Shown: positions 1 to 64,000 of the stretch, piece by piece
How positions within the stretch are numbered: position 1 is the first letter of the stretch
Layout: every line of letters begins with the position of its first letter
Program-made: the position numbers and the translations under genes
Source: Antedon mediterranea
Lineage: Eukaryota; Animalia; Echinodermata
DNA length: 64,000 nt
Direction: 5' to 3'
Assembly (NCBI RefSeq): GCF_964355755.1
Contig: NC_092674.1
Span: 13,268,001 to 13,332,000 of the forward strand
The notes under the pieces: model-generated
What the model saw: the letters and a program-made list of their open reading frames with translations, nothing else
What the model was told of the DNA's origin: nothing
Databases searched by the model: none

Positions 1-314
1 ATAATGTATATTGATTCGGATTTATAAGAAGTAGCATAGATGATTTACACTCAAATCAATCGTCTTCGAAGTTGTAATGTGTTTGTAGCCTAATGATTGC
101 ATTACATGGTAAAACAATTAACGTAATAATGTGATTTGATGAAATACGATTAATCATTAGAATTTATAAAAGCAATACAGTAGTTTTTATTTAAAGACCA
201 AATACATTATACGCACATAAGCGTATGAAATAGTGAAAAAAAGAAATGAAAAACACTAATTCAAATAACAATATTCTTCCTTAAAATTCTATTGTATGGA
301 ACAATTATTCATAC

Positions 315-350
315 CTGGCGTTTCAATATCTATGTCGGGCAATGGTCCAC
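315..350 (-). CDS. 36-nt exon of the ankyrin-repeat gene, downstream of the capping exon (GGPLPDIDIETP)
   Basis: Minus-strand TTTTAG acceptor and GTATGA donor; phase 1-1, in frame with exon 1668-1770. Confidence 0.6.
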
Positions 351-1667
351 CTAAAACAAAGTTAGAATATATGTGTAAATAAAAGTACATGAAGCAAAAT
401 GCGAAAATGTAAGAGATAGTGTAAAAACCTCAGACCTCACTCACAACATACTGGTGTAACATGGGCTTTAAGTGCAGCGTTGGAACCAGTTATTCCGTGT
501 GACATCATAGAGGCATCGCCCATCTCCAACAAAATGTCCACTAAAAATGGTTTTGTTTAAAATGGCTGATTTTTATATTTTTTTCATATTGATTTGTTTC
601 CTGTAAAGCGGGCTATAGGCCTAAATGTGATAAAAAATATTATTTATAATTATTTTCTTAAACTCAAAGCCCACAGTATAAAATACACAGTAGGTAGTTA
701 GATATAAGAAATACAAACATAGATTAAAGATCACGGTCCTGTTCATGGTTGAAAGGTGTTTTTATTGTTTGATTTTGATATTATATTTTTTTCATATTGC
801 ACAGGTTTTTGTTTGTTTTTTTTATTACGCTATAAAAAAATGTTTTTGTAGAATGTGCAAGTTATTTGTATTATTGTCATAGTTTTGATTATCTATCTGT
901 CATATTATATGTGTATAGGCCTGTTTTGTTATTGTTATTATTAAAACAATAATTAAAAATATCTCAAACTTTATTGATTTAATTTGATTCTATTAATAAT
1001 GTTAAAGAATATAATGTGAGTATCGAGTCAAGAAACTTGTATTAATAGAACTAGAACTAGAAAATCCTTCGTTGTAAATAGCATTCATATTTTTAATTCT
1101 AATGTAAGACGTTAATGCAATTTTTAAATAGTTTTACATTTTTAACAGTATTTTTAACTTTTTATCTTGTATTTTTAATCTGTTATAATACTGCACGTTT
1201 TTAAATTGTTGCAATATTGTTGTTTTAATCTACCAAGCAAAGTGAATTTCCATTTTTATGGACAAATAAAATTTCTTGAATCTTGAATCTTGAATCTTAA
1301 TAATAAGCATTGGTTGAGAATTTACTTACATTGTTATTGTTTTTTTAAATATCTAAAACTTTATTTCTTAAATAATTCCAATTATATTAATACAATGTAA
1401 AAGAATATAATGTGATTTTAAAGAACAACAATCATTGGCTGAGAATTTACTTATATTGTTATATTTATTTTACTTAAAAAATTAAACAAGTAAAAACAAG
1501 ACAATGTGAAACATTACAAACTAAACCTATTTTAGATATTAAGTGGTTTTCCATTAAAGTTTGTGTTATCTTTAAGCTGGACATACCGTCATTGTTTCAA
1601 GATTAGTTGTCAGCTGATTTACACATGTTTACAGCCTACCTCTTAGCCTACTTTGTTATAAACTCAC

Positions 1668-1770
1668 CTTTCAATATGTCAATTATCTCGGCTTTTTGAC
1701 CTGCCCTTAATTCGTTGTCATATTTCTTACACTCGTTTTCATTGTACAAATCTATTACAGATTTGCCATA
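1668..1770 (-). CDS. C-terminal capping-type ankyrin exon (YGKSVIDLYNENECKKYDNELRAGQKAEIIDILK)
   Basis: CAG acceptor, GTGAGT donor, phase-0 start compatible with the 99-nt exons; GKS-IDL...EIIDIL resembles a terminal ankyrin repeat. Confidence 0.7.
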
Positions 1771-2219
1771 CTGTGTAAATTAAAAATGAATATGGTAGGT
1801 AAAAGAATACATTTTATTTTATTTTTTTTTTATTATATTTTTTTAACATTATTAATCAAAAAAGGAATCGAGTCAATATACTGAGATACTGATTCAAATT
1901 TATTCTAAAAAACAGAAGACCACGTCCTGTAATAATGTCTACACGTTTTGTTAAATCTTCTAATTTGGTATATAAATATAATTTTCAATCCATTATACAA
2001 ACTATTATTGTAAATTAGGGCCTAATATTATTGTATTATCTTCGTTATTTATTTGTATTAATTATTACATTAAATATAACAAAAACTGTATACACAAATT
2101 AACAAAAACAAATTATCATTTTTAATTTAAATACTAATTACGTAACCTAATTTGATTTAACATTAAACCAACCTTATCTTCTTTTGAAACGTAAGATTTA
2201 CCGGAACATTCCTTCATTA

Positions 2220-3623
2220 TCTATATATAAATTTACGTAAGGGCTAAATTCGGTAAATCGCGCGTTATTTCTAGAATATTTATTTTATGGTATATACAGT
2301 TGGTTAGAATTTCGGTACTGATTTTAACCACCTGATGTAACCCCGTTTACTAATTAAATTTAGTTAGATAATTAGTTATTGACAATTAAAACGAATTTAG
2401 GTTCAACGATTAGCCCCAAATAGGGATGTTTTCCGATCGTGGTATACACTGTCTAATGGATGTCCTCATAAAAAATACCTGCACACAATAATACGAGGAT
2501 ACTTCCCATTTTCCTATCTCCTCCTACGATAATTATTTTTAATAGCTGAAAACCGGTTGAACAGCTCGAGTAAAGTATCATAATGTTGAAGACAGGCAGA
2601 TTTTCTTTAAAAAATACTATTTTGATAGATTTAATATACGATTATACAAAATATGTATTGATTTGCGATGAATGAAACATTCCAATCTCTGTTCCACAAG
2701 TGTCTATTCCATCAGGCGTCGTAAAGGCAAGTACTGTATACTCATAACAGAAATTAGATCCATTTATTTTTCAATCTGTGCTGCAGAGGTTGGATATAGA
2801 TTTTTTTAAAACGGATAATGAGCTAGCGTTTTCAGTCGCCGTATATTAATGTACAAATCTTTATTATTGCAGTTAAACCACCCACATCATCACCCTTTCT
2901 TCACTGGCATGAATAGCGTTGTAAAGCCATTAGAGGATAGGCCTGCGGTGCATCACATGCCCTAAACGCAGAACAACTTTGGTGGGTAGGGAAGGAACCA
3001 ACTTAAGTATGAATTGGCTCTAAGAAGCAATTGAAACCCATTAGGCTTACTAATTAAGCTGAGTTAGATAATTTAATATTTATTGACGATTAAATCGAAT
3101 TTATGATTTGCCCCGAATAGAGGTGGTTTTCACAAATTGTTTTACATTATATAAACATATACACGTCGTAGTGATGTATCGTTTCATGTACTGTACAATT
3201 TCAAACGACTAGGACGGTGATAGTTTCAACAAAGTATTACATCGCAATGTTTTACTGTGTTTAGTGGTATATTATTTGTAAACTAAATGGATAAAGAATA
3301 TATTTAAAAATTGTTCCTCTTTGCACCCATCCTCTTCACCATTCCTCAACCCTAATGTAACATACAAAACACAAATTACGTTTATTTAAATTTGACACAT
3401 TTTGTGACAAGTTTCTCTTACGGAAGTAATTCCCAGGGTGCTAATTTTAGTTGAGTACATAAATCACAGTGTCTATTTATTCGTTCCTGTAAACGACATG
3501 TATTATTGTCTTGCGGTACGTACATTTGAAATCGCCAGTTTTTTAACGCTGACATTATGTATTCGAGAACCATCTGTGGGCACGACCTAGATGGTACGCG
3601 AGCGAAGCGAGCGTACCATCTAG
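2220..3623 (+). mobile_element. Non-autonomous Helitron, copy 1
   Basis: Starts A|TCTATATATA, ends with hairpin CTAGATGGTACGC-(11 nt)-GCGTACCATCTAG|T; inserted between A and T with no TSD; second copy at 19456-20649. Confidence 0.85.
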
Positions 3624-4134
3624 TATACACAATGATGGCTCTGTGATCGTTGTACGTGAGATCTTGTGTGACACATTCATGCAGAAGTGTTCGTTTATCC
3701 TAGTAAATAATATATTTTATTGTGTATAAAATATTATTTTGATTTATGTTAATTATTAAAATTAGTAACTTGTATCTTCGTCACAGGAATAACACACAAT
3801 GACGTCAGATATGTGTCGATTGGATTTCCTCCGTTTGTGAATTTTTAAATGATTAATGGTGATGGACACCATTACCTGTCTACACAATGTACTACCTTCT
3901 GTACAACTTTAGGCCTTCTGTTTTTTTTTAATTCACTATCAGATTACAATCCATACATGGCTCATTATGTAGAGTACCTATTGAGAAGACGCGTGATGTT
4001 CTTGTACTGACATAGCGATTGGGGTGAGTGTCTGATTTATGTACCTATTGTGTTATGAATATATCACGCTGTTTTCTGATGTACGGAAGGCCCTGCATCA
4101 CCCTCTCTAATGTAACAATCAACCCCTAGTGGTA

Positions 4135-4275
4135 AATTGTTGTTACGTTAGTGCAGGTTAATGTTACGTTAGTGCAGGTTAATTTTTGTTACGTTAGTGG
4201 TTGATTGTTACGTTAGTGGTTAATGTTACGTTAGTGGTTGATTGTTACATTAGTTGTTTATTGTTACGTTAGTAG
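4135..4275. repeat. Minisatellite, ~17-19-bp unit (TGTTACGTTAGTGGTTGAT-like)
   Basis: About 7 tandem copies visible. Confidence 0.85.
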
Positions 4276-6386
4276 GTGATACAGGACTTAGATGGTTAAA
4301 GTTTGCACAATACATAACACACAGTTGAAGTGATGATAACACGTGCGATTCATCGTGATCGAAAAAAAGTTGTGTGCAAACAGTAAAGTAGAAGAATGTC
4401 TAATGGAGTCCATCACGAAATAACAAGTTAATACAGATGGTGACGAATGATTACGAAAACAAAAATCTCGAAAACATAGACCACAACACAATCTTCTCAA
4501 TATTAGGCTATATAATGTTTTCGATATTTCGCGAATACAACGACCTCGTTAAATCTTAGCAATACTACGTTATAGGGGTATGTTGAACTTACAAATTACT
4601 CACAGCTTTTCCTCCTCTACAAATGATATCAGAGAGAATGCATTGATTGTGTAAATATGAAATAGCTATAGCAACAGCATTACACTTTGCTATTCATTTT
4701 ATGTCACAACAAGTAATATAACAATATAGTCCAACATCGATACAGGCGTTCTTACGGTAAATGTTTCTTAGAAATAATATCGCATTAGTCGATGTCTTCA
4801 GCCGTTTTTCATACATTACGATGAAGTTTGCTGATGTTATGACACGGTGGCGATACACTATCATTATTAATGCATTTCATATGTTCTGAAGCACGCAGGG
4901 ATTAGGCTTGTATTTACACACTGAGTTATACAACTTTTTTTTGTTTACCTTAATGAAACATGAATCTTTTCAAGCTTCTGTTATATTCGTTGCAATAAAC
5001 TGGCGCAATAGGCCTATGTATTCTCACTTCGTTTATGTTATAGGTTATTAGACCGACTTCAGATTGAGCTAGGTGTCACCCGGAAATGACATATATGACA
5101 CAATGTTTTCTTGGGTTCTTACATGTGTATGAACAGAAAGGTTACAGGAAAACGCACATGGTTGAGGTGATAATTCAAAATGGCCGCCAAAATAGCAAAA
5201 TTTTAACAATTATGTTGTAGCAATAAGCATTGCCTTAAAACAGAAATGAGACCATTAAATATGATCCCTCTGTGAACTCTAATCAAGCATATGTATATGC
5301 TATACCATGTTTAAAGTTTGGTACAGTGACCACCAATTAAGCACAATTAAATCGAATTGGTTTTTAATGACACGTATGACACACTAAATATTGCCGTATT
5401 GTGTAAATGACTTACGTGGTTCAAATGATTTACGTCTGCTCCAACTTTGATGAGATACATACATGTACGCACGTGACCAAAAGCAGCAGCACACATAAGA
5501 GGTGTTTCCCCGTCCTGAAAAAAAAGTTAATAATATTTCATAGAAAATGGTTGCTGGTATGAGAAGCGATACTGGGAGTACTGTACATTTATAAAATACA
5601 TGTACACACGATTCACAGATAATTACCATAATAAGCACAGTTTGAATCTTTTATGTTATATGTTTTCTGGTTTTGCTAACGTGTACCGGGAATAGCGGAG
5701 ATATACAATTAAACTAAGTATTTAAAATGTAAAATTGCTTAAGATTCATTAGATCAAAATGTTTGAATGGAAATCTATTTAGCTAACTTATAATGATGCA
5801 TACATTTAGTTATAAATATAAGCTAAATAATATAATAAGTAAGTTATCAGGAATAGTTATTGCTTCAGGTTGACAAACCTTCTATCACTTAAACTATTAA
5901 AATTATGAACAAATACAACACCGTAATTTTTATTACAATACCTTTTCCGTTCCAAGTTTTGTTTTCGTTGCAAAAATAAAGATTTTATTGTTATTTCTAT
6001 CATAATATAATCAAGAAGTGACAAATACAAAACAATGCAAATCACCAGTAGCCGTTTCCAAAAAAAAGGAATACGTTTTAAACGGCCTGCAACATGGGCC
6101 AATGCATCCCGGGTCTCAATGGTGATACAGTACATGCAGATAGCGCGCAACCTATTCAAACCTAACAGCAACTCAACAATTCGGCTACCATGCGGCTATA
6201 TCGGAGTTTTACCTGATTTCAAATGTATCTATCATGGCTATAATCAGTTCTCCTGATATAAGCCTAATGTAATGTTTACCTAATTTCTGATATTTAAAAT
6301 GTTAGGCCTATATTCATTTTACCATTTCCTCCGCGTATACTACGATGATGTTTAATATAATTGATTTGATCGTTGTTTTGCAGTAT

Positions 6387-6508
6387 ACTTTTATGTGACA
6401 AAAAATGTGACGTGCCCATATATGGACATGATGATGTCATATCACTACTATATTTGGGCACATCACACTCGTTTTGTTAAACTAATTTGATAGTGTAGAC
6501 AGAGCTTT
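6387..6508. mobile_element. Small palindromic MITE, truncated; related copy at ~22578-22680
   Basis: Internal inverted symmetry (GTGACGTGCCCA...TGGGCACATCAC); end GATAGTGTAGACAGAGCT is complementary to TCTACACTATC starting the other copy. Confidence 0.6.
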
Positions 6509-7124
6509 AAACTTAACACGTAGCCATAAAAAAATTAAAGCATGTATGTCGCCGCAAACGGCAAACATTGGATGGGAGCAAAAACTCGAAAGTCACAAAT
6601 AAAAGGGATTATGCCTACATTACGGAAATCACTTTTATACCGCGGACGGTTGAAAATCTACCGATGAATCAGAAATTGTGTTTTAAAACCCTTTATAATA
6701 TATTCCTAAGAAATATGGAACAATATCGTAATAGTGAACAATAATGTTATTATTACATCTGAGATAAATAAGGTAGGTATCGACGGCGGAGATCTTTACA
6801 AAAGTGTGTCCATTGTGCTCGTCTATGTCAGAATTAGGAACACTTTTTTATATATAGGCACGCTAACATTGATATCATGGAGCACATTTAGCTCGTAGTA
6901 TCATGCACGTGCACATATAGCGCCTCGCGTTGATAAGCCGAGTCCAAAATATTAGTGAAACACGTAACATTGGAGTAATAATCATTCATTCATAAAAGTT
7001 AAGATATAATTAAATTAAACAAGTTAAGGTGTGTAAATGACTACTCCAATATTCTTTACAGGTAATTTCAAGTATTTCTTAGAATGAACTTGACGATCGC
7101 GCACGTGCGTAAAATCAGACTTAA

Positions 7125-7669
7125 AGATGTATTGTCCCTTTGACAAATTCCAAAAAAATAAAAAATAAAATATTTCGAAAAAAGGTGATGTTTTTTGAAG
7201 TATTATATTAGTTAATAACTTTCACAAACAATTAATCGAAAAAAAAATCATTTAACTTAAATACAGACGTTTTTTTTTTCAAAAAATAACTTTGACTTCC
7301 AGTCAAAGTTTTCAATCAAAACATATCCCATAATGCAACGCGCTTGTTTGGCTACTCTGTATGCATAATCATAAAACTTCCTCGCGATCTGTGTGAAAAC
7401 ACCTTCTCAACCAGGACAAGTTGTAAACAATCCTAATTAGCATATGCATAATGCATACTCGCGGTTTGAAATTTGTGTTTACTTTCGCTCGTGACGATTT
7501 TCCAGACGAAATTTAATCAAACTAATTTACCTGTTAATTATGTAAACGTGTTGTTTTTGGCTCAAATTTTCGGCTTAAAGTGAATAACTTTATTATTAAT
7601 TTGATATGGCCAATTTAAATTTATAATGTTTTGACCTTCATTGTTTGTGTTTCAAGGGACAATACATTT
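7125..7669. mobile_element. Kolobok-type MITE
   Basis: TTAA on both sides; 16-bp TIR AGATGTATTGTCCCTT / AAGGGACAATACATTT. Confidence 0.8.
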
Positions 7670-8707
7670 TTAATCTTACAGGCAAAATGCCGACCCTTAA
7701 TGAACATACACAGTAAATTCAATTACCGTGTTTAAAATGTAAATTTCGAATAATTCTTAAATGAACTTTGACCTTGCATCTACGAGAAAAACATCAACAG
7801 TTATCTAACAACACGTATACCTTACTTTAGCGCAAAACCGAAAGAACGAATGATTATTTATACACACTAGAGGGTGAGATCTCTTCACGTGCTCCCCTCC
7901 AGGAAGTGTAGATGATGTTTCTCGGAATGATAATGACTCGGGTAAAAAGATTTTAGAAGGACGTTATGGTTTGGACGGTTATCATTATTGAAATGCTTGA
8001 TATTCGTAAAACTCAATTACTAACAAAAGGTCTTATCATCAGTTCTCCCTATGTAATGTTATATCCTATTCCCCACAATATACTCCGATGCTTTGTGAAT
8101 ATATTTAATTTGATCTTTATTAATTTGCAATATAATTGTTACTTTGATAACTACTATACCTTCACACGCGCGGTCCGAAAATAAACAAAAAACTAACATT
8201 GCTATCGCCACCAACGGCCAACTTAGAAACTAGGAAGTTGCAAGGTGATGACTCACCGAAAGCGTAATTTGGGCGGCACGGGGTGGTGGTGATGGAACCG
8301 CAGTAAAACAGTTGACTGTATTTATACAGTATAAGAACCACACTAAATAAATACAGTAAGACATTCGGCGATCGGGAACGCTAGCTCTGATTTAGTAACG
8401 CCTAAGGATCTATCTAGAATGTACGTACCTATCAGATATACATGTCTTGTGTTGTATAACAAATACGTATTGTAATAGTTACTGAAGTTAATATTACAAC
8501 CTCGTCAATAAAAACACAAATATGTATATGTTCATTCACTTAGTTATGAAAACGCATACTATAAAGTTTCCTTTGTCTGTACAATGATGTAATCAAGCTG
8601 TTTACAAGAGTAATTAAAAACCAAATTGTAGTTGGAGAAAAGAAACTACGAAGCATGTTTATGTAATATAATGTTGTGTGCCGTTATGTTTTCACCATTG
8701 ACAGCCA

Positions 8708-8830
8708 TTGGAGTGGAGCTATATCATGGAGGTGGGTGTTTGCCCTCTAATCCCAAGGTCCGGGGTTCAATCTTGACTTTGTGCCATATATGGTTATTAC
8801 TCTTCCAACTGCACCCCCTACGCTTCAAAT
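8708..8830 (+). mobile_element. Degenerate tRNA-derived SINE head
   Basis: B-box-like GGTTCAATC preceded by tRNA-like spacing; no clean cloverleaf. Confidence 0.35.
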
Positions 8831-9267
8831 GAGGTTTAGTTTAACTGCATGATGCATATTATATACTCTTCGATAATCATTTGATTTCATAACTTTTTAT
8901 TATTATGATATTGTATGAGTAGGCCTAACAAAGTTAATTGTGTATTCTTGTTTATGTACCCATCAGTAGGACTAATTCACTGGTTGACCTAGTTTAGTTC
9001 TTACAAGCCTAATTACACTCCTGGATCTAAAATTATCCGAAAGCCACTCTTAGTGTTGATTAGAGTTTAATGTTCTGTATACAACACCCGGCAGCGTAAT
9101 TTTTTTTTCCAGGACGAACGTGGGCAGAAATCATGAATAATTCATGAATAATTATGACATAATAGGGAACATTATAGAGGGCGCTATAAAAGCGGCACTA
9201 TTTCTAGTCTAAGCATTTGCCGAAATAATGCGCCCTCTAGTTACCGAGGAATTTGAAGCTTCAAAAT

Positions 9268-9737
9268 ACAGATTGGAATGTTTCATTCATCGGAAATAAA
9301 TACATTTGTATAAACATATATTAAATCTATCAAAATAGTGTTTTGTTAAGAAAATTGGCCTGTCTTCAACTGTATGATACTGTACTAGAGCTGTTCAACC
9401 GGTTTTCAGTTAATAAAAACATTTATCGTAGGAGGAGATAGGAAAATGCGAAACATCCTCGTATTATTGTGTACGGGTATTTTTGAAGATAGACATACAT
9501 TAGACAGTGAATACCACGATCGGAAAACACCCCTATTTGGGGCAAATCATTGAACCTAAATTCGTTTTAATTGTCAATAACTAATTATCTAACTCAATTT
9601 AATTAGTAAACAGGGTTACATCAGGTGGTTTAAATCATTACCAAAAGTACGAACCAACTTTATATACCATCGAGTAAACATTCTAGAAGTAACACGCAAT
9701 TTACCTAATTTTTCGCTTATGTAAATTTATATATAGT
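9268..9737 (-). mobile_element. 5' ~470 bp of the same Helitron family, inverted, abutting a MULE-type TIR fragment (~9094-9195)
   Basis: Reverse complement of 2220-2690; the neighbouring segment resembles the TIR at 25313-25410. Confidence 0.8.
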
Positions 9738-10304
9738 TTACCAACTACTTAAAATTACCGGTCGTAAGAAAGTGAACTTTTCGTAGTCCGATTGTGATGA
9801 AATTAAAACAGAATTGTTCAACAATATATTGTTGTTGTCAATTAATCATCGACGAAAACATGTCAGTAGAACACCCAGACTGCACATACGATTTCTACAT
9901 GGCTACGTTTGGCTCTCAAACAAGACCATATAGATTGCTACAGTCGCGTGCTCAAGTTAGTGTTTACCGCCTGACCAACCGACCAACTGAGTGAGATGTA
10001 GAGTCGCGTTGCGCATGACTGAAAATGTAACAGTTGCAGCGTTCTATAGAGGGCCTCGGTTAGAGACAATGAGCGTGTTTGTTTGATTGGCAGCAGGGCA
10101 GTAGTATAGGCAAGCGCGTTGGAAAATCGTTTGATGTCACCGTCGATGAATATCCTTCTATGCTCAGACTGTTTAAAACTTTATGCGACAGGTATTACAA
10201 ATTACTACAAAGGGTGACGATTATTAAAAAATGCGGCAGTACAAACGGTGTTTACAGATAATAATTATATGCGATGTGTAGGCCTACTTATTTTATGTCC
10301 TTGC

Positions 10305-10580
10305 TTAAGTATCGGGATCATTAATTTTACAAATATTATTAAGTTCTTTAGTGAGATCTTGCATAAAGGTATTCAGGTCCAGGGCTTTAAATGATCGCGA
10401 CTTATAAACTATCTTTGCTTGATCTGACTTCCCGATGTCAAGATTAACCTTGATGAGGCAATGGTGTTCCAAACCATTTGAGGGATACAACCGTGCAGTT
10501 CTCTACAATAAAGTCATCCTCGCTACAAAGTAGGCTTTTGTGATCTATAATATGACCCGCAATGTGAGTTGGTTCATTTA
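10305..10580 (-). pseudogene. LINE endonuclease C-terminal fragment; paralogous copy at ~38845-39095
   Basis: THIAGHIID...HHCLIKVNL...RSFKALDLNTFMQDL resembles the end of the APE domain of CR1/L2-group LINEs. Confidence 0.55.
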
Positions 10581-10678
10581 GATTTGTTATTACCGGCATG
10601 CCCATTAAATTATAAAATTAAATACTTTTTTTTTGTAATCACACTGCACCCCTTATAATTAATTTTTGTTAAACTTAC

Positions 10679-10777
10679 ATTGTCTGGAAGATCCAATTTA
10701 TCACCTGCCTTGAGCAAAATAGTGCAAACATCTGTGTGGCCGTTTTGTGCAGCCAAATTTAAAGGTGTCGATCGATG
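10679..10777 (-). CDS. Ankyrin-repeat exon (HRSTPLNLAAQNGHTDVCTILLKAGDKLDLPDN)
   Basis: 99 nt, CAG|...|GTAAGT, TPLxxAAxxGH-LLxxG consensus. Confidence 0.92.
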
Positions 10778-11002
10778 CTGAAAGATTAAAAACATTAATG
10801 TCATAATATTTTTCACTCTACAACATATTTATATCGTACTGAAATCAATTCGATGTGATCAATTAAAAATAACTTTATGGATTTAAATAATGCTACATTG
10901 CTACAATTAAATAACGATTTTTAAGATGATGTATTGTTACGTATACATTTATTTTGCTTCTATAATATTTTTTAATTTTTTTTTATTCATCACTTCATCC
11001 GG

Positions 11003-11840
11003 TACACAGCAAAATTTGAAATTCTAAGCAAGAAAAAAAAATCTTGTTTTAAGAAAAATTTCTTAAAATAAGCATTTTTTTTCTTGTCAAGATTTAAAAT
11101 TACTTAAAACAAGAAATAATTTTCTAGAAAAGACACATTTTTTAAAATTAAGTTTTGCAATATTCTTGAAAATGCTTATTACAGGAAATATTTTACTTAA
11201 ATAAAGAAGTCAATATCATTCTCTTCTTATTAAGAATAGTTTTGCAAGATTTGAAAATACTTAATTTGAAAAGTATTTTACTTAAAATAAGAAATCTATA
11301 TTATATTTATCCCTATCAAGAATAATTTTTCTTAAATCAAGATTGATGAATTCTAAAAAATACTTAAAACAATAAATATTTGTCTAGGTAAGACAAAGTT
11401 TCTTAAATTAGGTTTCACAATAGTCTTGAAAATACTTGTTTTGAGAAATATTTTACTTAAAATAAGAATTCAATTTCACACTACCCTTATAAAGATTATT
11501 TTTACTTGAATCAAGATTCGCAATATTCTTGAAAATGCTTATTACAAGAAATATTTTACTTAAAATAAGAAGTCAATATCATTCTCTTCTTATTAATAAT
11601 AGTTTTGCTTAAAACAAGATTTGAAAATACTTAATTTGAAAAGTATTTTACTTAAAATAAGAAATCAATATTATATTTATCCCTATCAAGAATAATTTTT
11701 CTTAAATCAAGATTGATGAATTTTAAAAATTACTTAAAACAATAAATATTTTTCTAGGTAAGACAAAGTTTCTTAAATTAGGTTTCGCAATATTCTTAAA
11801 AATACTTATTTTGAGAAATGTTTCACTTAAAATAAGAATT
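11003..11840. repeat. AT-rich repeat-containing DNA-transposon remnant with a ~365-bp internal direct duplication
   Basis: 11155-11480 repeats at 11520-11840; recurrent TTACTTAAAATAAGA motif; starts TACACAGCAAAA. Confidence 0.6.
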
Positions 11841-12738
11841 ACGGCTGAATACGTATCCATGGCTCCAAAATGTGTTCAGGTAACACATTTTGACTGCTAA
11901 ATTCTTACTATTGGTTTCATTTTCCCGTTAAATCAAATGGATATCTCGGTTCATATCCCTTTATTGTATATATAATTTACATAAAATACATAGTGTTGCT
12001 CTGTACGACACAAAACAATAACAAAAACCGACACACCCTAACATTCTGTTCTCTAAAGGCAGATGGTAAACACTATTACGGAATCTATTTGTAAATAAAT
12101 CTCAAGACTATTTGGTTACCAATACATTTATTGAGCAATAGTATAGGTCGATATTACATAGTTTTAATACGCAAATTTCGCTTAGTAATACAGTGTAACA
12201 CCGTGGTTTAAAAATATATTGTTTATTATAAAACATAGACATTTGCAAAAAAACACTATTATTTATGAAAAAGAACATAATTAAAATATATTGATATAAA
12301 GTTTGCAGTACATCACGTATATTTAGTTCTGAAAACAACTGTTGGGTTTCTCGACGTTTCGATTAAAGCATATTGATTGAAACGTTAAGAAACTCACAAG
12401 TTCTTTTCAGAATTAATATACGTAGTATGCACCGCAAACGTTACAATATTTATAATATCAATATTTAATTTCGCCATGCAAGCCTTCAAAAATTTAAATA
12501 TACATTGGAATTAGGTGTACGTGCGTGCAAATAAAACATCTAAATGAATATGTATTTACAAAAAGCTCAAATTATGTTTTAGAGAATTTTTTTTTTCGGA
12601 CCACAGTAAGTGGTTGGTGTAACTTCACATTAACGATATTGAAACATTATAAAGTTAATAAGTACGTCACCTTAACATAGACCTTTGCCATATACGATGA
12701 TTTAAAATTCAGAGTTTTAATATTACAGTATTAGCCTA

Positions 12739-13057
12739 CAGTTGAACTTCGTCAGCGGCCACCTGTAGAAAGCGGCCACCACTCGTATGCGGCTGCGGCC
12801 ACTTTTTATTTACTAAAAATTAGATTGTTTGTATATTAAATTAATCCCCTTAAGTGGCTACCCAATCAATTTATATTGACTTTTGACAACAAACATACAA
12901 TTTGGGTACTTATTATTGTGCTTTATATATTAGTATTAGCTTTATTTCGAAGCGATTTCAAAAATATTCCTGTGTTTTTTAGATGCGATGAAAACTATAC
13001 ACGACATCTGCCACTTGTTCAGGTCGCGAGGGAAGCGGCTTACGGAAGATTCAACTG
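12739..13057. mobile_element. Tc1/mariner-pogo-type MITE
   Basis: TA|CAGTTGAA...TTCAACTG|TA; homologous left ends at ~24416 and ~40583 in the paralogous introns. Confidence 0.7.
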
Positions 13058-13234
13058 TATGTCAATGCGGCTTAGAACTATGCCACATGCAATGTGCATT
13101 AAGAGAAAAAGTAAAATTATTGAAAATTATAATATTATTATTGTAATAATAATTATAATGTTCAATTTACTATAGCGCAAAATGCATGACGCCTCTAAGC
13201 GCTGAACAATCAACAGAAAAAAGAAGAGCAAAAA

Positions 13235-13531
13235 CTATAGAAAATGCAAATTAAAAAGGTGGGATTTCAGGAGTTGTTTGAATGTCGTGAGTGATTCAGA
13301 ATTCCTGATATAATTTGGAAGGGCTTTCAAGAGAACATCAGCTGACCACGAAAAGGCACGTTGTCCATAACATTTTGTTGAAGGCCTGAGTATAACCTCA
13401 GATGATGACCTCAGAGTTCGTTTTGGCTTGTATGGAGAAATGATATCAGATAGACAAGTTGGAGCCATGTTATGAAGTGATTTGAATGTAATGAGAAGAA
13501 TTTTAAACATTATTCTCTTCTCAACTGACAA
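13235..13531 (-). pseudogene. 3' end of L2/CR1-group LINE ORF2
   Basis: RIMFKILLITFKSLHNMAP...RTLRSS...GQRAFS...LPNYIR...FKQLLKSHLF. Confidence 0.85.
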
Positions 13532-13789
13532 CCAAATTGTTTTATGCCAAAATGATGTTTCACCTGTTTTGTCCGGATACCATAGTTCTTGTTTATTTGC
13601 TCATCCTCCGAAAAAGTATGTACAGTGTGACGTATTGACAAGAAGAAGCGATGACGTCATTAATATGCAGGGTGAGATGCAGTTTCCTCCCACACCCCCA
13701 CATAAATTTTTCATATGCAACGTACTAATCCAACTATTTTGCACCGTCATTGAATATCTTAATCGCGGATCTCGTTCAACTCATATTGA

Positions 13790-14910
13790 AACACAAACTG
13801 TGCTTACTTTACTTCGCCAATGGGATCGTTTAGAATAGAAGGACAATGTACTTTATCGTAAAACTGTTGTTGACAATTTTCCGCATTTTGAACTTGTACT
13901 TCTGGCTGATCAGAAATCAACTATTTTGTCAAAATTACATGATGAACTGGTTTTGAAAGGACACTGGCTGATGATATTTAACAACATTGTATAACTTGTA
14001 AACGGCTCAAACTAAAGCTAAAGCTCATAAAGTCGACGTAAGCATTCGACGTGTGTTTAACAGACAAAATTTCAAATTTCGGGAGCAGCATAAATACAGA
14101 TGTTTCTCTGCGGCCCGACACGATCTTGACTAAGGTCAACGACGTCAATTTCTTGTCAATTTTCGTAAGAGACGTAAGAAACGTATGAAACGCAATAATC
14201 GTTGCAAAATTCGACTTCTTACGTCGACCGGAAAACAGCCTTTAGTAGGCCTACCAATTTTTACATCCAAACCAATGGAGTTGGTATGTATTGATTTCCT
14301 TAAACTTGAACGTTCAGGAGGTGGTTTTGAAAATGTTCTAGTTGTTACAGACCATTTTACTAAATATGCTTAGGCATACCCTACCAAGGATCAAACAGCT
14401 ACTACTGTAGCAAAAGTTTTAACTAATATTTTTTTTTTACATTATGGGTTTCCCAAACGCCTTAATTTCGACCAAGGCCATAATAAAAAAAAACATGAAA
14501 CCACTGGTTATGGCCCTTTTTATCTTATGTTTGGACGAAACGCTAGATTACTTGTTGATGTACTATTTAGTATAGTAAATAATAATGGTTCAACAGATGA
14601 TATGAGGAACAATAATGACGATTATGTAATTAAGTTACTTAAACAACTGAATGTCAACTTATGTCACATCCCAAAATTCAGCTAGTGAAGCCAAGGTTAG
14701 GCAAAACATAATTATGATAAACGAGCTACCAATTCAGTACTTAAAATAGGTGACTTGTTCAAAAGAAAGCTATTGTTGGTAAACATAAACTCGCTGACCA
14801 ATGGGAAGAGAAGCCATGTTTTTGTTATAAACACCCCACTCTACCTGTGTATACAGTTGAGAATGATACTCATAGCGTATCCTTCACAGAATGTATGTTT
14901 CTGCCTATTG
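13790..14910 (+). pseudogene. Degenerate Gypsy integrase
   Basis: [68 protein letters not shown]; stops, deletions and an insertion at ~14010-14230. Confidence 0.9.
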
Positions 14911-15683
14911 AAGACCCTATCGATGTTAATGTAAATCAACACATTATTACGTAACGTAGTTGGAAAATAAAGAAGGGTCGTCAAATGTTTTAATCTTGGA
15001 AAAGTAAACTAGCCCATCGTATGATTCATAGCATTTTAATGTTGACGATAATTGTTGTTATTTGTGTATGATTATTTTTCATTTTTCTTTTACCACTTGA
15101 GGTTTCTGACAATATAGAACCTCCAACGTGTTTGTAGTAACTCTTTAATTTCAGTATTTAACTAGTATATTCATTATTTAAGTTAGATTTATTTTGCTTT
15201 GATTTCTTTTAATAATTTAAGATTGATTTGAGTATTTTACTTTATATTTGTTTGAAACATGATTGTTTTGATATTTATGTACGGGTAATACGTACGTGCC
15301 TTGAACACGCTCTATTGTCCGTGGTTTAGTGTGAAACTTGTTTCTGGAATGAGATATTCGTTCGTTTGTATGCCCATTTTTTTTTTCTTCCTTTTGATTT
15401 TGCCAATATGCCGCTGTTAGTGGGTTGTCCTGCGACATGAGTACGGCTCTACAAACATGAATTTTTCAAGTTTGTTTATCTTTTTTATTGGTGGTAAATT
15501 ACTATTCCGTTAATATTTATATGCTTGAACATACGGCAGTGGAAAGTTATGTTATTGTTCTTACTTTAGTTTGCTTGTAGATTTAATTTGATTTTTATCT
15601 TAATTTTGTAGTTTGTAAGTTATTTTGATATATTATACGGTTTAGCTTAGGATTTATGTTTTTTATTATAGCAGCGAGGGCGA

Positions 15684-16072
15684 TGTTATATCCTGTAATT
15701 CACGTGGTCGGCCGAACTTAACTAATGTAGACTTATAGACCTGGGCTGTAACCACTAAGGTTTCAACTCCTAATAACTAATTGCCTTATTTTATGGAATT
15801 GGTACCTACTAATTACTTGGGTGTGACATTAATGGATATACCAGCTCTTAGGAGGGGACAAGTAGGGTCGCTGAACTGAAATGTCACCTCACTGGACTAC
15901 TCCTTAAAGAGTCATGTATATTCTGTAATTATCACTTTTTGATTAACACACTTTGGAAATAACTTGAACTGATAGATACAACTTAATCACACTCTCTGTA
16001 CATATAGTGTAAATAAAGTGCCATTGAGAGAATTTAACAACTTTCTGTGTCATTGATATACAGAGTGCTACA
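15684..16072 (+). mobile_element. Putative 3' LTR of the Gypsy remnant
   Basis: Purine-rich GCAGCGAGGGCGA followed by TGT; AATAAA at ~16011; ends ACA; no second LTR available to confirm. Confidence 0.4.
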
Positions 16073-18228
16073 TAAGTTAGATGTTAACATTAATTCCTAT
16101 TTTATTATGAACGCAAACATTATAACGAACAATGAATACTAATTATAGTTTTCCAATAAATTCTACTTTGAACTCATCAAGCCCGAACCAGAATTTGTTT
16201 TCATTTTTTCGCAACTGAAGAAAATACATATTTAAGCCTATAGCCTAGATTTCAAAAGTTAAGCCTTATTTATACCTTTCACTGCTGGTCTAAAAAGATG
16301 AACTATACGAACCCCATAGGCTAGAGGCTTACTGTCACCGTGACAATTATGGTTATTCGCGTTAATGAACACAGTGTACCAAACATGTTGACCTGAAAAC
16401 ATGTTTTGTTTTTGTTCTGAATTGTGTATTTTTTGTGTGTCATATTTAATGCGAATAACCAATAAAGTAATTTTGTTATGTTTTCTTCGTAAAAAATAGT
16501 GCTTGTATGTTAAATTTTTCTTCATAGTATAATATTCAATTTGTTGGTGAATTGTACTTTTAAGAGTCCAGCTAAGCATAATTGTGGCACTTATTGACCA
16601 ATTCCGAGCCTTTTATCGTCTGACTTGATTGGTGTCCTTTTTCGTGACATGATCTCCAGTTAGTACGGTAGATCTCATTGACCAACTACTGGCTTTCGGC
16701 CAATTGTTCTCTTCACCACAAAATCACATCCCTCTCCGCTTCAAAATCCTTTCTACATTCTTGTTGTATTTTGACACCGTGATACCTTTAAAACATTTAA
16801 GATGTCGGTGTCTCAACAACCTACGCCAACATCGGCAAATAGGGCATCACCTGTTTTGACTCTACTTCCATCCTCTGTTCTATTCTTATATAAGCGTTTA
16901 CTAAGTTTATCCAGTAAGTTTAACTTAGCTTTGTAGGCATTACTTCTATTACTATAAACGCAATTCAAATGAATATGATTTTTTTTTTTTTTTTTTAGTT
17001 GGCTGAAATATTAACTTAAATTGACGTAAACGCTCATATACTGTCAGTATTTCTTTTATTTAAACCATTTCCCATTTGTACAGAGAACTTGAAAGGAAAC
17101 ATTTTGACTTTTTTTCATTTTATCGCCAAACCCGAGTGTTGTCACACGAAAATTACACAGTCAATATCATCGTACTCTAGAATTTACTGGATTTTATATG
17201 TTTAATGATAGGGACTCGATAATGACGCAAAAATTACTCAGTCAATATCATCGTACTCGAGTAAATATATACGATTTACGATCCTCGCAAAAGTATAGTC
17301 ATGTGATGCAGTTTCAACCAATCACGTTCACGTATTTACATATATATAATATAATAAAAAATGATGTGTTCAATTTCAATTAGTTCCCCTCAATTTATAG
17401 TTCTTTAAATTTTTCTATTATTATTATTTTGTCCATCTTGTCTGAAAATTGATTACACCACATTCAATTGGGTTGATGTAGCCTACTTACTTGTCCATAA
17501 CATTGAACAGTTGCGTTCTATCACTTACACTATTAAGATTACACACCTGTTCATGTGCGCCATAATATTGCTCATAATAATATTCTATACCACAAATGAT
17601 TGTGCAAGCACGCGTATGTATTGATTCAACATTACTTTATTACCAATTTGGGGCTGGTGCAGTATATTCATGTGAAGTATATCAATATGGTCAACATTCG
17701 GGACACCAAAGAGTTCGGTAGTTTACCGTGCTTGCCGTGTTAGTCAGCCGATTGCAAATTCCTGCCAAACGCAACGAACACAATCAAATGAAAACGAGAT
17801 AAAATATACCAAAACACACTGTACATATCTATAATAAAAAGTATGGATGGAGTCATTTAAGTGATACATATTGCACTTAGATGTTAAACAGATCACCAAT
17901 TGAGTAACGATTCCTCACACAGTACCGTTTTACGGTCTTTATGAAATCAAGGCATTATCGATTCTACACCTTTGGTTATACTACAAATGTTAATGTATAG
18001 TAACCAGACCGTTCAATGGAGTCAGCTAATAGTGTAAAAATCAACGATCGGTGTGTTTCTAACAACAAAGGCTAAGTTTTTCATGGGATTTACAACGACG
18101 TCTTAAGTGCTAGGCATATTTTAGGTATGTTATTACCGGTTCGCCCTTTAAATTTGAAAATTAAATCATTTGTTTTAATCACACTGAATTATATAGCACC
18201 CCTTATTAACAATGTTTGTAAAACTTAC

Positions 18229-18327
18229 ATTGGTTGTAAGATCCAAATTAGCACCTGCCTTGAGCAAAATAGTGCAAATATCTGTGTGGCCATTAATTGC
18301 AGCAGAATGCAAAGGTGTCCATCCGTC
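18229..18327 (-). CDS. Ankyrin-repeat exon (DGWTPLHSAAINGHTDICTILLKAGANLDLTTN)
   Basis: 99 nt, CAG acceptor, GTAAGT donor, canonical GxTPLH motif. Confidence 0.93.
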
Positions 18328-18569
18328 CTGAAATATTACAAACATTATGTTATAGTATTTTTCACTTCACATCAAACTATCTAATATTGCAATAAAATCA
18401 ATTAGATGTGATCATGTGTATATACAAATTCAATTAAATAATTGAATTTATATAATAATTTAAAGTATGTGTAATCAGTGCTACTAAGCACCTTTGATGA
18501 TTACATTGTTTACTTAATTATGGCAACACAAACACAATATAAGTATATGAAAGTTACTTGGTGAAACTT

Positions 18570-18895
18570 AAAATTCAGCACCCGTCTATTTACAGGAACT
18601 AATTCAGAAGTATAACCCTGGTCGCCAGGGACTCGGATCTACACAAGATATTACTCGTTTTGCTGTTCCTAAAACTAATAGACTATTTAGTGATAAATCA
18701 TTTTCTGTCATTGGACCTAAGTTATGGAACACTTTACCTATTAATGTGCGTATTGCTCCAAGTTTACAATGTTTTACAACATTGTTAAAGAGTTTTCTTT
18801 TCCCTAAGAAATAATTTAGATATGTACTGCTCTAATTAATGTACAACTTTTGAGAAAAGAGCTTTATAAATCTCTATAGCATAGTATAGTATAAA
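18570..18895 (+). pseudogene. 3' end of an L2/CR1-group LINE
   Basis: FAVPKTNRLFSDKSFSVIGPKLWNTLPINVRIAPSLQCFTTLLKSFLF followed by an (ATAGT)n-like tail. Confidence 0.7.
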
Positions 18896-19455
18896 ATAAA
18901 TTGCCATAAATAGATTGTTAAATGATACTGGTATGTACTTCTTGTATCTAATTTGTAAACAAAAAATATTATTTTAATTATAAATTTGTAATATTAAACC
19001 ATTGGACAGTGTGTGTGTGAAATATGTAAGGTACTTCCTCTATCTAATTTATAAAAAAAATAAATGTTTAATTAGACTTGTCTTTATTCATTAGGCATAA
19101 TGTGTATGTACCAGTTGTTCCAGAAACGAATGAAACACGATTATTAATAAAAGTATGAAAGCACACATAAAACGAACAATGCTTAATAGTTTTCCTAAAT
19201 ATTTAACTCAATCATCACCGTGATGAATTCGGGAAATTTGCGTCATAACATGAAATACACATAATACTCTATGATCTGAAAAAAAATGTTTATAGTGTGC
19301 TGAGTGGTGTCTATCAATTGTGTACATATAGTAACAATGTGGTCCAAGCATGAGCTCTTTTCTTTTCCTTCTAATTAATTTCATTTATTATAAGAAATTC
19401 CTTAAATTCGTGTGATAATCCCGCGATAATAATAAGTAACATCAGCAAAACTAAA

Positions 19456-20649
19456 TCTATATATAAATTTACGTAAGGGCAAAATTCGGTAAATCGCGCG
19501 TTATTTCTAGAATGTTTACTCGATGGTATATAAAGTTGGTTAGAATCTCAATACTGATTTTAACCACCTGATGTAACTCTGTTTACTAATTAAATTGAGT
19601 TAGACAATTAGTTATTGACGATTAAAACGAATTTAGGTTGAACGATTTGCCCCAAATAGAGGTGTTTTCCGACCGTAGTATACACTGTCTAATAGATGTC
19701 CTCTCAAAAAATACCTGCACACAATAATACGAGGATGCTTCGCATTTTCCTATCTCCTCCTACGATAATTGTTTTTAATAGCTGAAAACCGGTTGAACAG
19801 TTCGCGTACAGTATCATAATGTTGAAGACAGGCCGATTTTCTAAAAAAAATACTATTTTAATAGATTTAATATACGTTTATACAAATGCATTGATTTGCG
19901 ATGAATGGAACATTCCAATCTCTCAGACTCCCAGTTTGTAGGTAAATTTATGCGCCCTCCATGGTTTAACACAAGTAGGTAAATTTATGGGCCCTTTGAG
20001 AATAAACTTAAAACTGAGATTAATTATCGCAATACTTTGACAATATTTTAAATACTGTACGTAACAACCATTTTGGTCGCCATTTGAAATGAAATTTTCT
20101 TGCTGTGAATGTGGTTACTGTTTATTGTATTAATTAGTAATTATAAAAAAGATAAACGTCGTAGTGGTGTACTTTACTATTTCAATCGACTATGACAGTG
20201 ACAGTTTTAACAAAGTATTAAATCGGAAATGTTTTACGCTATTTAGTGGTATATTATTTATAGGCCTATAAAACATGAAAAAATGTTACTGAATGGATAA
20301 AGAATATATTAAAAAATTGCTCCTCTTTGTACCTATCCTCATCCCCAACCCTAATGTTAGATACAAAACACAAATTGGGTTTGTTTAAATGAGTCAAAAT
20401 AAAAAATTTGGGCTCATTTTGTGACAAGTTTCTTTTCCAGAAGTAATTCCCAGGGTGCTAATTTTGGTTGACTACATAAATCATTGTGTCTATTTATTCG
20501 TTTCTGTAAACGACGATATTGTAGTACTGCGGTACATACATTTGAAATCGCCAATTTTTTTACGCTGAAATTACTATATAGGGCCTATTCGAGAACCATC
20601 TGTGGGCACGACCTAGATGGTACGCGAGCGAAGCGAGCGTACCATCTAG
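19456..20649 (+). mobile_element. Non-autonomous Helitron, copy 2
   Basis: A|TCTATATATA start and the same terminal hairpin with CTAG|T end as copy 1. Confidence 0.85.
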
Positions 20650-22979
20650 TACGTACAATTTTCATAATGGAGAAATTATATCCAGGATATTAGTGTATTG
20701 GTAGTAGCACAAACATCATTTATTCTGGTGATTAACGTAACTAATCACAGTTTAACGTTGGGAAACATGTAGTGTTAATTTAATTATAGGCATAATATAA
20801 AAAGACAATTTGTATTAATCATTACCATTATTAATAACGATTACGGTATAAGTTTACCTTATCAATAAATGATTAGGAGAAGAAAAATAATAAACATGTC
20901 AGCCGATTGCAAAATTGAACCAAATCAAATGAAAACGGAATAAAAACAATGATCAATATTGCACTTGTTTAGTGAATTTTAGATGTTAAAACGGCCACAA
21001 TACGAGGTAGGCCTACTTTGTAGTGGCATTGAAGTAGAGTATGGCTTACGTGGTTTAACGTCTGAACTGTACTAACTTTAAATCAACTGGAGCTCATCAG
21101 TCATACATTTCGGATTTGACAAAGAATGTTTGGAAAATCAAAACTGATTACATTCCGATTTTCAGGATGTTTAAATATTGTCAAAAACGGTAGGAAGACC
21201 TAAACTTACTGTGATTTGTTTGTATTTAAATTATAATAGTATGAGGTTAATTTGGCCTAAAACAGTTTAGTGAATTGTGTTACTCACGCTCACGATCTCT
21301 TTTCGCGAATTCTAATCTCACATAAATAGGCAATGAAATCATTCATAAAAACATTCAAATGTCTTAAACTGAATTCTACAATGTAATGAATTAGTGACAC
21401 CTCAAATAATTATAAGCCTATCGGCCCGGTTGTGTATTATTTGCAGTTTTTTTACCAACAAATAGCGTGTTACATTAGTCCAGTCTATAAAGGGACTAGT
21501 GACATTATCGCACGTCGCATTACCTATAAACGGTCTAATTCTGCCTCTCGCTCACCCTCTAGTAAGTGTGGACGATGGATCTCGGAATGTTAAATAATAA
21601 CTCGAGTAAAACATTGGTTACCCTATTTATTGCAATGCTTGCTATTCGTTAAAATAAACATAATCTGTTTATCAGTGTCTTTTTTAGACTAAATAAGATG
21701 AGGAATATAACAATTTAAAGTACCATGTTTATTATTCGGGGCGTGGTGGGTGTTAGGGTGGCGGCGTTCATTCAAGGGAGGCGTTTGTTGGTAACATTTC
21801 ATAATTAATACATACCTCTAGATATGGACAAACCTGCCTTTAGATATAAAGAATATTAAGACTAAAAATAATTTTGTTAAAAATATAGCAGAACTTGTAT
21901 TATCAAGATACTGATTTATGGTGGCCCATCTTGTTTTTGTGTTGTTTTGTTTATGTCCTTTATTACTGTATGTTAATTTTCATTGATATGTATGCTTTTG
22001 CTATTTTAGTGTTAGTCTTTGAAGTAAATGTATTTGTTAGTATTGGGTAAGCCTTCAACTATCGAAAGCTATTTGGTTTGCTCCAATTTGCTTTTGCTAT
22101 TCGTGAATAAAGAGTAAAAACACAAAACCGTATTAAAAAATTATCAAGAAGTGATAAATAAACAAACAATTCTATCAAAATGCTTGGTAAATTGTAAATA
22201 TAGCAGTCAATGAATTCTTCTACAAATATAATTGTGTTTGTGTTAAAATACAATATTGCGTTGATAGTATTATGTGGCGGGGCGTTTATTAGAAGGTGGA
22301 GGTTGAATATTCCAAATATTTTTCATGTGGGAGAGGCGTTTATTCAAATAAATGCATTAGACCTAATTGGTATAATCAATACATTATTTAGTTTAAATCA
22401 AACACCAAATAATGACAATCATCAGTAGGCCATTTCGGCATAAGCAAGACGTTTTCAAACTGATTGCAACAACATGGGCCAAAGCATTCCGGGTCTCACG
22501 GCGATACACATGCAGGTAGGGGCACAATTGATTTGATGTGTTTTTTTGCAGTATATATTTTATTTTGCTTAAGTTCAATCTACACTATCAAACTTTATGT
22601 GAAAAAAAAGTGATGTACCTTTTTATGGACATGATGATGTCATATCACTACCATATTTGGGCACATTACATTTTTTTTTAAATTGATGTTATCTATATTT
22701 GTTATTCAACGTATAAAATGGAACTTCGAGTAATCGCTGACGGGATAGCGACATAACATGACACTTTGCTGGATTCAATGACAGTAGGTTGGATGTAGAC
22801 CACTTTGCAATACTACTACTACGACGTACTCTTGTAATGATAAAATATCACAATCTTAGCGAACACATCTTGAAAAGAACGTGTCATCCGCGTATTGTCA
22901 GGGTTAATTTAGTAAATGTAGTTGCAAAACATAAATATTTAATATTAATGACCCTTGTGGTATTAGTGAGTTGGTTTAT

Positions 22980-24815
22980 TTTAGGTATGCTATGTACGCC
23001 GGTACGCTCTTTAAATTTTAAAATTAAATATTTATTTAATCACACTGAATTATATTATAGTAACACTTATTATTAATGTTTGTAACACTTACATTTCTTG
23101 GAAGATCGAATTTAGCACCAGCCTTGAGCAAAATAGTGCAAACATCTGTGTGGCCGTTTTGTGCAGCCAAATATAAAGGTGACGCTCCATCCTGAAACAT
23201 TACAAACATGATGTTATAGTAGTTTTCACTCTAAACAAAGTATTAATATTGTACTGAAATAAATACGATGTTATCAATTAAAAATAACGTTATGGATTCA
23301 AATAATGCTACTTTGTTAAATTAAATAAAGATTATTAACCTCTGGTGTTTACTTTAAGATAATGTATTGTATACGTATACATTGGTCTTGTTTGTATAAT
23401 ATTGTTCATATAAGTACTGTACAATTGTAAACCAAATAAGTGTTTCTTTGCCTTTATCAGGTAGTGCTGACAAGTGTAAATTATGATAAGGTGGCGTTTG
23501 AACTGGCAGTTATGACAAAAAATATAATACTAGGATCCAAATTCTGTTCAACTAAATACTTACTATTGACTTTGTTTTAGTTACTGGGCTGCAATAGTTT
23601 TTTTTTTAGTTTTTTTTTTTTTAAAGATGTTTTACTAAATCAAATTGATATATCAATTCATATCCATTTAATGTATCATTTTCATAAATAAATAATGTAG
23701 CTCTGTATAGTACAATACAATACAGAAACAGAAAAGTCACCATTCAAAAAAAATCAGTCTCTAACATTCAGTGTTCTAAATGCAGATGTTAAAACTATTA
23801 CGGAATCTATTTGCACAAGGGGTGATGGACCGCTTCCTTGAACTTCAAAAATAGTACATGCGATAGGTTGGGTCTTGTTGAATCGAATGTGTTTTCTTAG
23901 TAAAGTATCTAATGATTCAAATTGAGATCTGCTTGAGATCTGCTCTGCTCGTGCCATGTTTATACCCTTACCCTTTATTGGTCGTGCCTTTTTTAAGATC
24001 ACTAGTGATTTATTTACAATCTTCAGAGTGGGTACCGTATTAATTTCATATTGTAGGTGAGTTTACGTTATAAAATGTCTTCATTGTTTTCAATTGTTTT
24101 CACCTGCTTTGATAGAGACAATACTGTTAATAATTGTTTATTAGTAAACACATAGTGTACACAAAACCAACCTAGTGTATTTTGTGCACATAATAGTGTG
24201 TAACATTTGTAATTTAGAGCGTTTATTTGACACGACAAAGCATGTGAACTCCTGAAAACGTACAGAATCATAATAATGTAGTACATATTGAATTTTGACG
24301 TAATGATTGTTGTTGTTTTTTTAGACCACACTAAGTGGTTGGTGTAACTTCACAATAATGATAATATAATGAAACATCATATGTTAGTCACCTTAATATG
24401 GTCATTTGCCATATACAGTTGAACATTCGTGAGTGGTCACCTCCCGTAGTTTCAAAAGCCCGTTTGTTCTTCATCAAATTAGTGGACCTCCTGTAAGCAG
24501 CCATCTCATGTGAGCGGCCGCGGAACTTTTTTTTTTCTCTTTTGTGAGGTTCACTCAACTTTATTTCATTTCAAAACATAAATAAAAAATTGTATTATGT
24601 TTGTATATTATTTTTTTTAATATATACTATTTTCATTCATAGACATAAAGTTTTCTCTTACATCTAAAAAAAACTCTGCAAGATATCATTTAATTTATAC
24701 ATTTACATTACATTTAAACTGAAAACAATATCAATAAATATGGAAAATCAAAATCAACTCAATAACCGGTTGCTTGTAGAGTATAGCATTTTCTATGCTC
24801 TTTTTTTTTTACTCT
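22980..24815. repeat. Recent exon+intron duplication, near-identical to ~39095-40977
   Basis: Colinear, a few percent divergent by eye; includes ankyrin exons 23093-23191 and 39194-39292. Confidence 0.92.
23093..23191 (-). CDS. Ankyrin-repeat exon (DGASPLYLAAQNGHTDVCTILLKAGAKFDLPRN)
   Basis: 99 nt, CAG acceptor, GTAAGT donor. Confidence 0.93.
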
Positions 24816-25775
24816 GTGAGTAAGGAATGTAATACATTTGTTCTGAACATTAGAAATACGCCGATATTGTGTACAAGAAATTGAATTAAAAATGACTGAA
24901 CAGTATTCCGGGCGGGGGCGCACGACTGATATTAATGCTCCATCGAAAAACAACAATTTAACTTACTATCAATCAAAACTCCCAAATCCCGTTGAAAATT
25001 AACACAATCTAATTCCTGATCATTTAACTTATATTTGGTTAAAATAGGCTTTCGCTGATTATACTATGCCCAAGAAAAATCCGTCGTGTTATTAAACATT
25101 CTTACTACATCAAGACGTAACTGAGATTTCAAAACAACAGTCCTAAGTAGCATTTCTGTTACCAATCTCAACTTTTTGTTGCCTCCAAATAATAACCCTA
25201 GGTATATTACCCGGATCGTTATATGTTGGGTTTTGTACATTATGTTGGGGACACCTCATGAAACGTCACCAAAAACATGCATAATTCAGTAGTCATGCGT
25301 CTTGCCCGGGTCGCGAAATTTTCTTTACTCGTCAGATAAGGCAGGAATCATGAATAATTCATTAGAATAATTATGACATAATATGCCACATTAGAGAGGG
25401 CGCTATATAAGCATGCAGAGATATTAAAGTGCTAGTCCCACAGACTTTAAATTCAGATATTAATGATATTATGAGTAGATTTAATGTCTATAAATCTTGA
25501 CCGAAATTTGCATTGACCTACTTTTAACGGTATGGCCGTAATCACCTCTTAATTAGGAACGTTAATATGCCCTCGTACTTTATAAGCGTGACGTCACAGG
25601 CAGAAGACATTCTACTTCCGCCTTTTAAAACAACATACGTGCATGCATGAGACGCTGTTTTACTACTAATAATATTATTGTATACAGTACTGCTTTCTAC
25701 TGGTACTAATTGTTATTGTTCAACTATTATTATTGTCAGCTACTTTTTATTTATCTATTTAAATAATAAATCAAT

Positions 25776-27794
25776 ATGCCTTCTCGCTGTGTTGCTGCGA
25801 ATTGTGGTCATGAAAATAACTTATTGTTTCGGTGGCCAAAGGACAGTTTCATCACCAGGCAATGGACAAGATTTGTACGTACAAAACGCGATATAAACCC
25901 ACAGCTCGATGATCAGTCCTTTGTTTTAAGCATTTTTCAGACGATTCATTTACAAACATGGGTCAATTCAAAGTTGGTCTAGCTACAAAGTAAGTATTTG
26001 TTAATTAGATGAATTTCCTTTTAATATTTTACCTTTAAAAAAAGCTGAATAAAATACGTTCGCCGTCGCTATTTTTAGGCCTGCTGGGCCAAGCCTAGCT
26101 TCTATCTAGGCGCGCGGGCAGCGATTTTTTTTTTCGTACATAAGTTGGGGACCCCCTCATGAAACGTCACAAAATAAACATGAATAATTCATCAGTTAAA
26201 TGTGTTGTTCCGTGTGCACCCAAGCGTATAGCAACAAGAAGCGATTACACAACTGCGATACGATACTTTCTACAGTAGGCCTAGGATTCTAAGTCAATTC
26301 ACGCGATTGCCTTCGCGCACTCTTCTTCAAAATGTGTCGAGTCGAGGCTAATCGACAGGTAGGCAAGACATTAAACTAAGTAGTAATTCATTGGACATAG
26401 CCCAAAGAAAGCTTAGACCCACAAGAATAAAGAATGTGTATAATTTGTGTAGGCCTACTGTATTTTTTTTAAGTCTGCTATTTATTATCAAACAATGCAC
26501 GTACTCAAAGGAACTTTAAAAATGCGCGTATATGAACACATGAGATGGGAAGATTAGACCCACGAGAATAAAAAATGTATTTTTGTGTAATGTTTATTGT
26601 TTAATTTTGCTGACTTATTACTCGGATTGTGTCATACCTATAACACACACACACACACAGCTCTACTACTAGAATAGACATATGTTTAGAGACTAATAAT
26701 TAGGCCTAGGCCTAATAGTATTAATAGAAACTATAATTTTAACACGTAATTCTTTATTAATACATTATATTATTAAAAACACTATCATAAACTAAAGGCT
26801 GATTATTTCGACAATCCACACAAAACGCCGCTATTCTTCTATGAAATCGCACGCCGCAACAACAGCGCGGAGATAGGCCTAGAATCGTACCGCACTTGTG
26901 TGTAATCACTTCTTGTTGCTATACGCTTGGGTGCACACGGAACAAGAACATTTAACTGATGAATTATTCATGTTTATTTTGTGACGTTTCATGAGGGGGT
27001 CCCCAACTTATGTACGAAAAAAAAAATCGCGCGCGGGCACAATATGGCGTAACATTAAAACTACATACATACAGTACAGTTGCTTCGCCTGATATGTGTA
27101 TAGTATTTACTTTATGTTGGTTTATCTTTAAATAAACATAAAATAATAAGTAATAGTAACTAGTTTTGCATGCACACACAAATATCTCAACTAGGCCTAG
27201 TTGTTATGTATTTGGCTTATTTATTATTAATAATAATGGGATAGGGCTAGGCTAGCCAGGCCTAATTAGTACTACTGAATGCTGTACAATCATGATGGAG
27301 GGTAGTCAATGCCTACACTGTTATGCTCAGTAGGAGAATGTCCTGTCGGTGTAAGTGGGAATAACAACTATATTATAATTATATTGCTTACGTTATTTTG
27401 CCCTATAATATTAACTGGACAACGGTTTCCTCACTACTTTTAGGCTTTTACTGAATGCCAAAACAGCGGTACCAACAATACATGTTGTGAGGGAGACATC
27501 CGACGATGGTGGTCAGCACAGAGGTTAGTGTAATAGATTCAATAAATAAAAGAAAAAATGTTTAGGTTTGTCTGATATTTATTTATTAATAGTATTAATA
27601 TTCAATCCAACAGGTCAGCATTTGTTAAAAGAGAAAAGGCGAGAGTGATCAAGGAGTTTATTACTGGAACAGAGGATGAGGAAGAGGATGAACAGGAGCT
27701 GGCCAGTGTATGCGATAAGCCTCTTATGGTGTCCAGAGGCACACAGACACAAAAGCAAAGAAATAATAAAATTGTTGAAATATTCACAATGTAA
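25776..27794 (+). pseudogene. THAP-domain gene, 3 exons (25776-25989, 27444-27523, 27614-27794), frameshifted
   Basis: MPSRCVAANC...FRWPKD...RQW, then after a frameshift CFKHFSDDSF...spliced to LLLNAKTAVPTI: C2CH and AVPTI motifs; GT-AG introns. Confidence 0.85.
26121..27030. mobile_element. MULE-type MITE in THAP intron 1
   Basis: ~145-bp TIRs starting GCGATTTTT; perfect 9-bp TSD GCGCGGGCA. Confidence 0.88.
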
Positions 27795-27979
27795 TGTATT
27801 TTCAGACTATTTCATTTTTTCCCCAATAACAATGTATTGGAGATGTATATGATGAGAGAAGCAATAAAATCAAAATGAGTTGCAAATTGTATAAATTATA
27901 CTGTACTTTATTTAATTTCAAAAAATTATTAAACCAATACAAAATAGTATAAGACAATTAAAATGCTGCTATGGCTGTT

Positions 27980-29013
27980 TTAATTTAGGTCTGGTAATTT
28001 AAATCCTGTAAACACTGGGTCATCTCCAGGTGGTGGGAAATGTGCTCTTATGCAAGAGACAACACAAGACGGAAGCACTATACGGATATTTTTTTCGACA
28101 TATCCATGTATCCATCGGGCATACTGTTCTGTTTTTTTGGTCCGTTATAGATAACTTTCTTATCATAGTGTTGCTTATACAAAAGCCATGCTACTTCCAG
28201 CACCCAAGGGTCAAGAGCAACAGACTTGAAACCTGGATGATTTGTGATGCAGGAGAATGGAGCATCATTGTTGAACAGATTGACATTGTCTTCAAGTTTA
28301 GCACTTGTGTTTTCGCACTCCTTGCAGCAGATGCACTCTTCCCCTGAGCCCATGATTTGGAAATGTTAACAGGAACACCTGAACAAGATGAAAAAATTTA
28401 TTTAGTCATTATAAAACTAATTATTATGATAATTAGTTGGTCATATCAGTAGTCACTCAAGCAAGTGAAATTCAAATGTTTGCTTAATGAAAATATAATT
28501 AGCACTTGCCCATTTGAACTATGACCAGAATATTAATATTAATACTTTAGGCCTAGTCTATCTATTATTATAACCCAAGTCAAGGAGTAGCCTATTATTA
28601 AACCACCGTCCCAAATCCGACCCATCTAATAATCATCAAACAAATTACGATGGGGACTTTATATTAACGTATGGCATCTCACAAAATTAGAAAAAAAACC
28701 CTATTGTATATTTAGAATTTAGAAACACTGAGGTAGCTCTAGCTTCGATTGATTAATTAGGCCTAGCCCAATCAAGCAGACGCTTCACTACACAAACCAC
28801 CTACCATTCTAAATTATCCAGGCGTGCAGCCATCATGTGAGTCAACATCTTCGCCTTGGGCTTCTTCATCAATGTCTTGTAATGTTCCTCAAAACGTGGT
28901 TTGAAATTATATGGTATCATAAGGCCAGTACCATTTTCCTCATCACTTGATGATGAACTACTACTACTAGGTCTATCTGATGAAACACTTTCTAAATCGC
29001 TTTCGGAATCCAT
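27980..29013 (-). pseudogene. KolX / P2X7 C-terminal (ballast)-like Cys-rich protein, 2 exons (28805-29013, 27980-28378)
   Basis: PYNFKP...RLDNLEW|CSC*...ECICCKE...CITNHPGF...LDPWVLE...RWIHGY...IRIVLPSCVVSCIRAHFP...FTGF; one in-frame stop and one frameshift. Confidence 0.88.
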
Positions 29014-30279
29014 AACAAATATTCAGTAAGCTTGTTGTGATCGCCGCGGGGTGTGTTATAAGGCGCAAGATGCAGGTTAGTTCCTCCTCGCGATCGTCGG
29101 TGTTCTGGCTGTGACGTCACATACAAATGTCGAAAGGTAACATTTCGTGACCAAATAACGACACACATAATGAATTGCTTTTTTTTTCATATATATAACA
29201 ATTTATTATTGAAACTCAATTTAACATAGTATCTACATATATTATTCTTGATACTGATAATAGTAAATGTCGTATTTGTCGAAAGTGTAGCACTAGCACT
29301 TTAAATAATTTGTGTAAACAGCGTTTGCCAACTGAAAAGTTTGGACTAGTGGCGAAGGCTTTAACCTATTACGATGGAGCCCTCGGTTCGAGGTCTTTCA
29401 AGAACATGTTTTTTTTAAATAGTTGAGAGAGATTATTTAGAGGGTTAGGTTTAGTATATTTAGGAAGTAGATCAGCTATCTTGCAATTCTTTATAATAGA
29501 AAATAATTAAGGTAATGAATTATTCATGATTTCTGCCTTATCTGACGAGTAAAGAAAATTTCGCGCCCGGGTCTCTGGTTTCCAGGGGCGTTGTCATATT
29601 ATCGAGAACCATTCATATACACTCACTAGAAGGTGAGAGAGCAAAGCAAACGAATCTAGTTATTATAAATACGCTAACATTTACCTCATGGAAGACATTT
29701 AGCTCGTAGTATTATGAACGTGCGCTTATAGCGCATCGTGGTGTTAAGCCGAATATAAAAAAATATTAGTGAAACGCGTAATAACATTGCAGTAATAATA
29801 TTTAATTCATAAATTTAATGAAAATATAATCAAACAAAACAATTGTTCTGGAAGTTGTTTAAGGGTTATTTTAAAAAAAAACACATCGACTACGATTTAT
29901 TTTTAAACAATGTTAATATGTTTTGGTATCGGAATATGTCATATTTTCGATGAATTAAATACACTTATTTTGATAGCTAAAAAATTTATATTCAACTGTA
30001 ACATTAAAGATGACCCACTGTATTTTAACAAATTTAAAGTCATTGTTAAAAGAAATATTGAAATAGAAACAAATGTTGATTTGAAAATGATAATATGCAT
30101 ACAACCTAAATGAACAAATTAGGAATATAATCTACCTTTTAACTACCATGATATGTATAAATGTTCGTTTGATTGTGTTTTGTTTTGTATGTTGTTGTTG
30201 AGAAGCATTTTGTTTGTCTTGTTGCTACAGCTGGTGGCGCATTGTTTCTTTTTTTGGAATTGAAATAATAAAAAAAAAT

Positions 30280-30450
30280 ATTACAAAGTGCGACAGGAGT
30301 TATTACAAAGTGCGACAGGAGTTATTACAAAGTGTGTGAGCTCGATTACTACAAAGTGCAAAGGTTATCACAAAGTGTGACAGTTGTGTAACCATGTGCG
30401 CACGACAGTTATTACACAGTATTATGTGACGATTAAAGTGCGACAATACA
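30280..30450. repeat. Minisatellite, ~21-bp unit TTATTACAAAGTGCGACAGGAG
   Basis: About 7 degenerate tandem copies. Confidence 0.8.
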
Positions 30451-31421
30451 AAGCGGGTTTAAAGATAGTTATTATAAGTAGAGAACATGATGGTATAGTC
30501 AGTCGTGGTTATAACAATGGTTAACAATGGGGATAGTATAAGACAATAGAGTATATCATTTCACTAGAATTGTTATATAGATTTGTTATATATTAATATA
30601 CATTATAATATAAAATTAATAAATATTAAATAAAAATGATATGGTGATTTAGTTGCTTGTGAACAAATGGTTTACAATGGTTGAAGTCAATAGGTGTTAT
30701 GTTTCGGATTATAATACAATGGTTAACATAGGGTAAGGAAGTGAGACAATAATAGTTTTTGTAAGATTTGAATTAGTCATGGATTCAATAAAGATGCACC
30801 TGGTTAATTAAAACTAGTTAATTGAGGTTTTTGCTTGATGTATGCCGACATAATACAAAGACATAAGTTATTTGATCCGGATATTATAACAATGACTAAA
30901 ACAAAAAGATAAGAATGAATAGTTAAATAGCGTTTACAGGCAAAATATAGGCAAAATTGTAAGTATTAGTCAGATGTACAAATTACTGAAAAACAAAATA
31001 TTACTAGGAAGTATGAAACAATAGGTATTGTGTTTCGGGGTATATAACAATATATGTTAAAGGTGTCTTCCGACATATAATTAATACGGGGTATTTTATA
31101 ACAAAGATAAAAATAAAAAGAAGACTATAATGAAGTGATATAATAAGTATGTCTTGCTTGATCTTTGGCGACATAATCCAAAGACATAAGGCATTTTCTT
31201 CCGGATATTTAAGATTTGAAAATAAACGTTATTTAAGTATGTACAATTAAGTAAATAAAAGGTAATCTTCTGATGTCATGCATAAATTAATTTATGTTTA
31301 AATATCGGGGGGGGGGGGAGGGGGTATTATTTGAAATTCTATGTCAGTGTTTTCAATTACATCGAAGTCACTCAAACTCTAGTACTAGTTCCAAAGTATT
31401 ACCGTTACACGAGGTTAAAAG

Positions 31422-31922
31422 ATGAATTCTAACGTGTATACCGGTAATGAACAAAAATTTGAAAACAGCAGTCTTAGCGGTAACGAGGAATTTTTGTTAG
31501 AAATTCTTGATGACAACGATGAAATGGTAAGTTGAATCAATTTGTACAAGAAAAAAAAAGAAATTTACGTATATTATTTTCAAAATGTTATTAAGATTTA
31601 ATTTGTTCTGTCTGTTACATGGGGTCTTGTTATTTAATTTTCAGATTCGATGTATAGAAGAGTTAATTGATGATCAGAACGAATTATGTAATGAAATGGT
31701 AAGTTACTATTTCTATAAATTTATTTTTAAAATGGTAATAATATATGATATTTAGTCTAATATAAACAACATTTTGTATTACAGTACGGTATTTTGATTG
31801 AAAGTAGTAATAACGAAAGGGAAGAAACACTTCAATTAGAGAATGACATGGCAGTTGCAGAAATTTGCCGCATTGCAAGAAACAAAAGAGGTAATTTAGA
31901 CGAAGAAGAAAATGATTTATGA
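31422..31922 (+). CDS. Spliced 98-aa acidic protein with an IxCxE motif (exons 31422-31526, 31645-31698, 31785-31922)
   Basis: Two GTAAGT...CAG phase-0 introns join an open frame from ATG to TGA; missed by the ORF track. Confidence 0.7.
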
Positions 31923-32109
31923 GTATGATTGCACTTCGACCAATGTTCCGACAGGAAATACAACAATGACAATTGGCTGAAACAAATTTAGTAAATGCCG
32001 AATGTAATCATTTGACTGTATATAACTCTCGATTATTTTGTAATCTTTACCTCATTCTACAACGCTACAGAGCTCGACAAGACAGACCAAAAACCAACAA
32101 CTAGTTACT

Positions 32110-32913
32110 ATGGTTTCCGTGATTGAAATCATTGATCTTACTATGGACTCTCATGTCGAAGAAGATGTTACATATATATAAGCAGTGATTCAGAATTTGA
32201 AGACGAAGACATACTAGCTATGACTGGTGCCTATTTTACAGCAGAGGAGGAGGAAGAGATGAGGGAAGAGATGGGGGATATGACGTGTTTAATGGTGATT
32301 CAACCCCCACCTCCAATGAACGTTGATTTCAATAATGTATCTAATACTGAAGAAGACGAACATTATAGATCGAGAATAATTTCTGAAGAGGAGAGGATTG
32401 TATACGACGACACGTCATCGGTAGTTGACTACCACCTATTTCTGGCAAGAAAAGCCGATATAGAAGATGAGGTAGAAGATGGGGTGTTTGCGGAAGAGTA
32501 CCTGAACCCTGTGCTGGGGATGGAAATTTAGAAAGAAACTACCGAACAATGATGAGGTGTTTACGGAAGAGTACTTGAACCCTGTGCTGGAGGCGGAAAT
32601 TAAGAAAGAAACTACCGAACTTAAGTACAAAGAAATAATGAGAACAATTGAGAAGGTTTTCAAAGAAGAATTTATATTCATTCTGAATGACATGGTTGAA
32701 CGTTATAACTTTCACGGCTCAAGATATGAGCAACTTCTAACAATTTTTCGACCAATTCTGGCATTGAAACTTGTGGACAATAGCGCTATCCATTTTGAAT
32801 GGGCGCTAAACTACTTTCATTTACGTTGTATCAATGTTGATGCGTTCGATAAAGCCATAAAGTTGATTACAAATGATTCAGAACTGTTTAATAAGATTCT
32901 TAACCAGTTGTAA
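32110..32913 (+). pseudogene. Left-arm copy of the acidic SIM-motif gene plus downstream helical ORF
   Basis: Mirror of 36327-37126; +2 insertion near 32170 and AAG>TAG at 32529-31; downstream part 32557-32913 open. Confidence 0.8.
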
Positions 32914-33159
32914 TTTATATAAATTTAAATATTATCATAACACTTTTAATTAATGTTATATATTTTTATAATTCTTATTTCTTTTCGGTAAATTTATTAT
33001 TATTATGGTTGTAAAATATATTGAAATAGAATGTGTGTTAAAATAAAGGTTGTGTGTTTTTTTTAAGGCAACAACGAAAATGAAATTTGATCTTTGCGTG
33101 GTATTTAAGTATTTGATTTATTTTTTTAATTTTAATTTGGTTGAATGAGGGTAATGAGT

Positions 33160-33390
33160 ATGGATGAGTACATAAGAAAAGTATATTACGATCTTAAGCA
33201 TCCTGATAGTTTAGGTGGTGTGGACCGACTTTATCAAAATGTAAAAGACGATTTAAATATTACCAAGAGACAAGTTCAAGACTGACTGTGCAAGCAAGAT
33301 ACATTATACATTACACAAATCCATTCAACGTAAATTCAAACGAAACTGGGTACTTGTAAGTGCTATTGATGAACAATGGGAACTGGATTG
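33160..33390 (+). pseudogene. Maverick/Polinton integrase N-terminal fragment
   Basis: MDEYIRKVYYDLKHPDSLGGVDRLYQNVK...VQD*LCKQDT/YTLHKSIQRKFKRNWVLVSAIDEQWELD; truncated at about the first catalytic Asp. Confidence 0.88.
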
Positions 33391-34869
33391 GGAAAAATAA
33401 CGTGTTTGCAAAATCAAAGGTTTGACTTTAAAGGAAGTCAATTTTGAAATAGTTGGTAGCATGGTACGGGTACTAATCCTAACAAAATAACCCGTAAACC
33501 AAAATCTAGCTTAATATTTATTTTATATTATAAATTTGTAAAAGTAGTTACCATATTTTAATTTATGGTAAATTTATTTTTCGAATTAATTTAATTTGTT
33601 TTCTTTTCTGTTGAATTTTTATTATTATTATGTTTGTAAAGTGTATTGCAATAGATTTGTTTAATGAAATAAATTAATTATGTTTTGACTTAATTTATGT
33701 CAGTGTAAATTTGTAAAAGTAGTTTCCCTATTTTAATTCATGATAAATTTATTTCTTTTCTGTTAAAGTTTTATTATTATTATTATGTTTTGTAAAGTGT
33801 ATTACAATAGAATGTGTATTTCAATAAATTTTGTTTTTAACATCAACAACAAAAATGAAATTTTATCTTTGCGTGTTGTTTAATTCGTGTATGATGTTTT
33901 TCTAATTTATTTATAAAAAAAACAAAAATTGACTTTAAATTTCAAAAAGTCAAAGGAATTCAATTTTGAAATAGTTAGTAGCATGGTACAAGGAATCGAC
34001 AAGGAAAAAATAACAACAATTAATTTAATTTAATTCTTCTTTTCTGTGGAATTATTATTATTATTATTATTATTATTATGTTTGTGAAGTGTATTGCAAT
34101 AGATTTGTTTAATGAAATAAGTTAATTATGTTTTGACTTAATTTATGTCAGTGTAAATTTTGTAAAAGTAGTTTTCCTATTTTAATTCATGGTAAATTTA
34201 TTTCTTGACTTAATTTAATTAGTTATCTTTTCTGCTGTTATATATATGTTTTTTAAGGTGTAGTGCAATAGAATGTGTATTGAAATAAATTTTGTTTTTA
34301 ACAGCAACAATAAAAATGAAATTTGATCTTTGCGTGTTATTTAATTCCTGTATGATGTTTTTCTAATTTATTTCTACAAAAAGAAAACACATTTTTGAAT
34401 TTGTTAAATGTAATTGCAAACACGCATAATAAATGATTGTGATTAAAAATATTCTGTTTACTTCTTTTATTTTAAACAGTAGGTCTATAATGTAAAGTTA
34501 TATTTTATAATATAATAAGTAATATTACAAAAATAAACATACACAATGTATAATGCATATATTTATTACATTTAAATACAATTTTTTTATTTCAAAATGA
34601 ATTTCATATTCTACGTGTTTTTCAATTTTAAATCTTTTAAGAAAGACACAATACGTACTGCTAAAAAAAAAACACGATATGTAACGACGGTTTCAATAAA
34701 AAGTCATATTATAAATGTATTTTTACCAAATTTATAAAGTAAAGGGTTATTATTGAGAAATATACATTTTAGATAAATGATAACACATCTAAAATTAATT
34801 AGAGAGATCAATACAATATGGTGTTCATAATAATTTGTTTTGATGACTAGAGGAAACATCTGAAGACAT

Positions 34870-35415
34870 TCAACAAAAAACAAGCGTTAACACCATACCA
34901 GTCACTAAGAATGCTACTACTCTGAAAAAAACATCTCCCTTCCTGCACACAAAAATTAAAATAATTAGTAAACGAAACACGCGCATTTTAAATAAAATGA
35001 ATAATTTAAGAATATTTGTTAAAATACCCACGAACAAAAAAAAAAGAAACATACTAACCGATTCATCGTCATTACGAAGTTCAAATAACGAAAACTTTTC
35101 CTTGAAAAATCCACAAGAGACACGTTTTACATTTTCTAACTGCATTTCAGTGTCACATTGTTTCGCAACACATGTACATACAACGAGTCCTGTCACAAGT
35201 CTGCCGAAATTTATTTTTTTATCGCTCATCATTTGTTCTAATACATAATACAGCGCTTCCGAAGAAATATCTTTACACAATTCTAACACATTAAAATTGT
35301 TTTCCAACTCTTTACAAGCACGAATAGTACTCTGGAGGATGGGTGAATCCAAAACAATTAACCCCGTCAATTTATATTAAATGTATGCTAAAACTACTTC
35401 CTCTAAATCAACCAT
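34870..35415 (-). pseudogene. Bcl-2-family homologue in the palindrome spacer, with one in-frame TAA at codon 13
   Basis: BH4-like EEVVLAYI*YKL, BH3-like ILQSTIRACKELENNF, BH1-like YVLEQMMSDKKINFGRLVTGL, hydrophobic C-terminal tail; intronless. Confidence 0.8.
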
Positions 35416-35847
35416 AACGCTCGACAAAACAAATGATAATGGATGTAATTACCATGAAAGTTACAACTTAAAACATTTTAAAGAAATAAATTTATCATGA
35501 ATTAAAATAGGGAAACTACTTTTACAAATTTACACTGACATAAATTAAGTCAAAACATAATTAATTTATTTCATTAAACAAATCTATTGCAATACACTTT
35601 ACAAACATAATAATAATAAAAATTCAACAGAAAAGAAAACAAATTAAATTAATTCGAAAAATAAATTTACCATAAATTAAAATAGGGTAACTACTTTTAC
35701 AAATTTATAATATAAAATAAATATTAAGCGAGATTTTGGTTTACGGGTTATTTTGTTAGGATTAGTACCCGTACCATGCTACCAACTATTTCAAAATTGA
35801 CTTCCTTTAAAGTCAAACCTTTGATTTTGCAAACACGTTATTTTTCC

Positions 35848-36078
35848 CAATCCAGTTCCCATTGTTCATCAATAGCACTTACAAGTACCCAGTTTCGTTT
35901 GAATTTACGTTGAATGGATTTGTGTAATGTATAATGTATCTTACTTGCACAGTCAGTCTTGAACTTGTCTCTTGGTAATATTTAAATCGTCTTTTACATT
36001 TTGATAAAGTCGGTCCACACCACCTAAACTATCAGGATGCTTAAGATCGTAATATACTTTTCTTATGTACTCATCCAT
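35848..36078 (-). pseudogene. Right-arm copy of the integrase fragment
   Basis: Reverse complement of 33160-33390 with the same TGA and frameshift, plus an extra CAA>TAA. Confidence 0.88.
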
Positions 36079-36685
36079 ACTCATTACCCTCATTCAACCA
36101 AATTAAAATTAAAAAAATAAATCAAATACTTAAATACCACGCAAAGATCAAATTTCATTTTCGTTGTTGCCTTAAAAAAACACACAACCTTTATTTTAAC
36201 ACACATTCTATTTCAATATATTTTACAACCATAATAATAATAAATTTACCGAAAAGAAATAAGAATTATAAAAATATATAACATTAATTAAAAGTGTTAT
36301 GATAATATTTAAATTTATATAAATTACAACTGGTTAAGAATCTTATTAAACAGTTCTGAATCATTTGTAATCAACTTTATGGCTTTATCGAACGCATCAA
36401 CATTGATACAACGTAAATGAAAGTAGTTTAGCGCCCATTCAAAATGGATAGCGCTATTGTCCACAAGTTTCAATGCCAGAATTGGTCGAAAAAAATGTTA
36501 GAAGTTGCTCATATCTTGAGCCGTGAAAGTTATAACGTTCAACCATGTCATTCAGAATGAATATAAATTCTTCTATGAAAACCTTCTCAATTGTTCTCAT
36601 TATTTCTTTGTACTTAAGTTCGGTAGTTTCTTTCTTAATTTCAGCCTCCAGCACAGGGTTCAGGTACTCTTCCGTAAACACCTCA

Positions 36686-37126
36686 TCATTGTTCGGTAGT
36701 TTCTTTCTTAATTTCCGCCTCCAGCACAGGGTTCAGGTACTCTTCCGCAAACACCCCATCTTCTACCTCATCTTCTACATCGGCTTTTCTTGCCAGAAAT
36801 AGGTGGTAGTCAACTACCGATGACGTGTCGTCGTATACAATCCTCTCCTCTTCAGAAATTATTCTCGATCTATAATGTTCGTCTTCTTCAGTATTAGATA
36901 CATTATTGAAATCAACGTTCATTGGAGGTGGGGGTTGAATCGCCATTAAACACGTCATATCCCCCATCTCTTCCCTCATCTCTTCCTCCTCCTCTGCTGT
37001 AAAATAGGCACCAGTCATAGCTAGTATGTCTTCGTCTTCAAATTCTGAATCACTGCTTATATATATAACATCTTCTTCGACATCAGAGTCCATAGTAAGA
37101 TCAATGATTTCAATCACGGAAACCAT
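36686..37126 (-). CDS. Acidic 146-aa protein with two N-terminal SUMO-interacting-like motifs (right-arm copy, open)
   Basis: VIEIIDLTMDSD and VIYISSDSE; TATA-like sequence upstream; continues in another frame into a repeat (EEYLNPVLEAEIKKETTE x2) and a helical region to ~36327. Confidence 0.7.
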   Translation of the reverse strand: MVSVIEIIDLTMDSDVEEDVIYISSDSEFEDEDILAMTGAYFTAEEEEEMREEMGDMTCLMAIQPPPPMNVDFNNVSNTEEDEHYRSRIISEEERIVYDDTSSVVDYHLFLARKADVEDEVEDGVFAEEYLNPVLEAEIKKETTEQ

Positions 37127-37314
37127 AGTAACTAGTTGTGGGTTTTTGGTCTGTCTTGTCGAGCTCTGTAGCGTTGTAGAATGAGGTAAAGATTACAAAA
37201 TAATCGAGAGTTATATACAGTCAAAGGATTACATTCTGCATTTACTAAATTTGTTTCAGCCAATTGTCATTGTTGTATTTCCTGTCGGAACATTGGTCGA
37301 AGTGCAATCATACT

Positions 37315-37816
37315 CATAAATCATTTTCTTCTTCGTCTAAATTACCTCTTTTGTTTCTTGCAATGCGACAAATTTCTGCAACTGCCATGTCATTCTCTAA
37401 TTGAAGTGTTTCTTCCCTTTCGTTATTACTACTTTCAATCAAAATACCGTACTGTAACACAAAATGTTGTTTATATTAGACTAAATATCATATATTATTA
37501 CCATTTTAAAAATAAATTTATAGAAATAGTAACTTACCATTTCATTACATAATTCGTTCTGATCATCAATTAACTCTTCTATACATCGAATCTGAAAATT
37601 AAGTAACAAGACCCCATGTAACAGACAGAACAAATTAAATCTTAATAACATTTTGAAAATAATATACGTACATTTCTTTTTTTTTCTTGTACAAATTGAT
37701 TCAACTTACCATTTCATCGTTGTCATCAAGAATTTCTAACAAAAATTCCTCGTTACCGCTAAGACTGCTCTGTTTTCAAATTCTTGTTCATTACCGGTAT
37801 GCACGTTAGAATTCAT
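37315..37816 (-). pseudogene. Right-arm copy of the spliced IxCxE gene
   Basis: Mirror of 31422-31922 with a +2 (AG) insertion in exon 1 near 37770. Confidence 0.65.
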
Positions 37817-39193
37817 CTTTTAACCTCGTGTAACGGTAATACTTTGGAACTAGTACTAGAGTTTGAGTGACTTCGATGTAATTGAAAACACTGACATAGA
37901 ATTTCAAATAATACCCCCTCCCCCCCCCCCACCCCGATATTTAAACATAAATTAATTTATGCAGGACATCAGAAGATTACCTTTTATTTACTTAATTGTA
38001 CATACTTAAATAACCTTTATTTTCAAATCCTAAATATCCGGAAGAAAATGCCTTATGTCTTTGGATTATGTCGCCAAAGATCAAGCAAGACATACTTATT
38101 ATATCACTTCATTATAGTCTTCTTTTTATTTTTATCTTTGTTATAAAATACCCCGTATTAATTATATGTCGGAAGACACCTTTAACATATATTGTTATAT
38201 ACCCCGAAACACAATACCTATTGTTTCATACTTCCTAGTAATTTGTTTTTCAGTAATTTGTACATCTGACTAATACTTACAATTTTGCCTATATTTTGCC
38301 TGTAAACGCTATTTAACTATTCATTCTTATCTTTTTGTTTTAGTCATTGTTATAATATCCGGATCAAATAACTTATGTCTTTGTATTATGTCGGCATACA
38401 TCAAGCAAAAACCTCAATTAACTAGTTTTAATTAACCAGGTGCATCTTTATTGAATCCATGACTAATTCAAATCTTACAAAAACTATTATTGTCTCACTT
38501 CCTTACCCTATGTTAACCATTGTATTATAATCCGAAACATAACACCTATTGACTTCAACCATTGTAAACAATTTGTTCACAAGCAACTAAATCACCATAT
38601 CATTTTTATTTAATATTTATTAATTTTATATTATAATGTATATTAATATATAACAAATCTATATAACAATTCTAGTGAAATGATATACTCTATTGTCTTA
38701 TACTATCCCCATTGTTAACCATTGTTATAACCACGACTGACTATACCATCATGTTCTCTACTATTATATATGAGATTTTTTTTTTTTTCAAGACAGTTTA
38801 TCAGGAACCGATCCATATTTTGTTCTTTCTTGAGTAAAGTTTCGGGATCATTAATTTGACAAATAATAGTTCTTTGGTGAGATCTTGCTTGGAAGTTTCC
38901 AGGTCTCGGGGTTTAAATGACCGCGACTTTTAAACTATCATTGGTTGATCTAACTGCCCAATGTCAAGATTAACCTTGACGAAGTAGCGGTGTTCCGAAC
39001 CATGTTAGGGGTACAACCGTGCAGTTCTCGACAATACAGTAATCCTCGATACAAAATATGAAATGATATATGACCCGCAATGTGAGTTGGTTCATTTAGG
39101 TATGCTATGTACGCCGGTATGCTCTTTAAATTTTAAAATTAAATCACATTGAATTATATAGTAACACTTATTATTAATGTTTGTAACACTTAC

Positions 39194-39292
39194 ATTGCTT
39201 CGAAGATTCAATTTAGCACCAGCCTTGAGCAAAACAGTGCAAACATCTGTGTGGCCGTTTTGTGCAGCCAGATATAAAGGTGACGCTCCATC
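39194..39292 (-). CDS. Ankyrin-repeat exon (DGASPLYLAAQNGHTDVCTVLLKAGAKLNLRSN)
   Basis: 99 nt, CAG acceptor, GTAAGT donor. Confidence 0.93.
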
Positions 39293-39696
39293 CTGAAACA
39301 TTACAAACATGATGTTATAGTAGTTTTCACTCTAAACAAATTATTAATATTGTACTGAAATCAATACGATGTTATCAATTAAAAATAACGTTATGGATTC
39401 AAATAATGCTACTTTGTTAAATTAAATAAAGATTATTAACCTCTGGTGTTTACTTTAAGATAATAGATTGTATACGTATACATTTGTTTTGCTTGTATAA
39501 TATTGTTCATATAAGTACTGTACAAATGTAAACCATATAAGTGTTTCTTTGCCTTTATCAAGTAGTGCTGACGAGTGTAAATTATGATAAGGTGGCGTTA
39601 GAACTGGCAGTTATGACAAAAAATATTATACTAGGATTCAAATTCTGTTCAACTAAATACTTACTATTGACTTTGTTTTACTTACTGGGCTGGAAT

Positions 39697-39734
<38 letters not shown>

Positions 39735-40977
39735 TGTTTTACTAAATCAAATTGATATATCGATTCATATCCATTTAATGTATCATTTTCATAAAATAAA
39801 TAATGTAGCTCTGTACAGCACAATACAATACAGAAACAGAAAAGTCACCATTGAAAAAAATCATTCTCTAACATTCAGTTTTCTAAATGCAGATGTTAAA
39901 ACTATTACGGAATCTATTTGCACAAGGGGTGATGGACCGCTTCCTTGAATTTCAAAAATAGTACATGCGATAGGTTGGGTCTTGTAAAATCGAATGTGTT
40001 TTTTTAGTAAAGTATCTAATGATTCAAATTGAGATCTGCTTGAGGTCTGCTCTGCTCGTTTGAGTTCAAACGTGTCATTTTGTGCCATGTTTTTCCCTTA
40101 CCATTTATTGGTCGTGCCATTTTTAAGATCACTAGTGATTTATTTACAATCTTCAGAGTGGGTACCGTATTAATTTCATATTGTAGGTGAGTTTACGTTA
40201 TAAAATGTCTTAATTGTTTTCAATTGTTTTCACCTGCTTTGATAGAGACAATACTGTTAATAATTGTTTATTAGTAAACACATAGTGTACACAAAACCCA
40301 CCTAGTGTATTTGTGCACATAATAGTGTGTAACATTTGTAATTTAGAGCGTTTAATTGACACGATAACGCATGTGAACTCCTGAAAACGTACAGAATCAT
40401 AATAATGTAGTACATATTGAATTTTGACGTAATGATTGTTGTTGTTTTTTTAGACCACACTAAGTGGTTGGTGTAACTTCACAATAATGATATAATGAAA
40501 CATCATATGTTAGTCACCTTAATAATGGTCATTTGCCATATACGATGATTTAAAAATTCAGAGTTTTAATATTATAGTATTACAGTTGAACATTCGTGAG
40601 TGGTCACCTCCCGTAGTTTCAAAAGCCCGTTTGTTCTTCATCCAATTAGTGGACCTCCTGTAAGCAGCCATCTCATGTGAGCGGCCGCGGAAATTTTTTT
40701 TTTCTCTTTTTTGAGGTTCACTCAACTTTATTTCATTTCAAAACATAAATAAACAATTTTCCTATGTTTGTATATTATTTTTTTTAATATATACTATTTT
40801 CATTCATAGACATAAAGTTTTCTCTTACATCTAAAAAAAACTCTGCAAGATATCAGTTATACATTTACATTACATTTAAACTGAAAACAATATCAATAAA
40901 TATGGAAAATCAAAAGCAACTCAATAACCGGTTGCTTGTAGAGTATAGCATTTTCTATGCTCTTTTTTTTTTACTCT

Positions 40978-41685
40978 TCTTTTTATTGTTTTTCCCTTTT
41001 TTTTCTTCTTTTTTCTGTTTTATTTGCACTATTTACATTTTTGTACAAATTACTTTATTTACAGTAGGCTTAACCTTCAAAATAAAAATTAATAAATACA
41101 TTCATGTATGGTATACTCTTGTGTAAGTATATGTTTAAACATTATCCATGAGTTTTTACAGACTGACTTATTTAATTCTGACAATATTTTTATTTTGTAT
41201 ATAGAATATAGAGCAATTGAGTATAACTTATTTTTTATGTTGCATTCAGACCCAAAAACAAGTTCTTCAAAAGTACAGTTACTATTATCTAACCTTTTTA
41301 ATATCTCATTGATTTTTTTCCATTATAAGACATTGCTTTTACATTTGAAAAACATGTGCTTTTCATCTTCAGTTACATCACATAACTCACATTTTTTTGT
41401 GTTCTTAATATTCCATTTATATAATTGTACATTTGTTGGTAAAACTCTAAGAAGCAATTTGTAATTTAGTTGTGCATATTTTTGGTTTTTCTAATTTTTT
41501 ACTTTTCTTGACCAAATATTAAACCAGTTCGTACTTTTAATATCAATTTCTTTTTCCCATTTGGGAATAGTAATAGGAGCAACAAACCTACCTTCTATAA
41601 AACTTGAATATATCTGTGTTGTTTTCATCTGAAATATTTTATTTATTTTATAATCATCTGAATTTAATTTAACACTATCTCCATT
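40978..41685 (-). pseudogene. 3' fragment of an L1/Tx1-clade LINE (zf-RVT region)
   Basis: KLLLRVLPTNVQLYKWNIKNTKKCELCDVTEDEKHMFFKC...WKKINEIL...LVFG; A-rich tail where the match to 24815 breaks. Confidence 0.8.
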
Positions 41686-41874
41686 ATAATTTTTTACGGA
41701 AAATTTGTTTACAACACATTAGATTGTTTGTATGGTAAATTACCTCCCTTAAGCGGCCACCCAAAAAATTGGTTGCAGTCGCGTGCGCAAATTGTTCATA
41801 TTTCTGTAAGGAACATTTCTGTGTGATTTTAGATGATATGAGAAAACTACACAGATTTTGATTGACTGAAGAAA

Positions 41875-42095
41875 TGATTTGCACATTTGTAGAATACCTT
41901 TTGCACATTTAACCTCAAAACTGATCGTTTTTACATTTAACGGCGAGATGTTTGCACATTTGCGGGTAATGAATGTTTACAGATTTGCACATTTGAAGGT
42001 AAAATGTTTGCACAAATGTTGTTGTTTGCACATTTGAAGGTAAAATGTTAGCACAAATGTGGTTGTTTGCACAAATGTGACTTTTTGCACAATTA
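41875..42095. repeat. Degenerate tandem repeat built on TTTGCACA(T/A)
   Basis: About 9 copies of the core motif. Confidence 0.7.
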
Positions 42096-44157
42096 ACGGC
42101 TCCACACGGGCACTACACGAGAGAAGCCCTTGATCAATGTTAGGACCAATCAAGGAACTTTAAACAGTCATGGCTTAGTCATCACTCAGATAAATGTAAG
42201 AATAAAATGACACTGCTGCCACTACAGACGTCGTATGCATAGTCTATTAAGACTGATGCAGGCCAAAACAATAATAAAAAATGCTGTATAAATTTAGTTA
42301 CACAAATAAAAATATTAAATCATGAGAAGAAACACTCGGGAATTTACCATCTTAGAATTATATTCATGGCGGCTAATGCCTCTATGTTAATATTTGAAGT
42401 AATCATCGGCTTTCGCAGACGTAAACACCTACATCGGATGTAGGCATAGGTGTTTACACATGTGTTGGAAAATCAAATATTCTTTAATAGATTGTATAGA
42501 TAGATAGATCGTTGTTTTCTTTGTTTTACTAAATAATGAAAATAAGGATTTAGTCGAGTCGTCTTTAGATTTGCAAGTAACAGAGAAGCATTTCTTTTGT
42601 CCGTTGTCAGATGGTTATTGAATCTTTGTTATTGATTTATCTAATACTTATGTAATTAACCGCTTTACGTCACCCTGCATAGTAGGTATTAACAATATGT
42701 ATTAGAACTATAGTAACTGCCATTTTCCGATATCTATTTTCGACTCAATGTGTTTAATTTCTTTTATGAATATGAACAGTTTGTCTTAAATGAAAGTTTA
42801 ATTGAATTTGAATTGCGTGTTTATTGTATTAACAATTGTCTGTAATTTTAGTATTAATTTGTTTAACATTTTCTGATTAGGGTTAGTTTTACAGGAACAA
42901 ATTGGTACTTTTTTTATATTTGTTTGGGAAATTAGTGTAATTAAAGCGTAATTGTAATTTAATTAATTAATTTTGAATTAAAATTCAGCAATCGTCATTT
43001 GGAATACTACGTCCTGTAAAATGACTAGAATTTACTCATGGTTGTATCGTGGCGTCTTTCCACGTAACATTTTATCGCATCTCATCCTATTACTATTGAA
43101 AGCGAATTGAAACATTTTCAAAAAGCTTTTTATGATGGTCACAACATGCCAAGATACATTTAAGGAACGCTCATCGTTAGATCTAAGTATAGTAATGAGA
43201 AATATACAAACAATGATGTTGTTGTGATGTCGTTGGTGGGTGTTAGGTGTGGCGGCGTTCATTCAAGGGAGGCATTTGTTGTAAACATTTTATAAAAAAA
43301 TAAATTCCCCTAAATATGAACAACACTGTATTTGATATTATCAAGAAATGATAACAGTAAACAATTGTACGAAAATGCTTGGTTAAAAAATAGACATAGC
43401 AGTAAATGAATTATTCAACAAGTATAATTATGTTTGTTTTATAATACAATGTTGTGTGTATAAATGTACGTGGCGGGGCGTTTATTAGAGGGTGGAGGTT
43501 GTATATTCCAAAGATGTTTTATTGGAGAGGTAGCGTTTATTCAAATAAATGCGGTAGGCTTAATTGGTATAGCCAATACATTATTTAATTCAAATCAAAC
43601 ACCAAATAATCATCAGTGGGCCGTTAATAAGAAACACGTTTTAAACGGCTTACAACATGGGCCAAAGCCTCCTGGGTCTCAATGTCGATGCAGTGCATGC
43701 ATATAGCGCGCAATCTGTTCAAACCTAACAGCAACTCAACAACTCGAGTACCATTCGGCTATATCGATTTCTGATATAATTTTATATATTGATTTTACAA
43801 TTTTCCCTGCAAAATACATAGATGATTTTTAATATAATGCATTTGTTTTTTTTTTGCAGTATAATTTCATTTTGTTTAGACTACAGGCGTGGCCCGTGAA
43901 AAAAAAATATATGTGTCGCCGTCAACGGCAAATATTGGAGGAGAGCAAAAACTAAATCAACCCGGAAATCACTTTTATACTGCGAACGGTTGAAAATCTG
44001 CCGATGAAATCAGAAATGTTGTTTTAAAACCTTTTATAATATCTGCCTAAGAGAGAAACATTATTTAAATCTACGTTTCATCTGAGATAGATAAGGTAGG
44101 TATGCAAGGCGGAAATCTTTTTCCATTGTGCCTAGAAGTAATTATACTTCAAATATA

Positions 44158-47100
44158 CACCCGATTCTGCTACTGTCCACAGGTGCTATCTTTAAAACTA
44201 TAGCAAGTTATACACGTTGTTGTCTGCTATAAATGCTGTACTTTTAACACACGGTACACTGTCTGTAGCACAGTGTGTGTTGACAATTTACAATGATGTA
44301 CAACCATAGGCAGGTTTTCGTACTGCCATGCAAGAATGGATAGGTGTTTTCCGCCGCTTTTAGGCCTTCTAGTCAGTTATTGTTATTATTATACGAATTA
44401 CGTAATTGGTCTAGTAGCTCATCTACCTTTTTAGCAGGGCATAATGAATATTGTAGCTAGGCTAGGGCTACTAGTCTAGCGGAAAATCAACCAATTATTT
44501 GGTTGGATACGAGTTTAGGGTAGGAAGTTAAGTACGAGTTGGCATGGGTACGAGACGACCAGGGGTGAATCGACCAGAGTACACCCGGCTGCCCTACTAG
44601 AGCATAGGCTACAGGCCTGCAGGAATGGGAAATCTGTCTTAGCTATAGGCATAGGCCTACATTGGGACGCCCAAAAAAGCCATCATATGAGCATAAAAAG
44701 GCCTCGTAGAGCCAGACATGTTAACATACACTACACAGTACTAGTACGTCTACCATTTATTATAGTTCCATGGTACTACGGATCACTACTATCTAGGTCT
44801 AGTAGTAGTAGTAGGCTAGCTAGGGTAGGGTTCCAGTAATTTTGGTCGCGTTTTTTCAGGAGGGCATGCGAGAGGTGAGGTAGGTTAGCCCAGCTAGGCT
44901 AAACTAACATGTAAGTAGTATTCTACCATGGGATGGGAACGAGTCGGCATGGGGGTACGGGTTGATCTTTATCCGTATTCTATGATGCTGGTCAACCCGT
45001 AAAGTACCCATGTCAACTCGTACCAAACTTGGCTAACTCGTACCCAAATAATTGGTCAACTCGTACCAATAGCTTTATAGCTTTATTGATAGCTGGGTTC
45101 AAATCTAGTTTGGGACGTTTTTTTCTCATTCTAAAACAGATTTCCTTATAATAATAAAATAATATCGACCTATGAATTTAACTGTAATATTGTATTGTAT
45201 GCATAATATTAGTAGTAAAAGTAATTCCCATTGAATTTATTATTATAATATATTTTACGGTAACCCCTTAATTATACTATAGTATAACTTCCTTGTTATA
45301 TTTTACAATATTTTCTTCATAATTCAACAATTTTTTTTCACAGCTAATTATCAAACTGAATCATCACACACCAAATCTCATGAAATCTCTAGTGTATTTC
45401 TCCAAGCTAATCCAGCTACATGGTATTGCCTTGAGGCTAAACTACACTGTATACTGGGCACTACCATCATTCCTGGCCCGTCAACCTGGACCACATTATG
45501 GTCCAACACAGTCGTGTAGTACTGATTCCAAATAGTGAATTACATCCTGTGGTCAAGGATTTATTTGCACTTATGCTTATTTCCTCCAACATACCGTAGA
45601 GTACGTAGGGCTTTTAATTTGCTTTTATACCTGTTAATTAAAAAATCGTTTATGCCTATTGTTGCATAAAGATCAAATTTAGACTGTAAATACTGGGATG
45701 ATCACCCTACATTTTCTTTTTCATTTAACAATTTTATATTTCACAGCCAGAAAAAAGCATACAGAGTTTTTTTATTCATAACTGTTGAATTGCATCCCAA
45801 TACATGGTACCTATTGGTATTATATCTATAATAATAAAGTACTCTCTTATAAATAGATCTTTCCAAACCACTCCAACTACATAATCTAATAATAGTACTA
45901 TTAGCATACTACTGTACACTTTGTAGACAAGAAATAAGTTGTATCCACCTAGATGACTTATGTTAGTATTGTACAGTCGATCGTCCTCTCACTAGTCTGG
46001 TCAACATAATCTACGCCTAGATTATTACAGTAATTAAAGTACATTATTACAGAGATTTTTTTTTTCAGAAATCAAAGTTATGTGTATAGAAAGCAGTACT
46101 CGTATTAAAAACTAAGCAGGTTGTACTCTTGAACGCCAGCTGGCAGGAATATTTTGAATATTTGTTGTTGTTGAAATGATGGAATCCTAACTTCAATTTC
46201 CACGAACTGGAGACGAAGACATATTACGACCCTTTTATTTAAATTTATTTGGATAGACATCCATGTAAATTCATTAAAGGCTATATGATTGTTTTATATT
46301 TTAATATGTGATAGTAGAAAATCATTGTGTATAATGAGGACTATGAATCTGATATTTACTTGCATTCTCATCTTTTTAAAATTTTATTTATAATGCTGGT
46401 AATGAATTTACTATTGAAAAAGTCATGTGTCCACTTATCTCAAATTGTGGCACACCTCTAACCTTGGTAGAACTGACTGTGTTCTATATGAGTACATTTA
46501 ATTTGCCATTATAGTAGTGTTTCCACCATACTTGAACCTGGTAATTGAATACATTTCATCGGGGTAAAATTATCACCTTTAACATAAAGTATCCTCCTGA
46601 AACATGTATTTGTACTGTACTTCATCTACTATTCATTTAATTACTTAATACTAATTTGGGTGATTTATGTCTAACTTCAGGAATGATCTGAGGCTAGAAG
46701 AACGAATTTCTGCACATATAGTTTATATAAAAAATAAACCAATGTTTTCCTAAAAAGTTAACCCCTAGGTTGATAACTAACAAAGAAATTATTAAAATTG
46801 TGTTCTCACAATATATGTGTACTGTATCTACATATGCATACTGCTGTACTTGTTTTTAACCGCATAATGGCATTTAAAAAAAAGAATGTTTTATAATTAT
46901 TATGTTATTTCCAAATATTAAAGGTCTGAAACAGAAACTAAATGTTACCAAACTATGTTTTTGAAAATCTCTATGATATAATATAATAATATGAACATAA
47001 TATTAAATTATATTGACTATTTTTGATAATCGTCATGTCCTTATAAATTCATTTATATTTCTTTTGTGTAATATAGTTCATATATTATGTATTAAATAAA

Positions 47101-50100
47101 TTGGTAAGGCCCTATACTGTTTATATTTAAGGAAAGTTTATTATACACTATTATTTTATGCCTACCAATATTAGTATTAATTGTTTATGTAACTATTTTG
47201 TCTAATTGCATTGATTTTTTGTATAGGCCAATGGAATTAATGTTTTCTCAAATCAAATTAGCCTATTATAATGCCATATTTAGACACATAGATCATTGAT
47301 TTCTGATATTCTGTACTTGTGTATGCATTACTAAAATAGTAGATATTTTATTTCATTTATAATGTATGTATAAACTTTTATTCAGTTTTTTTTTACATTT
47401 TTAAGTTTAAAAATTATTAGAATACCTATCTACGTTTCTGTTATTGTTACTATTATAATATTTTTTGAGGCAGATTGATTTCATTAAAAACATTTTAAAC
47501 AATTAATTTGATTTATACTGTACTATGTTAGTTCAGGAGATGAAGTGTGTGTTGGTAGAATCTGGTGTGTTGGAGGTTGGTGATGTGAGGTGTACTTTTG
47601 TCACTTTAAGACCTAAATTAGATGTTTTCTGAAGAAAAGTGGATAGGATTTCAAACAACTCCAAGAAGATTCACACAAAAATAATTACTTCCCAATAAAA
47701 TAGTATGTAACAGTGTATATTACACTACATTGAATAAACTCGAGCGGAAAAATAACACACATAAAAATCATTAATTTCCTTGTCGAAAAGCGCCCTCTCT
47801 AGTTTTCTATTAATTTATTAATAATTATTATTAATTAATAAGTAATATAAACTTATTTTTAACATTAATGCTGGAAGCTGATTCTACTCCTAACAAGGTG
47901 TCATACCTCCAAATTTCGTCAACGTATTCAAAGCACTTCAATAAATATCACATTGAACATTAAAAATTAGGGTTATGGATAGAATTTTGCTTAAAAACAT
48001 ATACAAAAAACATCGATAAAAAATACTTTTCGAATTTAAAAACATTTGAAACTTCTTTTATATGTTCAATATAGGTTGCTCTATTCACAGAAACAAAATT
48101 TCATTCATGAACGTTTTTTGTTGGTTGTTTTTTTCAAAATCGTTATTAGGTTTAAAAAATGCATTGGAATTGTATGGTCTTTCATAAGTGTACATTTTGT
48201 AAAAACTTAAATTTAAAAAAACAGTAATATGGCTCGATAGTTTTTTTTTGCAATATGGATGGAGCAACCTATATTGAACATTTATACCAAGTATCAAATG
48301 TTTTTGAATACGAAAACTATTTTTTATCGATGTTTTTTGTATATGTTTTAAGCAAAATTCTATCCAAAACCCTAATTTGTAATGTTCAATGTGATATTTA
48401 TTGAAGTGCTTTGAATACGTTGATGAAATTTGGAGGTATGAAACTTTGTTTGGAGTCGAATCAGCTTCAAGCATCAAATGTTAAAAATATGTTTATATTA
48501 CTCATTAATTAATAATAATTATTAATAAATTAATAGAAAACTAGAGAGGGCGCTTTTCGACAAGGAAATGAATGTTTTTTTATGTGTGTTATTTTTCTGC
48601 TCGAATTCATTCAATGTACTTTAATATACACTATTACATACTATTTTATTGGGAAGCCTATTCGCTTCAGAAATCAATGAATTATGTGTCTAAATATGGC
48701 ATTATTAGGCTAATTTGCTTTGAGAAAAACATTAATGCCATTGGCCTATACAAAAAATCAATGCAATTAGACAAAATAGTTACATAAACAATTAATACTA
48801 ATATTGGTAGGCATAAAATAATAGTGTATATAAACTTTCCTTAAATATAAACAGTATAGGGCCTTACCGATTTATTTAATACATAATATATGAACTATAT
48901 TACACAAAAGAAATATAAATGAATTTATATTATAAGGACATGATGATTATCAATATAATTTAATATTATGTTCATATTATTATATTATATCATAGATATT
49001 TTCAAAAACATAGTTTAGTAACATTTAGTTTCTGTTTCAGACCTTTAATATTTGGAAATAACCTACAGTATAATAATTATAAAACATTCTTGTTTTCAAT
49101 GTCATTATGCGGTTAAAAACAAGTACAGCAGGATGCATATGTAGATACAGTACACCTATATATTGTGAGAACATAATTTCTATAATTTCTTTGTTAGTTA
49201 TCAACCTAGGGGTTAAATTATTAGGAAAACATTAGTTTATTTTTTATATGTGTACAGAAATTCGTTCTTCTAGCCTCAGATCATTCCTGAAGTTAGACAT
49301 AAATCACATAAAATAGTATTAAGTAATGGATATTAGATGAAGTACAGTACAAATACATGTTTCAGGAGGATACTTTATGTTAAAGGTGATAATTATTTTA
49401 AATGTTACCCCAATGAAATGTATTCAATTACCAGGTTGAAGTAGTATGATGGAAACACTACTATATGTACTCATGTACGTACTCTGTATGTTAGAGGAAA
49501 TAAGCATAAGAGAAAATAAAGCCTTGACCACAGGATGGAATCAGTAGTACACGACTGTACTTATGTGTGGGCTAGGAATGATGGTAGTGCCAGTATACAG
49601 TTTAATTTAGCAATACCATGTAGCTGCATTAGCTTGCAGAAATACAGTAGAATGATTTCATGAGACTTGGTGTGTGATGATTCAGTATGATAATTTGTGC
49701 TGTGAAAAAAAAAATTGCTGAATTATGAAGAAAATATTGTAAAATATAACAAGGAAGTTATACTATAGTTACTATAATTAAGGGGTAACCGTAAAATATA
49801 TAATAATAATAATAAATGCTATGGGAATTACTAATATTATGTAAACAATACAATATTAAGTTAAATTCATAGGCCGATATTATTTTATTATTATAAGGAA
49901 ATCTGTTTTTGAATGAGAAAAAGCCGTCCCAACCCAGATTTGAACCCAGTATCAATAAAGCTATAAACAGAATAGACCGGAATTTAGCGTAGACCTACTC
50001 GAGGCCTAGTAAGATTAGCTAGAAGAATACAGGTCAACCCGTACCAATTCCAACTCGTAACCAAATTTTGGTTTATTCGTACCCAAAATGTTGGCTCACT

Positions 50101-51071
50101 CTCGCAATCATCAAGGGCTGGCTCGTACTCTTCATGGGCTGACCAGTATCCATGTTTAATGCTATTAAAAGTTTGGGTACAGGTTAGCCAAAGTTGGTAC
50201 GATTTGACCAATTATTTGAGTACGGGTTAGCCAAATTGGGTACGAGTTGGCATGGGGGTTGACCAGCACCCTAGAAAATGATAAGGGTCAACCCGTACCA
50301 CTGTGCCAACTCGTTCCCATGCTGGAATACTACTTACAGGTTAGTTTAGCCTAGCTGGGCTAACCTACCTCACCTCTCACATGCCCTCCTGATAAGTAGG
50401 CCGAAAACGCGACCGAAATTACTAGGCCTAGCCTAGATAGTAGTGATCCGCAGTATAGTACCATGGAACTATAGTATAATAAATGGTAGACGTACTAGTA
50501 CTGTGTAGTATAGGCTAACACGTCTGACCTGTTTATGCTCATGGGATTGCTTTTTTGGGCGTCCCAATGTAGGCCTATGCCTATAGCTAGGACAGATTTC
50601 CCATTCCTGCAGGCCTGTAGCCTATGCTCTAGTAGGGCGGCCGGGTGTACCCTGGTCGATTCACCACTGGACGACTCGTACCCATGCCAACTCGTACTTA
50701 ACTTCCTACCCTAAACTCGTATCCAACCAAATAATTGGTTGATTTCCCGCTAGACTAGTAGGCCTAGCCTAGCTACAATATTCATTATGCCCTGCTAAAA
50801 AGGAAGATGAGCTACTAAACTAATTACGTAATTCGTATAATAATAACAATAATTGACAAGAAGGCCTAAAAGCGGCGGAAAAGACCTATCCATTCTTGCA
50901 TGGCAGTACGAAAACCTGCCCATGGTTGTACATCGTTGTAAATTGTCAACAGGCACTGTGCTACAGACAGTGTACCGTGTATTAAAAGTACAGCATTTAT
51001 AGCAGACAACAACGTGTATAACTTGCTATAGTTTTACAGATAGTACCTGTGGACAGTAGCAGAATCGGGTG
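44158..51071. mobile_element. 6.9-kb foldback DNA element, possibly P/Galileo-like and non-autonomous
   Basis: Termini CACCCGATTCTGCTACTG...CAGTAGCAGAATCGGGTG; arms pair inward to ~48082/48260; flanks AAATATA / CAATATA (7 bp, 1 mismatch); joined flanks match the paralogous intron at ~6530-6960. Confidence 0.85.
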
Positions 51072-51551
51072 CAATATAGGCCTAGACACGCAAACATTGA
51101 ACTAATGGAGCACATTTAGCTCGTAGTATCATGCATGTACACATATAGCGCATCGCGTTGGTAAGTCACAAACATATTAGTGAAATGCACAACATTGCAG
51201 TAATAGTTATTAATTTATAAAGGTTATGCAATAATCAAATTAAACAAGATAAGGTCTATCCTTACACGTACAAAAAAAAACACCAACAGTTATCTAACAC
51301 GTCTTTACTTTAGAGCAAACACTGAAAGAACGAATGATTATATTATGCTTAATTGTTGAATAGGTATACATAATGTAAAACGCATAACACTAACTCCGTG
51401 TAGGTTCTTACCCTAGCTGTTCCATGTGTCTAATGTCTTAGAAAAGATAGTATTAGGGTTTTTAATGTCTGATGTCATCGGTAGACTGTTAACAGTCGGC
51501 GGTAAAGTTACTTCCGAGTTCGTTATCACTTTGCGATTTCCGGGTGGCAAC

Positions 51552-51944
51552 CAGTGTGGCCAGCGGTTGTAATGAAAATATGCTAGGTGGCAGCACAAAA
51601 TTATGCCAGAATATGCCAGACACGTCAAATACGGCCAAAATAGCACAAAAACAACGTATCTGAGGGCGGTGTATATTTATGTTTTATGTACCACAAACGT
51701 CAGATGCCAAAAAATTATTCAGGTTTTCGGATAAATTATGCTAGATTTAGTACAAATTATGCTATTTTTTAATTATGCCAGATAATATGCTAAACGGTAG
51801 TAAATATGCTGTAAAATTGGGTTTTTCAAATTATACCAGATTATGCTAGATTTTCTAAAATTATGCCTAGCATAAATGCCAGAGGCCAGATGGGTCAAAA
51901 TTATGCCAAATAGCATCATAATTATGCCAGATTTGGCCACTATG
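51552..51944. mobile_element. hAT-type MITE with internal ATTATGCCAG repeats
   Basis: CAGTGTGGCCA...TGGCCACTATG ends; 8-bp TSD GTGGCAAC/GTTGCAAC. Confidence 0.65.
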
Positions 51945-54900
51945 GTTGCAACTAAAACTTCTCTGTAGTCACAATAAAACCTCTGTATAAAACGCGTGCC
52001 GCTGTCCCACATGTGAACGTGACATGTACATTTGATTTACATATGAGTCAAGATATTCCATGGTGTTCCAATTTATTTTATGTACCCAAAAATCCGGGCG
52101 GTTTCCTCTAAACTGCACGAAATCACCGAAAAACAGCTATTTTTTGAGAATTTCTTATAAATTGACCGATTTTTATGGCTGTTTCGACATTGTAATGCCT
52201 AATTAAGTACCTACAATGTCATGTTATTTTTAATTTAAAAAAACTTTAAACGTCGTCGGCATTGATTTTTAAATTAGACAATTTGAAAATTGCCCTGTGT
52301 TAAAGAATAGGCTTGTGTTGCCAATTTGTTAAGATTTCTACATAAACGTTCATAACGTTTGACCTAGTTATCCGATGATATTGGCTGTTCCATCATGCAA
52401 AAGAAGCTAATCAATCAAGCTTTCTAATGACCTAAAGTAAAATAGTTAAGATACTTTGTCGACACAGCTCCTTTTTTGAAGCAGTGTTTTGGTTGATCAG
52501 TGACCGACTAGTGTTAAAGGAGAGGCGAAAATGTTCGAAGTCGCCAAACCTTTCCTTAGCGGTCAGAACGTAACGTTAAAACTAAAATGACAGTTGCTGA
52601 AAAACTACTTATCTAAAACGCTTTATTTTTTTACGAAATGTAAGAGTTATTATCCCTTATTTTTAATATGTTAAATGTATTTAAGATTAAGGTACAGGAT
52701 TCTTTATATAAGTAGTTTTAAAACACTTGGTTTATTTGAAAACCATCGGCGTGGCTTTGCCGTATTGGTGGACTCGTCCATTGTACTAATATGAATAGGA
52801 TTGTAGCACCTTTATATAAAACGTTGAATTTGACCTATACGGTTTCCATTTCTGTTTTCTAATGTAAAATTAAAATTATATTATTAGTATCTCTATGTAA
52901 TATATTCATATTGTACTGTACTAGTTAGCATCTACATACCGTTATACTGCACTTTGTTTTGGTGATTTTTTAATGAAATTGTATACACAGGGAGTTGGTA
53001 TACCATTGGTTCTACTAAAATTATTATTACTTTTATTTGTTTGTGCAATATTTGAAGATTGCTACAAAAATAGAAATAATTTAAATATAATATATTTAAC
53101 AGATTAAGTGTACGCACTATGCCTATGGAACAGATTACCTATCGGACGTAGTTTAGTATGACACATCTGATATTCTATTATTATAATTATTTTGTTTCAG
53201 TTATTGTAACGCACCGTGTTCTTTATATCTTTGATTGTATATTGTTTTTCAATAAGCGTGCGGAGGATTCAGGTAATTTCTCTTAGTAATAGTATTAAAG
53301 GGTGACACCACGGCTTTAAAATGTATATTGCTTATTATAAAATATAAACCTTTTAATCAACATTGGTAATAACCGTGCCTAATTTTAGACAGCACTCAGG
53401 CAAAAGTTAAGTAGCTTCTTAAAAAAAAGTTGTTCTATAAGACAATACTACAGTCTGTACGCGTGTGAAGTGGAACTAATTCGCCTTAAAATACTAGTTT
53501 TAAAATATCATAATTAATTAACCTTTTAAATACCTGATAATCAAAGATGTGCGCGCGTGCAAATTAACAAAATTGACTATTTATTTACTAAAGCTATAAT
53601 GATGTTTTCTATTCCAGAAACTTTGTTGTTATGGGAACACAGTAAGTGATTGGTGTAGCTTCACACTAACGATATATTGAAACATTATATTAATTAGTCT
53701 CCTTTACATAAACTTTGGTCATATGCGACGATTTGAAATTCATATAGTTTTAGTATTGATATTATTACTGAGGTGTAGTAGTATGCCACATGTAATGTGG
53801 ATTGTTGAATATTGTAATGTATTGATGATAAAAAGTATATTATTATTGTCACCGAATTAGTCATGATATACGATGAATTTAAATCAGTTATAAGGTATAG
53901 TAGTATTATATCATTATTGTAACCGAATTAACATTGTTAAAGATTTATAGAATACAAATACTGGTACGTAATGTCCCACACTCTACACTAAACATGGCCA
54001 TGCTTTTAATACTGAACATTTTATTACATTGACAAGTCAGATTGTAATAATGTACTTTGTATCGAAACTATACTAAATGACCAAAAGGTGACATACACTT
54101 TTATCAAATCATATCCTGTTTTGTATCGTTGGATAGATATAAACTATGCAATTATTTTAACAATAATATTGTTTGTACATTATAAGTATGATGTAGTCAT
54201 TATTTGTTTATCATTGAAAGTGTAAAATGTTAGAATTGATCATGATCTTTGAAATTATAATCATGAATATTGTCTCAATGTTAATAGTTAAAGTAATCTT
54301 TTCTTTATTTTATATTATTTATTTTATATGTCATTTGACCTAAGCCTAAATAATATGAAAGCAATATTTAGAAAATAATTAATATTATATATCTATAATC
54401 CGAATGTGGATATTGGTATAATATGAATAATTAAACGATTTTCTCTCTGGGCTTCCGCTTTAAGTGAAGACATTATTTTATTATGACCTACATTAGTAAC
54501 GTTCTACCGCTATTTTTATTGAAGATAATCATGTAACTACTAATCACCAGATGTAAACAACAAACGCAGCGCATTAGAGGTCATTTTTATCCGACGAAGA
54601 AGAACCCAAACCATCAACAGAGACGAAGGCGCCCATCAGACACGTGAATGAACCTGTCATTTCTTCTGAAGGATCTGTCTGAGCAGGAAAGCGAAACTCC
54701 CAAGCAGGTTAGTCTCACTAATTTTTTTTTCGAAAATAATTAATAAATTTCACATGCCTTACCGTTACATAAAATGCAGAGTGTAAATAATCTCCGCGAA
54801 GCCATAGTAATTATGTCATTAACATGCATACTAGTCTAGAACAAAAATCTGAAAAGAGGCCTAGAAATCAAGATAGGGGAAGTGGAATGCTACAGGCAGT

Positions 54901-56214
54901 CAACATAGCCAGATATCAATCCCTTCTGATCACTCTAAGCTTTGTTGACACAATGTTTTGCCTAGACTATACATCACTTCAAGTAGTCTTCTAATACTAA
55001 TATCGGTACGTGTAATTTTCACATGATATCACGATTTTCCGCTAGACAACATCGACCAAATTTGCTTCACTCGTAACATCTCATCCCCTCCCCTAAAAAC
55101 TCATGTCTACTATTCTGTTGTACCATATCATGATACATTTCAAACATTCTTGTTTTGAAGATGTCGATATCTTGTCGTCTCTGCTTATCATTACTGTCTC
55201 AAAATCCACGTCAACATTGGCAAATGGTGGGGTACCGCAGGTTTTGACTTATTTTTCTCTTTTCCATTTATATTTAATAAGAGTTTGCTCCGTTTATCCA
55301 GTAGGATTCACTCAGCTTTGTTGGCATGGTACTTCTATCACTGTGACCATACTTGAAATGAGTATCTTGAATAACGAAATCAGCAACAGTTGGTCCCATA
55401 GAAATGAAAATTGGTTGCTTTTTAGTCGGCTGGAATTATATTGCTTTTATAGCCACAAAAATTGTAAGTACTCTGGTTTTCAGTGTCAACCACAAAAACA
55501 TCTACCCTTGCGCGTGTACTTTTCGCAGAAAATATTTGGACGTTTAGCTTAGCACAAAAATTCTGATTAAAAGTATAAATTCGCACTACATTGTGCTGCA
55601 TCGACGGTCGAAAATAACCGTTGAACAAAAGGTCATGTAGCTAGATCATTACGTAATCTTCAACACGCCCGTTAATTAATAGAACCATGGAGAAATAAGG
55701 TAGCTAACTTATTTCTCCATGATAGAACAAAAGAGTCTTAACACTATTATCGGGTCCTGAGTTGTATGTCCAACTTGTAAAGGAAATATAAAGTTGGTTG
55801 AGTATGTTTCAATGTTTCGGAAGCTTTTCTGTACTTGTTTATTTATAAACTGCGTCATCAGTTATTTTTCTCATATTGTACTTAATTGATTTTAAATCAA
55901 TTGGAGCTCATCAGTTATATACATTATAATGATTCCAGATTTGACAAAATAATCAAAACTGATTACATTAAATGTTTTAATATTTACATAAACAATGGTA
56001 CGAAGACGTAAACTTATTGTGAGCTTCTGCATTTAAATTATATTATTAAGAGGTTAATTAGGTCTATTTCAAATAACAGTTCCGAATATTTGGATGTGTT
56101 GCTTATTCTCGAAATTGTCTTTTATTTCAAACTCACATAAACGGGCAATGAAATCTCCGTTATTAAACACATTATTTTAAGCTTATTCAGTATTATTTAA
56201 TAGTATTATTCAAT

Positions 56215-56217
<3 letters not shown>

Positions 56218-56286
<69 letters not shown>
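56218..56286. repeat. (TA)n microsatellite
   Basis: About 34 perfect dinucleotide units. Confidence 0.97.
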
Positions 56287-56292
<6 letters not shown>

Positions 56293-56869
56293 CCTTTTTC
56301 TTCTTCTTCTTTTTACTTGATTAGATAAAACATGTTAGTGAGAAAATGCCAATATTTTAGTTAACATTTATCATCTAATGATATTATTTTAAGTATACCC
56401 ACAAATTGCACTTTTTATGTATACTTAAATAGGTTGTTATTTTCGCATATTTGTTGCTGTTAAAATAATAAATATTACACTTCAAAAAACTTTCCAAAAA
56501 CAGTGGTACACACCAATGACAACAAAAAAGATGTGAAAACAAACTCTATTTTACGTTCTTGTCACTATTAATATTTTGAACGATTGAGTTGGAAGAAAAG
56601 GTGCGTTATGTGCAAAGGTAAAATAAAAAAAAGATATTTTAAAACCAATGTTACACTGTAAAAATGATTTCGGAAAAGACACAAATAAAGCATTAATCAG
56701 CAATTATCACTGTCTACTCATCAACCAAACTACTGCACCAAACGTGCCGCAAAGCAAATATTCAATTCACAGTCATTCATTTTTAATTTTGTTAAAAATA
56801 ATGTATGTATTATGAAAACATTTCTTCTGGTTTCGATTCGTATAATGATATAAGACTAGTAGTTCTTTG

Positions 56870-58310
56870 ATAGTAAACCAATAAAACTTACGTTGGCAAG
56901 ACAGTTTCGTCTAGCTGTCATCTTGACTTCTTCAGTTGCTATGATGCGTTATGTCTACGACTGGTCTACTTTCCATCCACTAGATGTTTTTGTTGTGTAG
57001 CCAGGGGACCAGTCGTCGTCAGAAGCTGATCGTAAATGTGAGATAGTTGGTGCGCGCCTTCGTCTCTATTCATCTTTGTATTTTTATTTTGCTTTCTTAT
57101 GCTGATGCTTTCTTTAATTTTACGTTTAAGCCAAACTTGTTCTTTGTGTAGTACCTCTATCTTATCCCAGTTAGGTATGTGGTTGTGTGTGGTCATATGG
57201 TCCGTGATCGCTGATTTATGTAAAATGGAGGACGAAACTTTCCGTGATGCACGCGTCTGTATGTTCTGTGTGTTTTCCTCAACATCTTTCTTGTGTTCTT
57301 TAATTTGGTTTTGAGTGCCCTACCCGTTTCCCCAATGTACACCATCTCACAGTTGGTGCAACCCACTTTGCAGACAACACCACAGGAATCCTCTTTGCAT
57401 GCTTTATCTTTCGGTCGGACGATTAAGTTTTTTATTTTGTTAGATGGTTTAAAGTATGTTCGTATGTTATATTTTTTAAATGTTCTCTTGATTTTCTCTG
57501 ACAGGCCTTGAATATAAATGGGATGGATATCGACCCTCTTATGTCTTCTGTTTCGGGGTGTGTGTCCGTTTTTTGTTTATCTTAGTTACGTTGTACCTTT
57601 CTAATCGTCCATGTAGGGTAGTTACATTGTTTAAGTGAAGTATGTATATTCTTAGTTTCGTTCTGTTTGTCTGTATTATTTGTGATTATCGTGTTACATC
57701 TGTGTAGAGTGTGCGGATAACGGATAACTTGTGTTGTAGAGGATGATGTGAGTTAAAGTCCAAGTATTGATTTGTGTGGGTGGCTTTCCTAAAAACTTTA
57801 GTGTTGATGTTGCCTTCCCCATCAACTAAAACTAGTGTATCCAAGAATGGGATAGAGTTGTCTGTTAAGGACATTTCTTCGCAAGTGAAATTAATGGCAT
57901 CATCGAAGTGTTGTAATAATGGTTGTGTCGCATCCTTGGGAATTATTGTTATAATGTCATCTACATACCTTTTCCATATCCTCGGTTTTATGTCGGTATG
58001 AGCTGTAGTTATTGCCTCATTTTCCAGCCATTCCATAAATAAATTCGCAACAATCAGAGAACATGGACTACCCATGGCCATACCTGAATTTTTCTGGTAG
58101 ATATCCCCTCTGAAATATGTGGTGTTGAGTACCAATTGAAGCAATTCCATAATGTCGTTGATATGTAACCACGTTCTCTCTGATAGTTGTTTATCACAGT
58201 GTAAGCGTTCTTCAGTTATTTTGAGAGACTTGTTGTCTGGTGTTTTGGTAAATAATGACACTACATCATAAGAGACCAATGTTTCATTTGGCTGTAACTA
58301 TCAAAGAACT
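56870..58310 (-). mobile_element. Penelope-like retroelement, 5'-truncated (RT + GIY-YIG)
   Basis: SYDVVSLFT, GMAMGSP, WKRYVDD, PFLD, FRKATHTNQYL; then YIGETG, SAITDH, RKIKESISI, MNRDEG; frameshifted. Confidence 0.93.
56896..56939 (-). ncRNA. Minimal type I hammerhead ribozyme in the Penelope terminal repeat
   Basis: GCAA-CUGAAGA-AGUC(loop)GAC-GAAA-CU-GUC-UUGC: conserved core, stems I and II, GUC cleavage triplet. Confidence 0.75.
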
Positions 58311-58536
58311 ACTTATATCATTAATGTATGTATTTTTGTATATTATTGTAATATTCGATGTTTTTTTTTACTATTATAATGTCAATTATTATCCTATTGG
58401 AAATAAGGATTTAGGCGAAACCAGCCTAGTAATTTGAATTTCTACAGACGCCCATTAAATTGTAAAATTGTTATTATTTTTTTTAATCAAACTGAATTAT
58501 ATAGCACCTGTTATTAATAATATTTGTAACAATTAC

Positions 58537-58635
58537 ATTGTTTGGAAGATCAACTTTAGCACCTGCCTTGAGCAATATAGTGCAAACGGCTGTGTGGCCC
58601 TTTTCTGCAGCCGTATTTAAAGGTGACCATTCATT
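58537..58635 (-). CDS. Ankyrin-repeat exon with a mutated acceptor (NEWSPLNTAAEKGHTAVCTILLKAGAKVDLPNN)
   Basis: Open 99-nt repeat with GTAATT donor, but the acceptor reads CAA instead of CAG. Confidence 0.7.
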
Positions 58636-58911
58636 TTGAAATAATTACAAACATCATGTTATTGTAGTCTTCTACAAAAAGCTAATTAATATTGTATTTA
58701 AGTCAATTCTATGTGATCAAGAAAAATTATCTTAAAGGCCAGATGAGGGGAAAGAATTCCTATTAATCTTACATTCCAATATCTATATTTTCCCCTATGT
58801 TTCATAGTTGATGGGATTTTATTTGTAATTGGTCAGATGTTTTGCTCTACTCTGACGTAATTTATTCTTCATATTAAGTACATTATTGAGAACACTTTCG
58901 CATTCCAATTA

Positions 58912-58960
58912 GTTCTCGGGTGGGACTTGAACCCACGACCTCCAGATCGCTGATCTTTCG
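58912..58960 (-). mobile_element. tRNA-related SINE fragment
   Basis: GGTCGTGGGTTCAAGTCCCACCCGAG T-arm/B-box; no D-arm or acceptor-stem partner found. Confidence 0.4.
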
Positions 58961-59473
58961 CTGATGACTAGTGGTTAGATTCAAGCCCAAAGTAAGCAGC
59001 GGGTACTGTACCAACAGGGTTGTAATTTTATTAAACAACTGTGGAGAGTAGGGCAAAACTCCATGACGCAAAGCTACTCCAAAGTAGTTTAATACAATTA
59101 CAACCCCCGATTTAATTTGTGTTACACAAGATTGTTGAAAATAAGCACTTTATTATCAGTCAAATTACACAATGTAATATCTATTCTTTTGTACACAAAT
59201 GTTGAAAATAGAGAGGCATTTTAATTTATTGATGATAAAAAGTTTATTATTACTGTAACCGAATTAGTCATGATATACGATGAATTTAAATCAGGTATAT
59301 TAAATTAGAAGTAGTCGTGATCTTTGAAATTATAATCATGAATATTGTCCATGTTAATAATCTAAAGTAATATTTTTTTTAATGACGTCACCTTTATACA
59401 ATAGGACACCGGTTTTTGTAGAGAGTTCGAAATAGAAATGGTTAGGTTAGTCAGTGTGTGCTCTAAATTGAGC

Positions 59474-59987
59474 TGTTTTTACTTCACAATATCAATTTAA
59501 TTGGATCTACCAATTAGGTCAGCTGCTGTTGATTCCTTGTTTTAATGTACGCAGCTCTCACAACATACAGAAATTAAAAGAGTAAAATTAATGTTTAAAG
59601 TACTTCCTTTAATATGCACCATCCACAATAATGTCAACATTTGCAAAGTAATTCCAAAACAAAGTAAAATCCCAGAGATATCCAATAGTAATAAAGTGTA
59701 AATAATAAACTGTAGAGCTAGAGCTGGTAAAAGAAAAATAATGGCTGCGGTGCACTTGCACAGACCTGTACCCTTGCACAGGCAAACAACAACTGAACAG
59801 ATCAAAAGAAAATTAGGACAAAGGAAAACAAAGGAGAAACAGCACACTGTGCACACTTGGAAAATAATATGTAAATGAGAATGCAAATAAGAAAGTAACA
59901 GAATAAATGAATATTCATAGGGCAGAAACTTCTATAATAATAGGAAATAAAGCAATATAAAATAAATACATGCACTCTGCAGTAACA
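59474..59987 (-). mobile_element. 3' LTR of the BEL/Pao element (distal boundary approximate)
   Basis: PPT-like GAGGGAGCCA followed by TGTTAC on the minus strand; ATTAAA signal; ends ACA. Confidence 0.55.
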
Positions 59988-60198
59988 TGGCTCCCTCAAG
60001 GACGTAAACTAATTACATTAACATTGAAGTCCTTGTAAATTAAATATAAAAGTTCTTGTTGAAACATAACATATAAGTACACTCAAAAGTTCTAATGCAT
60101 ATCCAAGCAAAAAGTTCATATTAAAATAAACAAATTTCTTGATTCCATTTTCTCAATACGCATCAAACGGTTGGCTCCCTGACTGGGATTGGACCACT

Positions 60199-60969
60199 TC
60201 AAGAATCACTAGCCACTAACAATATCAACTTGTGAATAGGTCGTTCGTAATGACCACTCTGATGACGAAGTTTGACCTTCCATACGAGATCATCCTTGCT
60301 CTTCATCACTTCCACAATTCGACCAAGCTTCCAATCATTGCGTGGTGCATTTTCATCCTTGATGATAACTATGTCACCTACACAAAAATTCCTTCTAGTG
60401 ACGTTCCACGTTTGTCTGGTTTGAAGAGTGGTGAGATACTCGTTACGCCACCGATGCCAAAACTGATTGGCCATAAACTGGACCCGCCGCCATCTCCTTC
60501 GGCAATATATATCACTTGCCTGGAATTCGCCTGGTGGTGGTAACAGAATATTTGACTTCATTGTCAACAAGTGATTCGGTGTGAGTGCTTCTGGAGCTGT
60601 AGGATCTGAAAGATTGTTTACAGTTAACGGACGTAAATTTACAATACTCTGTACCTCACAAAAAAATGTGCGAAAAGTTTCGTCACACAGATGATCTCCA
60701 CAGCTATTCAATAATTGTGTCAACGCACTGCGCACAGTCCTTATTTGACGCTCCCATACGCCTCCCATGTGACTTGCTGTGGGAAAATTAAGTATCCATC
60801 TACATTGCTGGTCACGTAGAAAGTTTTGCACTTTACAGAACTCGTTGATCGCCCCAACAAAATGTGTTCCCTGGTCCGATCGCATCTGGTATACTGGACC
60901 TCTTATGCTTAAGAAACGTCGTAAGGCGTTTATGAATGAATTTGTTTCTAGTGAGTTGACTGATTCAAG
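60199..60969 (-). pseudogene. BEL/Pao integrase, C-terminal part
   Basis: FINALRRFLSIRGP, RSDQGTHFVGA, ASHMGGVWERQIR, RPLT, LTPNHLL, FWHRWRNEYL, ERPIHKL. Confidence 0.95.
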
Positions 60970-62930
60970 ATTTATTTATTTATTTCGTTTTCTTTTAGTA
61001 GGGTAGCCCTCTCTGTAATAAAATAAAACTGCTCTTCCGAGGGGCCCTACGGCACATTTAAACAAAATTTGAAAACAACTTAAACTAAACTTAAACTAAA
61101 ACTTAAACTAAAACTAAACTTCAATGCATGTTCTCATTATTATTATACTTTTATACCATATTTAAATATATTTCACTGGAACCATCCTAGACCACCGGCA
61201 ACAATAAATGAATCTTAACAAGTGATTTAAAACGGTTATAATTGTTTTGTTTTCTTAATTCATAAGGTAGGCCATTCCAGAGTGAACTTCCATAATAAAC
61301 AAAACTACGTTTGTATATTTTGAGGTTACATCTGGGCAAATACAACAGATTATTTTCATAGTTTCTGGTTTGAATATTGTGTACACTACTAATATATTGC
61401 AAAACATCACATAAGTATGAAGGTACAGATTCTTGTAAACATATAAATATTGTACAAATTGTATGATATTCAATTCTTGTCTTAATTGTTAGCCAACCTA
61501 AATCATAATGCATTTGTCTAACAGGAGTTCGAATATCAGCACCTAGTGTTAATCGTGCAGCTCTATTTTGTACCCTTTGCAATTTTAAAATATGGGCGTT
61601 TGAACCAGTACCCCAGACTGTTGAACAATAGTCAATATGTGATAAAAATAGAGCATTGTATAATCTTTTAATAATTTTAAGAGATGTAAAACTTTTCAAT
61701 CTATAAAATAGATGTAGAATTGTTGATAGTTTTGCACATATAGAATCAATATGTACTTTCCATGAGAGTTGTTCATCAAATGTAAGTCCCAAATATTTAA
61801 ACGTTTCAACTTTCTCATCTCAATCGGAATGTTATCAAAAATTACTGTTTCATCTGTTGTTTTATTAACACGTGCATGAGTACCAAAAAGCATGTATTTG
61901 GTTTTATCAATGTTTAGAGTTAATTTATGTTTATCTAACCATTGTTTTACATTTTCCAACTGTTCAGTTAAAACTGTTGTAAGCTCTTCATTTGATTTAC
62001 ATGCATAAAAAAGCGCAGTGTCGTCTGCATAGAGGACTGTTTTACAAATCCCATCAACACTATCATGTAAATCATTTATGTATAAAATAAACAACAAAGG
62101 GCCAAGAATTGAGCCTTGTGGTACCCCATAGTTGACATTTAAAATTTCAGATTTTTTTCCATTAAAATTAACAAATTGTTTGCGATTTTTTAAATAATTA
62201 CTGAACCATGCAAGCTCAGTGTTTATCATTCCAAAGGTGCATAATTTACGTAATAAAATATCGTGGTCTACCGTATCAAACGCCTTTTTTAGGTCAAGAA
62301 AAATTGCTCCAGTTACCAAGCCATTATCAATATTTTTATATATATAATTGCATACATCTATCAGTGTAGTAGAAGTTGAATGTAACGACCTAAAACCAGA
62401 TTGATTTTTACATAATAAATTAAACTCATTTATATGATTCATAACTTGATTATGGATGCATCTTTCAAAAACTTTCATAACAATAGGTATAACAGATATT
62501 GGACGGTAGTTGTTAAGTTTATGTTTACATCCTCCTTTATAAAGCGGAGTAACCTTAGCACATTTCCATTCACTTGGAATAACACCAGATCTTAATGACC
62601 AGTTAAACAAAAAGGCAAGACTTTGAGAAATTTGTGAAGATGCAATTTTAAGTAACCTAGCGGAAATCCCATCAATTCCAGTAGCTTTTCCAATTTCTAA
62701 CTTTTCCAACAAAGCTTCAATTTCATTTTCATTAATATCTTTAAAGTTGAAACGTTGTTGAAATTGTGATAACGATTCAACGGTAATATCGTTTTGGTTG
62801 TCATTAAAATGGGATGCAAGTTCATTAGAAATTGAACAAAAATATTTATTAAAATGATTAGCAATATCAGTTGGATTGTTTATTTCATTACCGTTTACAT
62901 TGAGAGTTGTTTTAGTTTGTTTCTTTTTAC
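60970..62930 (-). mobile_element. 5'-truncated CR1/L2-group LINE (RT, ORFs 61696-62712 and 61187-61792 separated by a frameshift)
   Basis: KATGIDGI, NYRPIS, QSGFR, FLDLKKAFDTVDH, GVPQGSILGPLLF, YADD; (TAAA)n tail at 60971-60985. Confidence 0.95.
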
Positions 62931-64000
62931 TGCCTTATTTGTCAAAAAGACAGCAAATTGCGCAAAGGATGGACTTATTTGATTCTTTTGACACGAAGCC
63001 ACTATCCCTCTCCATTTGGTCTCAATGTAAACTGGCAACTTATTAAGAATCTTGCAATTCTCCGCAGAGTAGTTAAGTATGCCTAAATCTGGGATTGTGG
63101 CCTGAGCAGCTACAATTTCATTGATGTAGTCAGAAAAGTCGCGTAACCCTACGTGATATCTTCCATTAATCTTGGGCCAGGAATCCAACTTCTTCAGGAA
63201 TGCCTGTGCTAAAACGGAGCTGTGACCATAACTATTGCGCAACTCTTGCCTAGCCTTCAAGTACGCATTTTCCGTTCCAAGTAACAAGTAGTTCTCCACC
63301 AAGCTTTTTGGTTTACCATCCAGATGTTGTCTTAGCAGATACAATTTTTCATTAACTGAGACCGCCTTACATTCTATCAAGGAAGAGAATGCTGCTTCCC
63401 ACGTAGGAAACTTCAGTGGGTTTCCATCAAATTTCTCCACTACAACAGGCGGTAGCTTAAATGAATCGGTAAGTTGACGTAAAATGTTAGTGTCATAAAT
63501 GGATACTTGATCTGGTCGCACATCAGCTGCAGGCACACCTACAGTAGACGACTGAATAGATACTACAGGTACACTCTTAGATGATGATATAGAAGTTGTG
63601 TTAATTGATGAAGTATATAGATACGTCGAAGGTGTAGGCCTACTGCCAGATGACACACACACCGGAACAGGAAGGTAAGTCATTGGTACATTCACTGGTG
63701 CTGCACTAAATGGCACCTAAGTACTAGGTACTTCTGACGACGCACGAATTGGAACGTAATTTGACGTGGGATGTATACTCACTGATGCTGTACAAACTGG
63801 TAAGTAATTCACAGGTACACCAACTGACGACGCACTAGTAACGTAAGTTGACGTCGCACACACAGGCACGTAGGTAGAGGTGTAAATTGGAACGTACAGT
63901 GATGGTACATTAGCATAAATTGAACTTGCAGGAACTGTGTACGCCTGAGAAGCTGTTGAATTAATATTAAAGTTAGTTGCAGGCATTGTACTAGAAGCAA
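62931..64000 (-). pseudogene. BEL/Pao gag region, runs off the window end
   Basis: LPPVVVEKFDGNPLKFPTWEAAFSSLI...EKLYLLRQHL...LDSWPKI...LRDFSD...ILNKLP; stop at 63717-19; long S/T/V/P-rich N-terminal stretch. Confidence 0.88.

What the first reader, a model, noticed from the sequence alone, without database searches (positions are those of the whole stretch)
30477..38762. Maverick-derived element retaining an E1A/E1B-like host-control cassette (IxCxE + tandem SIM + Bcl-2)
Seen: no pPolB, ATPase, protease or capsid genes, but terminus-proximal genes for a spliced acidic IxCxE protein and an acidic protein with two SIM-like motifs, an integrase stub and a central Bcl-2 homologue. Established: small DNA tumour viruses pair an Rb-binding protein with an apoptosis blocker (adenovirus E1A and E1B-19K) and many use SIMs against SUMO-based defence; Mavericks are relatives of adenoviruses, and Rb-motif or anti-apoptotic accessory genes have been reported in some of them. 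Inference: the parent is a bona fide virus of this invertebrate with a cell-cycle/SUMO/apoptosis early module, here preserved as a mobile satellite-like unit. Novelty of this exact combination cannot be established from the window.
Basis: partly seen in the sequence, partly recalled or inferred. Interest (0 to 1): 0.9.

Follow-up and report, generated by a model that had tools for sequence, protein, structure and literature searches.

The report
Palindromic defective Maverick with decaying cargo
An 8.3-kb leftover of a Maverick (a virus-like DNA transposon of animals) has lost its replication and capsid genes, carries its left end twice in mirror image, and still holds mostly broken accessory genes, one of them Bcl-2-like, which likely ride along as passengers rather than work as an adenovirus-like host-control module.

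Summary
The element is real: 30477-38762, AGT…ACT ends, a perfect 6-bp target duplication, an empty paralogous site, and a 76-residue stub of a Maverick-type integrase; no polymerase, ATPase or capsid gene. The Bcl-2-like frame is supported (Pfam E 2e-5, below cut-off; Atlas 0.92) but has a premature stop. The SIM-motif gene is broken in both arms. The spliced IxCxE gene is open in one arm only; one run shows its exon 2-3 junction and exon 2 is conserved among family copies, but the motif alone arises in 7-11% of shuffles and fails most published 'Oncoid' criteria. Related copies occur in runs of four organism codes; in two runs the IxCxE gene has about a tenth of the depth of its neighbours, so the trio does not seem kept as a unit. 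No parent was found. Oncoid plus Bcl-2 genes are already reported in Mavericks (adintoviruses). Verdict: a non-autonomous Maverick deletion derivative with decaying accessory cargo; moderate interest.

The parts
30471..30476 (.). left target-site duplication (6 bp)
   Evidence: identical to 38763-38768; single copy at the paralogous empty site near 10260
30477..33758 (+). left arm of the palindrome (terminal inverted repeat plus genes 1, 2 and integrase stub)
   Evidence: 98.8% identical to the reverse complement of 35480-38762: 27 substitutions, 13 gap letters
31422..31922 (+). gene 1, left copy: three exons 31422-31526, 31645-31698, 31785-31922; 98-aa acidic protein with IxCxE at the start of exon 2; open in this arm
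   Evidence: GT-AG phase-0 sites; exon 2-3 junction in loose ends of run X5, indels confined to introns in X6 and X1 contigs; motif tests
32110..32913 (+). gene 2, left copy: acidic N-terminal part with two SIM-like motifs and a helical-looking C-terminal part of no known family; broken near 32170 and 32500-32580
   Evidence: frames; tandem 73-nt unit; no Pfam, NCBIfam, PDB, Atlas or homologue hit
33160..33388 (+). integrase stub, left copy (first 76 residues, one stop, one frameshift)
   Evidence: 77% and 82% identity to P0001, PF00665; relatives of P0001 lie beside PolB and A32 ATPase
33531..34387 (.). degenerate AT-rich repeat units (about 150-230 nt); the arm/centre junction lies inside such a unit
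33759..35479 (.). unique centre of the palindrome
34870..35415 (-). Bcl-2-like pseudogene: in-frame stop at 35377-35379; BH1-like NFGR; predicted intron from 35058 or 35054 to 34943 at the position of the BH2 boundary; hydrophobic 3' tail
   Evidence: intron position compared with PMC8998228; intron not seen spliced
35480..38762 (-). right arm of the palindrome
35850..36078 (-). integrase stub, right copy (two stops, one frameshift)
36324..37126 (-). gene 2, right copy; SIM-like motifs in frame with the ATG, broken near 36690 and 36490
37314..37816 (-). gene 1, right copy; frameshift in exon 1
38763..38768 (.). right target-site duplication (6 bp)

Best explanation
This is a non-autonomous deletion derivative of a Maverick (Polinton/adintovirus) whose left end is present twice in mirror image and whose accessory genes are mostly broken; it was likely inserted by a helper element's integrase, and its genes likely hitchhike because they lay next to the ends that mobilisation needs. 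Shown: Maverick-type ends, 6-bp duplication, empty paralogous site, integrase stub, loss of core genes, palindrome, breaks in the genes, many related copies in other runs. Inferred: a parent with the order TIR - intron-bearing cargo (genes 1, 2) - integrase lost its core; the family spread in trans using a helper's protein-primed polymerase and integrase; this copy's palindrome arose by a template switch or recombination between oppositely oriented copies of an AT-rich repeat unit, which replaced the right end with a copy of the left. In the parent the genes probably were host-modulating: Bcl-2 fold about 90%, real SIMs about 70%, IxCxE a real Rb ligand about 45% (my estimates).
For: Ends, TSD and arms; empty site; stub and its Maverick context (6 of 6 scanned loci have rve, 5 of them with PolB or A32 among the frames scanned); published Maverick hallmarks of 6-bp TSD and AGT/AG end motifs, TIRs of 46-1447 bp, flanking accessory regions, 96% of loci degraded (PMC8097293, passages); intron-bearing cargo between left TIR and integrase (bioRxiv 2022.07.12.499685, passages); junction inside a repeat unit on both sides; 5 of 7 gene copies in the arms and centre other than left gene 1 carry breaks and both stubs are dead; contigs of 4 of 4 laid runs cover 29-30 of 30 bins and show many internal deletions; gene 1 exons 1-2 have about a tenth of neighbouring depth in X6 and X9; listed exon 1 and 3 differences are 13 non-synonymous to 2 synonymous.
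Against: Gene 1 is not simply dead: exon 2-3 junction in X5, 8 of 8 gap events intronic in the deepest X6 contigs (p about 2e-4 by length, introns are also more indel-prone), no listed difference in exon 2 (p about 0.007, but 33 of 73 rows were hidden). The deepest contigs of X1, X6 and X9 differ from this copy at the gene 2 break near 32.5 kb, so that break is not family-wide. Gene 2, the stub and the Bcl-2 region are all well covered in 4 of 4 runs, which could mean selection to keep them. No helper or parent was recovered. Contig depth is not copy number.
Confidence: 0.72

Rival explanations
1. A functional satellite: the non-autonomous family keeps and expresses gene 2 and the Bcl-2-like gene (and in some sublineages gene 1) because they help it or its helper, for example by blocking apoptosis and SUMO-based silencing in germ cells; the window copy is one decayed member.
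For: Spliced gene 1 junction in X5 and contigs of X5 over gene 2 and Bcl-2; gap-free contigs over 32206-32801 apart from one joint in X6; constraint on exon 2 and on exon frames; SIM-like motifs rare in shuffles (0.2% and 0.08%, patterns chosen after seeing them).
Against: The conservation may date from the autonomous parents; exon 1 and 3 differences look neutral; gene 1 under-represented in two runs; all but one gene copy here is broken; X5 is only guessed to be RNA.
Confidence: 0.17
2. The motifs are chance: gene 1 and gene 2 are real but unrelated to Rb or SUMO, and only the Bcl-2-like gene is host-control cargo.
For: [LI]xCxE arises in 10.7% and the fuller context in 6.8% of shuffles of gene 1; strict LxCxE, CR1 and CxxC absent; the Oncoid class is defined by motifs only (bioRxiv 2024.03.25.586562, passage).
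Against: Exon 2, which carries the motif, is the part shared by otherwise divergent contigs (X6 records 22, 23); the SIM-like pair is unlikely by chance. This rival concerns the parent's function and is compatible with the best explanation of the element.
Confidence: 0.3
3. The palindrome is an assembly artefact (fold-back read) or the element is another kind of transposon (foldback, Ginger) that captured Maverick pieces.
For: Very long near-perfect inverted repeats are known artefacts (recalled); single contigs suggest about 1:1 depth of arm and centre genes in three runs, so long arms are not the common form.
Against: Both ends are proper termini with distinct flanks and a shared TSD, arms differ at 27 sites and 9 gap places, an empty paralogous site exists; Ginger has 4-bp TSDs and TGT ends (PMC2836005, passages).
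Confidence: 0.05

Closest known systems
Maverick/Polinton elements (adintoviruses), degraded and non-autonomous copies
   Same: 6-bp TSD, AGT/AG-type ends, rve-chromo type integrase relative, accessory region between TIR and integrase
   Different: All core genes gone; inverted repeat of 3.28 kb, beyond the 46-1447 bp reported for intact vertebrate elements, because it includes genes
Adintovirus 'Oncoid' and Bcl2 accessory genes (Starrett et al., PMC8502044; passages, section 3.2 and supplement text seen)
   Same: Short acidic protein with an LxCxE-like motif and a Bcl-2 homologue on one Maverick; one map row lists Adintoc5:Bcl2, integrase, core genes and Oncoid together (layout read from PDF text)
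   Different: IxCxE variant without CR1 or CxxC; spliced; a SIM-motif gene is not mentioned there ('sumo' 0 occurrences); here on a coreless palindrome
Nematode Maverick cargo genes (Widen et al., bioRxiv 2022.07.12.499685; passages seen)
   Same: Intron-bearing genes between left TIR and integrase
   Different: Other gene families; those elements keep the core
Adenovirus E1A/E1B-19K early region (recalled, and as summarised)
   Same: Conceptual pairing of an Rb-type motif and a Bcl-2 fold; an Adeno_E1B_19K cluster is rank 8 (0.87) in the Atlas search
   Different: No sequence homology shown to E1A; no CR1 or zinc finger; genes not adjacent, on opposite strands; Bcl-2 gene with a predicted cellular-type intron; mostly pseudogenes
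Adenoviral defective genomes with a duplicated left end formed at inverted repeats (recalled; search 83 and reading 85 gave no supporting passage)
   Same: Left end present twice around a unique centre, junction in a repeat
   Different: Here integrated in a germ line with a TSD

Membership tests
Maverick/Polinton | 6-bp target-site duplication | tested here: met
   empty site
Maverick/Polinton | terminal inverted repeats with AGT/AG end motifs | tested here: met
   AGTAGA…TCTACT, a mix of the two motifs
Maverick/Polinton | retroviral-like (rve) integrase | tested here: inconclusive
   only a broken 76-residue N-terminal stub of the right type
Maverick/Polinton | protein-primed PolB, packaging ATPase, protease, capsid genes | tested here: not met
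   no tblastn hit in the window with 16 non-integrase proteins of related loci; no long frame in the element. Hence a derivative, not an autonomous member
Maverick/Polinton | autonomous parent with the same ends | not testable with these tools
   no host genome held; blank scans 25, 26, 72-74, 78
Bcl-2 family | profile match and BH1 NWGR-like motif | tested here: met
   PF00452 E 2.4e-5 but 25.2 bits under the 31.4 cut-off; NFGR; FPV039 E 0.0073 with X at the stop; Atlas 0.92, 207 of 256 features
Bcl-2 family | Bcl-2 fold in a confident model | tested here: inconclusive
   single-sequence models pLDDT 40-41; 9 of the top 10 PDB rows are Bcl-2 family by title in both searches, none with E <= 0.001; viral library uninformative
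Bcl-2 family | BH2 GGW motif | tested here: not met
   not in the translation; a predicted splice donor lies at about that position
Bcl-2 family | anti-apoptotic activity | not testable with these tools
   this copy has a premature stop
Oncoid / E1A-like Rb ligands | LxCxE | tested here: not met
   IxCxE only; that IxCxE can bind Rb is recalled
Oncoid / E1A-like Rb ligands | CK2 site just downstream | tested here: inconclusive
   nearest [ST]xx[DE] is 25 residues after the motif start, though the surroundings are acidic
Oncoid / E1A-like Rb ligands | CR1 motif and paired CxxC | tested here: not met
   other copies carry extra sequence near the 3' end of gene 1 that could not be read in full
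SIM-containing proteins | hydrophobic core plus acidic/serine flank, in tandem | tested here: met
   two motifs, consensus recalled; shuffles 0.2%, 0.08%, and 4.5% for two or more looser matches
SIM-containing proteins | SUMO binding; RING domain of STUbLs | not testable with these tools
   binding untested; no CxxC and only single cysteines in the natural frames, so no RING

The most novel reading that the evidence does not exclude
A widespread, high-copy satellite of a Maverick virus, shared by several related animal species, that has thrown away every replication and capsid gene but keeps and transcribes a captured, intron-bearing Bcl-2 gene, a tandem-SIM protein and a spliced Rb-motif protein, supplying anti-apoptotic and anti-silencing functions to itself and its helper.
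Probability: 0.15. Interest if true: 0.75.

Novelty: new variant of a known kind. Interest (0 to 1): 0.4.

Why it matters
It is a clean example of how Mavericks spawn coreless, still-mobile derivatives, with a gene-containing 3.3-kb palindrome that resembles defective genomes of linear DNA viruses. It adds a SIM-motif gene and an intron-bearing Bcl-2 gene to the known list of Maverick cargo, and gives rare transcript-level evidence (one splice junction) for an Oncoid-like gene. If the family's cargo proved to be under selection in the non-autonomous copies, it would be a satellite that pays its helper in host-control functions and a testable argument that Mavericks behave as infectious viruses.

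Tried and rejected
No host genome is held, so copy number and parents could not be surveyed. Homologue searches: Bcl-2 frame, 0 of 1 candidate; gene 2 C-terminal part among longer proteins only, 0 of 212 (proteins of similar length were not searched); representatives search with the Bcl-2 frame gave 2 hits, both repeat proteins (Sushi, LRR) rejected as spurious. Viral contigs: terminus pattern 0, gene 2 parts 0, Bcl-2 0, integrase 1 relative but 0 loci. Prokaryote genomes: 21 matches to a 17-mer, none with further similarity. None of 63 metagenome loci with related integrases holds a relative of genes 1, 2 or Bcl-2 at E < 1. No RNA holder was listed as such among 15 runs; X5 is a guess. No spliced joint was listed for the Bcl-2 intron or gene 1 intron 1 (tables cut). 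The VIA wide fold search did not run. No complex was predicted: no Rb, SUMO or Bax sequence was on hand. Earlier findings: 3 look-ups, nothing. Literature: 10 searches (listings seen) showed no paper on SIM genes in Mavericks or on gene-containing palindromic derivatives; the two founding Maverick papers are not held, so what they say on non-autonomous copies is recalled. Passages read without a bearing result: PMC6431247, bioRxiv 2025.02.07.637071, PMC3185507, PMC4584293 (STUbL and viral SIM background only). The Starrett supplement was cut when stored and its figures are not visible.
Full report
Anatomy. The element spans 30477-38762 (8286 bp), begins AGTAGA and ends TCTACT, and is flanked by ATTATA on both sides. 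A paralogous intron stretch near 10185-10430 aligns to the left flank up to the hexamer and to the right flank from it, with one copy of the hexamer and no element: an empty site, so this is a true insertion. It lies between two of six ankyrin-repeat exons on the minus strand (39301 and 23200), probably in an intron of a host gene; the host was not identified. The element is a palindrome: 30477-33758 and 35480-38762 are 98.8% identical (27 substitutions, 13 gap letters), around a unique centre of 1.7 kb. GC skew flips at the centre. Only 1 of the 27 substitutions lies in the outer 735 bases, against 6 expected (p about 0.02), a weak hint that the original terminal repeat was homogenised more recently than the inner arms.

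Maverick origin. Each arm ends in the first 76 codons of an integrase, 75-82% identical to P0001 (PF00665), with stop and frameshift. P0001 retrieves 63 metagenome loci; I scanned 38 frames from 6 of them, and all 6 have an rve-chromo integrase, 3 with PolB and 3 with an A32 ATPase, 5 with at least one. A 6-bp duplication, AGT/AG end motifs and flanking accessory regions are the published hallmarks (PMC8097293, passages); Ginger elements differ (PMC2836005, passages). Of 17 proteins from those loci only the integrase hits the window. The order TIR, intron-bearing genes, integrase is the cargo region described for nematode Mavericks (bioRxiv 2022.07.12.499685, passages).

Gene 1. Three phase-0 GT-AG exons give a 98-residue protein, 27 residues acidic, with IRCIE at the start of exon 2. 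It is open in the left arm and frameshifted in the right. It is a real gene: two loose ends in run X5 (RNA by guess) match the exon 2-exon 3 junction, 13 of 13 and 16 of 16 bases; the deepest X6 contigs have 8 of 8 gap events in introns; an X1 contig has exon 2 identical with all 6 substitutions and 4 gap letters in introns; two divergent X6 contigs match only exon 2 and its donor. None of the 40 listed difference rows (of 73) is in exon 2, whereas exons 1 and 3 show 13 non-synonymous and 2 synonymous rows, two of the former private to the left arm. The motif itself is weak evidence: [LI]xCxE appears in 10.7% of shuffles, the fuller context in 6.8%; strict LxCxE, CR1 and CxxC are absent and the nearest CK2-type site is 25 residues on (criteria from PMC8502044, section read). 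Loose ends at 31904-31941 in four runs show that other copies have more sequence there, so this copy may be shortened at its 3' end.

Gene 2. It starts with two SIM-like motifs with acidic and serine flanks (consensus recalled). Tight patterns occur in 0.2% and 0.08% of shuffles, two looser matches in 4.5% (patterns chosen after inspection). There is no RING. Both copies are broken, by a tandem 73-nt unit in both arms and further frameshifts. The deepest contigs of X1, X6 and X9 differ from this copy at the shared break, so it is not family-wide. No family, structure or homologue was found for either half.

Bcl-2-like gene. The minus-strand frame 34870-35415 has a stop at its 13th codon. It matches PF00452 at E 2.4e-5, below the curated cut-off, Bcl-2 clusters in the Atlas at 0.92 with recognition below the reliable range, and fowlpox FPV039 at E 0.055, improving to 0.0073 when the part before the stop is included with an X. 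Models are poor (pLDDT 40-41), yet 9 of the top 10 PDB rows are Bcl-2 family by title in both searches, none significant. Together this makes the family assignment likely. GGW is absent; a predicted intron begins where BH2 should end, the conserved exon boundary of cellular Bcl-2 genes (PMC8998228, passages), and a variant at the acceptor keeps YAG. This suggests capture from host DNA; the intron was not seen spliced, and one X5 contig runs through it.

The family. Fifteen runs in 6 studies and 4 organism codes hold part of the sequence, none more than 45% of the words. Four laid runs cover 29-30 of 30 bins with many variants and internal joints. Two hints come from depth, which is not copy number: single contigs over gene 2 and over the Bcl-2 3' region have similar depth (X1 1068 and 926, X6 2188 and 2662, X9 34 and 30), so long arms do not look like the common form; and 31244-31822 drops to 247-351 in X6 and 0.7-3.4 in X9 against roughly tenfold more on either side, with loose ends at 31173, so most copies there seem to lack the IxCxE exons. 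Three runs join 33405 to 33929, so their integrase is a stub too; one X1 contig at 89% identity runs on past the stub and may be a fuller relative.

Mechanism. Shown: insertion with Maverick signature, loss of core, palindrome, broken cargo, many relatives. Inferred: a parent lost its core by deletion, keeping end-proximal cargo; helpers supplied polymerase and integrase in trans (established model, recalled); in this lineage a switch between oppositely oriented AT-rich repeat units replaced the right end by a copy of the left, since the junction lies inside such a unit on both sides; after insertion the arms drifted by 0.8% and the genes decayed. The cargo probably served the parent virus, but nothing here shows that it serves the short element.

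Comparison and novelty. Oncoid genes and Bcl2 and IAP homologues are reported in adintoviruses, and one supplementary map row lists Bcl2, integrase, core genes and Oncoid together (PMC8502044, passages and supplement text); the Oncoid class is defined by motifs alone (bioRxiv 2024.03.25.586562, passage). The SIM gene, the spliced Oncoid-like gene with junction evidence and the gene-containing palindrome were not found in 10 paper searches of an incomplete library. It works like a non-autonomous Maverick and belongs to that lineage as a derivative; it resembles E1A/E1B only by analogy. Interest 0.4; the satellite reading has about 15% probability and would merit 0.75.

Noticed in passing
window 5410-58644, minus strand: Six similar ankyrin-repeat exons (near 5523, 10786, 18336, 23200, 39301, 58644), with duplicated intron blocks such as 39082-40977 and 22966-24815 at 93-97%: a host gene growing by exon-intron unit duplication.
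   Followed up: partly
window 30279-30470: A 22-nt tandem unit directly left of the element is very deep and has many loose ends in all four runs, so it is a separate high-copy repeat; a diverged version is at the paralogous site.
   Followed up: partly
run X6, record of 3261 bases laid on 31397-31659: A contig matches gene 1 exons 1-2 and then runs on for 3 kb unlike the window's terminal region: a candidate relative with another arrangement; its letters are not retrievable here.
   Followed up: no
window 26121-27030: A small element with inverted ends of about 145 bases, MITE-like.
   Followed up: no
window 44158-51071: Another set of long inverted repeats (44158-45069 with 50194-51071; 46510-47306 with 48667-49465; 88-92%), a second, older palindromic structure.
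   Followed up: no
window 56966-63716: Frames resembling reverse transcriptases and an LTR-element integrase and gag (labels recalled from the translations; no family scan).
   Followed up: no
L013 and L017: Distant Maverick loci carry C2H2 zinc-finger frames upstream of the ATPase and integrase.
   Followed up: no

Follow-up and report, generated by a model that had tools for sequence, protein, structure and literature searches.

We describe an 8.3-kb insertion in an animal genome in which two 3.3-kb mirror-image arms flank a damaged gene like that of the cell-death regulator Bcl-2 (Table 1). The window analysed is the whole stretch of 64,000 nucleotides around it, and is free of Ns. By its ends, its target-site duplication (TSD) and its gene remnants, including a stub integrase and no replication genes, the element is a non-autonomous derivative of a Maverick/Polinton, as a first-pass annotation of the same DNA had proposed; it belongs to a multicopy family. 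Its arms were homogenised after the lineage had gained lesions of its own, and have since drifted by ~0.4% each. We favour, with a probability of about one half, a reading in which the window copy is what an inner deletion left of a longer palindromic satellite, for which an intact ‘helper’ Maverick would have supplied copying and insertion.

Architecture and insertion site

The two inverted arms and the perfect 6-bp TSD reported in the first-pass annotation are both real in the sequence: the arms share 98.7% identity (blastn), and ATTATA stands on either side, an equality that two random hexamers from the window would reach by chance with a probability of 6e-4. Over 3289 columns, the left arm globally aligned with the reverse-complemented right arm shows 27 substitutions and 13 gap columns, the differences being mostly substitutions (about half of them transitions) and not homopolymer slips. 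The terminal 735 nt of the arms hold just 1 substitution (post hoc p 0.017); over the whole length of the arms, the differences do not depart significantly from an even spread (KS p 0.21).

A TSD of 6 bp is Maverick-type. Directly inside both ATTATA copies the element ends in AGTAG..CTACT; taken to six letters (AGTAGA..TCTACT) these ends agree with the (AGT)2 type at 5 of 6 letters, where the accessible text of PMC8097293 gives (AGT)2//(ACT)2 or (AG)3//(CT)3 as the end motifs of vertebrate Mavericks. The arms were also held to be longer than usual Maverick terminal inverted repeats (TIRs), and they do lie beyond both the 50-1500 bp expected of such repeats and the ranges published in the available portions of PMC8097293 (46-1447 bp) and PMC10748475 (100-1500 bp).

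Each of the two host flanks has its own alignment, colinear with the other, to a paralogous stretch with an ‘empty’ site (73 of 108 columns on the left, 219 of 278 on the right). The nearest host exon has five paralogous exon-like stretches within the window, and the element probably sits in the intron that comes after it. At a distance of 5 kb from the Maverick derivative there is another multi-kb foldback element, which belongs to a different type.

Table 1. Features of the element and its surroundings (window coordinates)
Feature	Position	Strand	Remark
Paralogous empty site, ATTATA once	10264..10269	+	in older host duplication
Left TSD copy, ATTATA	30471..30476	+	sequence
Left arm, starts AGTAGAGA	30477..33758	+	3282 nt
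Three-exon acidic mini-gene, predicted	31422-31526, 31645-31698, 31785-31922	+	exons translated singly
Acidic orphan gene	32110..32913	+	two ORFs, divided by tandem duplication
73-bp tandem duplication	32478..32620 (mirror 36618-36760)	.	common to both arms
AT-rich ~150-nt unit, dispersed direct repeats, ~four copies	32918..34382	+	unit number differs between family contigs
rve integrase N-terminal stub	33145..33389 (mirror 35849-36093)	+	77-82% identity to P0001 residues 1-76
Spacer between arms	33759..35479	.	1721 nt; continuous with left arm in family contigs
Bcl-2-like gene, hydrophobic C-terminal stretch	34870..35415	-	Pfam, atlas, Foldseek
Sole junction unseen in family	35479..35480	.	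inside copy of AT-rich unit
Right arm, inverted left-arm copy, terminates TCTCTACT	35480..38762	-	3283 nt
Right TSD copy, ATTATA	38763..38768	+	sequence
Nearest host exon, one ankyrin repeat	39194..39292	-	Pfam Ank E 9.2e-9

Genes in the arms and spacer

Three genes had been counted in each arm; the number stands but their identities are revised: an integrase stub, a mini-gene of three exons, and a single acidic gene that the duplication splits in two. The predicted mini-gene, with phase-0 introns and GTAAGT donors, is open in the left arm and frameshifted in exon 1 in the right arm. The acidic gene begins with what we take to be two SUMO-interaction-like motifs; its C-terminal part has no relative among 1.84 billion representatives, and its N-terminal part gave no homologue in a word search and only a sub-threshold match in the protein atlas (0.83).

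In place of an intact rve integrase the arms carry a broken 76-residue stub related to the rve protein P0001, which matches Pfam rve (E 1.3e-11) and, to judge by its N-terminus, is presumably of Maverick type and not of another rve class; a search of viral contigs with P0001 found no locus. The in-frame stop, the frameshift (near 33304) and the truncation (near 33389) noted in the first-pass annotation are seen in both arms. A 24-residue match at 33403-33474, where the opposite strand reads like integrase residues 113-136, was dropped as not significant (E 0.17). Among the six frames of the element that were scanned, none gave a polymerase-family match that would mark a protein-primed DNA polymerase B (longest stop-to-stop frame, 168 codons), and there was neither a frame of fitting length nor a match for the packaging ATPase, the protease or the major and minor capsid proteins; nor did a polymerase or capsid gene of a helper come to light. 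The 49 metagenome loci that carried a 17-nt terminus pattern were rejected as chance matches, none aligning to the element bar a simple repeat in 1 of the 49.

The spacer gene, absent from the first-pass annotation, would, to judge by its sequence and modelled fold, work like a diverged Bcl-2-family member. Its match to Pfam PF00452 (E 2.4e-5, 25.2 bits) falls under the curated cut-off of 31.4, and its atlas match reaches 0.93 with 213 shared features; all 44 Foldseek rows listed for its model are Bcl-2-family entries, 0 of the 44 at E<=0.001, and serve as a hint only, the fold being a single-sequence prediction of low confidence (pLDDT 58). Atlas and fold rows indicate no other family; a homologue search with the frame had no match at E<=0.01. 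Adintoviruses carry Bcl2 homologues, according to the accessible part of PMC8502044. The gene here is cut short by a stop at codon 13, where high-depth contigs differ, and in the window copy the Bcl-2-like and acidic genes all carry damage in one arm or more.

Family contigs and the history of the arms

Evidence on the family comes from public contigs of two samples, covering runs X1, X6, X8 and X9; X6, X8 and X9 belong to one sample that is possibly the source of the assembly. In X9, a single contig bridges the left host/element junction (30356-30525, 0 differences) at depth 38, against ~140-700 over the element; contig depth is not copy number and contigs collapse minority alleles, and depth together with structural variants indicates several family copies.

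The integrase lesions had been offered as proof of copying from arm to arm. The frameshift is indeed informative, but the stop and the truncation are borne by the dominant family contigs and, because both are family-wide, do not show copy-back. One contig, ~12% diverged, is without the stop and continues beyond the truncation point; it is a candidate for the helper lineage. The 73-bp duplication is missing from the dominant contigs of both samples, where X1, X6 and X9 all have, at full depth, a joint free of it. Left-arm substitutions against the contigs fill 28 rows (from the 40 of 186 listed): 15 are common to both arms against both samples, in 6 the arms differ and the contigs match the right arm, and 7 are neither. 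Because the frameshift, the duplication and these 15 substitutions are in both arms and missing from the dominant contigs (that is, from majority contigs, and so not necessarily unique to the window copy), one arm was templated from the other after gaining lesions of its own, as had been claimed.

Per-site depth was taken from X6, the run with the least apparent AT bias, and is 811-946 at 190-520 bp inside the terminus, ~760-1360 over the arm genes and ~610-1370 over the Bcl-2 region. It neither doubles near the terminus, as few-hundred-bp TIRs would lead one to expect, nor halves over Bcl-2; the idea that all family copies carry the arms twice and Bcl-2 once was rejected, Bcl-2 depth equalling arm depth. 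Because depth is flat from 190 bp inside the terminus through Bcl-2, a long palindrome is hinted at as the normal build of the family, a profile that a linear family with TIRs under ~190 bp would give equally well.

Two junctions had been proposed, at 33758 and 35480, of which the latter is new. Because family contigs are window-like on both sides of 33758 (33479-33602 at X6 depth 449; a joint departing at 33896), 35479/35480 alone is new, and 33758, as these contigs read, is probably not a junction. Towards 35480 the family contigs depart from the window at 35474-35478 into different sequence, of which 16 letters past 35478 are known; none of the 16 of 99 contig pieces listed crosses 35479/35480, and bin arithmetic in X9 gives zero cover at 35479-35507. 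At the other end, the X9 left-junction contig runs unbroken 49 nt into the element, where an identical right end should branch the graph after 30 nt; perhaps the right end differs in this sample, or else the path was dropped.

Models for the origin of the arms

In the model that we favour, the arms of family members would start at the terminus, take in the Bcl-2 gene and meet at a centre deeper inside. Once displaced, a single strand would fold back such that one arm templates the other, by analogy with panhandle repair in protein-primed viruses, and a helper polymerase and integrase would provide copying and insertion. A later, lopsided deletion over the centre would then have removed one of two Bcl-2 copies and created the junction at 35479/35480. 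We also speculate that the kept accessory genes (Bcl-2-like and acidic) may help host cells to tolerate the element. Whole-copy evidence for this model comes from the window, and the centre of the palindrome would lie outside the observed sequence.

The first-pass annotation had taken the element for a one-off copy-back defective genome; as stated, this is not supported, flat depth hinting that long arms are normal in the family. Such an event would have befallen a linear, short-TIR element before integration: extrachromosomally, the polymerase switched at 35479 to the left part and ran on to the left terminus, and a helper integrase inserted the product. Its merits are the single new junction, which lies within a repeated AT-rich unit and is not in family contigs, the derived lesions common to both arms (one arm being templated from the other, as copy-back entails), and the near-identity of the terminal 735 nt; phi29, too, builds up template-switch subgenomes, according to the available part of PMC4974454. 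We nonetheless think it unlikely, as flat depth demands family TIRs under ~190 bp, against a vertebrate mean of 402 +/- 276 bp in the accessible text of PMC8097293, and as a rare event and then a successful integration are both required.

The perfect TSD had further been taken to mean that the palindrome was integrated as a unit. This does not follow, as in-place conversion leaves the TSD intact too, and ATTATA alone cannot tell an inner-deleted palindrome, copy-back and in-place conversion apart. Under rearrangement in place, an ordinary copy would have aged in the chromosome until stalled-fork or break repair, via the right TIR, replaced the right part with a copy of the left 3.3 kb, no mobile palindrome ever having existed. 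The unbroken X9 junction contig would suit a sample with a non-homogenised right end, the foldback element 5 kb away is also in keeping, and in yeast, on the excerpted account of PMC8748988, recombination is driven by forks that stall close to inverted repeats. An old right TIR, had it been kept, should however differ by ~3.8%, a rate at which the 0 substitutions in the first 192 nt have a probability of 7e-4; copying would therefore have had to run almost to the end, or conversion to have followed. Short family TIRs are required here as well, and we regard this route as improbable. It is very hard to credit, by comparison, that the assembly made a false inverted repeat out of two haplotypes or a fold-back read. 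The 0.8% divergence of the arms is within the range of heterozygosity, and the unbridged 35479/35480 and the gap in X9 cover would fit; against this, the right arm is joined, across a direct TSD, to the host flank that belongs on that side, colinear with the paralogue, the arm differences are mainly substitutions, no N interrupts the window, and contigs drop low-depth links that join high-depth paths.

To our knowledge, Maverick replication has never been observed, and the fold-back (‘panhandle’) step assumed for it is modelled on adenovirus and PRD1. If the favoured, inner-deleted palindrome reading is true, palindromic satellites with datable arm homogenisation would make this step testable from genomes alone, and the arms of each copy should carry private mutations of one mother-copy arm. 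If the arms arose in place, the element is dead and its structure an ordinary repair scar. A family that lost its integrase yet kept a Bcl-2-like gene would bear, in addition, on whether accessory genes aid element persistence. Tentatively, and at somewhat less than even odds, we suggest a whole class of helper-dependent Maverick satellites built as multi-kilobase palindromes, with an arm rebuilt by fold-back synthesis in each round of spread, which would have discarded the viral machinery and kept host-manipulating genes (Bcl-2-like, spliced acidic, SUMO-motif): in effect, germline-captured, self-perpetuating ‘snap-back’ genomes, in which the mode of Maverick replication would be recorded.

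Comparison with known systems

A literature search on palindromic or non-autonomous Mavericks and Bcl-2 cargo, judged mostly by titles and the openings of abstracts, found no account of this layout. Long-armed non-autonomous Polintons may already be recorded in Kapitonov and Jurka 2006, reportedly the original description of non-autonomous Polintons, or in Repbase. With those such as zebrafish Polinton-1N1_DR (PMC9341505, likened here by name) the element shares a Polinton origin and dependence on a helper.

As Mavericks/Polintons (adintoviruses) are described in the available parts of PMC8097293, PMC10748475 and PMC8502044, the element resembles them in its 6-bp TSD, AGT-type ends, rve integrase N-terminus and Bcl-2-like accessory gene. 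It differs in lacking polymerase, ATPase, protease and capsid genes, in an integrase that is dead family-wide, in gene-bearing 3.3-kb arms where theirs are TIRs of 46-1447 bp, in an AGTAGA end that is not a perfect (AGT)2 or (AG)3, and in its size (8.3 kb versus 13-25 kb).

AAV snapback genomes (PMC8235507) and the subgenomic molecules of phi29 (PMC4974454), as far as the accessible text of each describes them, are likewise helper-requiring inverted duplications of a terminus and its adjacent genes; those are free molecules, whereas the element is chromosomal, flanked by a TSD, aged and part of a multicopy family. Panhandle repair has been proposed for adenovirus and PRD1 ends, with direct evidence still lacking according to the part available of PMC11886824 (2025). 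Finally, foldback DNA transposons (Tetris, long-TIR MULEs), in the partial accounts at hand, are similar in that long inverted arms make up most of the element; here, in contrast, ends, TSD and integrase are all of the Maverick type, and genes take the place of short subrepeats in the arms.

Insertion and arms

The DNA of the window is of animal type and rich in AT, carries ankyrin-repeat exons and has zero N. The element, a Maverick/Polinton-derived insertion with Maverick-like ends, is a real insertion, because it is flanked by a 6-bp target-site duplication (TSD; a 6-bp direct repeat has a chance probability of ~6e-4), because a paralogous site left by an older host duplication is empty and holds a single ATTATA (the left host flank aligning to 10167-10269, which ends exactly there, and the right one to 10290-10562), and because one contig of sequencing run X9 spans the left host/element junction (30356-30525, depth 38, zero differences). 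Together with the arm-versus-arm alignment (3289 columns, 27 substitutions, 13 gap columns), this confirms the inverted arms and TSD seen by the first-pass annotation, whose wider interpretation, a defective element copied back on itself, is supported in part. The inversion is itself well supported, by sequence logic rather than by reads. The element's target site borders a repeat of very high copy number, where contigs are several times deeper than over the element.

Features of the window, in window coordinates
Feature	Position	Strand	Details
Element	between ATTATA 30471-30476 and ATTATA 38763-38768		8286 nt; ends AGTAGAGA..TCTCTACT
Left arm	30477-33758		inverted match to right arm (alignment)
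Right arm	35480-38762		inverted copy of left arm (alignment)
High-copy repeat	30279-30460		22-bp tandem unit
211-bp segment	30918-31128		present in both arms
Predicted acidic mini-gene	31422-31922		three exons, phase-0 introns, GTAAGT donors; exons open in left arm
Acidic gene	32110-32913		two frames, divided by 73-bp tandem duplication
Integrase stub	33145-33389		77-82% identity to residues 1-76 of P0001 (rve protein)
Bcl-2-like gene	35415-34870	minus	in spacer between arms
Older foldback-like element	44158-51071		6.9 kb; CACCC..GGGTG ends; 78% of length in nested inverted matches (82-90%); no clear TSD
Paralogous exon-like stretches	10684-10794, 18249-18344, 23098-23208, 39194-39292, 58542-58640	minus	
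Host duplicate	22966-24815 / 39082-40977		93-97%
Fragmented retroelement ORFs	60199-63683		RVT_1, DUF1759, DUF5641
470-bp repeat (x3)	2219-2690, 9270-9740, 19452-19923		88-92% identity; both orientations
910-bp element	26121-27030		inverted ends of 150 bp, 95% identity

Elsewhere in the window, the single ORF of the older foldback-like element has no Pfam match at E<=0.1; a host gene has been expanded through tandem duplication, and the one exon-like stretch tested of the five encodes an ankyrin repeat. The retroelement domains form what we take to be a BEL/Pao-type set.

Genes of the element

Each arm does carry three genes, the number first annotated but reached by another count: the predicted spliced mini-gene, the acidic gene and the integrase stub. 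Neither part of the acidic gene found homologues in homology searches; at its start lie two motifs that we presume to be SUMO-interaction-like. The integrase is dead: it carries a stop, is frameshifted and is truncated. Neither reading frames nor a Pfam scan of the element revealed genes for a polymerase, an ATPase, a protease or a capsid. In the predicted mini-gene, exon 2 (31645-31698) includes an IxCxE stretch, an inexact, LxCxE-like match; the LxCxE motif is described for adintovirus ‘Oncoid’ genes, and Bcl2 homologues are reported among adintovirus accessory genes (PMC8502044).

The spacer gene matches Bcl-2 in Pfam at E 2.4e-5, under the cut-off. In the atlas it scores 0.93, and its ten best named matches there all belong to the Bcl-2 family or clan. 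Its best PDB sequence match is fowlpox FPV039 (E 0.055), and all 44 Foldseek rows listed are Bcl-2-family entries, none significant, for a query that is a low-confidence model. In this copy a premature stop falls at codon 13.

A multicopy family

Nine runs from three studies contain part of the stretch, and four were compared, all as contigs: X1 from organism A, and X6, X8 and X9 from a single sample of organism B that may be the source of the assembly. Contig depth in X9 is ~140-700 over the element vs 38 at the left host junction, which points to a family of somewhere between several and about twenty copies, depth being no copy number. This defective family also occurs in X1, a run labelled as another organism, over 30645-35016, where the integrase is truncated alike and the Bcl-2 region is present; it may be older than a species split, or the organism labels may differ.

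Dominant contigs carry the integrase stop, and their integrase similarity ends at the same place as in the window; both lesions therefore predate the family's spread. As evidence of copy-back the stop and truncation thus fall away, and the frameshift, absent from those contigs, stands. One contig, ~12% diverged, lacks the stop and extends beyond the truncation point, making it a candidate helper lineage.

Of the two junctions proposed for the copying, 33758 (inner end of the left arm) is probably none, because window-like sequence flanks it on both sides in family contigs. This leaves the spacer/right-arm boundary at 35479/35480. There an X9 contig departs at 35478 into sequence absent from the window, and bin arithmetic fits one contig (depth 191) ending at 35478 with 35479-35507 uncovered. 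No contig bridges the boundary among the 16 of 99 pieces examined.

Copying between the arms

One arm was templated from the other, as had been proposed. Both arms share the 73-bp duplication (which X1, X6 and X9 contigs skip at full depth), the integrase frameshift, the 211-bp segment and small near-terminus indels, all absent from dominant contigs. The 211-bp segment, skipped by dominant X1, X6 and X9 contigs, is carried by a minority contig. Substitution rows were examined for 40 of 186, with 28 inside the left arm: 15 set both arms apart from both samples, at 6 the arms differ from each other and contigs agree with the right arm, and 7 are mixed or specific to a sample. In this lineage the arms were homogenised late, ~0.4% drift per arm ago, because shared changes outnumber arm-to-arm changes in 32600-33600 (at least 15 vs 5). 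Shared-arm states may also exist in a minority subfamily, as contigs collapse minority alleles.

Origin of the palindrome

The perfect TSD had been read as a sign that the palindrome integrated as a unit; it does not decide the route, because conversion in place keeps a TSD intact, and a one-off copy-back before integration seems to us unlikely. Rearrangement in place, which we also hold to be improbable, draws on the X9 junction contig: with an identical right end, a 31-mer graph would be expected to fork 30 nt in, and the contig continues unbroken for 49 nt inside the element, which favours conversion in place unless a path was dropped. Against simple conversion, the terminal 735 nt of the arms differ by 1 substitution, and the first 192 nt by none, an outcome of probability 7e-4 for a retained old TIR (terminal inverted repeat) at ~3.8% divergence. 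That the arrangement is an assembly artefact we regard as very improbable indeed.

Along the element, per-site depth in X6 stays flat, with 811-946 at 190-520 bp from its end, ~760-1360 over the arm genes (contig-overlap sites omitted) and ~610-1370 over the Bcl-2 region. This profile rules out a family whose members share the build of this copy; it fits either TIRs under ~190 bp or a longer palindrome carrying Bcl-2 in each arm, the latter favoured because vertebrate TIRs, as published, have a mean of 402 +/- 276 bp (PMC8097293). We give a probability of roughly 0.5 to a longer palindromic family of which this copy was shortened by an inner deletion. A family of palindromic satellites re-forming its own arms may exist, and the evidence for it, from depth, is indirect.

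Lopsided central deletion is a known fate of long palindromes, and one would have shortened this copy from a longer palindromic parent. Integrase and polymerase would be supplied by a helper, and the copying step would be fold-back of a displaced strand, a model described for adenovirus and PRD1 (PMC11886824), with template switching described for phi29 (PMC4974454).

Comparison with known systems

Among the listings that the literature searches gave, none describes this layout, but Polintons of a non-autonomous kind have been named before (PMC9341505). A coral survey would miss it, because its TIR search was limited to 2500 bp with a long loop (PMC11131425). The element is one damaged copy. 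Its arms are indeed unusually long for Maverick TIRs, as first noted, at more than twice the longest given in PMC8097293 (1447 bp) and PMC10748475 (1500 bp). With no polymerase or capsid module and a dead integrase it is not an autonomous Maverick; it matches the description of a non-autonomous Maverick derivative.

Follow-up and report, generated by a model that had tools for sequence, protein, structure and literature searches.

The window analysed here, a 64-kb stretch of DNA from Antedon mediterranea, holds at 30477-38762 an element of 8286 bp (8.3 kb) that is likely a non-autonomous derivative of the Maverick type. Two inverted, gene-bearing arms of about 3.3 kb (3.28 kb) each make up most of it. 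Its parts, other than the three-exon gene described further below, are as follows.

30471..30476, no strand: left target-site duplication, ATTATA, 6 bp; the same 6-mer stands at 38763-38768
30477..33758, plus strand: left arm, with the terminus AGTAGAGA; aligned with the right arm in 3289 columns at 98.8% identity
32110..32531, plus strand: left copy of ORF2, acidic, with a frameshift near 32170
32506..32913, plus strand: ORF3, 135 aa from stop to stop, of no family
33145..33400, plus strand: broken, integrase-like fragment
34870..35415, minus strand: Bcl-2-like gene, placed in the unique central segment, with a long hydrophobic C-terminus and an in-frame stop near the 5' end
35480..38762, minus strand: right arm, an inverted copy of the left arm
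36686..37126, minus strand: open copy of ORF2 in the right arm, 146 aa
38763..38768, no strand: right target-site duplication, 6 bp

Mavericks are described as having terminal inverted repeats, AGT-type termini, (AGT)2 or (AG)3 ends, and a 6-bp target duplication (PMC8097293). Inverted terminal repeats and a 6-bp target-site duplication are both present here, and the ends of the element read AGTAGAGA, a mix of the (AGT)2 and (AG)3 end motifs. No protein-primed PolB was detected in the window's copy of the element by tblastn or in the ORF listing, and no capsid, ATPase, or protease gene was matched among its main ORFs scanned against Pfam. Because the element has no polymerase, capsid, or ATPase gene, it was taken as a non-autonomous derivative and not as an intact member. 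Just three ATG-started ORFs of at least 100 aa lie inside it.

ORF2 begins with two hydrophobic-then-acidic segments, which we take to be of the SUMO-interacting-motif-like class; neither Pfam nor PHROGs gave a family match for it. The same two collections gave no family for ORF3, for which no longer relative was found among 271 candidates. The fragment at 33145..33400 resembles the N-terminus of a Maverick integrase, and the integrase-like pieces had no match in Pfam, PHROGs, or PDB. The gene in the centre matched the Pfam Bcl-2 family with E=2.4e-5 (25.2 bits, under the cut-off of 31.4) and fowlpox FPV039 with E=0.055.

In its layout the element is the same end taken twice, head to head around a centre of 1.7 kb, with one target duplication. 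Since a single target duplication encloses both arms, the element has likely moved as a unit. The open copies of the genes are split by arm. The left arm has those of the three-exon gene and of ORF3, the right arm has that of ORF2, and each of the three is thus present once in open form. At the border of ORF2 and ORF3 there is a tandem duplication of 73 nt (32478-32547 and 32551-32620). Contigs of sequencing runs X2 and X3 omit one 73-nt unit (32502^32576), and many copies are thus without the duplication.

Other repeats were noted in the window. A second, older inverted structure of about 6.9 kb lies at 44158-51071; its arms are 82-90% alike, its centre is near 48170, and no clear ORF or target duplication was seen in it. 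Retrotransposon pieces with DUF1759, RVT_1, and DUF5641, presumably of BEL/Pao type, occupy 60199-63683 on the minus strand, and a further RVT_1 piece is found at 57686-58150. A repeat of about 1.8 kb occurs in two copies (approximately 23050-24815 and 39150-40977) that are 16.1 kb apart and 97-98% alike in blocks; the second copy begins about 400 nt from the right end of the element.

Anatomy of the three-exon gene

The first sizeable gene past the terminus at 30477, as the first-pass annotation had placed it, is composed of three short exons.

31422..31526, plus strand: exon 1, 105 nt, 35 codons, acidic (9 D/E), with an ATG directly 5' of the donor; equals residues 1-35 of RefSeq isoforms X4 and X1
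31527..31644, plus strand: intron 1, 118 nt, GTAAGT..TTTCAG, phase 0; 14 substitutions and frame-breaking indels among copies
31645..31698, plus strand: exon 2, 54 nt, 18 codons; 18/18 identical to RefSeq isoforms X4 and X1
31645-31659, plus strand: IRCIE (IxCxE), codons 1-5 of exon 2
31699..31784, plus strand: intron 2, 86 nt, GTAAGT..TTACAG, phase 0; its removal shows in run X1 at two loose contig ends
31785..31922, plus strand: exon 3, 138 nt, 45 codons and a stop; 44/45 identical to RefSeq isoform X4; paralogous to the first part of the polymerase-front exon
31917..31940, plus strand: seam holding the stop codon; variant contigs exit the window sequence at 31904/31916, and others rejoin at 31941
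37314..37816, minus strand: mirror copy of the three-exon gene in the right arm, with a frameshift in exon 1

The exons join in frame across two GT..AG introns, both of phase 0, into a product of 98 aa. The three exons, the short introns, and the acidic product had been drawn correctly before; both joins recur in RefSeq XP_071955304.1. The gene had also been called hidden. It is hidden from ORF scans only, as RefSeq already has a model of it. Its mirror copy (37816-37314, minus strand) had been overlooked. The two donors, earlier described as identical, are nearly so (15/16 letters alike). There are five ATGGTAAG sites in the 64-kb window; the two donors account for two of them and the mirror copies of the donors for two more. 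The A+T content was 77-84% for the introns vs 67-72% for the exons. Exons 1 and 2 showed a weak similarity to each other in a shuffle test (p=0.02).

The product contains three isolated Cys. No significant family was obtained from Pfam or PHROGs for the exons or for the RefSeq isoforms, and the ESM Atlas gave generic structure rows only, with no feature match for isoform X4 or for residues 54-204 of isoform X1. A FERM_f0 match (E=0.028-0.16) was below the cut-off and was discarded. About 100 nt 5' of the start codon there is a G-run (31309-31325), the length of which differs between arms and copies; it is possibly part of the promoter.

Splicing and variation among copies

When exon 3 was used as the query, one protein was retrieved among 6 candidates, namely XP_071955304.1 (A. 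mediterranea, isoform X4, 98 aa). Both of its exon joins are the same as ours, and it is identical to the window product at 94/98 residues. The stretch is contained in five sequencing runs, none of which is recorded as RNA; that run X1 is RNA is a guess. In that run, one contig goes on beyond exon 2 at 31698 with the opening 13 letters of exon 3, and another enters exon 3 at 31784 carrying the end of exon 2. Of the two junctions that had been proposed, 31698^31785 is therefore spliced in run X1, each spliced end being a single contig. Intron-bearing contigs occur in run X1 as well. Runs X2, X3, and X5 had no spliced end at this junction among the loose ends listed (22 of 32).

The other proposed junction, 31526^31645, was present in spliced form in no contig, and the same 22 of 32 loose ends included none there. 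The contig comparison listed no joint at either intron. What suggests splicing at this first junction is the RefSeq model, together with the splice signals and the places where indels fall. Of 11 indels listed within the gene, 10 were intronic and not multiples of three, and the single exonic one was of 3 nt; this tally comes from the 12 of 23 indels that were listed, and some of these place one event in alternative ways. Overall, the exons as drawn are real, and the data support a spliced gene.

Substitutions were compared among copies from four runs. Exon 2 had 0 in 54 nt vs 17 in 204 nt for the introns (Fisher p=0.027), and with the intron clusters collapsed the contrast had p=0.13. Exons 1 and 3 together had 11 amino-acid-changing vs 5 silent variants; hence these two exons carry no sign of purifying selection.

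The stop codon of the 98-aa product (31920-31922) falls in the seam. RefSeq isoforms X2 and X3 can be aligned to exon 3 up to 31916 and then continue. Contigs from all four runs cross the seam with 0-1 differences, and the stop of the short form is common to copies of both samples and to RefSeq isoform X4. As variants diverge at the seam and yet contigs of four runs span it, the seam that holds the stop codon is typical of one subfamily and not private to the window copy.

Relation to the polymerase gene

A search of isoform X4 against 1.84 billion representatives gave 3 matches, all of them isoforms of one RefSeq gene. Isoform X1 (204 aa) is identical to isoform X4 over residues 1-53, that is, over exons 1-2, and then runs into a different tail of 151 aa. 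When isoform X1 was compared with longer proteins, there was one match among 922 candidates: XP_071948939.1 (647 aa), encoded on another chromosome, which has DNA_pol_B_2 with E=7e-25. Residues 58-109 of isoform X1 match residues 56-107 of this protein (43/53 identical, 81%, E=5e-22), and the isoform X1 tail thus opens with the exon that lies at the front of the polymerase gene of the element.

XP_071948939.1 has its own acidic leader of 53 aa, with a Met at residue 53 as in exons 1-2. A close alignment exists between this leader and the C-terminal part of isoforms X2/X3. The first 46 residues of these isoforms are a 68% paralogue of exon 3; there the exon-3 paralogue is without the stop and continues for at least 85 residues. 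Exon 3 itself is similar to the start of the isoform X1 tail (local score 57 vs 24.3 +/- 4.2 for shuffled sequences, p=0.0002, 5000 shuffles) and to the same stretch of XP_071948939.1 (p=0.006). No relationship to the sister leader was detectable for exons 1-2 (p=0.14 and 0.20). In viral contigs, isoform X1 and the PolB model each had 13 pattern matches with 0 confirmed relatives; in metagenome contigs, isoform X1 had 319 pattern matches, again with 0 confirmed relatives.

The front of the Polinton pPolB is described as a terminal-protein domain (D1) of four strands and two helices (PMC11071308). AlphaFold gave a pLDDT of 43 for the whole of isoform X1, too low for use. A single-sequence model of the cropped tail had a pLDDT of 53 and a strand-helix...helix-strand order. 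The best fold matches of this cropped model (pLDDT 53) were generic alpha/beta folds (Z 8.1, rmsd 4.1, 98 aligned). Nothing in BFVD matched it at E<=0.001, and its best 50 matches included no terminal protein. Its likeness to adenovirus E4 (BFVD; PDB 4djb, Z 7.5, rmsd 3.6, 96 aligned) was within background and was rejected. The single-sequence model is too weak to bear out the terminal-protein fold. From its alignment to the polymerase front, the isoform X1 tail may be a terminal-protein domain.

The IxCxE motif

It had been proposed that IxCxE is assembled by splicing. This was not borne out, as the core lies wholly in exon 2; splicing supplies only the frame and the acidic residues at -2/-3, which come from the exon 1 side. 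Translation of the core still depends on splicing, since unspliced read-through from exon 1 meets a stop codon two codons inside intron 1. The IRCIE core is preceded by E/D at -2/-3; after it come Leu at +2 and Ile at +3, and the tail that follows is acidic. Flanks that favour affinity for the Rb pocket are acidic upstream and hydrophobic at +2/+3, and the IxCxE motif of PRDM2 is reported to bind Rb at ~0.6 uM (10.1101/2022.06.10.495386). By the rules of the same source, an [LI]xCxE core with acidic residues at -1 to -3 and hydrophobic residues at +2/+3 is present here. In shuffles of the 98-aa protein, the core motif arose by chance in 11% and the extended motif in 3.3%, figures that apply to a motif spotted after the fact.

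The likeness to the Rb-pocket motif of E1A and E7, which the first-pass annotation had drawn, holds for these favourable flanks but not for the extra features of those proteins. Neither a CR1 match nor a paired CxxC was found in the 98-aa product, and there is no CK2 site next to the motif; [ST]xx[DE] occurs at residues 7, 19, and 61 only, the nearest after the motif being 21 residues on. As for the proposed conservation of the Cys and Glu, IxCxE is invariant among near-identical copies (4 runs), but [LI]xCxE is absent from 3/3 sister-leader proteins, which are not clear orthologues. No diverged orthologue in which the conservation of the motif could be followed was found among the 1.84 billion representatives or in viral and metagenome contigs. 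Binding of the Rb pocket by the IxCxE of exon 2 is a tentative prediction from the motif and its flanks; the invariance of exon 2 among copies and the Bcl-2-like cargo of the element speak for it too, but we would sooner expect it to fail than to hold.

Discussion

The stand-alone, E1A-like microprotein proposed at first is not the best fit to these data, because isoform X1 joins exons 1-2 to an exon of the PolB model. Exon 3, moreover, is paralogous to the polymerase-front exon (p=0.0002), the stop lies in a seam, and the extras of E1A/E7 are absent. We consider it probable, at roughly 0.65, that the 98-residue product is the short form of a Maverick/Polinton replication gene, in which exons 1-2 are a leader of 53 residues common to two forms, one continuing into exon 3 and the other into the exon at the start of the terminal-protein/DNA-polymerase gene. 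Isoforms X1 and X4 belong to one A. mediterranea gene, which speaks for the shared leader. Against it, the source of the long join is automated RefSeq modelling of copies that are repeated and in part degraded; isoform X1 ends short of any catalytic domain; XP_071948939.1 is itself without exons 1-2; and exon 1 has a frameshift in one of the window's two copies. That the leader is spliced to the polymerase exon in living transcripts is what the database models would suggest.

Under the shared-leader arrangement, a promoter near the end of the element would drive one transcript, with exons 1-2 encoding an acidic leader of 53 residues. Judging from the RefSeq isoforms, the exon-2 donor would pick among downstream acceptors, those of the polymerase-front exon (long form) or of exon 3 (98 aa). 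In the long form, the leader would supply the polymerase precursor with its start codon and with an acidic, probably disordered N-terminus. The window copy, having no polymerase exon, would yield the short form only, and from the left arm only, the right-arm copy being frameshifted. Through the IxCxE of exon 2, the long and the short form alike might hold on to Rb-family pockets with modest affinity and thereby favour S phase, a step that we put forward with the same reserve as the predicted Rb binding itself. A unit in the style of large T/small t, in which Antedon Mavericks carry an Rb-motif leader on either the terminal-protein/polymerase or a short exon, and Rb is engaged by the precursor of the replicase as well as by a small isoform on its own, is more speculative still and on balance doubtful.

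Adintoviruses carry LxCxE-bearing 'Oncoid' ORFs, typically upstream of PolB, along with Bcl2 homologues (Starrett et al. 2021, PMC8502044), and the 98-aa product could be such a dedicated early protein of the E1A/E7 kind: the main, selected product, acting on Rb through IxCxE and paired with the Bcl-2-like gene as E1A is with E1B-19K, the join to the polymerase being incidental. The place of the gene next to the terminus would suit this, as would the Bcl-2-like gene within the same element, the agreement of the motif flanks with the affinity rules of 10.1101/2022.06.10.495386, and the short form's stop, common to copies in both samples and to RefSeq X4. The freedom of exon 2 from variants (0/54 nt vs 17/204 intron nt, Fisher p=0.027) counts for it too, but becomes p = 0.13 once the intron clusters are collapsed. 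Exon 3 looks like a shortened paralogue of the polymerase-front exon and varies freely. Given also that CR1 and CxxC are absent, that the nearest CK2 motif is 21 residues past the motif, and that no relative outside Antedon was found among the 1.84 billion representatives (3 matches, one gene), we hold this explanation to be improbable.

Somewhat less improbable, though still unlikely, is that the gene is a functionless by-product of tandem-duplicated leader modules, isoform X1 being a read-through of adjacent broken copies and IxCxE a chance occurrence in an acidic, Ile/Leu-rich segment. Duplication is suggested by the near-identical donors and the weak similarity of exons 1 and 2 (p=0.02); the 11% chance of the core motif, the near-neutral variants in exons 1 and 3, and a non-autonomous element with most of its genes broken in one or both arms all agree with such an origin. 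Yet the listed frame-breaking indels among copies are intronic and exon 2 is invariant, and the layout of a leader followed by a polymerase exon, with Met at residue 53, recurs in a second model on another chromosome. Two variants of the exon arrangement were also considered. The leader could lie in the terminal repeat of the parent element, one end of which would then serve the polymerase and the opposite end exon 3, but isoforms X1 and X4 are one gene and hence on one strand. The reading frame would permit exon 2 to be fused to ORF2, yet no model backs such a fusion.

A leader shared by the polymerase and the short form thus remains our preferred reading, and it invites comparison with other systems. 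In the polyomaviruses, large T and small t are a replication protein and a shorter product with a common N-terminus, made by alternative splicing. The shared coding leader of the adenovirus E2 unit is of a few codons and the Rb-binding protein E1A is a separate unit, unlike in Antedon, where the leader would be of 53 codons and bear the motif. Adenovirus terminal protein (pTP) and polymerase are made by alternative splicing from one upstream start, and the alternative splicing from a common start proposed here is alike by analogy (PMC9499273). In the mastreviruses, Rep and RepA are a spliced/unspliced pair, both with LxCxE in wheat dwarf virus (PMC10548238). An N-terminus common to the replication protein and a shorter product is what the Antedon gene would share with mastrevirus Rep/RepA and the polyomavirus T antigens; the replication protein in those is a rolling-circle Rep or a helicase, unrelated to the protein-primed polymerase here, and the analogy is of design only.

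The element resembles the Mavericks/Polintons (TP-vOTU-pPolB) in its terminal inverted repeats, 6-bp duplication, and the linked protein-primed PolB model in the host, and its ends mix the two AGT-type motifs (PMC8097293, PMC11071308). Intact vertebrate Mavericks are given as intron-free, 12.7-24.6 kb long, and with TIRs of 46-1447 bp (PMC8097293); the Antedon copy differs from them in its 8.3-kb length, 3.3-kb gene-bearing arms, lack of core genes, and spliceosomal introns. The available text of the descriptions of nematode and coral Polintons makes no mention of spliceosomal introns in their genes (PMC10748475; PMC11131425), and the Introners inserted in dinoflagellate polinton-like elements are a different case (PMC11957031).

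A further parallel is with the adintovirus Oncoids: in both, a small gene with an Rb-type motif lies upstream of PolB in a Maverick-type element, with a Bcl-2 homologue as an accessory (PMC8502044). Oncoids are defined as a class by short motifs alone (10.1101/2024.03.25.586562); they were called as ORFs with LxCxE plus CK2, CR1, or CxxC, and the main text of PMC8502044 is silent on splicing. Unlike them, the Antedon gene has introns, I for L, none of the CK2/CR1/CxxC extras, and an apparent sharing of exons with the polymerase unit. An Rb-motif gene upstream of PolB and a Bcl-2 cargo are thus known already from adintoviruses, and the new point is the spliced leader that is probably shared with the polymerase. 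In the literature listings consulted, no publication dealt with the Mavericks of Antedon or described a Maverick polymerase with a spliced leader; Kapitonov and Jurka 2006, Repbase, and the genome maps in the supplement of PMC8502044 lay beyond these listings and may bear on the point.

If the leader reading holds, annotation by ORFs only would miss the true start of the polymerase, the replication protein may itself carry an Rb-type motif, and Mavericks would be linked to adenoviruses, polyomaviruses, and mastreviruses, the early units of which are based on splicing. Should the unit with an Rb-binding leader be true as well, some adintovirus 'Oncoids' upstream of PolB would be unrecognised leader exons of the polymerase, and deleted copies like that of the window would retain an Rb-binding short form together with a Bcl-2-like gene. 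The Antedon gene offers a small and direct test, with one peptide and one host pocket, of whether Oncoids bind Rb.

Follow-up and report, generated by a model that had tools for sequence, protein, structure and literature searches.

The 64,000-nucleotide stretch of DNA analysed here (the window) contains a Bcl-2-like gene, broken twice, that resides at the centre of a palindromic, non-autonomous mobile element of the Maverick/Polinton class. The reading that best accommodates the evidence, to which we assign a probability of roughly 0.7, is that this gene likely consists of two exons and was likely captured from a host as DNA, and that intact copies would give rise to a short, tail-anchored protein that blocks cell death. 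An initial annotation, made from the nucleotide letters alone, had presented the gene as a virus-style Bcl-2 homologue; the Bcl-2 likeness and the Maverick/Polinton carrier speak for this description, but the underlying argument, that a compact and intronless gene is of the viral kind, is probably wrong.

Reading frame and Bcl-2 homology

On the reverse strand, positions 35415-34870 comprise an ATG, 11 further codons, a TAA and a frame that stays open from there to a TGA, for a total of 181 codons; the TTG-start ORF at 34870-35370 lies in the same frame. The sequence thus reads as previously described, with an in-frame ATG at 35415 upstream of the TTG-start ORF and the TAA between the two. The gene falls within the non-repeated centre of the palindrome, the right arm being 65 bp away, and its features are the following:

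35377..35379, reverse strand: premature stop at codon 13 (lesion 1), TAA; a sense triplet in the covering contigs of sequencing runs X2 and X5
35059..35415, reverse strand: putative exon 1 of the Bcl-2-like gene, 119 codons, with a BH3-like helix, BH1 NFGR at residues 69-72 and a degenerate BH2; based on profile and sequence matches and a donor site
34954..35058, reverse strand: putative intron, of which 105 bases are left in the window copy; T-rich, with a branch-like CTAAT at 34968-34964, AG-free after 35055
34951..34957: lesion 2; about 22 bases present in other copies are missing here, likely with loss of the splice acceptor
34870..34953, reverse strand: remainder of putative exon 2, 27 codons, with a hydrophobic tail (predicted membrane anchor) and a stop
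34562..34591, reverse strand: two AATAAA words, candidate poly(A) signals of a kind frequent by chance in AT-rich DNA

A variant genetic code, in which TAA would be read through, was considered and rejected: TAA ends other ORFs in the element (32911-32913), and the stop at codon 13 is absent from other copies.

Among 24,736 Pfam models, PF00452 was the sole family matched by the 181-residue read-through, with an X at the stop (25 bits, E 2.8e-5; profile positions 15-79 of 100 aligned to residues 36-100), and the better of two families matched by residues 14-119 (E 5.8e-6, 27.2 bits), both scores lying below the curated gathering cut-off of 31.4 bits. Beginning at residue 36, the aligned region does not include the N-terminal segment that the initial annotation had likened to BH4. 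The comparison with the Pfam Bcl-2 profile, which the initial annotation had proposed as a check, accordingly returned a significant match, yet one under the cut-off. Removal of residues 120-181 raised the score from 25 to 27.2 bits, and neither these residues nor the overlapping ORF on the opposite strand matched any Pfam family. The motif INFGRLV, which had been suggested to represent BH1, occupies residues 68-74 and includes the groove Gly-Arg pair (Gly71-Arg72); its NFGR core aligns to NWGR in both fowlpox FPV039 and NRZ, with Phe at the position where Trp is expected. BH2 is degenerate: consistent with the earlier remark that no GGW is visible, there is none in the translation, and the profile match stops at position 79 of 100. 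The Gly-Asp core typical of killer Bcl-2 proteins is absent from the BH3-like helix.

Searches against the PDB retrieved FPV039 as the best sequence match, with E 0.016 for the query that includes the hydrophobic part and E 0.021 for residues 14-119. In the former search, the remaining four of the five matches were to a permease and aligned to the hydrophobic part, and in the latter both matches were Bcl-2 proteins. Structure models were built from the single sequence and compared using Foldseek, the scoring of which also takes sequence into account. For the model of residues 14-181 (pLDDT 59), all 44 of the 44 best rows were Bcl-2-family entries, at a top E value of only 0.091, and the comparison with viral models placed the adenovirus E1B small T protein first (E 0.025), with mixed rows beneath. 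For residues 14-119, the model was of low quality (pLDDT 41), with the HIV matrix protein ranked first (E 1.0) and Bcl-2 entries appearing from rank 12. Neither model yielded a Foldseek match at E 0.001 or better, although the helix pattern is consistent with Bcl-2. The proposed structural check on the repaired protein is hence ambivalent, being favourable in the identity of its best matches and not in their E values. Protein searches for homologues of the gene yielded none among 243 candidates and, subsequently, none for a single candidate, and locus searches of viral and metagenome contigs identified no close homologue. Homology to Bcl-2 is supported primarily by the profile, with weak agreement from the fold.

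A palindromic, non-autonomous Maverick/Polinton

As the initial annotation had noticed, the gene is located at the centre of a palindrome, in unique sequence between two arms of 3,282 and 3,283 bp. The element and its boundaries are as follows:

30471..30476, forward strand: left target-site duplication ATTATA, 6 bp; random pairs of 6-mers from the window agree at a frequency of 0.0006
30477..38762: non-autonomous Maverick/Polinton derivative, 8,286 bp, with ends AGTAGAG...CTCTACT
30477..33758, forward strand: left arm, 3,282 bp, with 27 substitutions and 6 gaps relative to the right arm
33759..35479: unique centre, 1.7 kb, holding the Bcl-2-like gene and incomplete repeats of an AT-rich unit
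35480..38762, reverse strand: right arm, 3,283 bp, the genes of which run toward the Bcl-2-like gene on the same strand
38763..38768, forward strand: right target-site duplication ATTATA, identical to the left one

The arms are 98.8% identical, and 80% of the element is inverted repeat; with 27 sites and 6 gaps separating the two arms, the palindrome is not an echo of the assembly procedure. For vertebrate Mavericks, the accessible part of PMC8097293 names a perfect 6-bp duplication and (AG)3 or (AGT)2 ends as criteria; the AGTAGAG end is a mix of both published vertebrate motifs and an exact match to neither. No ORF in the element is of the size of a protein-primed polymerase, capsid protein, ATPase or protease gene. 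Given the 6-bp duplication, the AGT/ACT ends, the presence of an integrase stump and the absence of core genes, the element is a non-autonomous Maverick/Polinton derivative. Five viral contigs share a 17-base word at its end and have nothing else in common with it, so that this resemblance was discounted as chance, and an Rfam scan of positions 30000-39300 gave no match.

Each arm carries three genes, listed here with their mirror copies:

33154..33400, forward strand: integrase stump, about 75 N-terminal codons, adintovirus-type on comparison by eye; one stop and one frameshift
35838..36084, reverse strand: mirror copy of the integrase stump, with the same two lesions and one extra stop
32110..32913, forward strand: acidic orphan gene with SUMO-interacting-like words; two ORFs, split by a 73-bp tandem duplication
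36324..37126, reverse strand: mirror copy of the acidic orphan gene, with the same 73-bp duplication
31422..31922, forward strand: small acidic gene of three exons (35, 18 and 45 codons), separated by phase-0 GT-AG introns of 118 and 86 bases, with IxCxE in exon 2
37314..37816, reverse strand: mirror copy of the three-exon gene, with exon 1 frameshifted

Every gene of the window copy is thus damaged in one arm or both. The stump lacks the catalytic core; compared by eye with the N-terminus of the AdintoBK011002 integrase, as given in the accessible portion of the PMC11071296 supplement, it agrees at about 30 of 75 positions. A protein search recovered no homologue of the stump (none of one candidate), viral contigs lent it no significant support, and the protein-cluster search, with recognition below its threshold, returned unnamed clusters at 0.95-0.96 and one cluster at 0.84 that has Integrase_H2C2 on 12% of its members. 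The acidic orphan gene, in which we take IIDLT and IYISS to be SUMO-interacting-like words, had no homologue in Pfam, protein-cluster and metagenome contig searches. The 98-codon three-exon gene, for which no convincing Pfam match was obtained, is a possible Rb-binding ‘Oncoid’ acting through IxCxE. Since the contig depth of its region in runs X5 and X9 is about one-tenth that of the remainder, the three-exon gene may be present in only some copies of the element.

An AT-rich unit recurs at 33058-33150, 33830-33910, 34290-34370 and 35480-35700, preceding the integrase stump and the Bcl-2-like gene, and is found in inverted orientation behind the Bcl-2-like gene as well. It is a possible shared promoter module, the inverted unit of which could drive an antisense RNA.

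Related copies in sequencing runs

Parts of the stretch are contained in 18 of the 21 listed sequencing runs, which span six organism codes and a metagenome label, and the contigs of five of these (X1, X2, X5, X9 and X10; four organism codes) were compared with the window. At codon 13, the contigs of X2 (two) and X5 (five) have a non-stop triplet at all covering depth, the site being without coverage in X1 and X9. The question of whether the TAA is a sense codon in other copies, posed by the initial annotation, can thus be answered affirmatively for all covering contigs of X2 and X5, and the comparison supports the view that, where other copies cover the site, the stop is a lesion of the window copy. 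The gene is not, however, one nonsense codon away from being intact, as had been claimed. Near position 34950, bridging contigs exceed the window by 22 (X2), 20 (X9) and 22 (X10) bases, the contigs of X1 and X5 break, and none of the pieces listed bridges the site without extra bases. Because the bridging contigs carry these 20-22 extra bases, the window copy has a second lesion. With its early stop and likely missing acceptor, it is predicted to yield no working protein and to be dead.

The same contigs illuminate the history of the element. In X2, X5 and X9, the integrase stump is joined straight to inner non-coding sequence; the cut-down form is therefore a trait of the family. The 73-bp duplication is missing from X5, X9 and X10, as is the extra base of the stump from contigs of X2, X5 and X9. 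In the window element, the duplication and the integrase frameshift are common to both arms, which makes it likely that one arm was copied from the other at a time when this damage already existed.

A likely intron at the BH2 position

Several features of the sequence make it likely that the gene comprises two exons, with an intron at the BH2 position. G|GTTAGT, which has one mismatch to GTRAGT, directly follows codon 119 in phase 0. Over the 105 bases past this donor, the T content is ~53%-54%, compared with 34% in the core; the branch-like CTAAT lies 15 bases ahead of the gap site, and about 100 bases are free of AG. The sequence present in other copies at the gap near 34950 is rich in pyrimidines and includes an AG. 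Furthermore, the donor is 50 residues beyond the BH1 Asn, and extrapolation of the Pfam alignment puts the end of the profile at about residue 121; in cellular Bcl-2 proteins, the BH2 Trp stands ~52 residues beyond the BH1 Asn. Introns are not foreign to the element, the three-exon gene having two further ones of the GT-AG type. According to the accessible text of PMC8998228, the coding sequence of pro-survival Bcl-2 genes is divided in two at the BH2 Trp in animals from sponge to mouse, and the final exon encodes the tail, whereas the genes for Bax, Bak and Bok are made up of 4-6 exons. The probable intron position of the cellular type points to a host gene captured as DNA.

Two claims of the initial annotation have to be revised on these grounds. 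The gene had been called intronless, and is probably composed of two exons given the phase-0 donor near the BH2 intron site of cellular genes; the hydrophobic anchor had been placed in what is likely no coding sequence. The first hydrophobic stretch (residues 120-154) is probably the T-rich intron translated by chance, the 181-residue product being a likely artefact of reading through the intron, and the last 27 codons, which are in frame with exon 1, hold the likely true tail anchor.

An intronless gene, in which 35058-34954 encodes a long hydrophobic segment and the missing bases shift the frame of the tail, appears unlikely. Many viral Bcl-2 genes are intronless, the frame is open throughout the stretch, and no spliced joint is present among the contig joints listed for X1, X2, X5, X9 and X10. 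X2, which is possibly RNA, is uninformative on splicing, because its RNA nature is a guess and it contains intron sequence of the three-exon gene. When the 105 bases were shuffled, 1,672 of 20,000 sequences (8%) were free of stops, and 1,348 of these 1,672 were membrane-spanning-like, so that an open frame of this kind is not rare. An intronless gene would leave the coincidence of the donor, the branch-like word, the AG-free run and the BH2-boundary position to chance and would not account for the higher Pfam score upon omission of residues 120-181; it would also produce three membrane-like segments, which is not known as a Bcl-2 layout. Copies further differ by numbers of bases that are not multiples of three, the contigs of other runs showing differences of +5, -4 and -3 bases over 34989-35115. 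Five of the listed pieces of exon 1 are ungapped, but three diverged pieces of low depth have gaps there too, and decay can hence account for some of the length differences among copies.

Within the two-exon reading, an acceptor at 34945-34943 was rejected, other copies differing in sequence there. A further candidate at 34922 would give a different last exon and has two AG words immediately upstream, which counts against it.

Comparison with known systems

The Bcl-2-like gene is a further member of a published class of Maverick cargo. Adintoviruses encode Bcl2 and IAP homologues, according to the accessible part of Starrett et al. (2021; PMC8502044), and the consulted portion of the supplement to Buck et al. 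(2024 preprint; PMC11071296) lists an adintovirus with a Bcloid directly before the integrase. These Bcloids are, likewise, short and diverged Bcl-2 homologues beside an integrase in elements with terminal inverted repeats, whereas the window element has, of the core genes, an integrase stump only, consists of inverted repeat over 80% of its length and has a likely spliceosomal intron in its Bcl-2 gene; the accessible text of the two sources makes no mention of introns or palindromic forms. The part of Widen et al. (bioRxiv 10.1101/2022.07.12.499685) available to us describes intron-containing cargo between the terminal repeat and the integrase of nematode Mavericks. Such cargo is similarly of host type and intron-bearing, but consists of proteases and kinases in largely complete elements, as opposed to a Bcl-2 homologue behind an integrase stump in a non-autonomous palindrome.

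With the cellular pro-survival genes (Bcl-2, Bcl-xL, Mcl-1, A1 and Bcl-B/NRZ; PF00452), the window gene has in common the BH1 Gly-Arg and, probably, the helical core and the division into two coding exons at BH2 with the tail last (PMC8998228, accessible text). It differs from them in the lack of GGW, Phe for Trp in BH1 and almost no loop past helix 1, and in being below the Pfam cut-off, mobile and multi-copy. The genes of FPV039, adenovirus E1B-19K and iridovirus GIV66 are compact with a degenerate BH2, like the window gene, whereas their core is not known to be split at BH2. FPV039 is the best sequence match (E 0.016) and E1B the best viral fold match (E 0.025), both being weak and indicative of no special kinship. 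The accessible parts of PMC6431247 and bioRxiv 10.64898/2026.10.13.758929 hold nothing further on Bcl-2 cargo, and a search mostly of the open literature, with some supplements unread, retrieved no publication on palindromic Bcl-2-carrying Mavericks. Within that literature, a palindromic satellite with a likely intron-bearing Bcl-2 gene is a variant that we did not find in print.

Proposed function and alternative readings

We propose that a host pro-survival gene was captured as DNA, intron included, by a Maverick-type element. Exon 1, with its 119 codons, would provide the helical core and the BH1 groove with Gly71-Arg72, and exon 2, beyond the intron at the BH2 position, the membrane tail. 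By analogy with the family, the protein would reside on mitochondria and bind Bak/Bax or BH3-only proteins via their BH3 helices. The cell, above all a germ cell, would thereby survive the alarm raised by DNA ends or DNA breaks during the burst of copying, in which the element replicates as linear DNA and an autonomous helper copies and integrates it in trans through its ends. The arms likely derived one from the other by copy-back replication or conversion, after some of the damage.

A broader proposition, which we put forward tentatively and consider doubtful, is that palindromic Maverick satellites have been reduced to a cassette for control of the host, comparable to the E1 region of adenoviruses and uniting a Bcl-2 death blocker, possibly an Rb-binding IxCxE protein and a SUMO-binding protein, with host genes taken together with their introns; such satellites would spread through the germ line, and possibly across species, by keeping alive the cells that replicate helper Mavericks.

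The gain lies in the element family; the window copy is dead, and Bcl2 cargo in this class has already been published. If the intron is real, the gene shows how a virus-like element came by its Bcl-2, namely through uptake of a host pro-survival gene in DNA form, and is intermediate between the cellular and the viral genes of the family. Should selection act on it in copies that have lost every replication gene, it becomes testable whether germ-line cell death limits the spread of Mavericks and whether satellites earn their keep by providing a survival gene.

The degenerate BH2, the Phe in place of Trp in BH1 and damage to every gene of the window copy in at least one arm would also fit a Bcl-2-derived gene with another role, be it as a neutral passenger, as a factor that is dominant-negative or promotes death, or now in the service of the host. 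We deem this improbable: the likely two-exon layout is of the pro-survival type, as opposed to the 4-6 exons of Bax, Bak and Bok, the BH3-like helix is without the Gly-Asp core of killer proteins, and the gene is retained in copies from four organism codes although the integrase is truncated there too. That a helical orphan protein matches Bcl-2 by chance would agree with the score under the Pfam cut-off, the failure of two protein searches to find a homologue and the non-significant fold matches, but is very hard to reconcile with E 5.8e-6 against 24,736 models, two PDB sequence matches for exon 1 that are both Bcl-2 proteins, an intron-like boundary at the position typical of the family and the known Bcl2 cargo of the element class. 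Equally far-fetched is a palindrome arising from misassembly or from foldback of another class of transposon with acquired Maverick pieces, for which the lack of polymerase, capsid, ATPase and protease genes and the similar contig depths of arm and centre, not 2:1 (depth being no copy number), could be adduced, but which is contradicted by the 27 sites and 6 gaps between the arms, the 6-bp duplication at both ends, and other runs, in which the stump adjoins the same inner sequence and contig joints to the opposite strand occur next to the gene.

The surrounding window

The window consists of animal-type DNA of ~32% G+C with remains of retroelements. Just to the left of the element lies a short tandem repeat of the TTACAAAGTGCGACA type (30279-30460), where the contig depth of X2 and X5 is very high; the adjacency of the two implies insertion of the element at the border of another repeat. 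The word TAGGCCTA, common in echinoderm DNA, occurs 22 times in the whole window, where ~0.6 occurrences would be expected by a hand estimate. A 1.8-kb segment is duplicated at 23000-24800 and 39150-40980, 16.1 kb apart, with ~97% identity. A second, older palindrome of ~6.9 kb occupies positions 44158-51071; its ends read CACCCG...CGGGTG, its arms match at 89%-99% in patches, and it has neither a clear target duplication nor a long ORF. Finally, nested and broken retroelement-like ORF remains are found at 56966-63716, which we take, from their motifs, to be reverse transcriptase, integrase and gag-like pieces.
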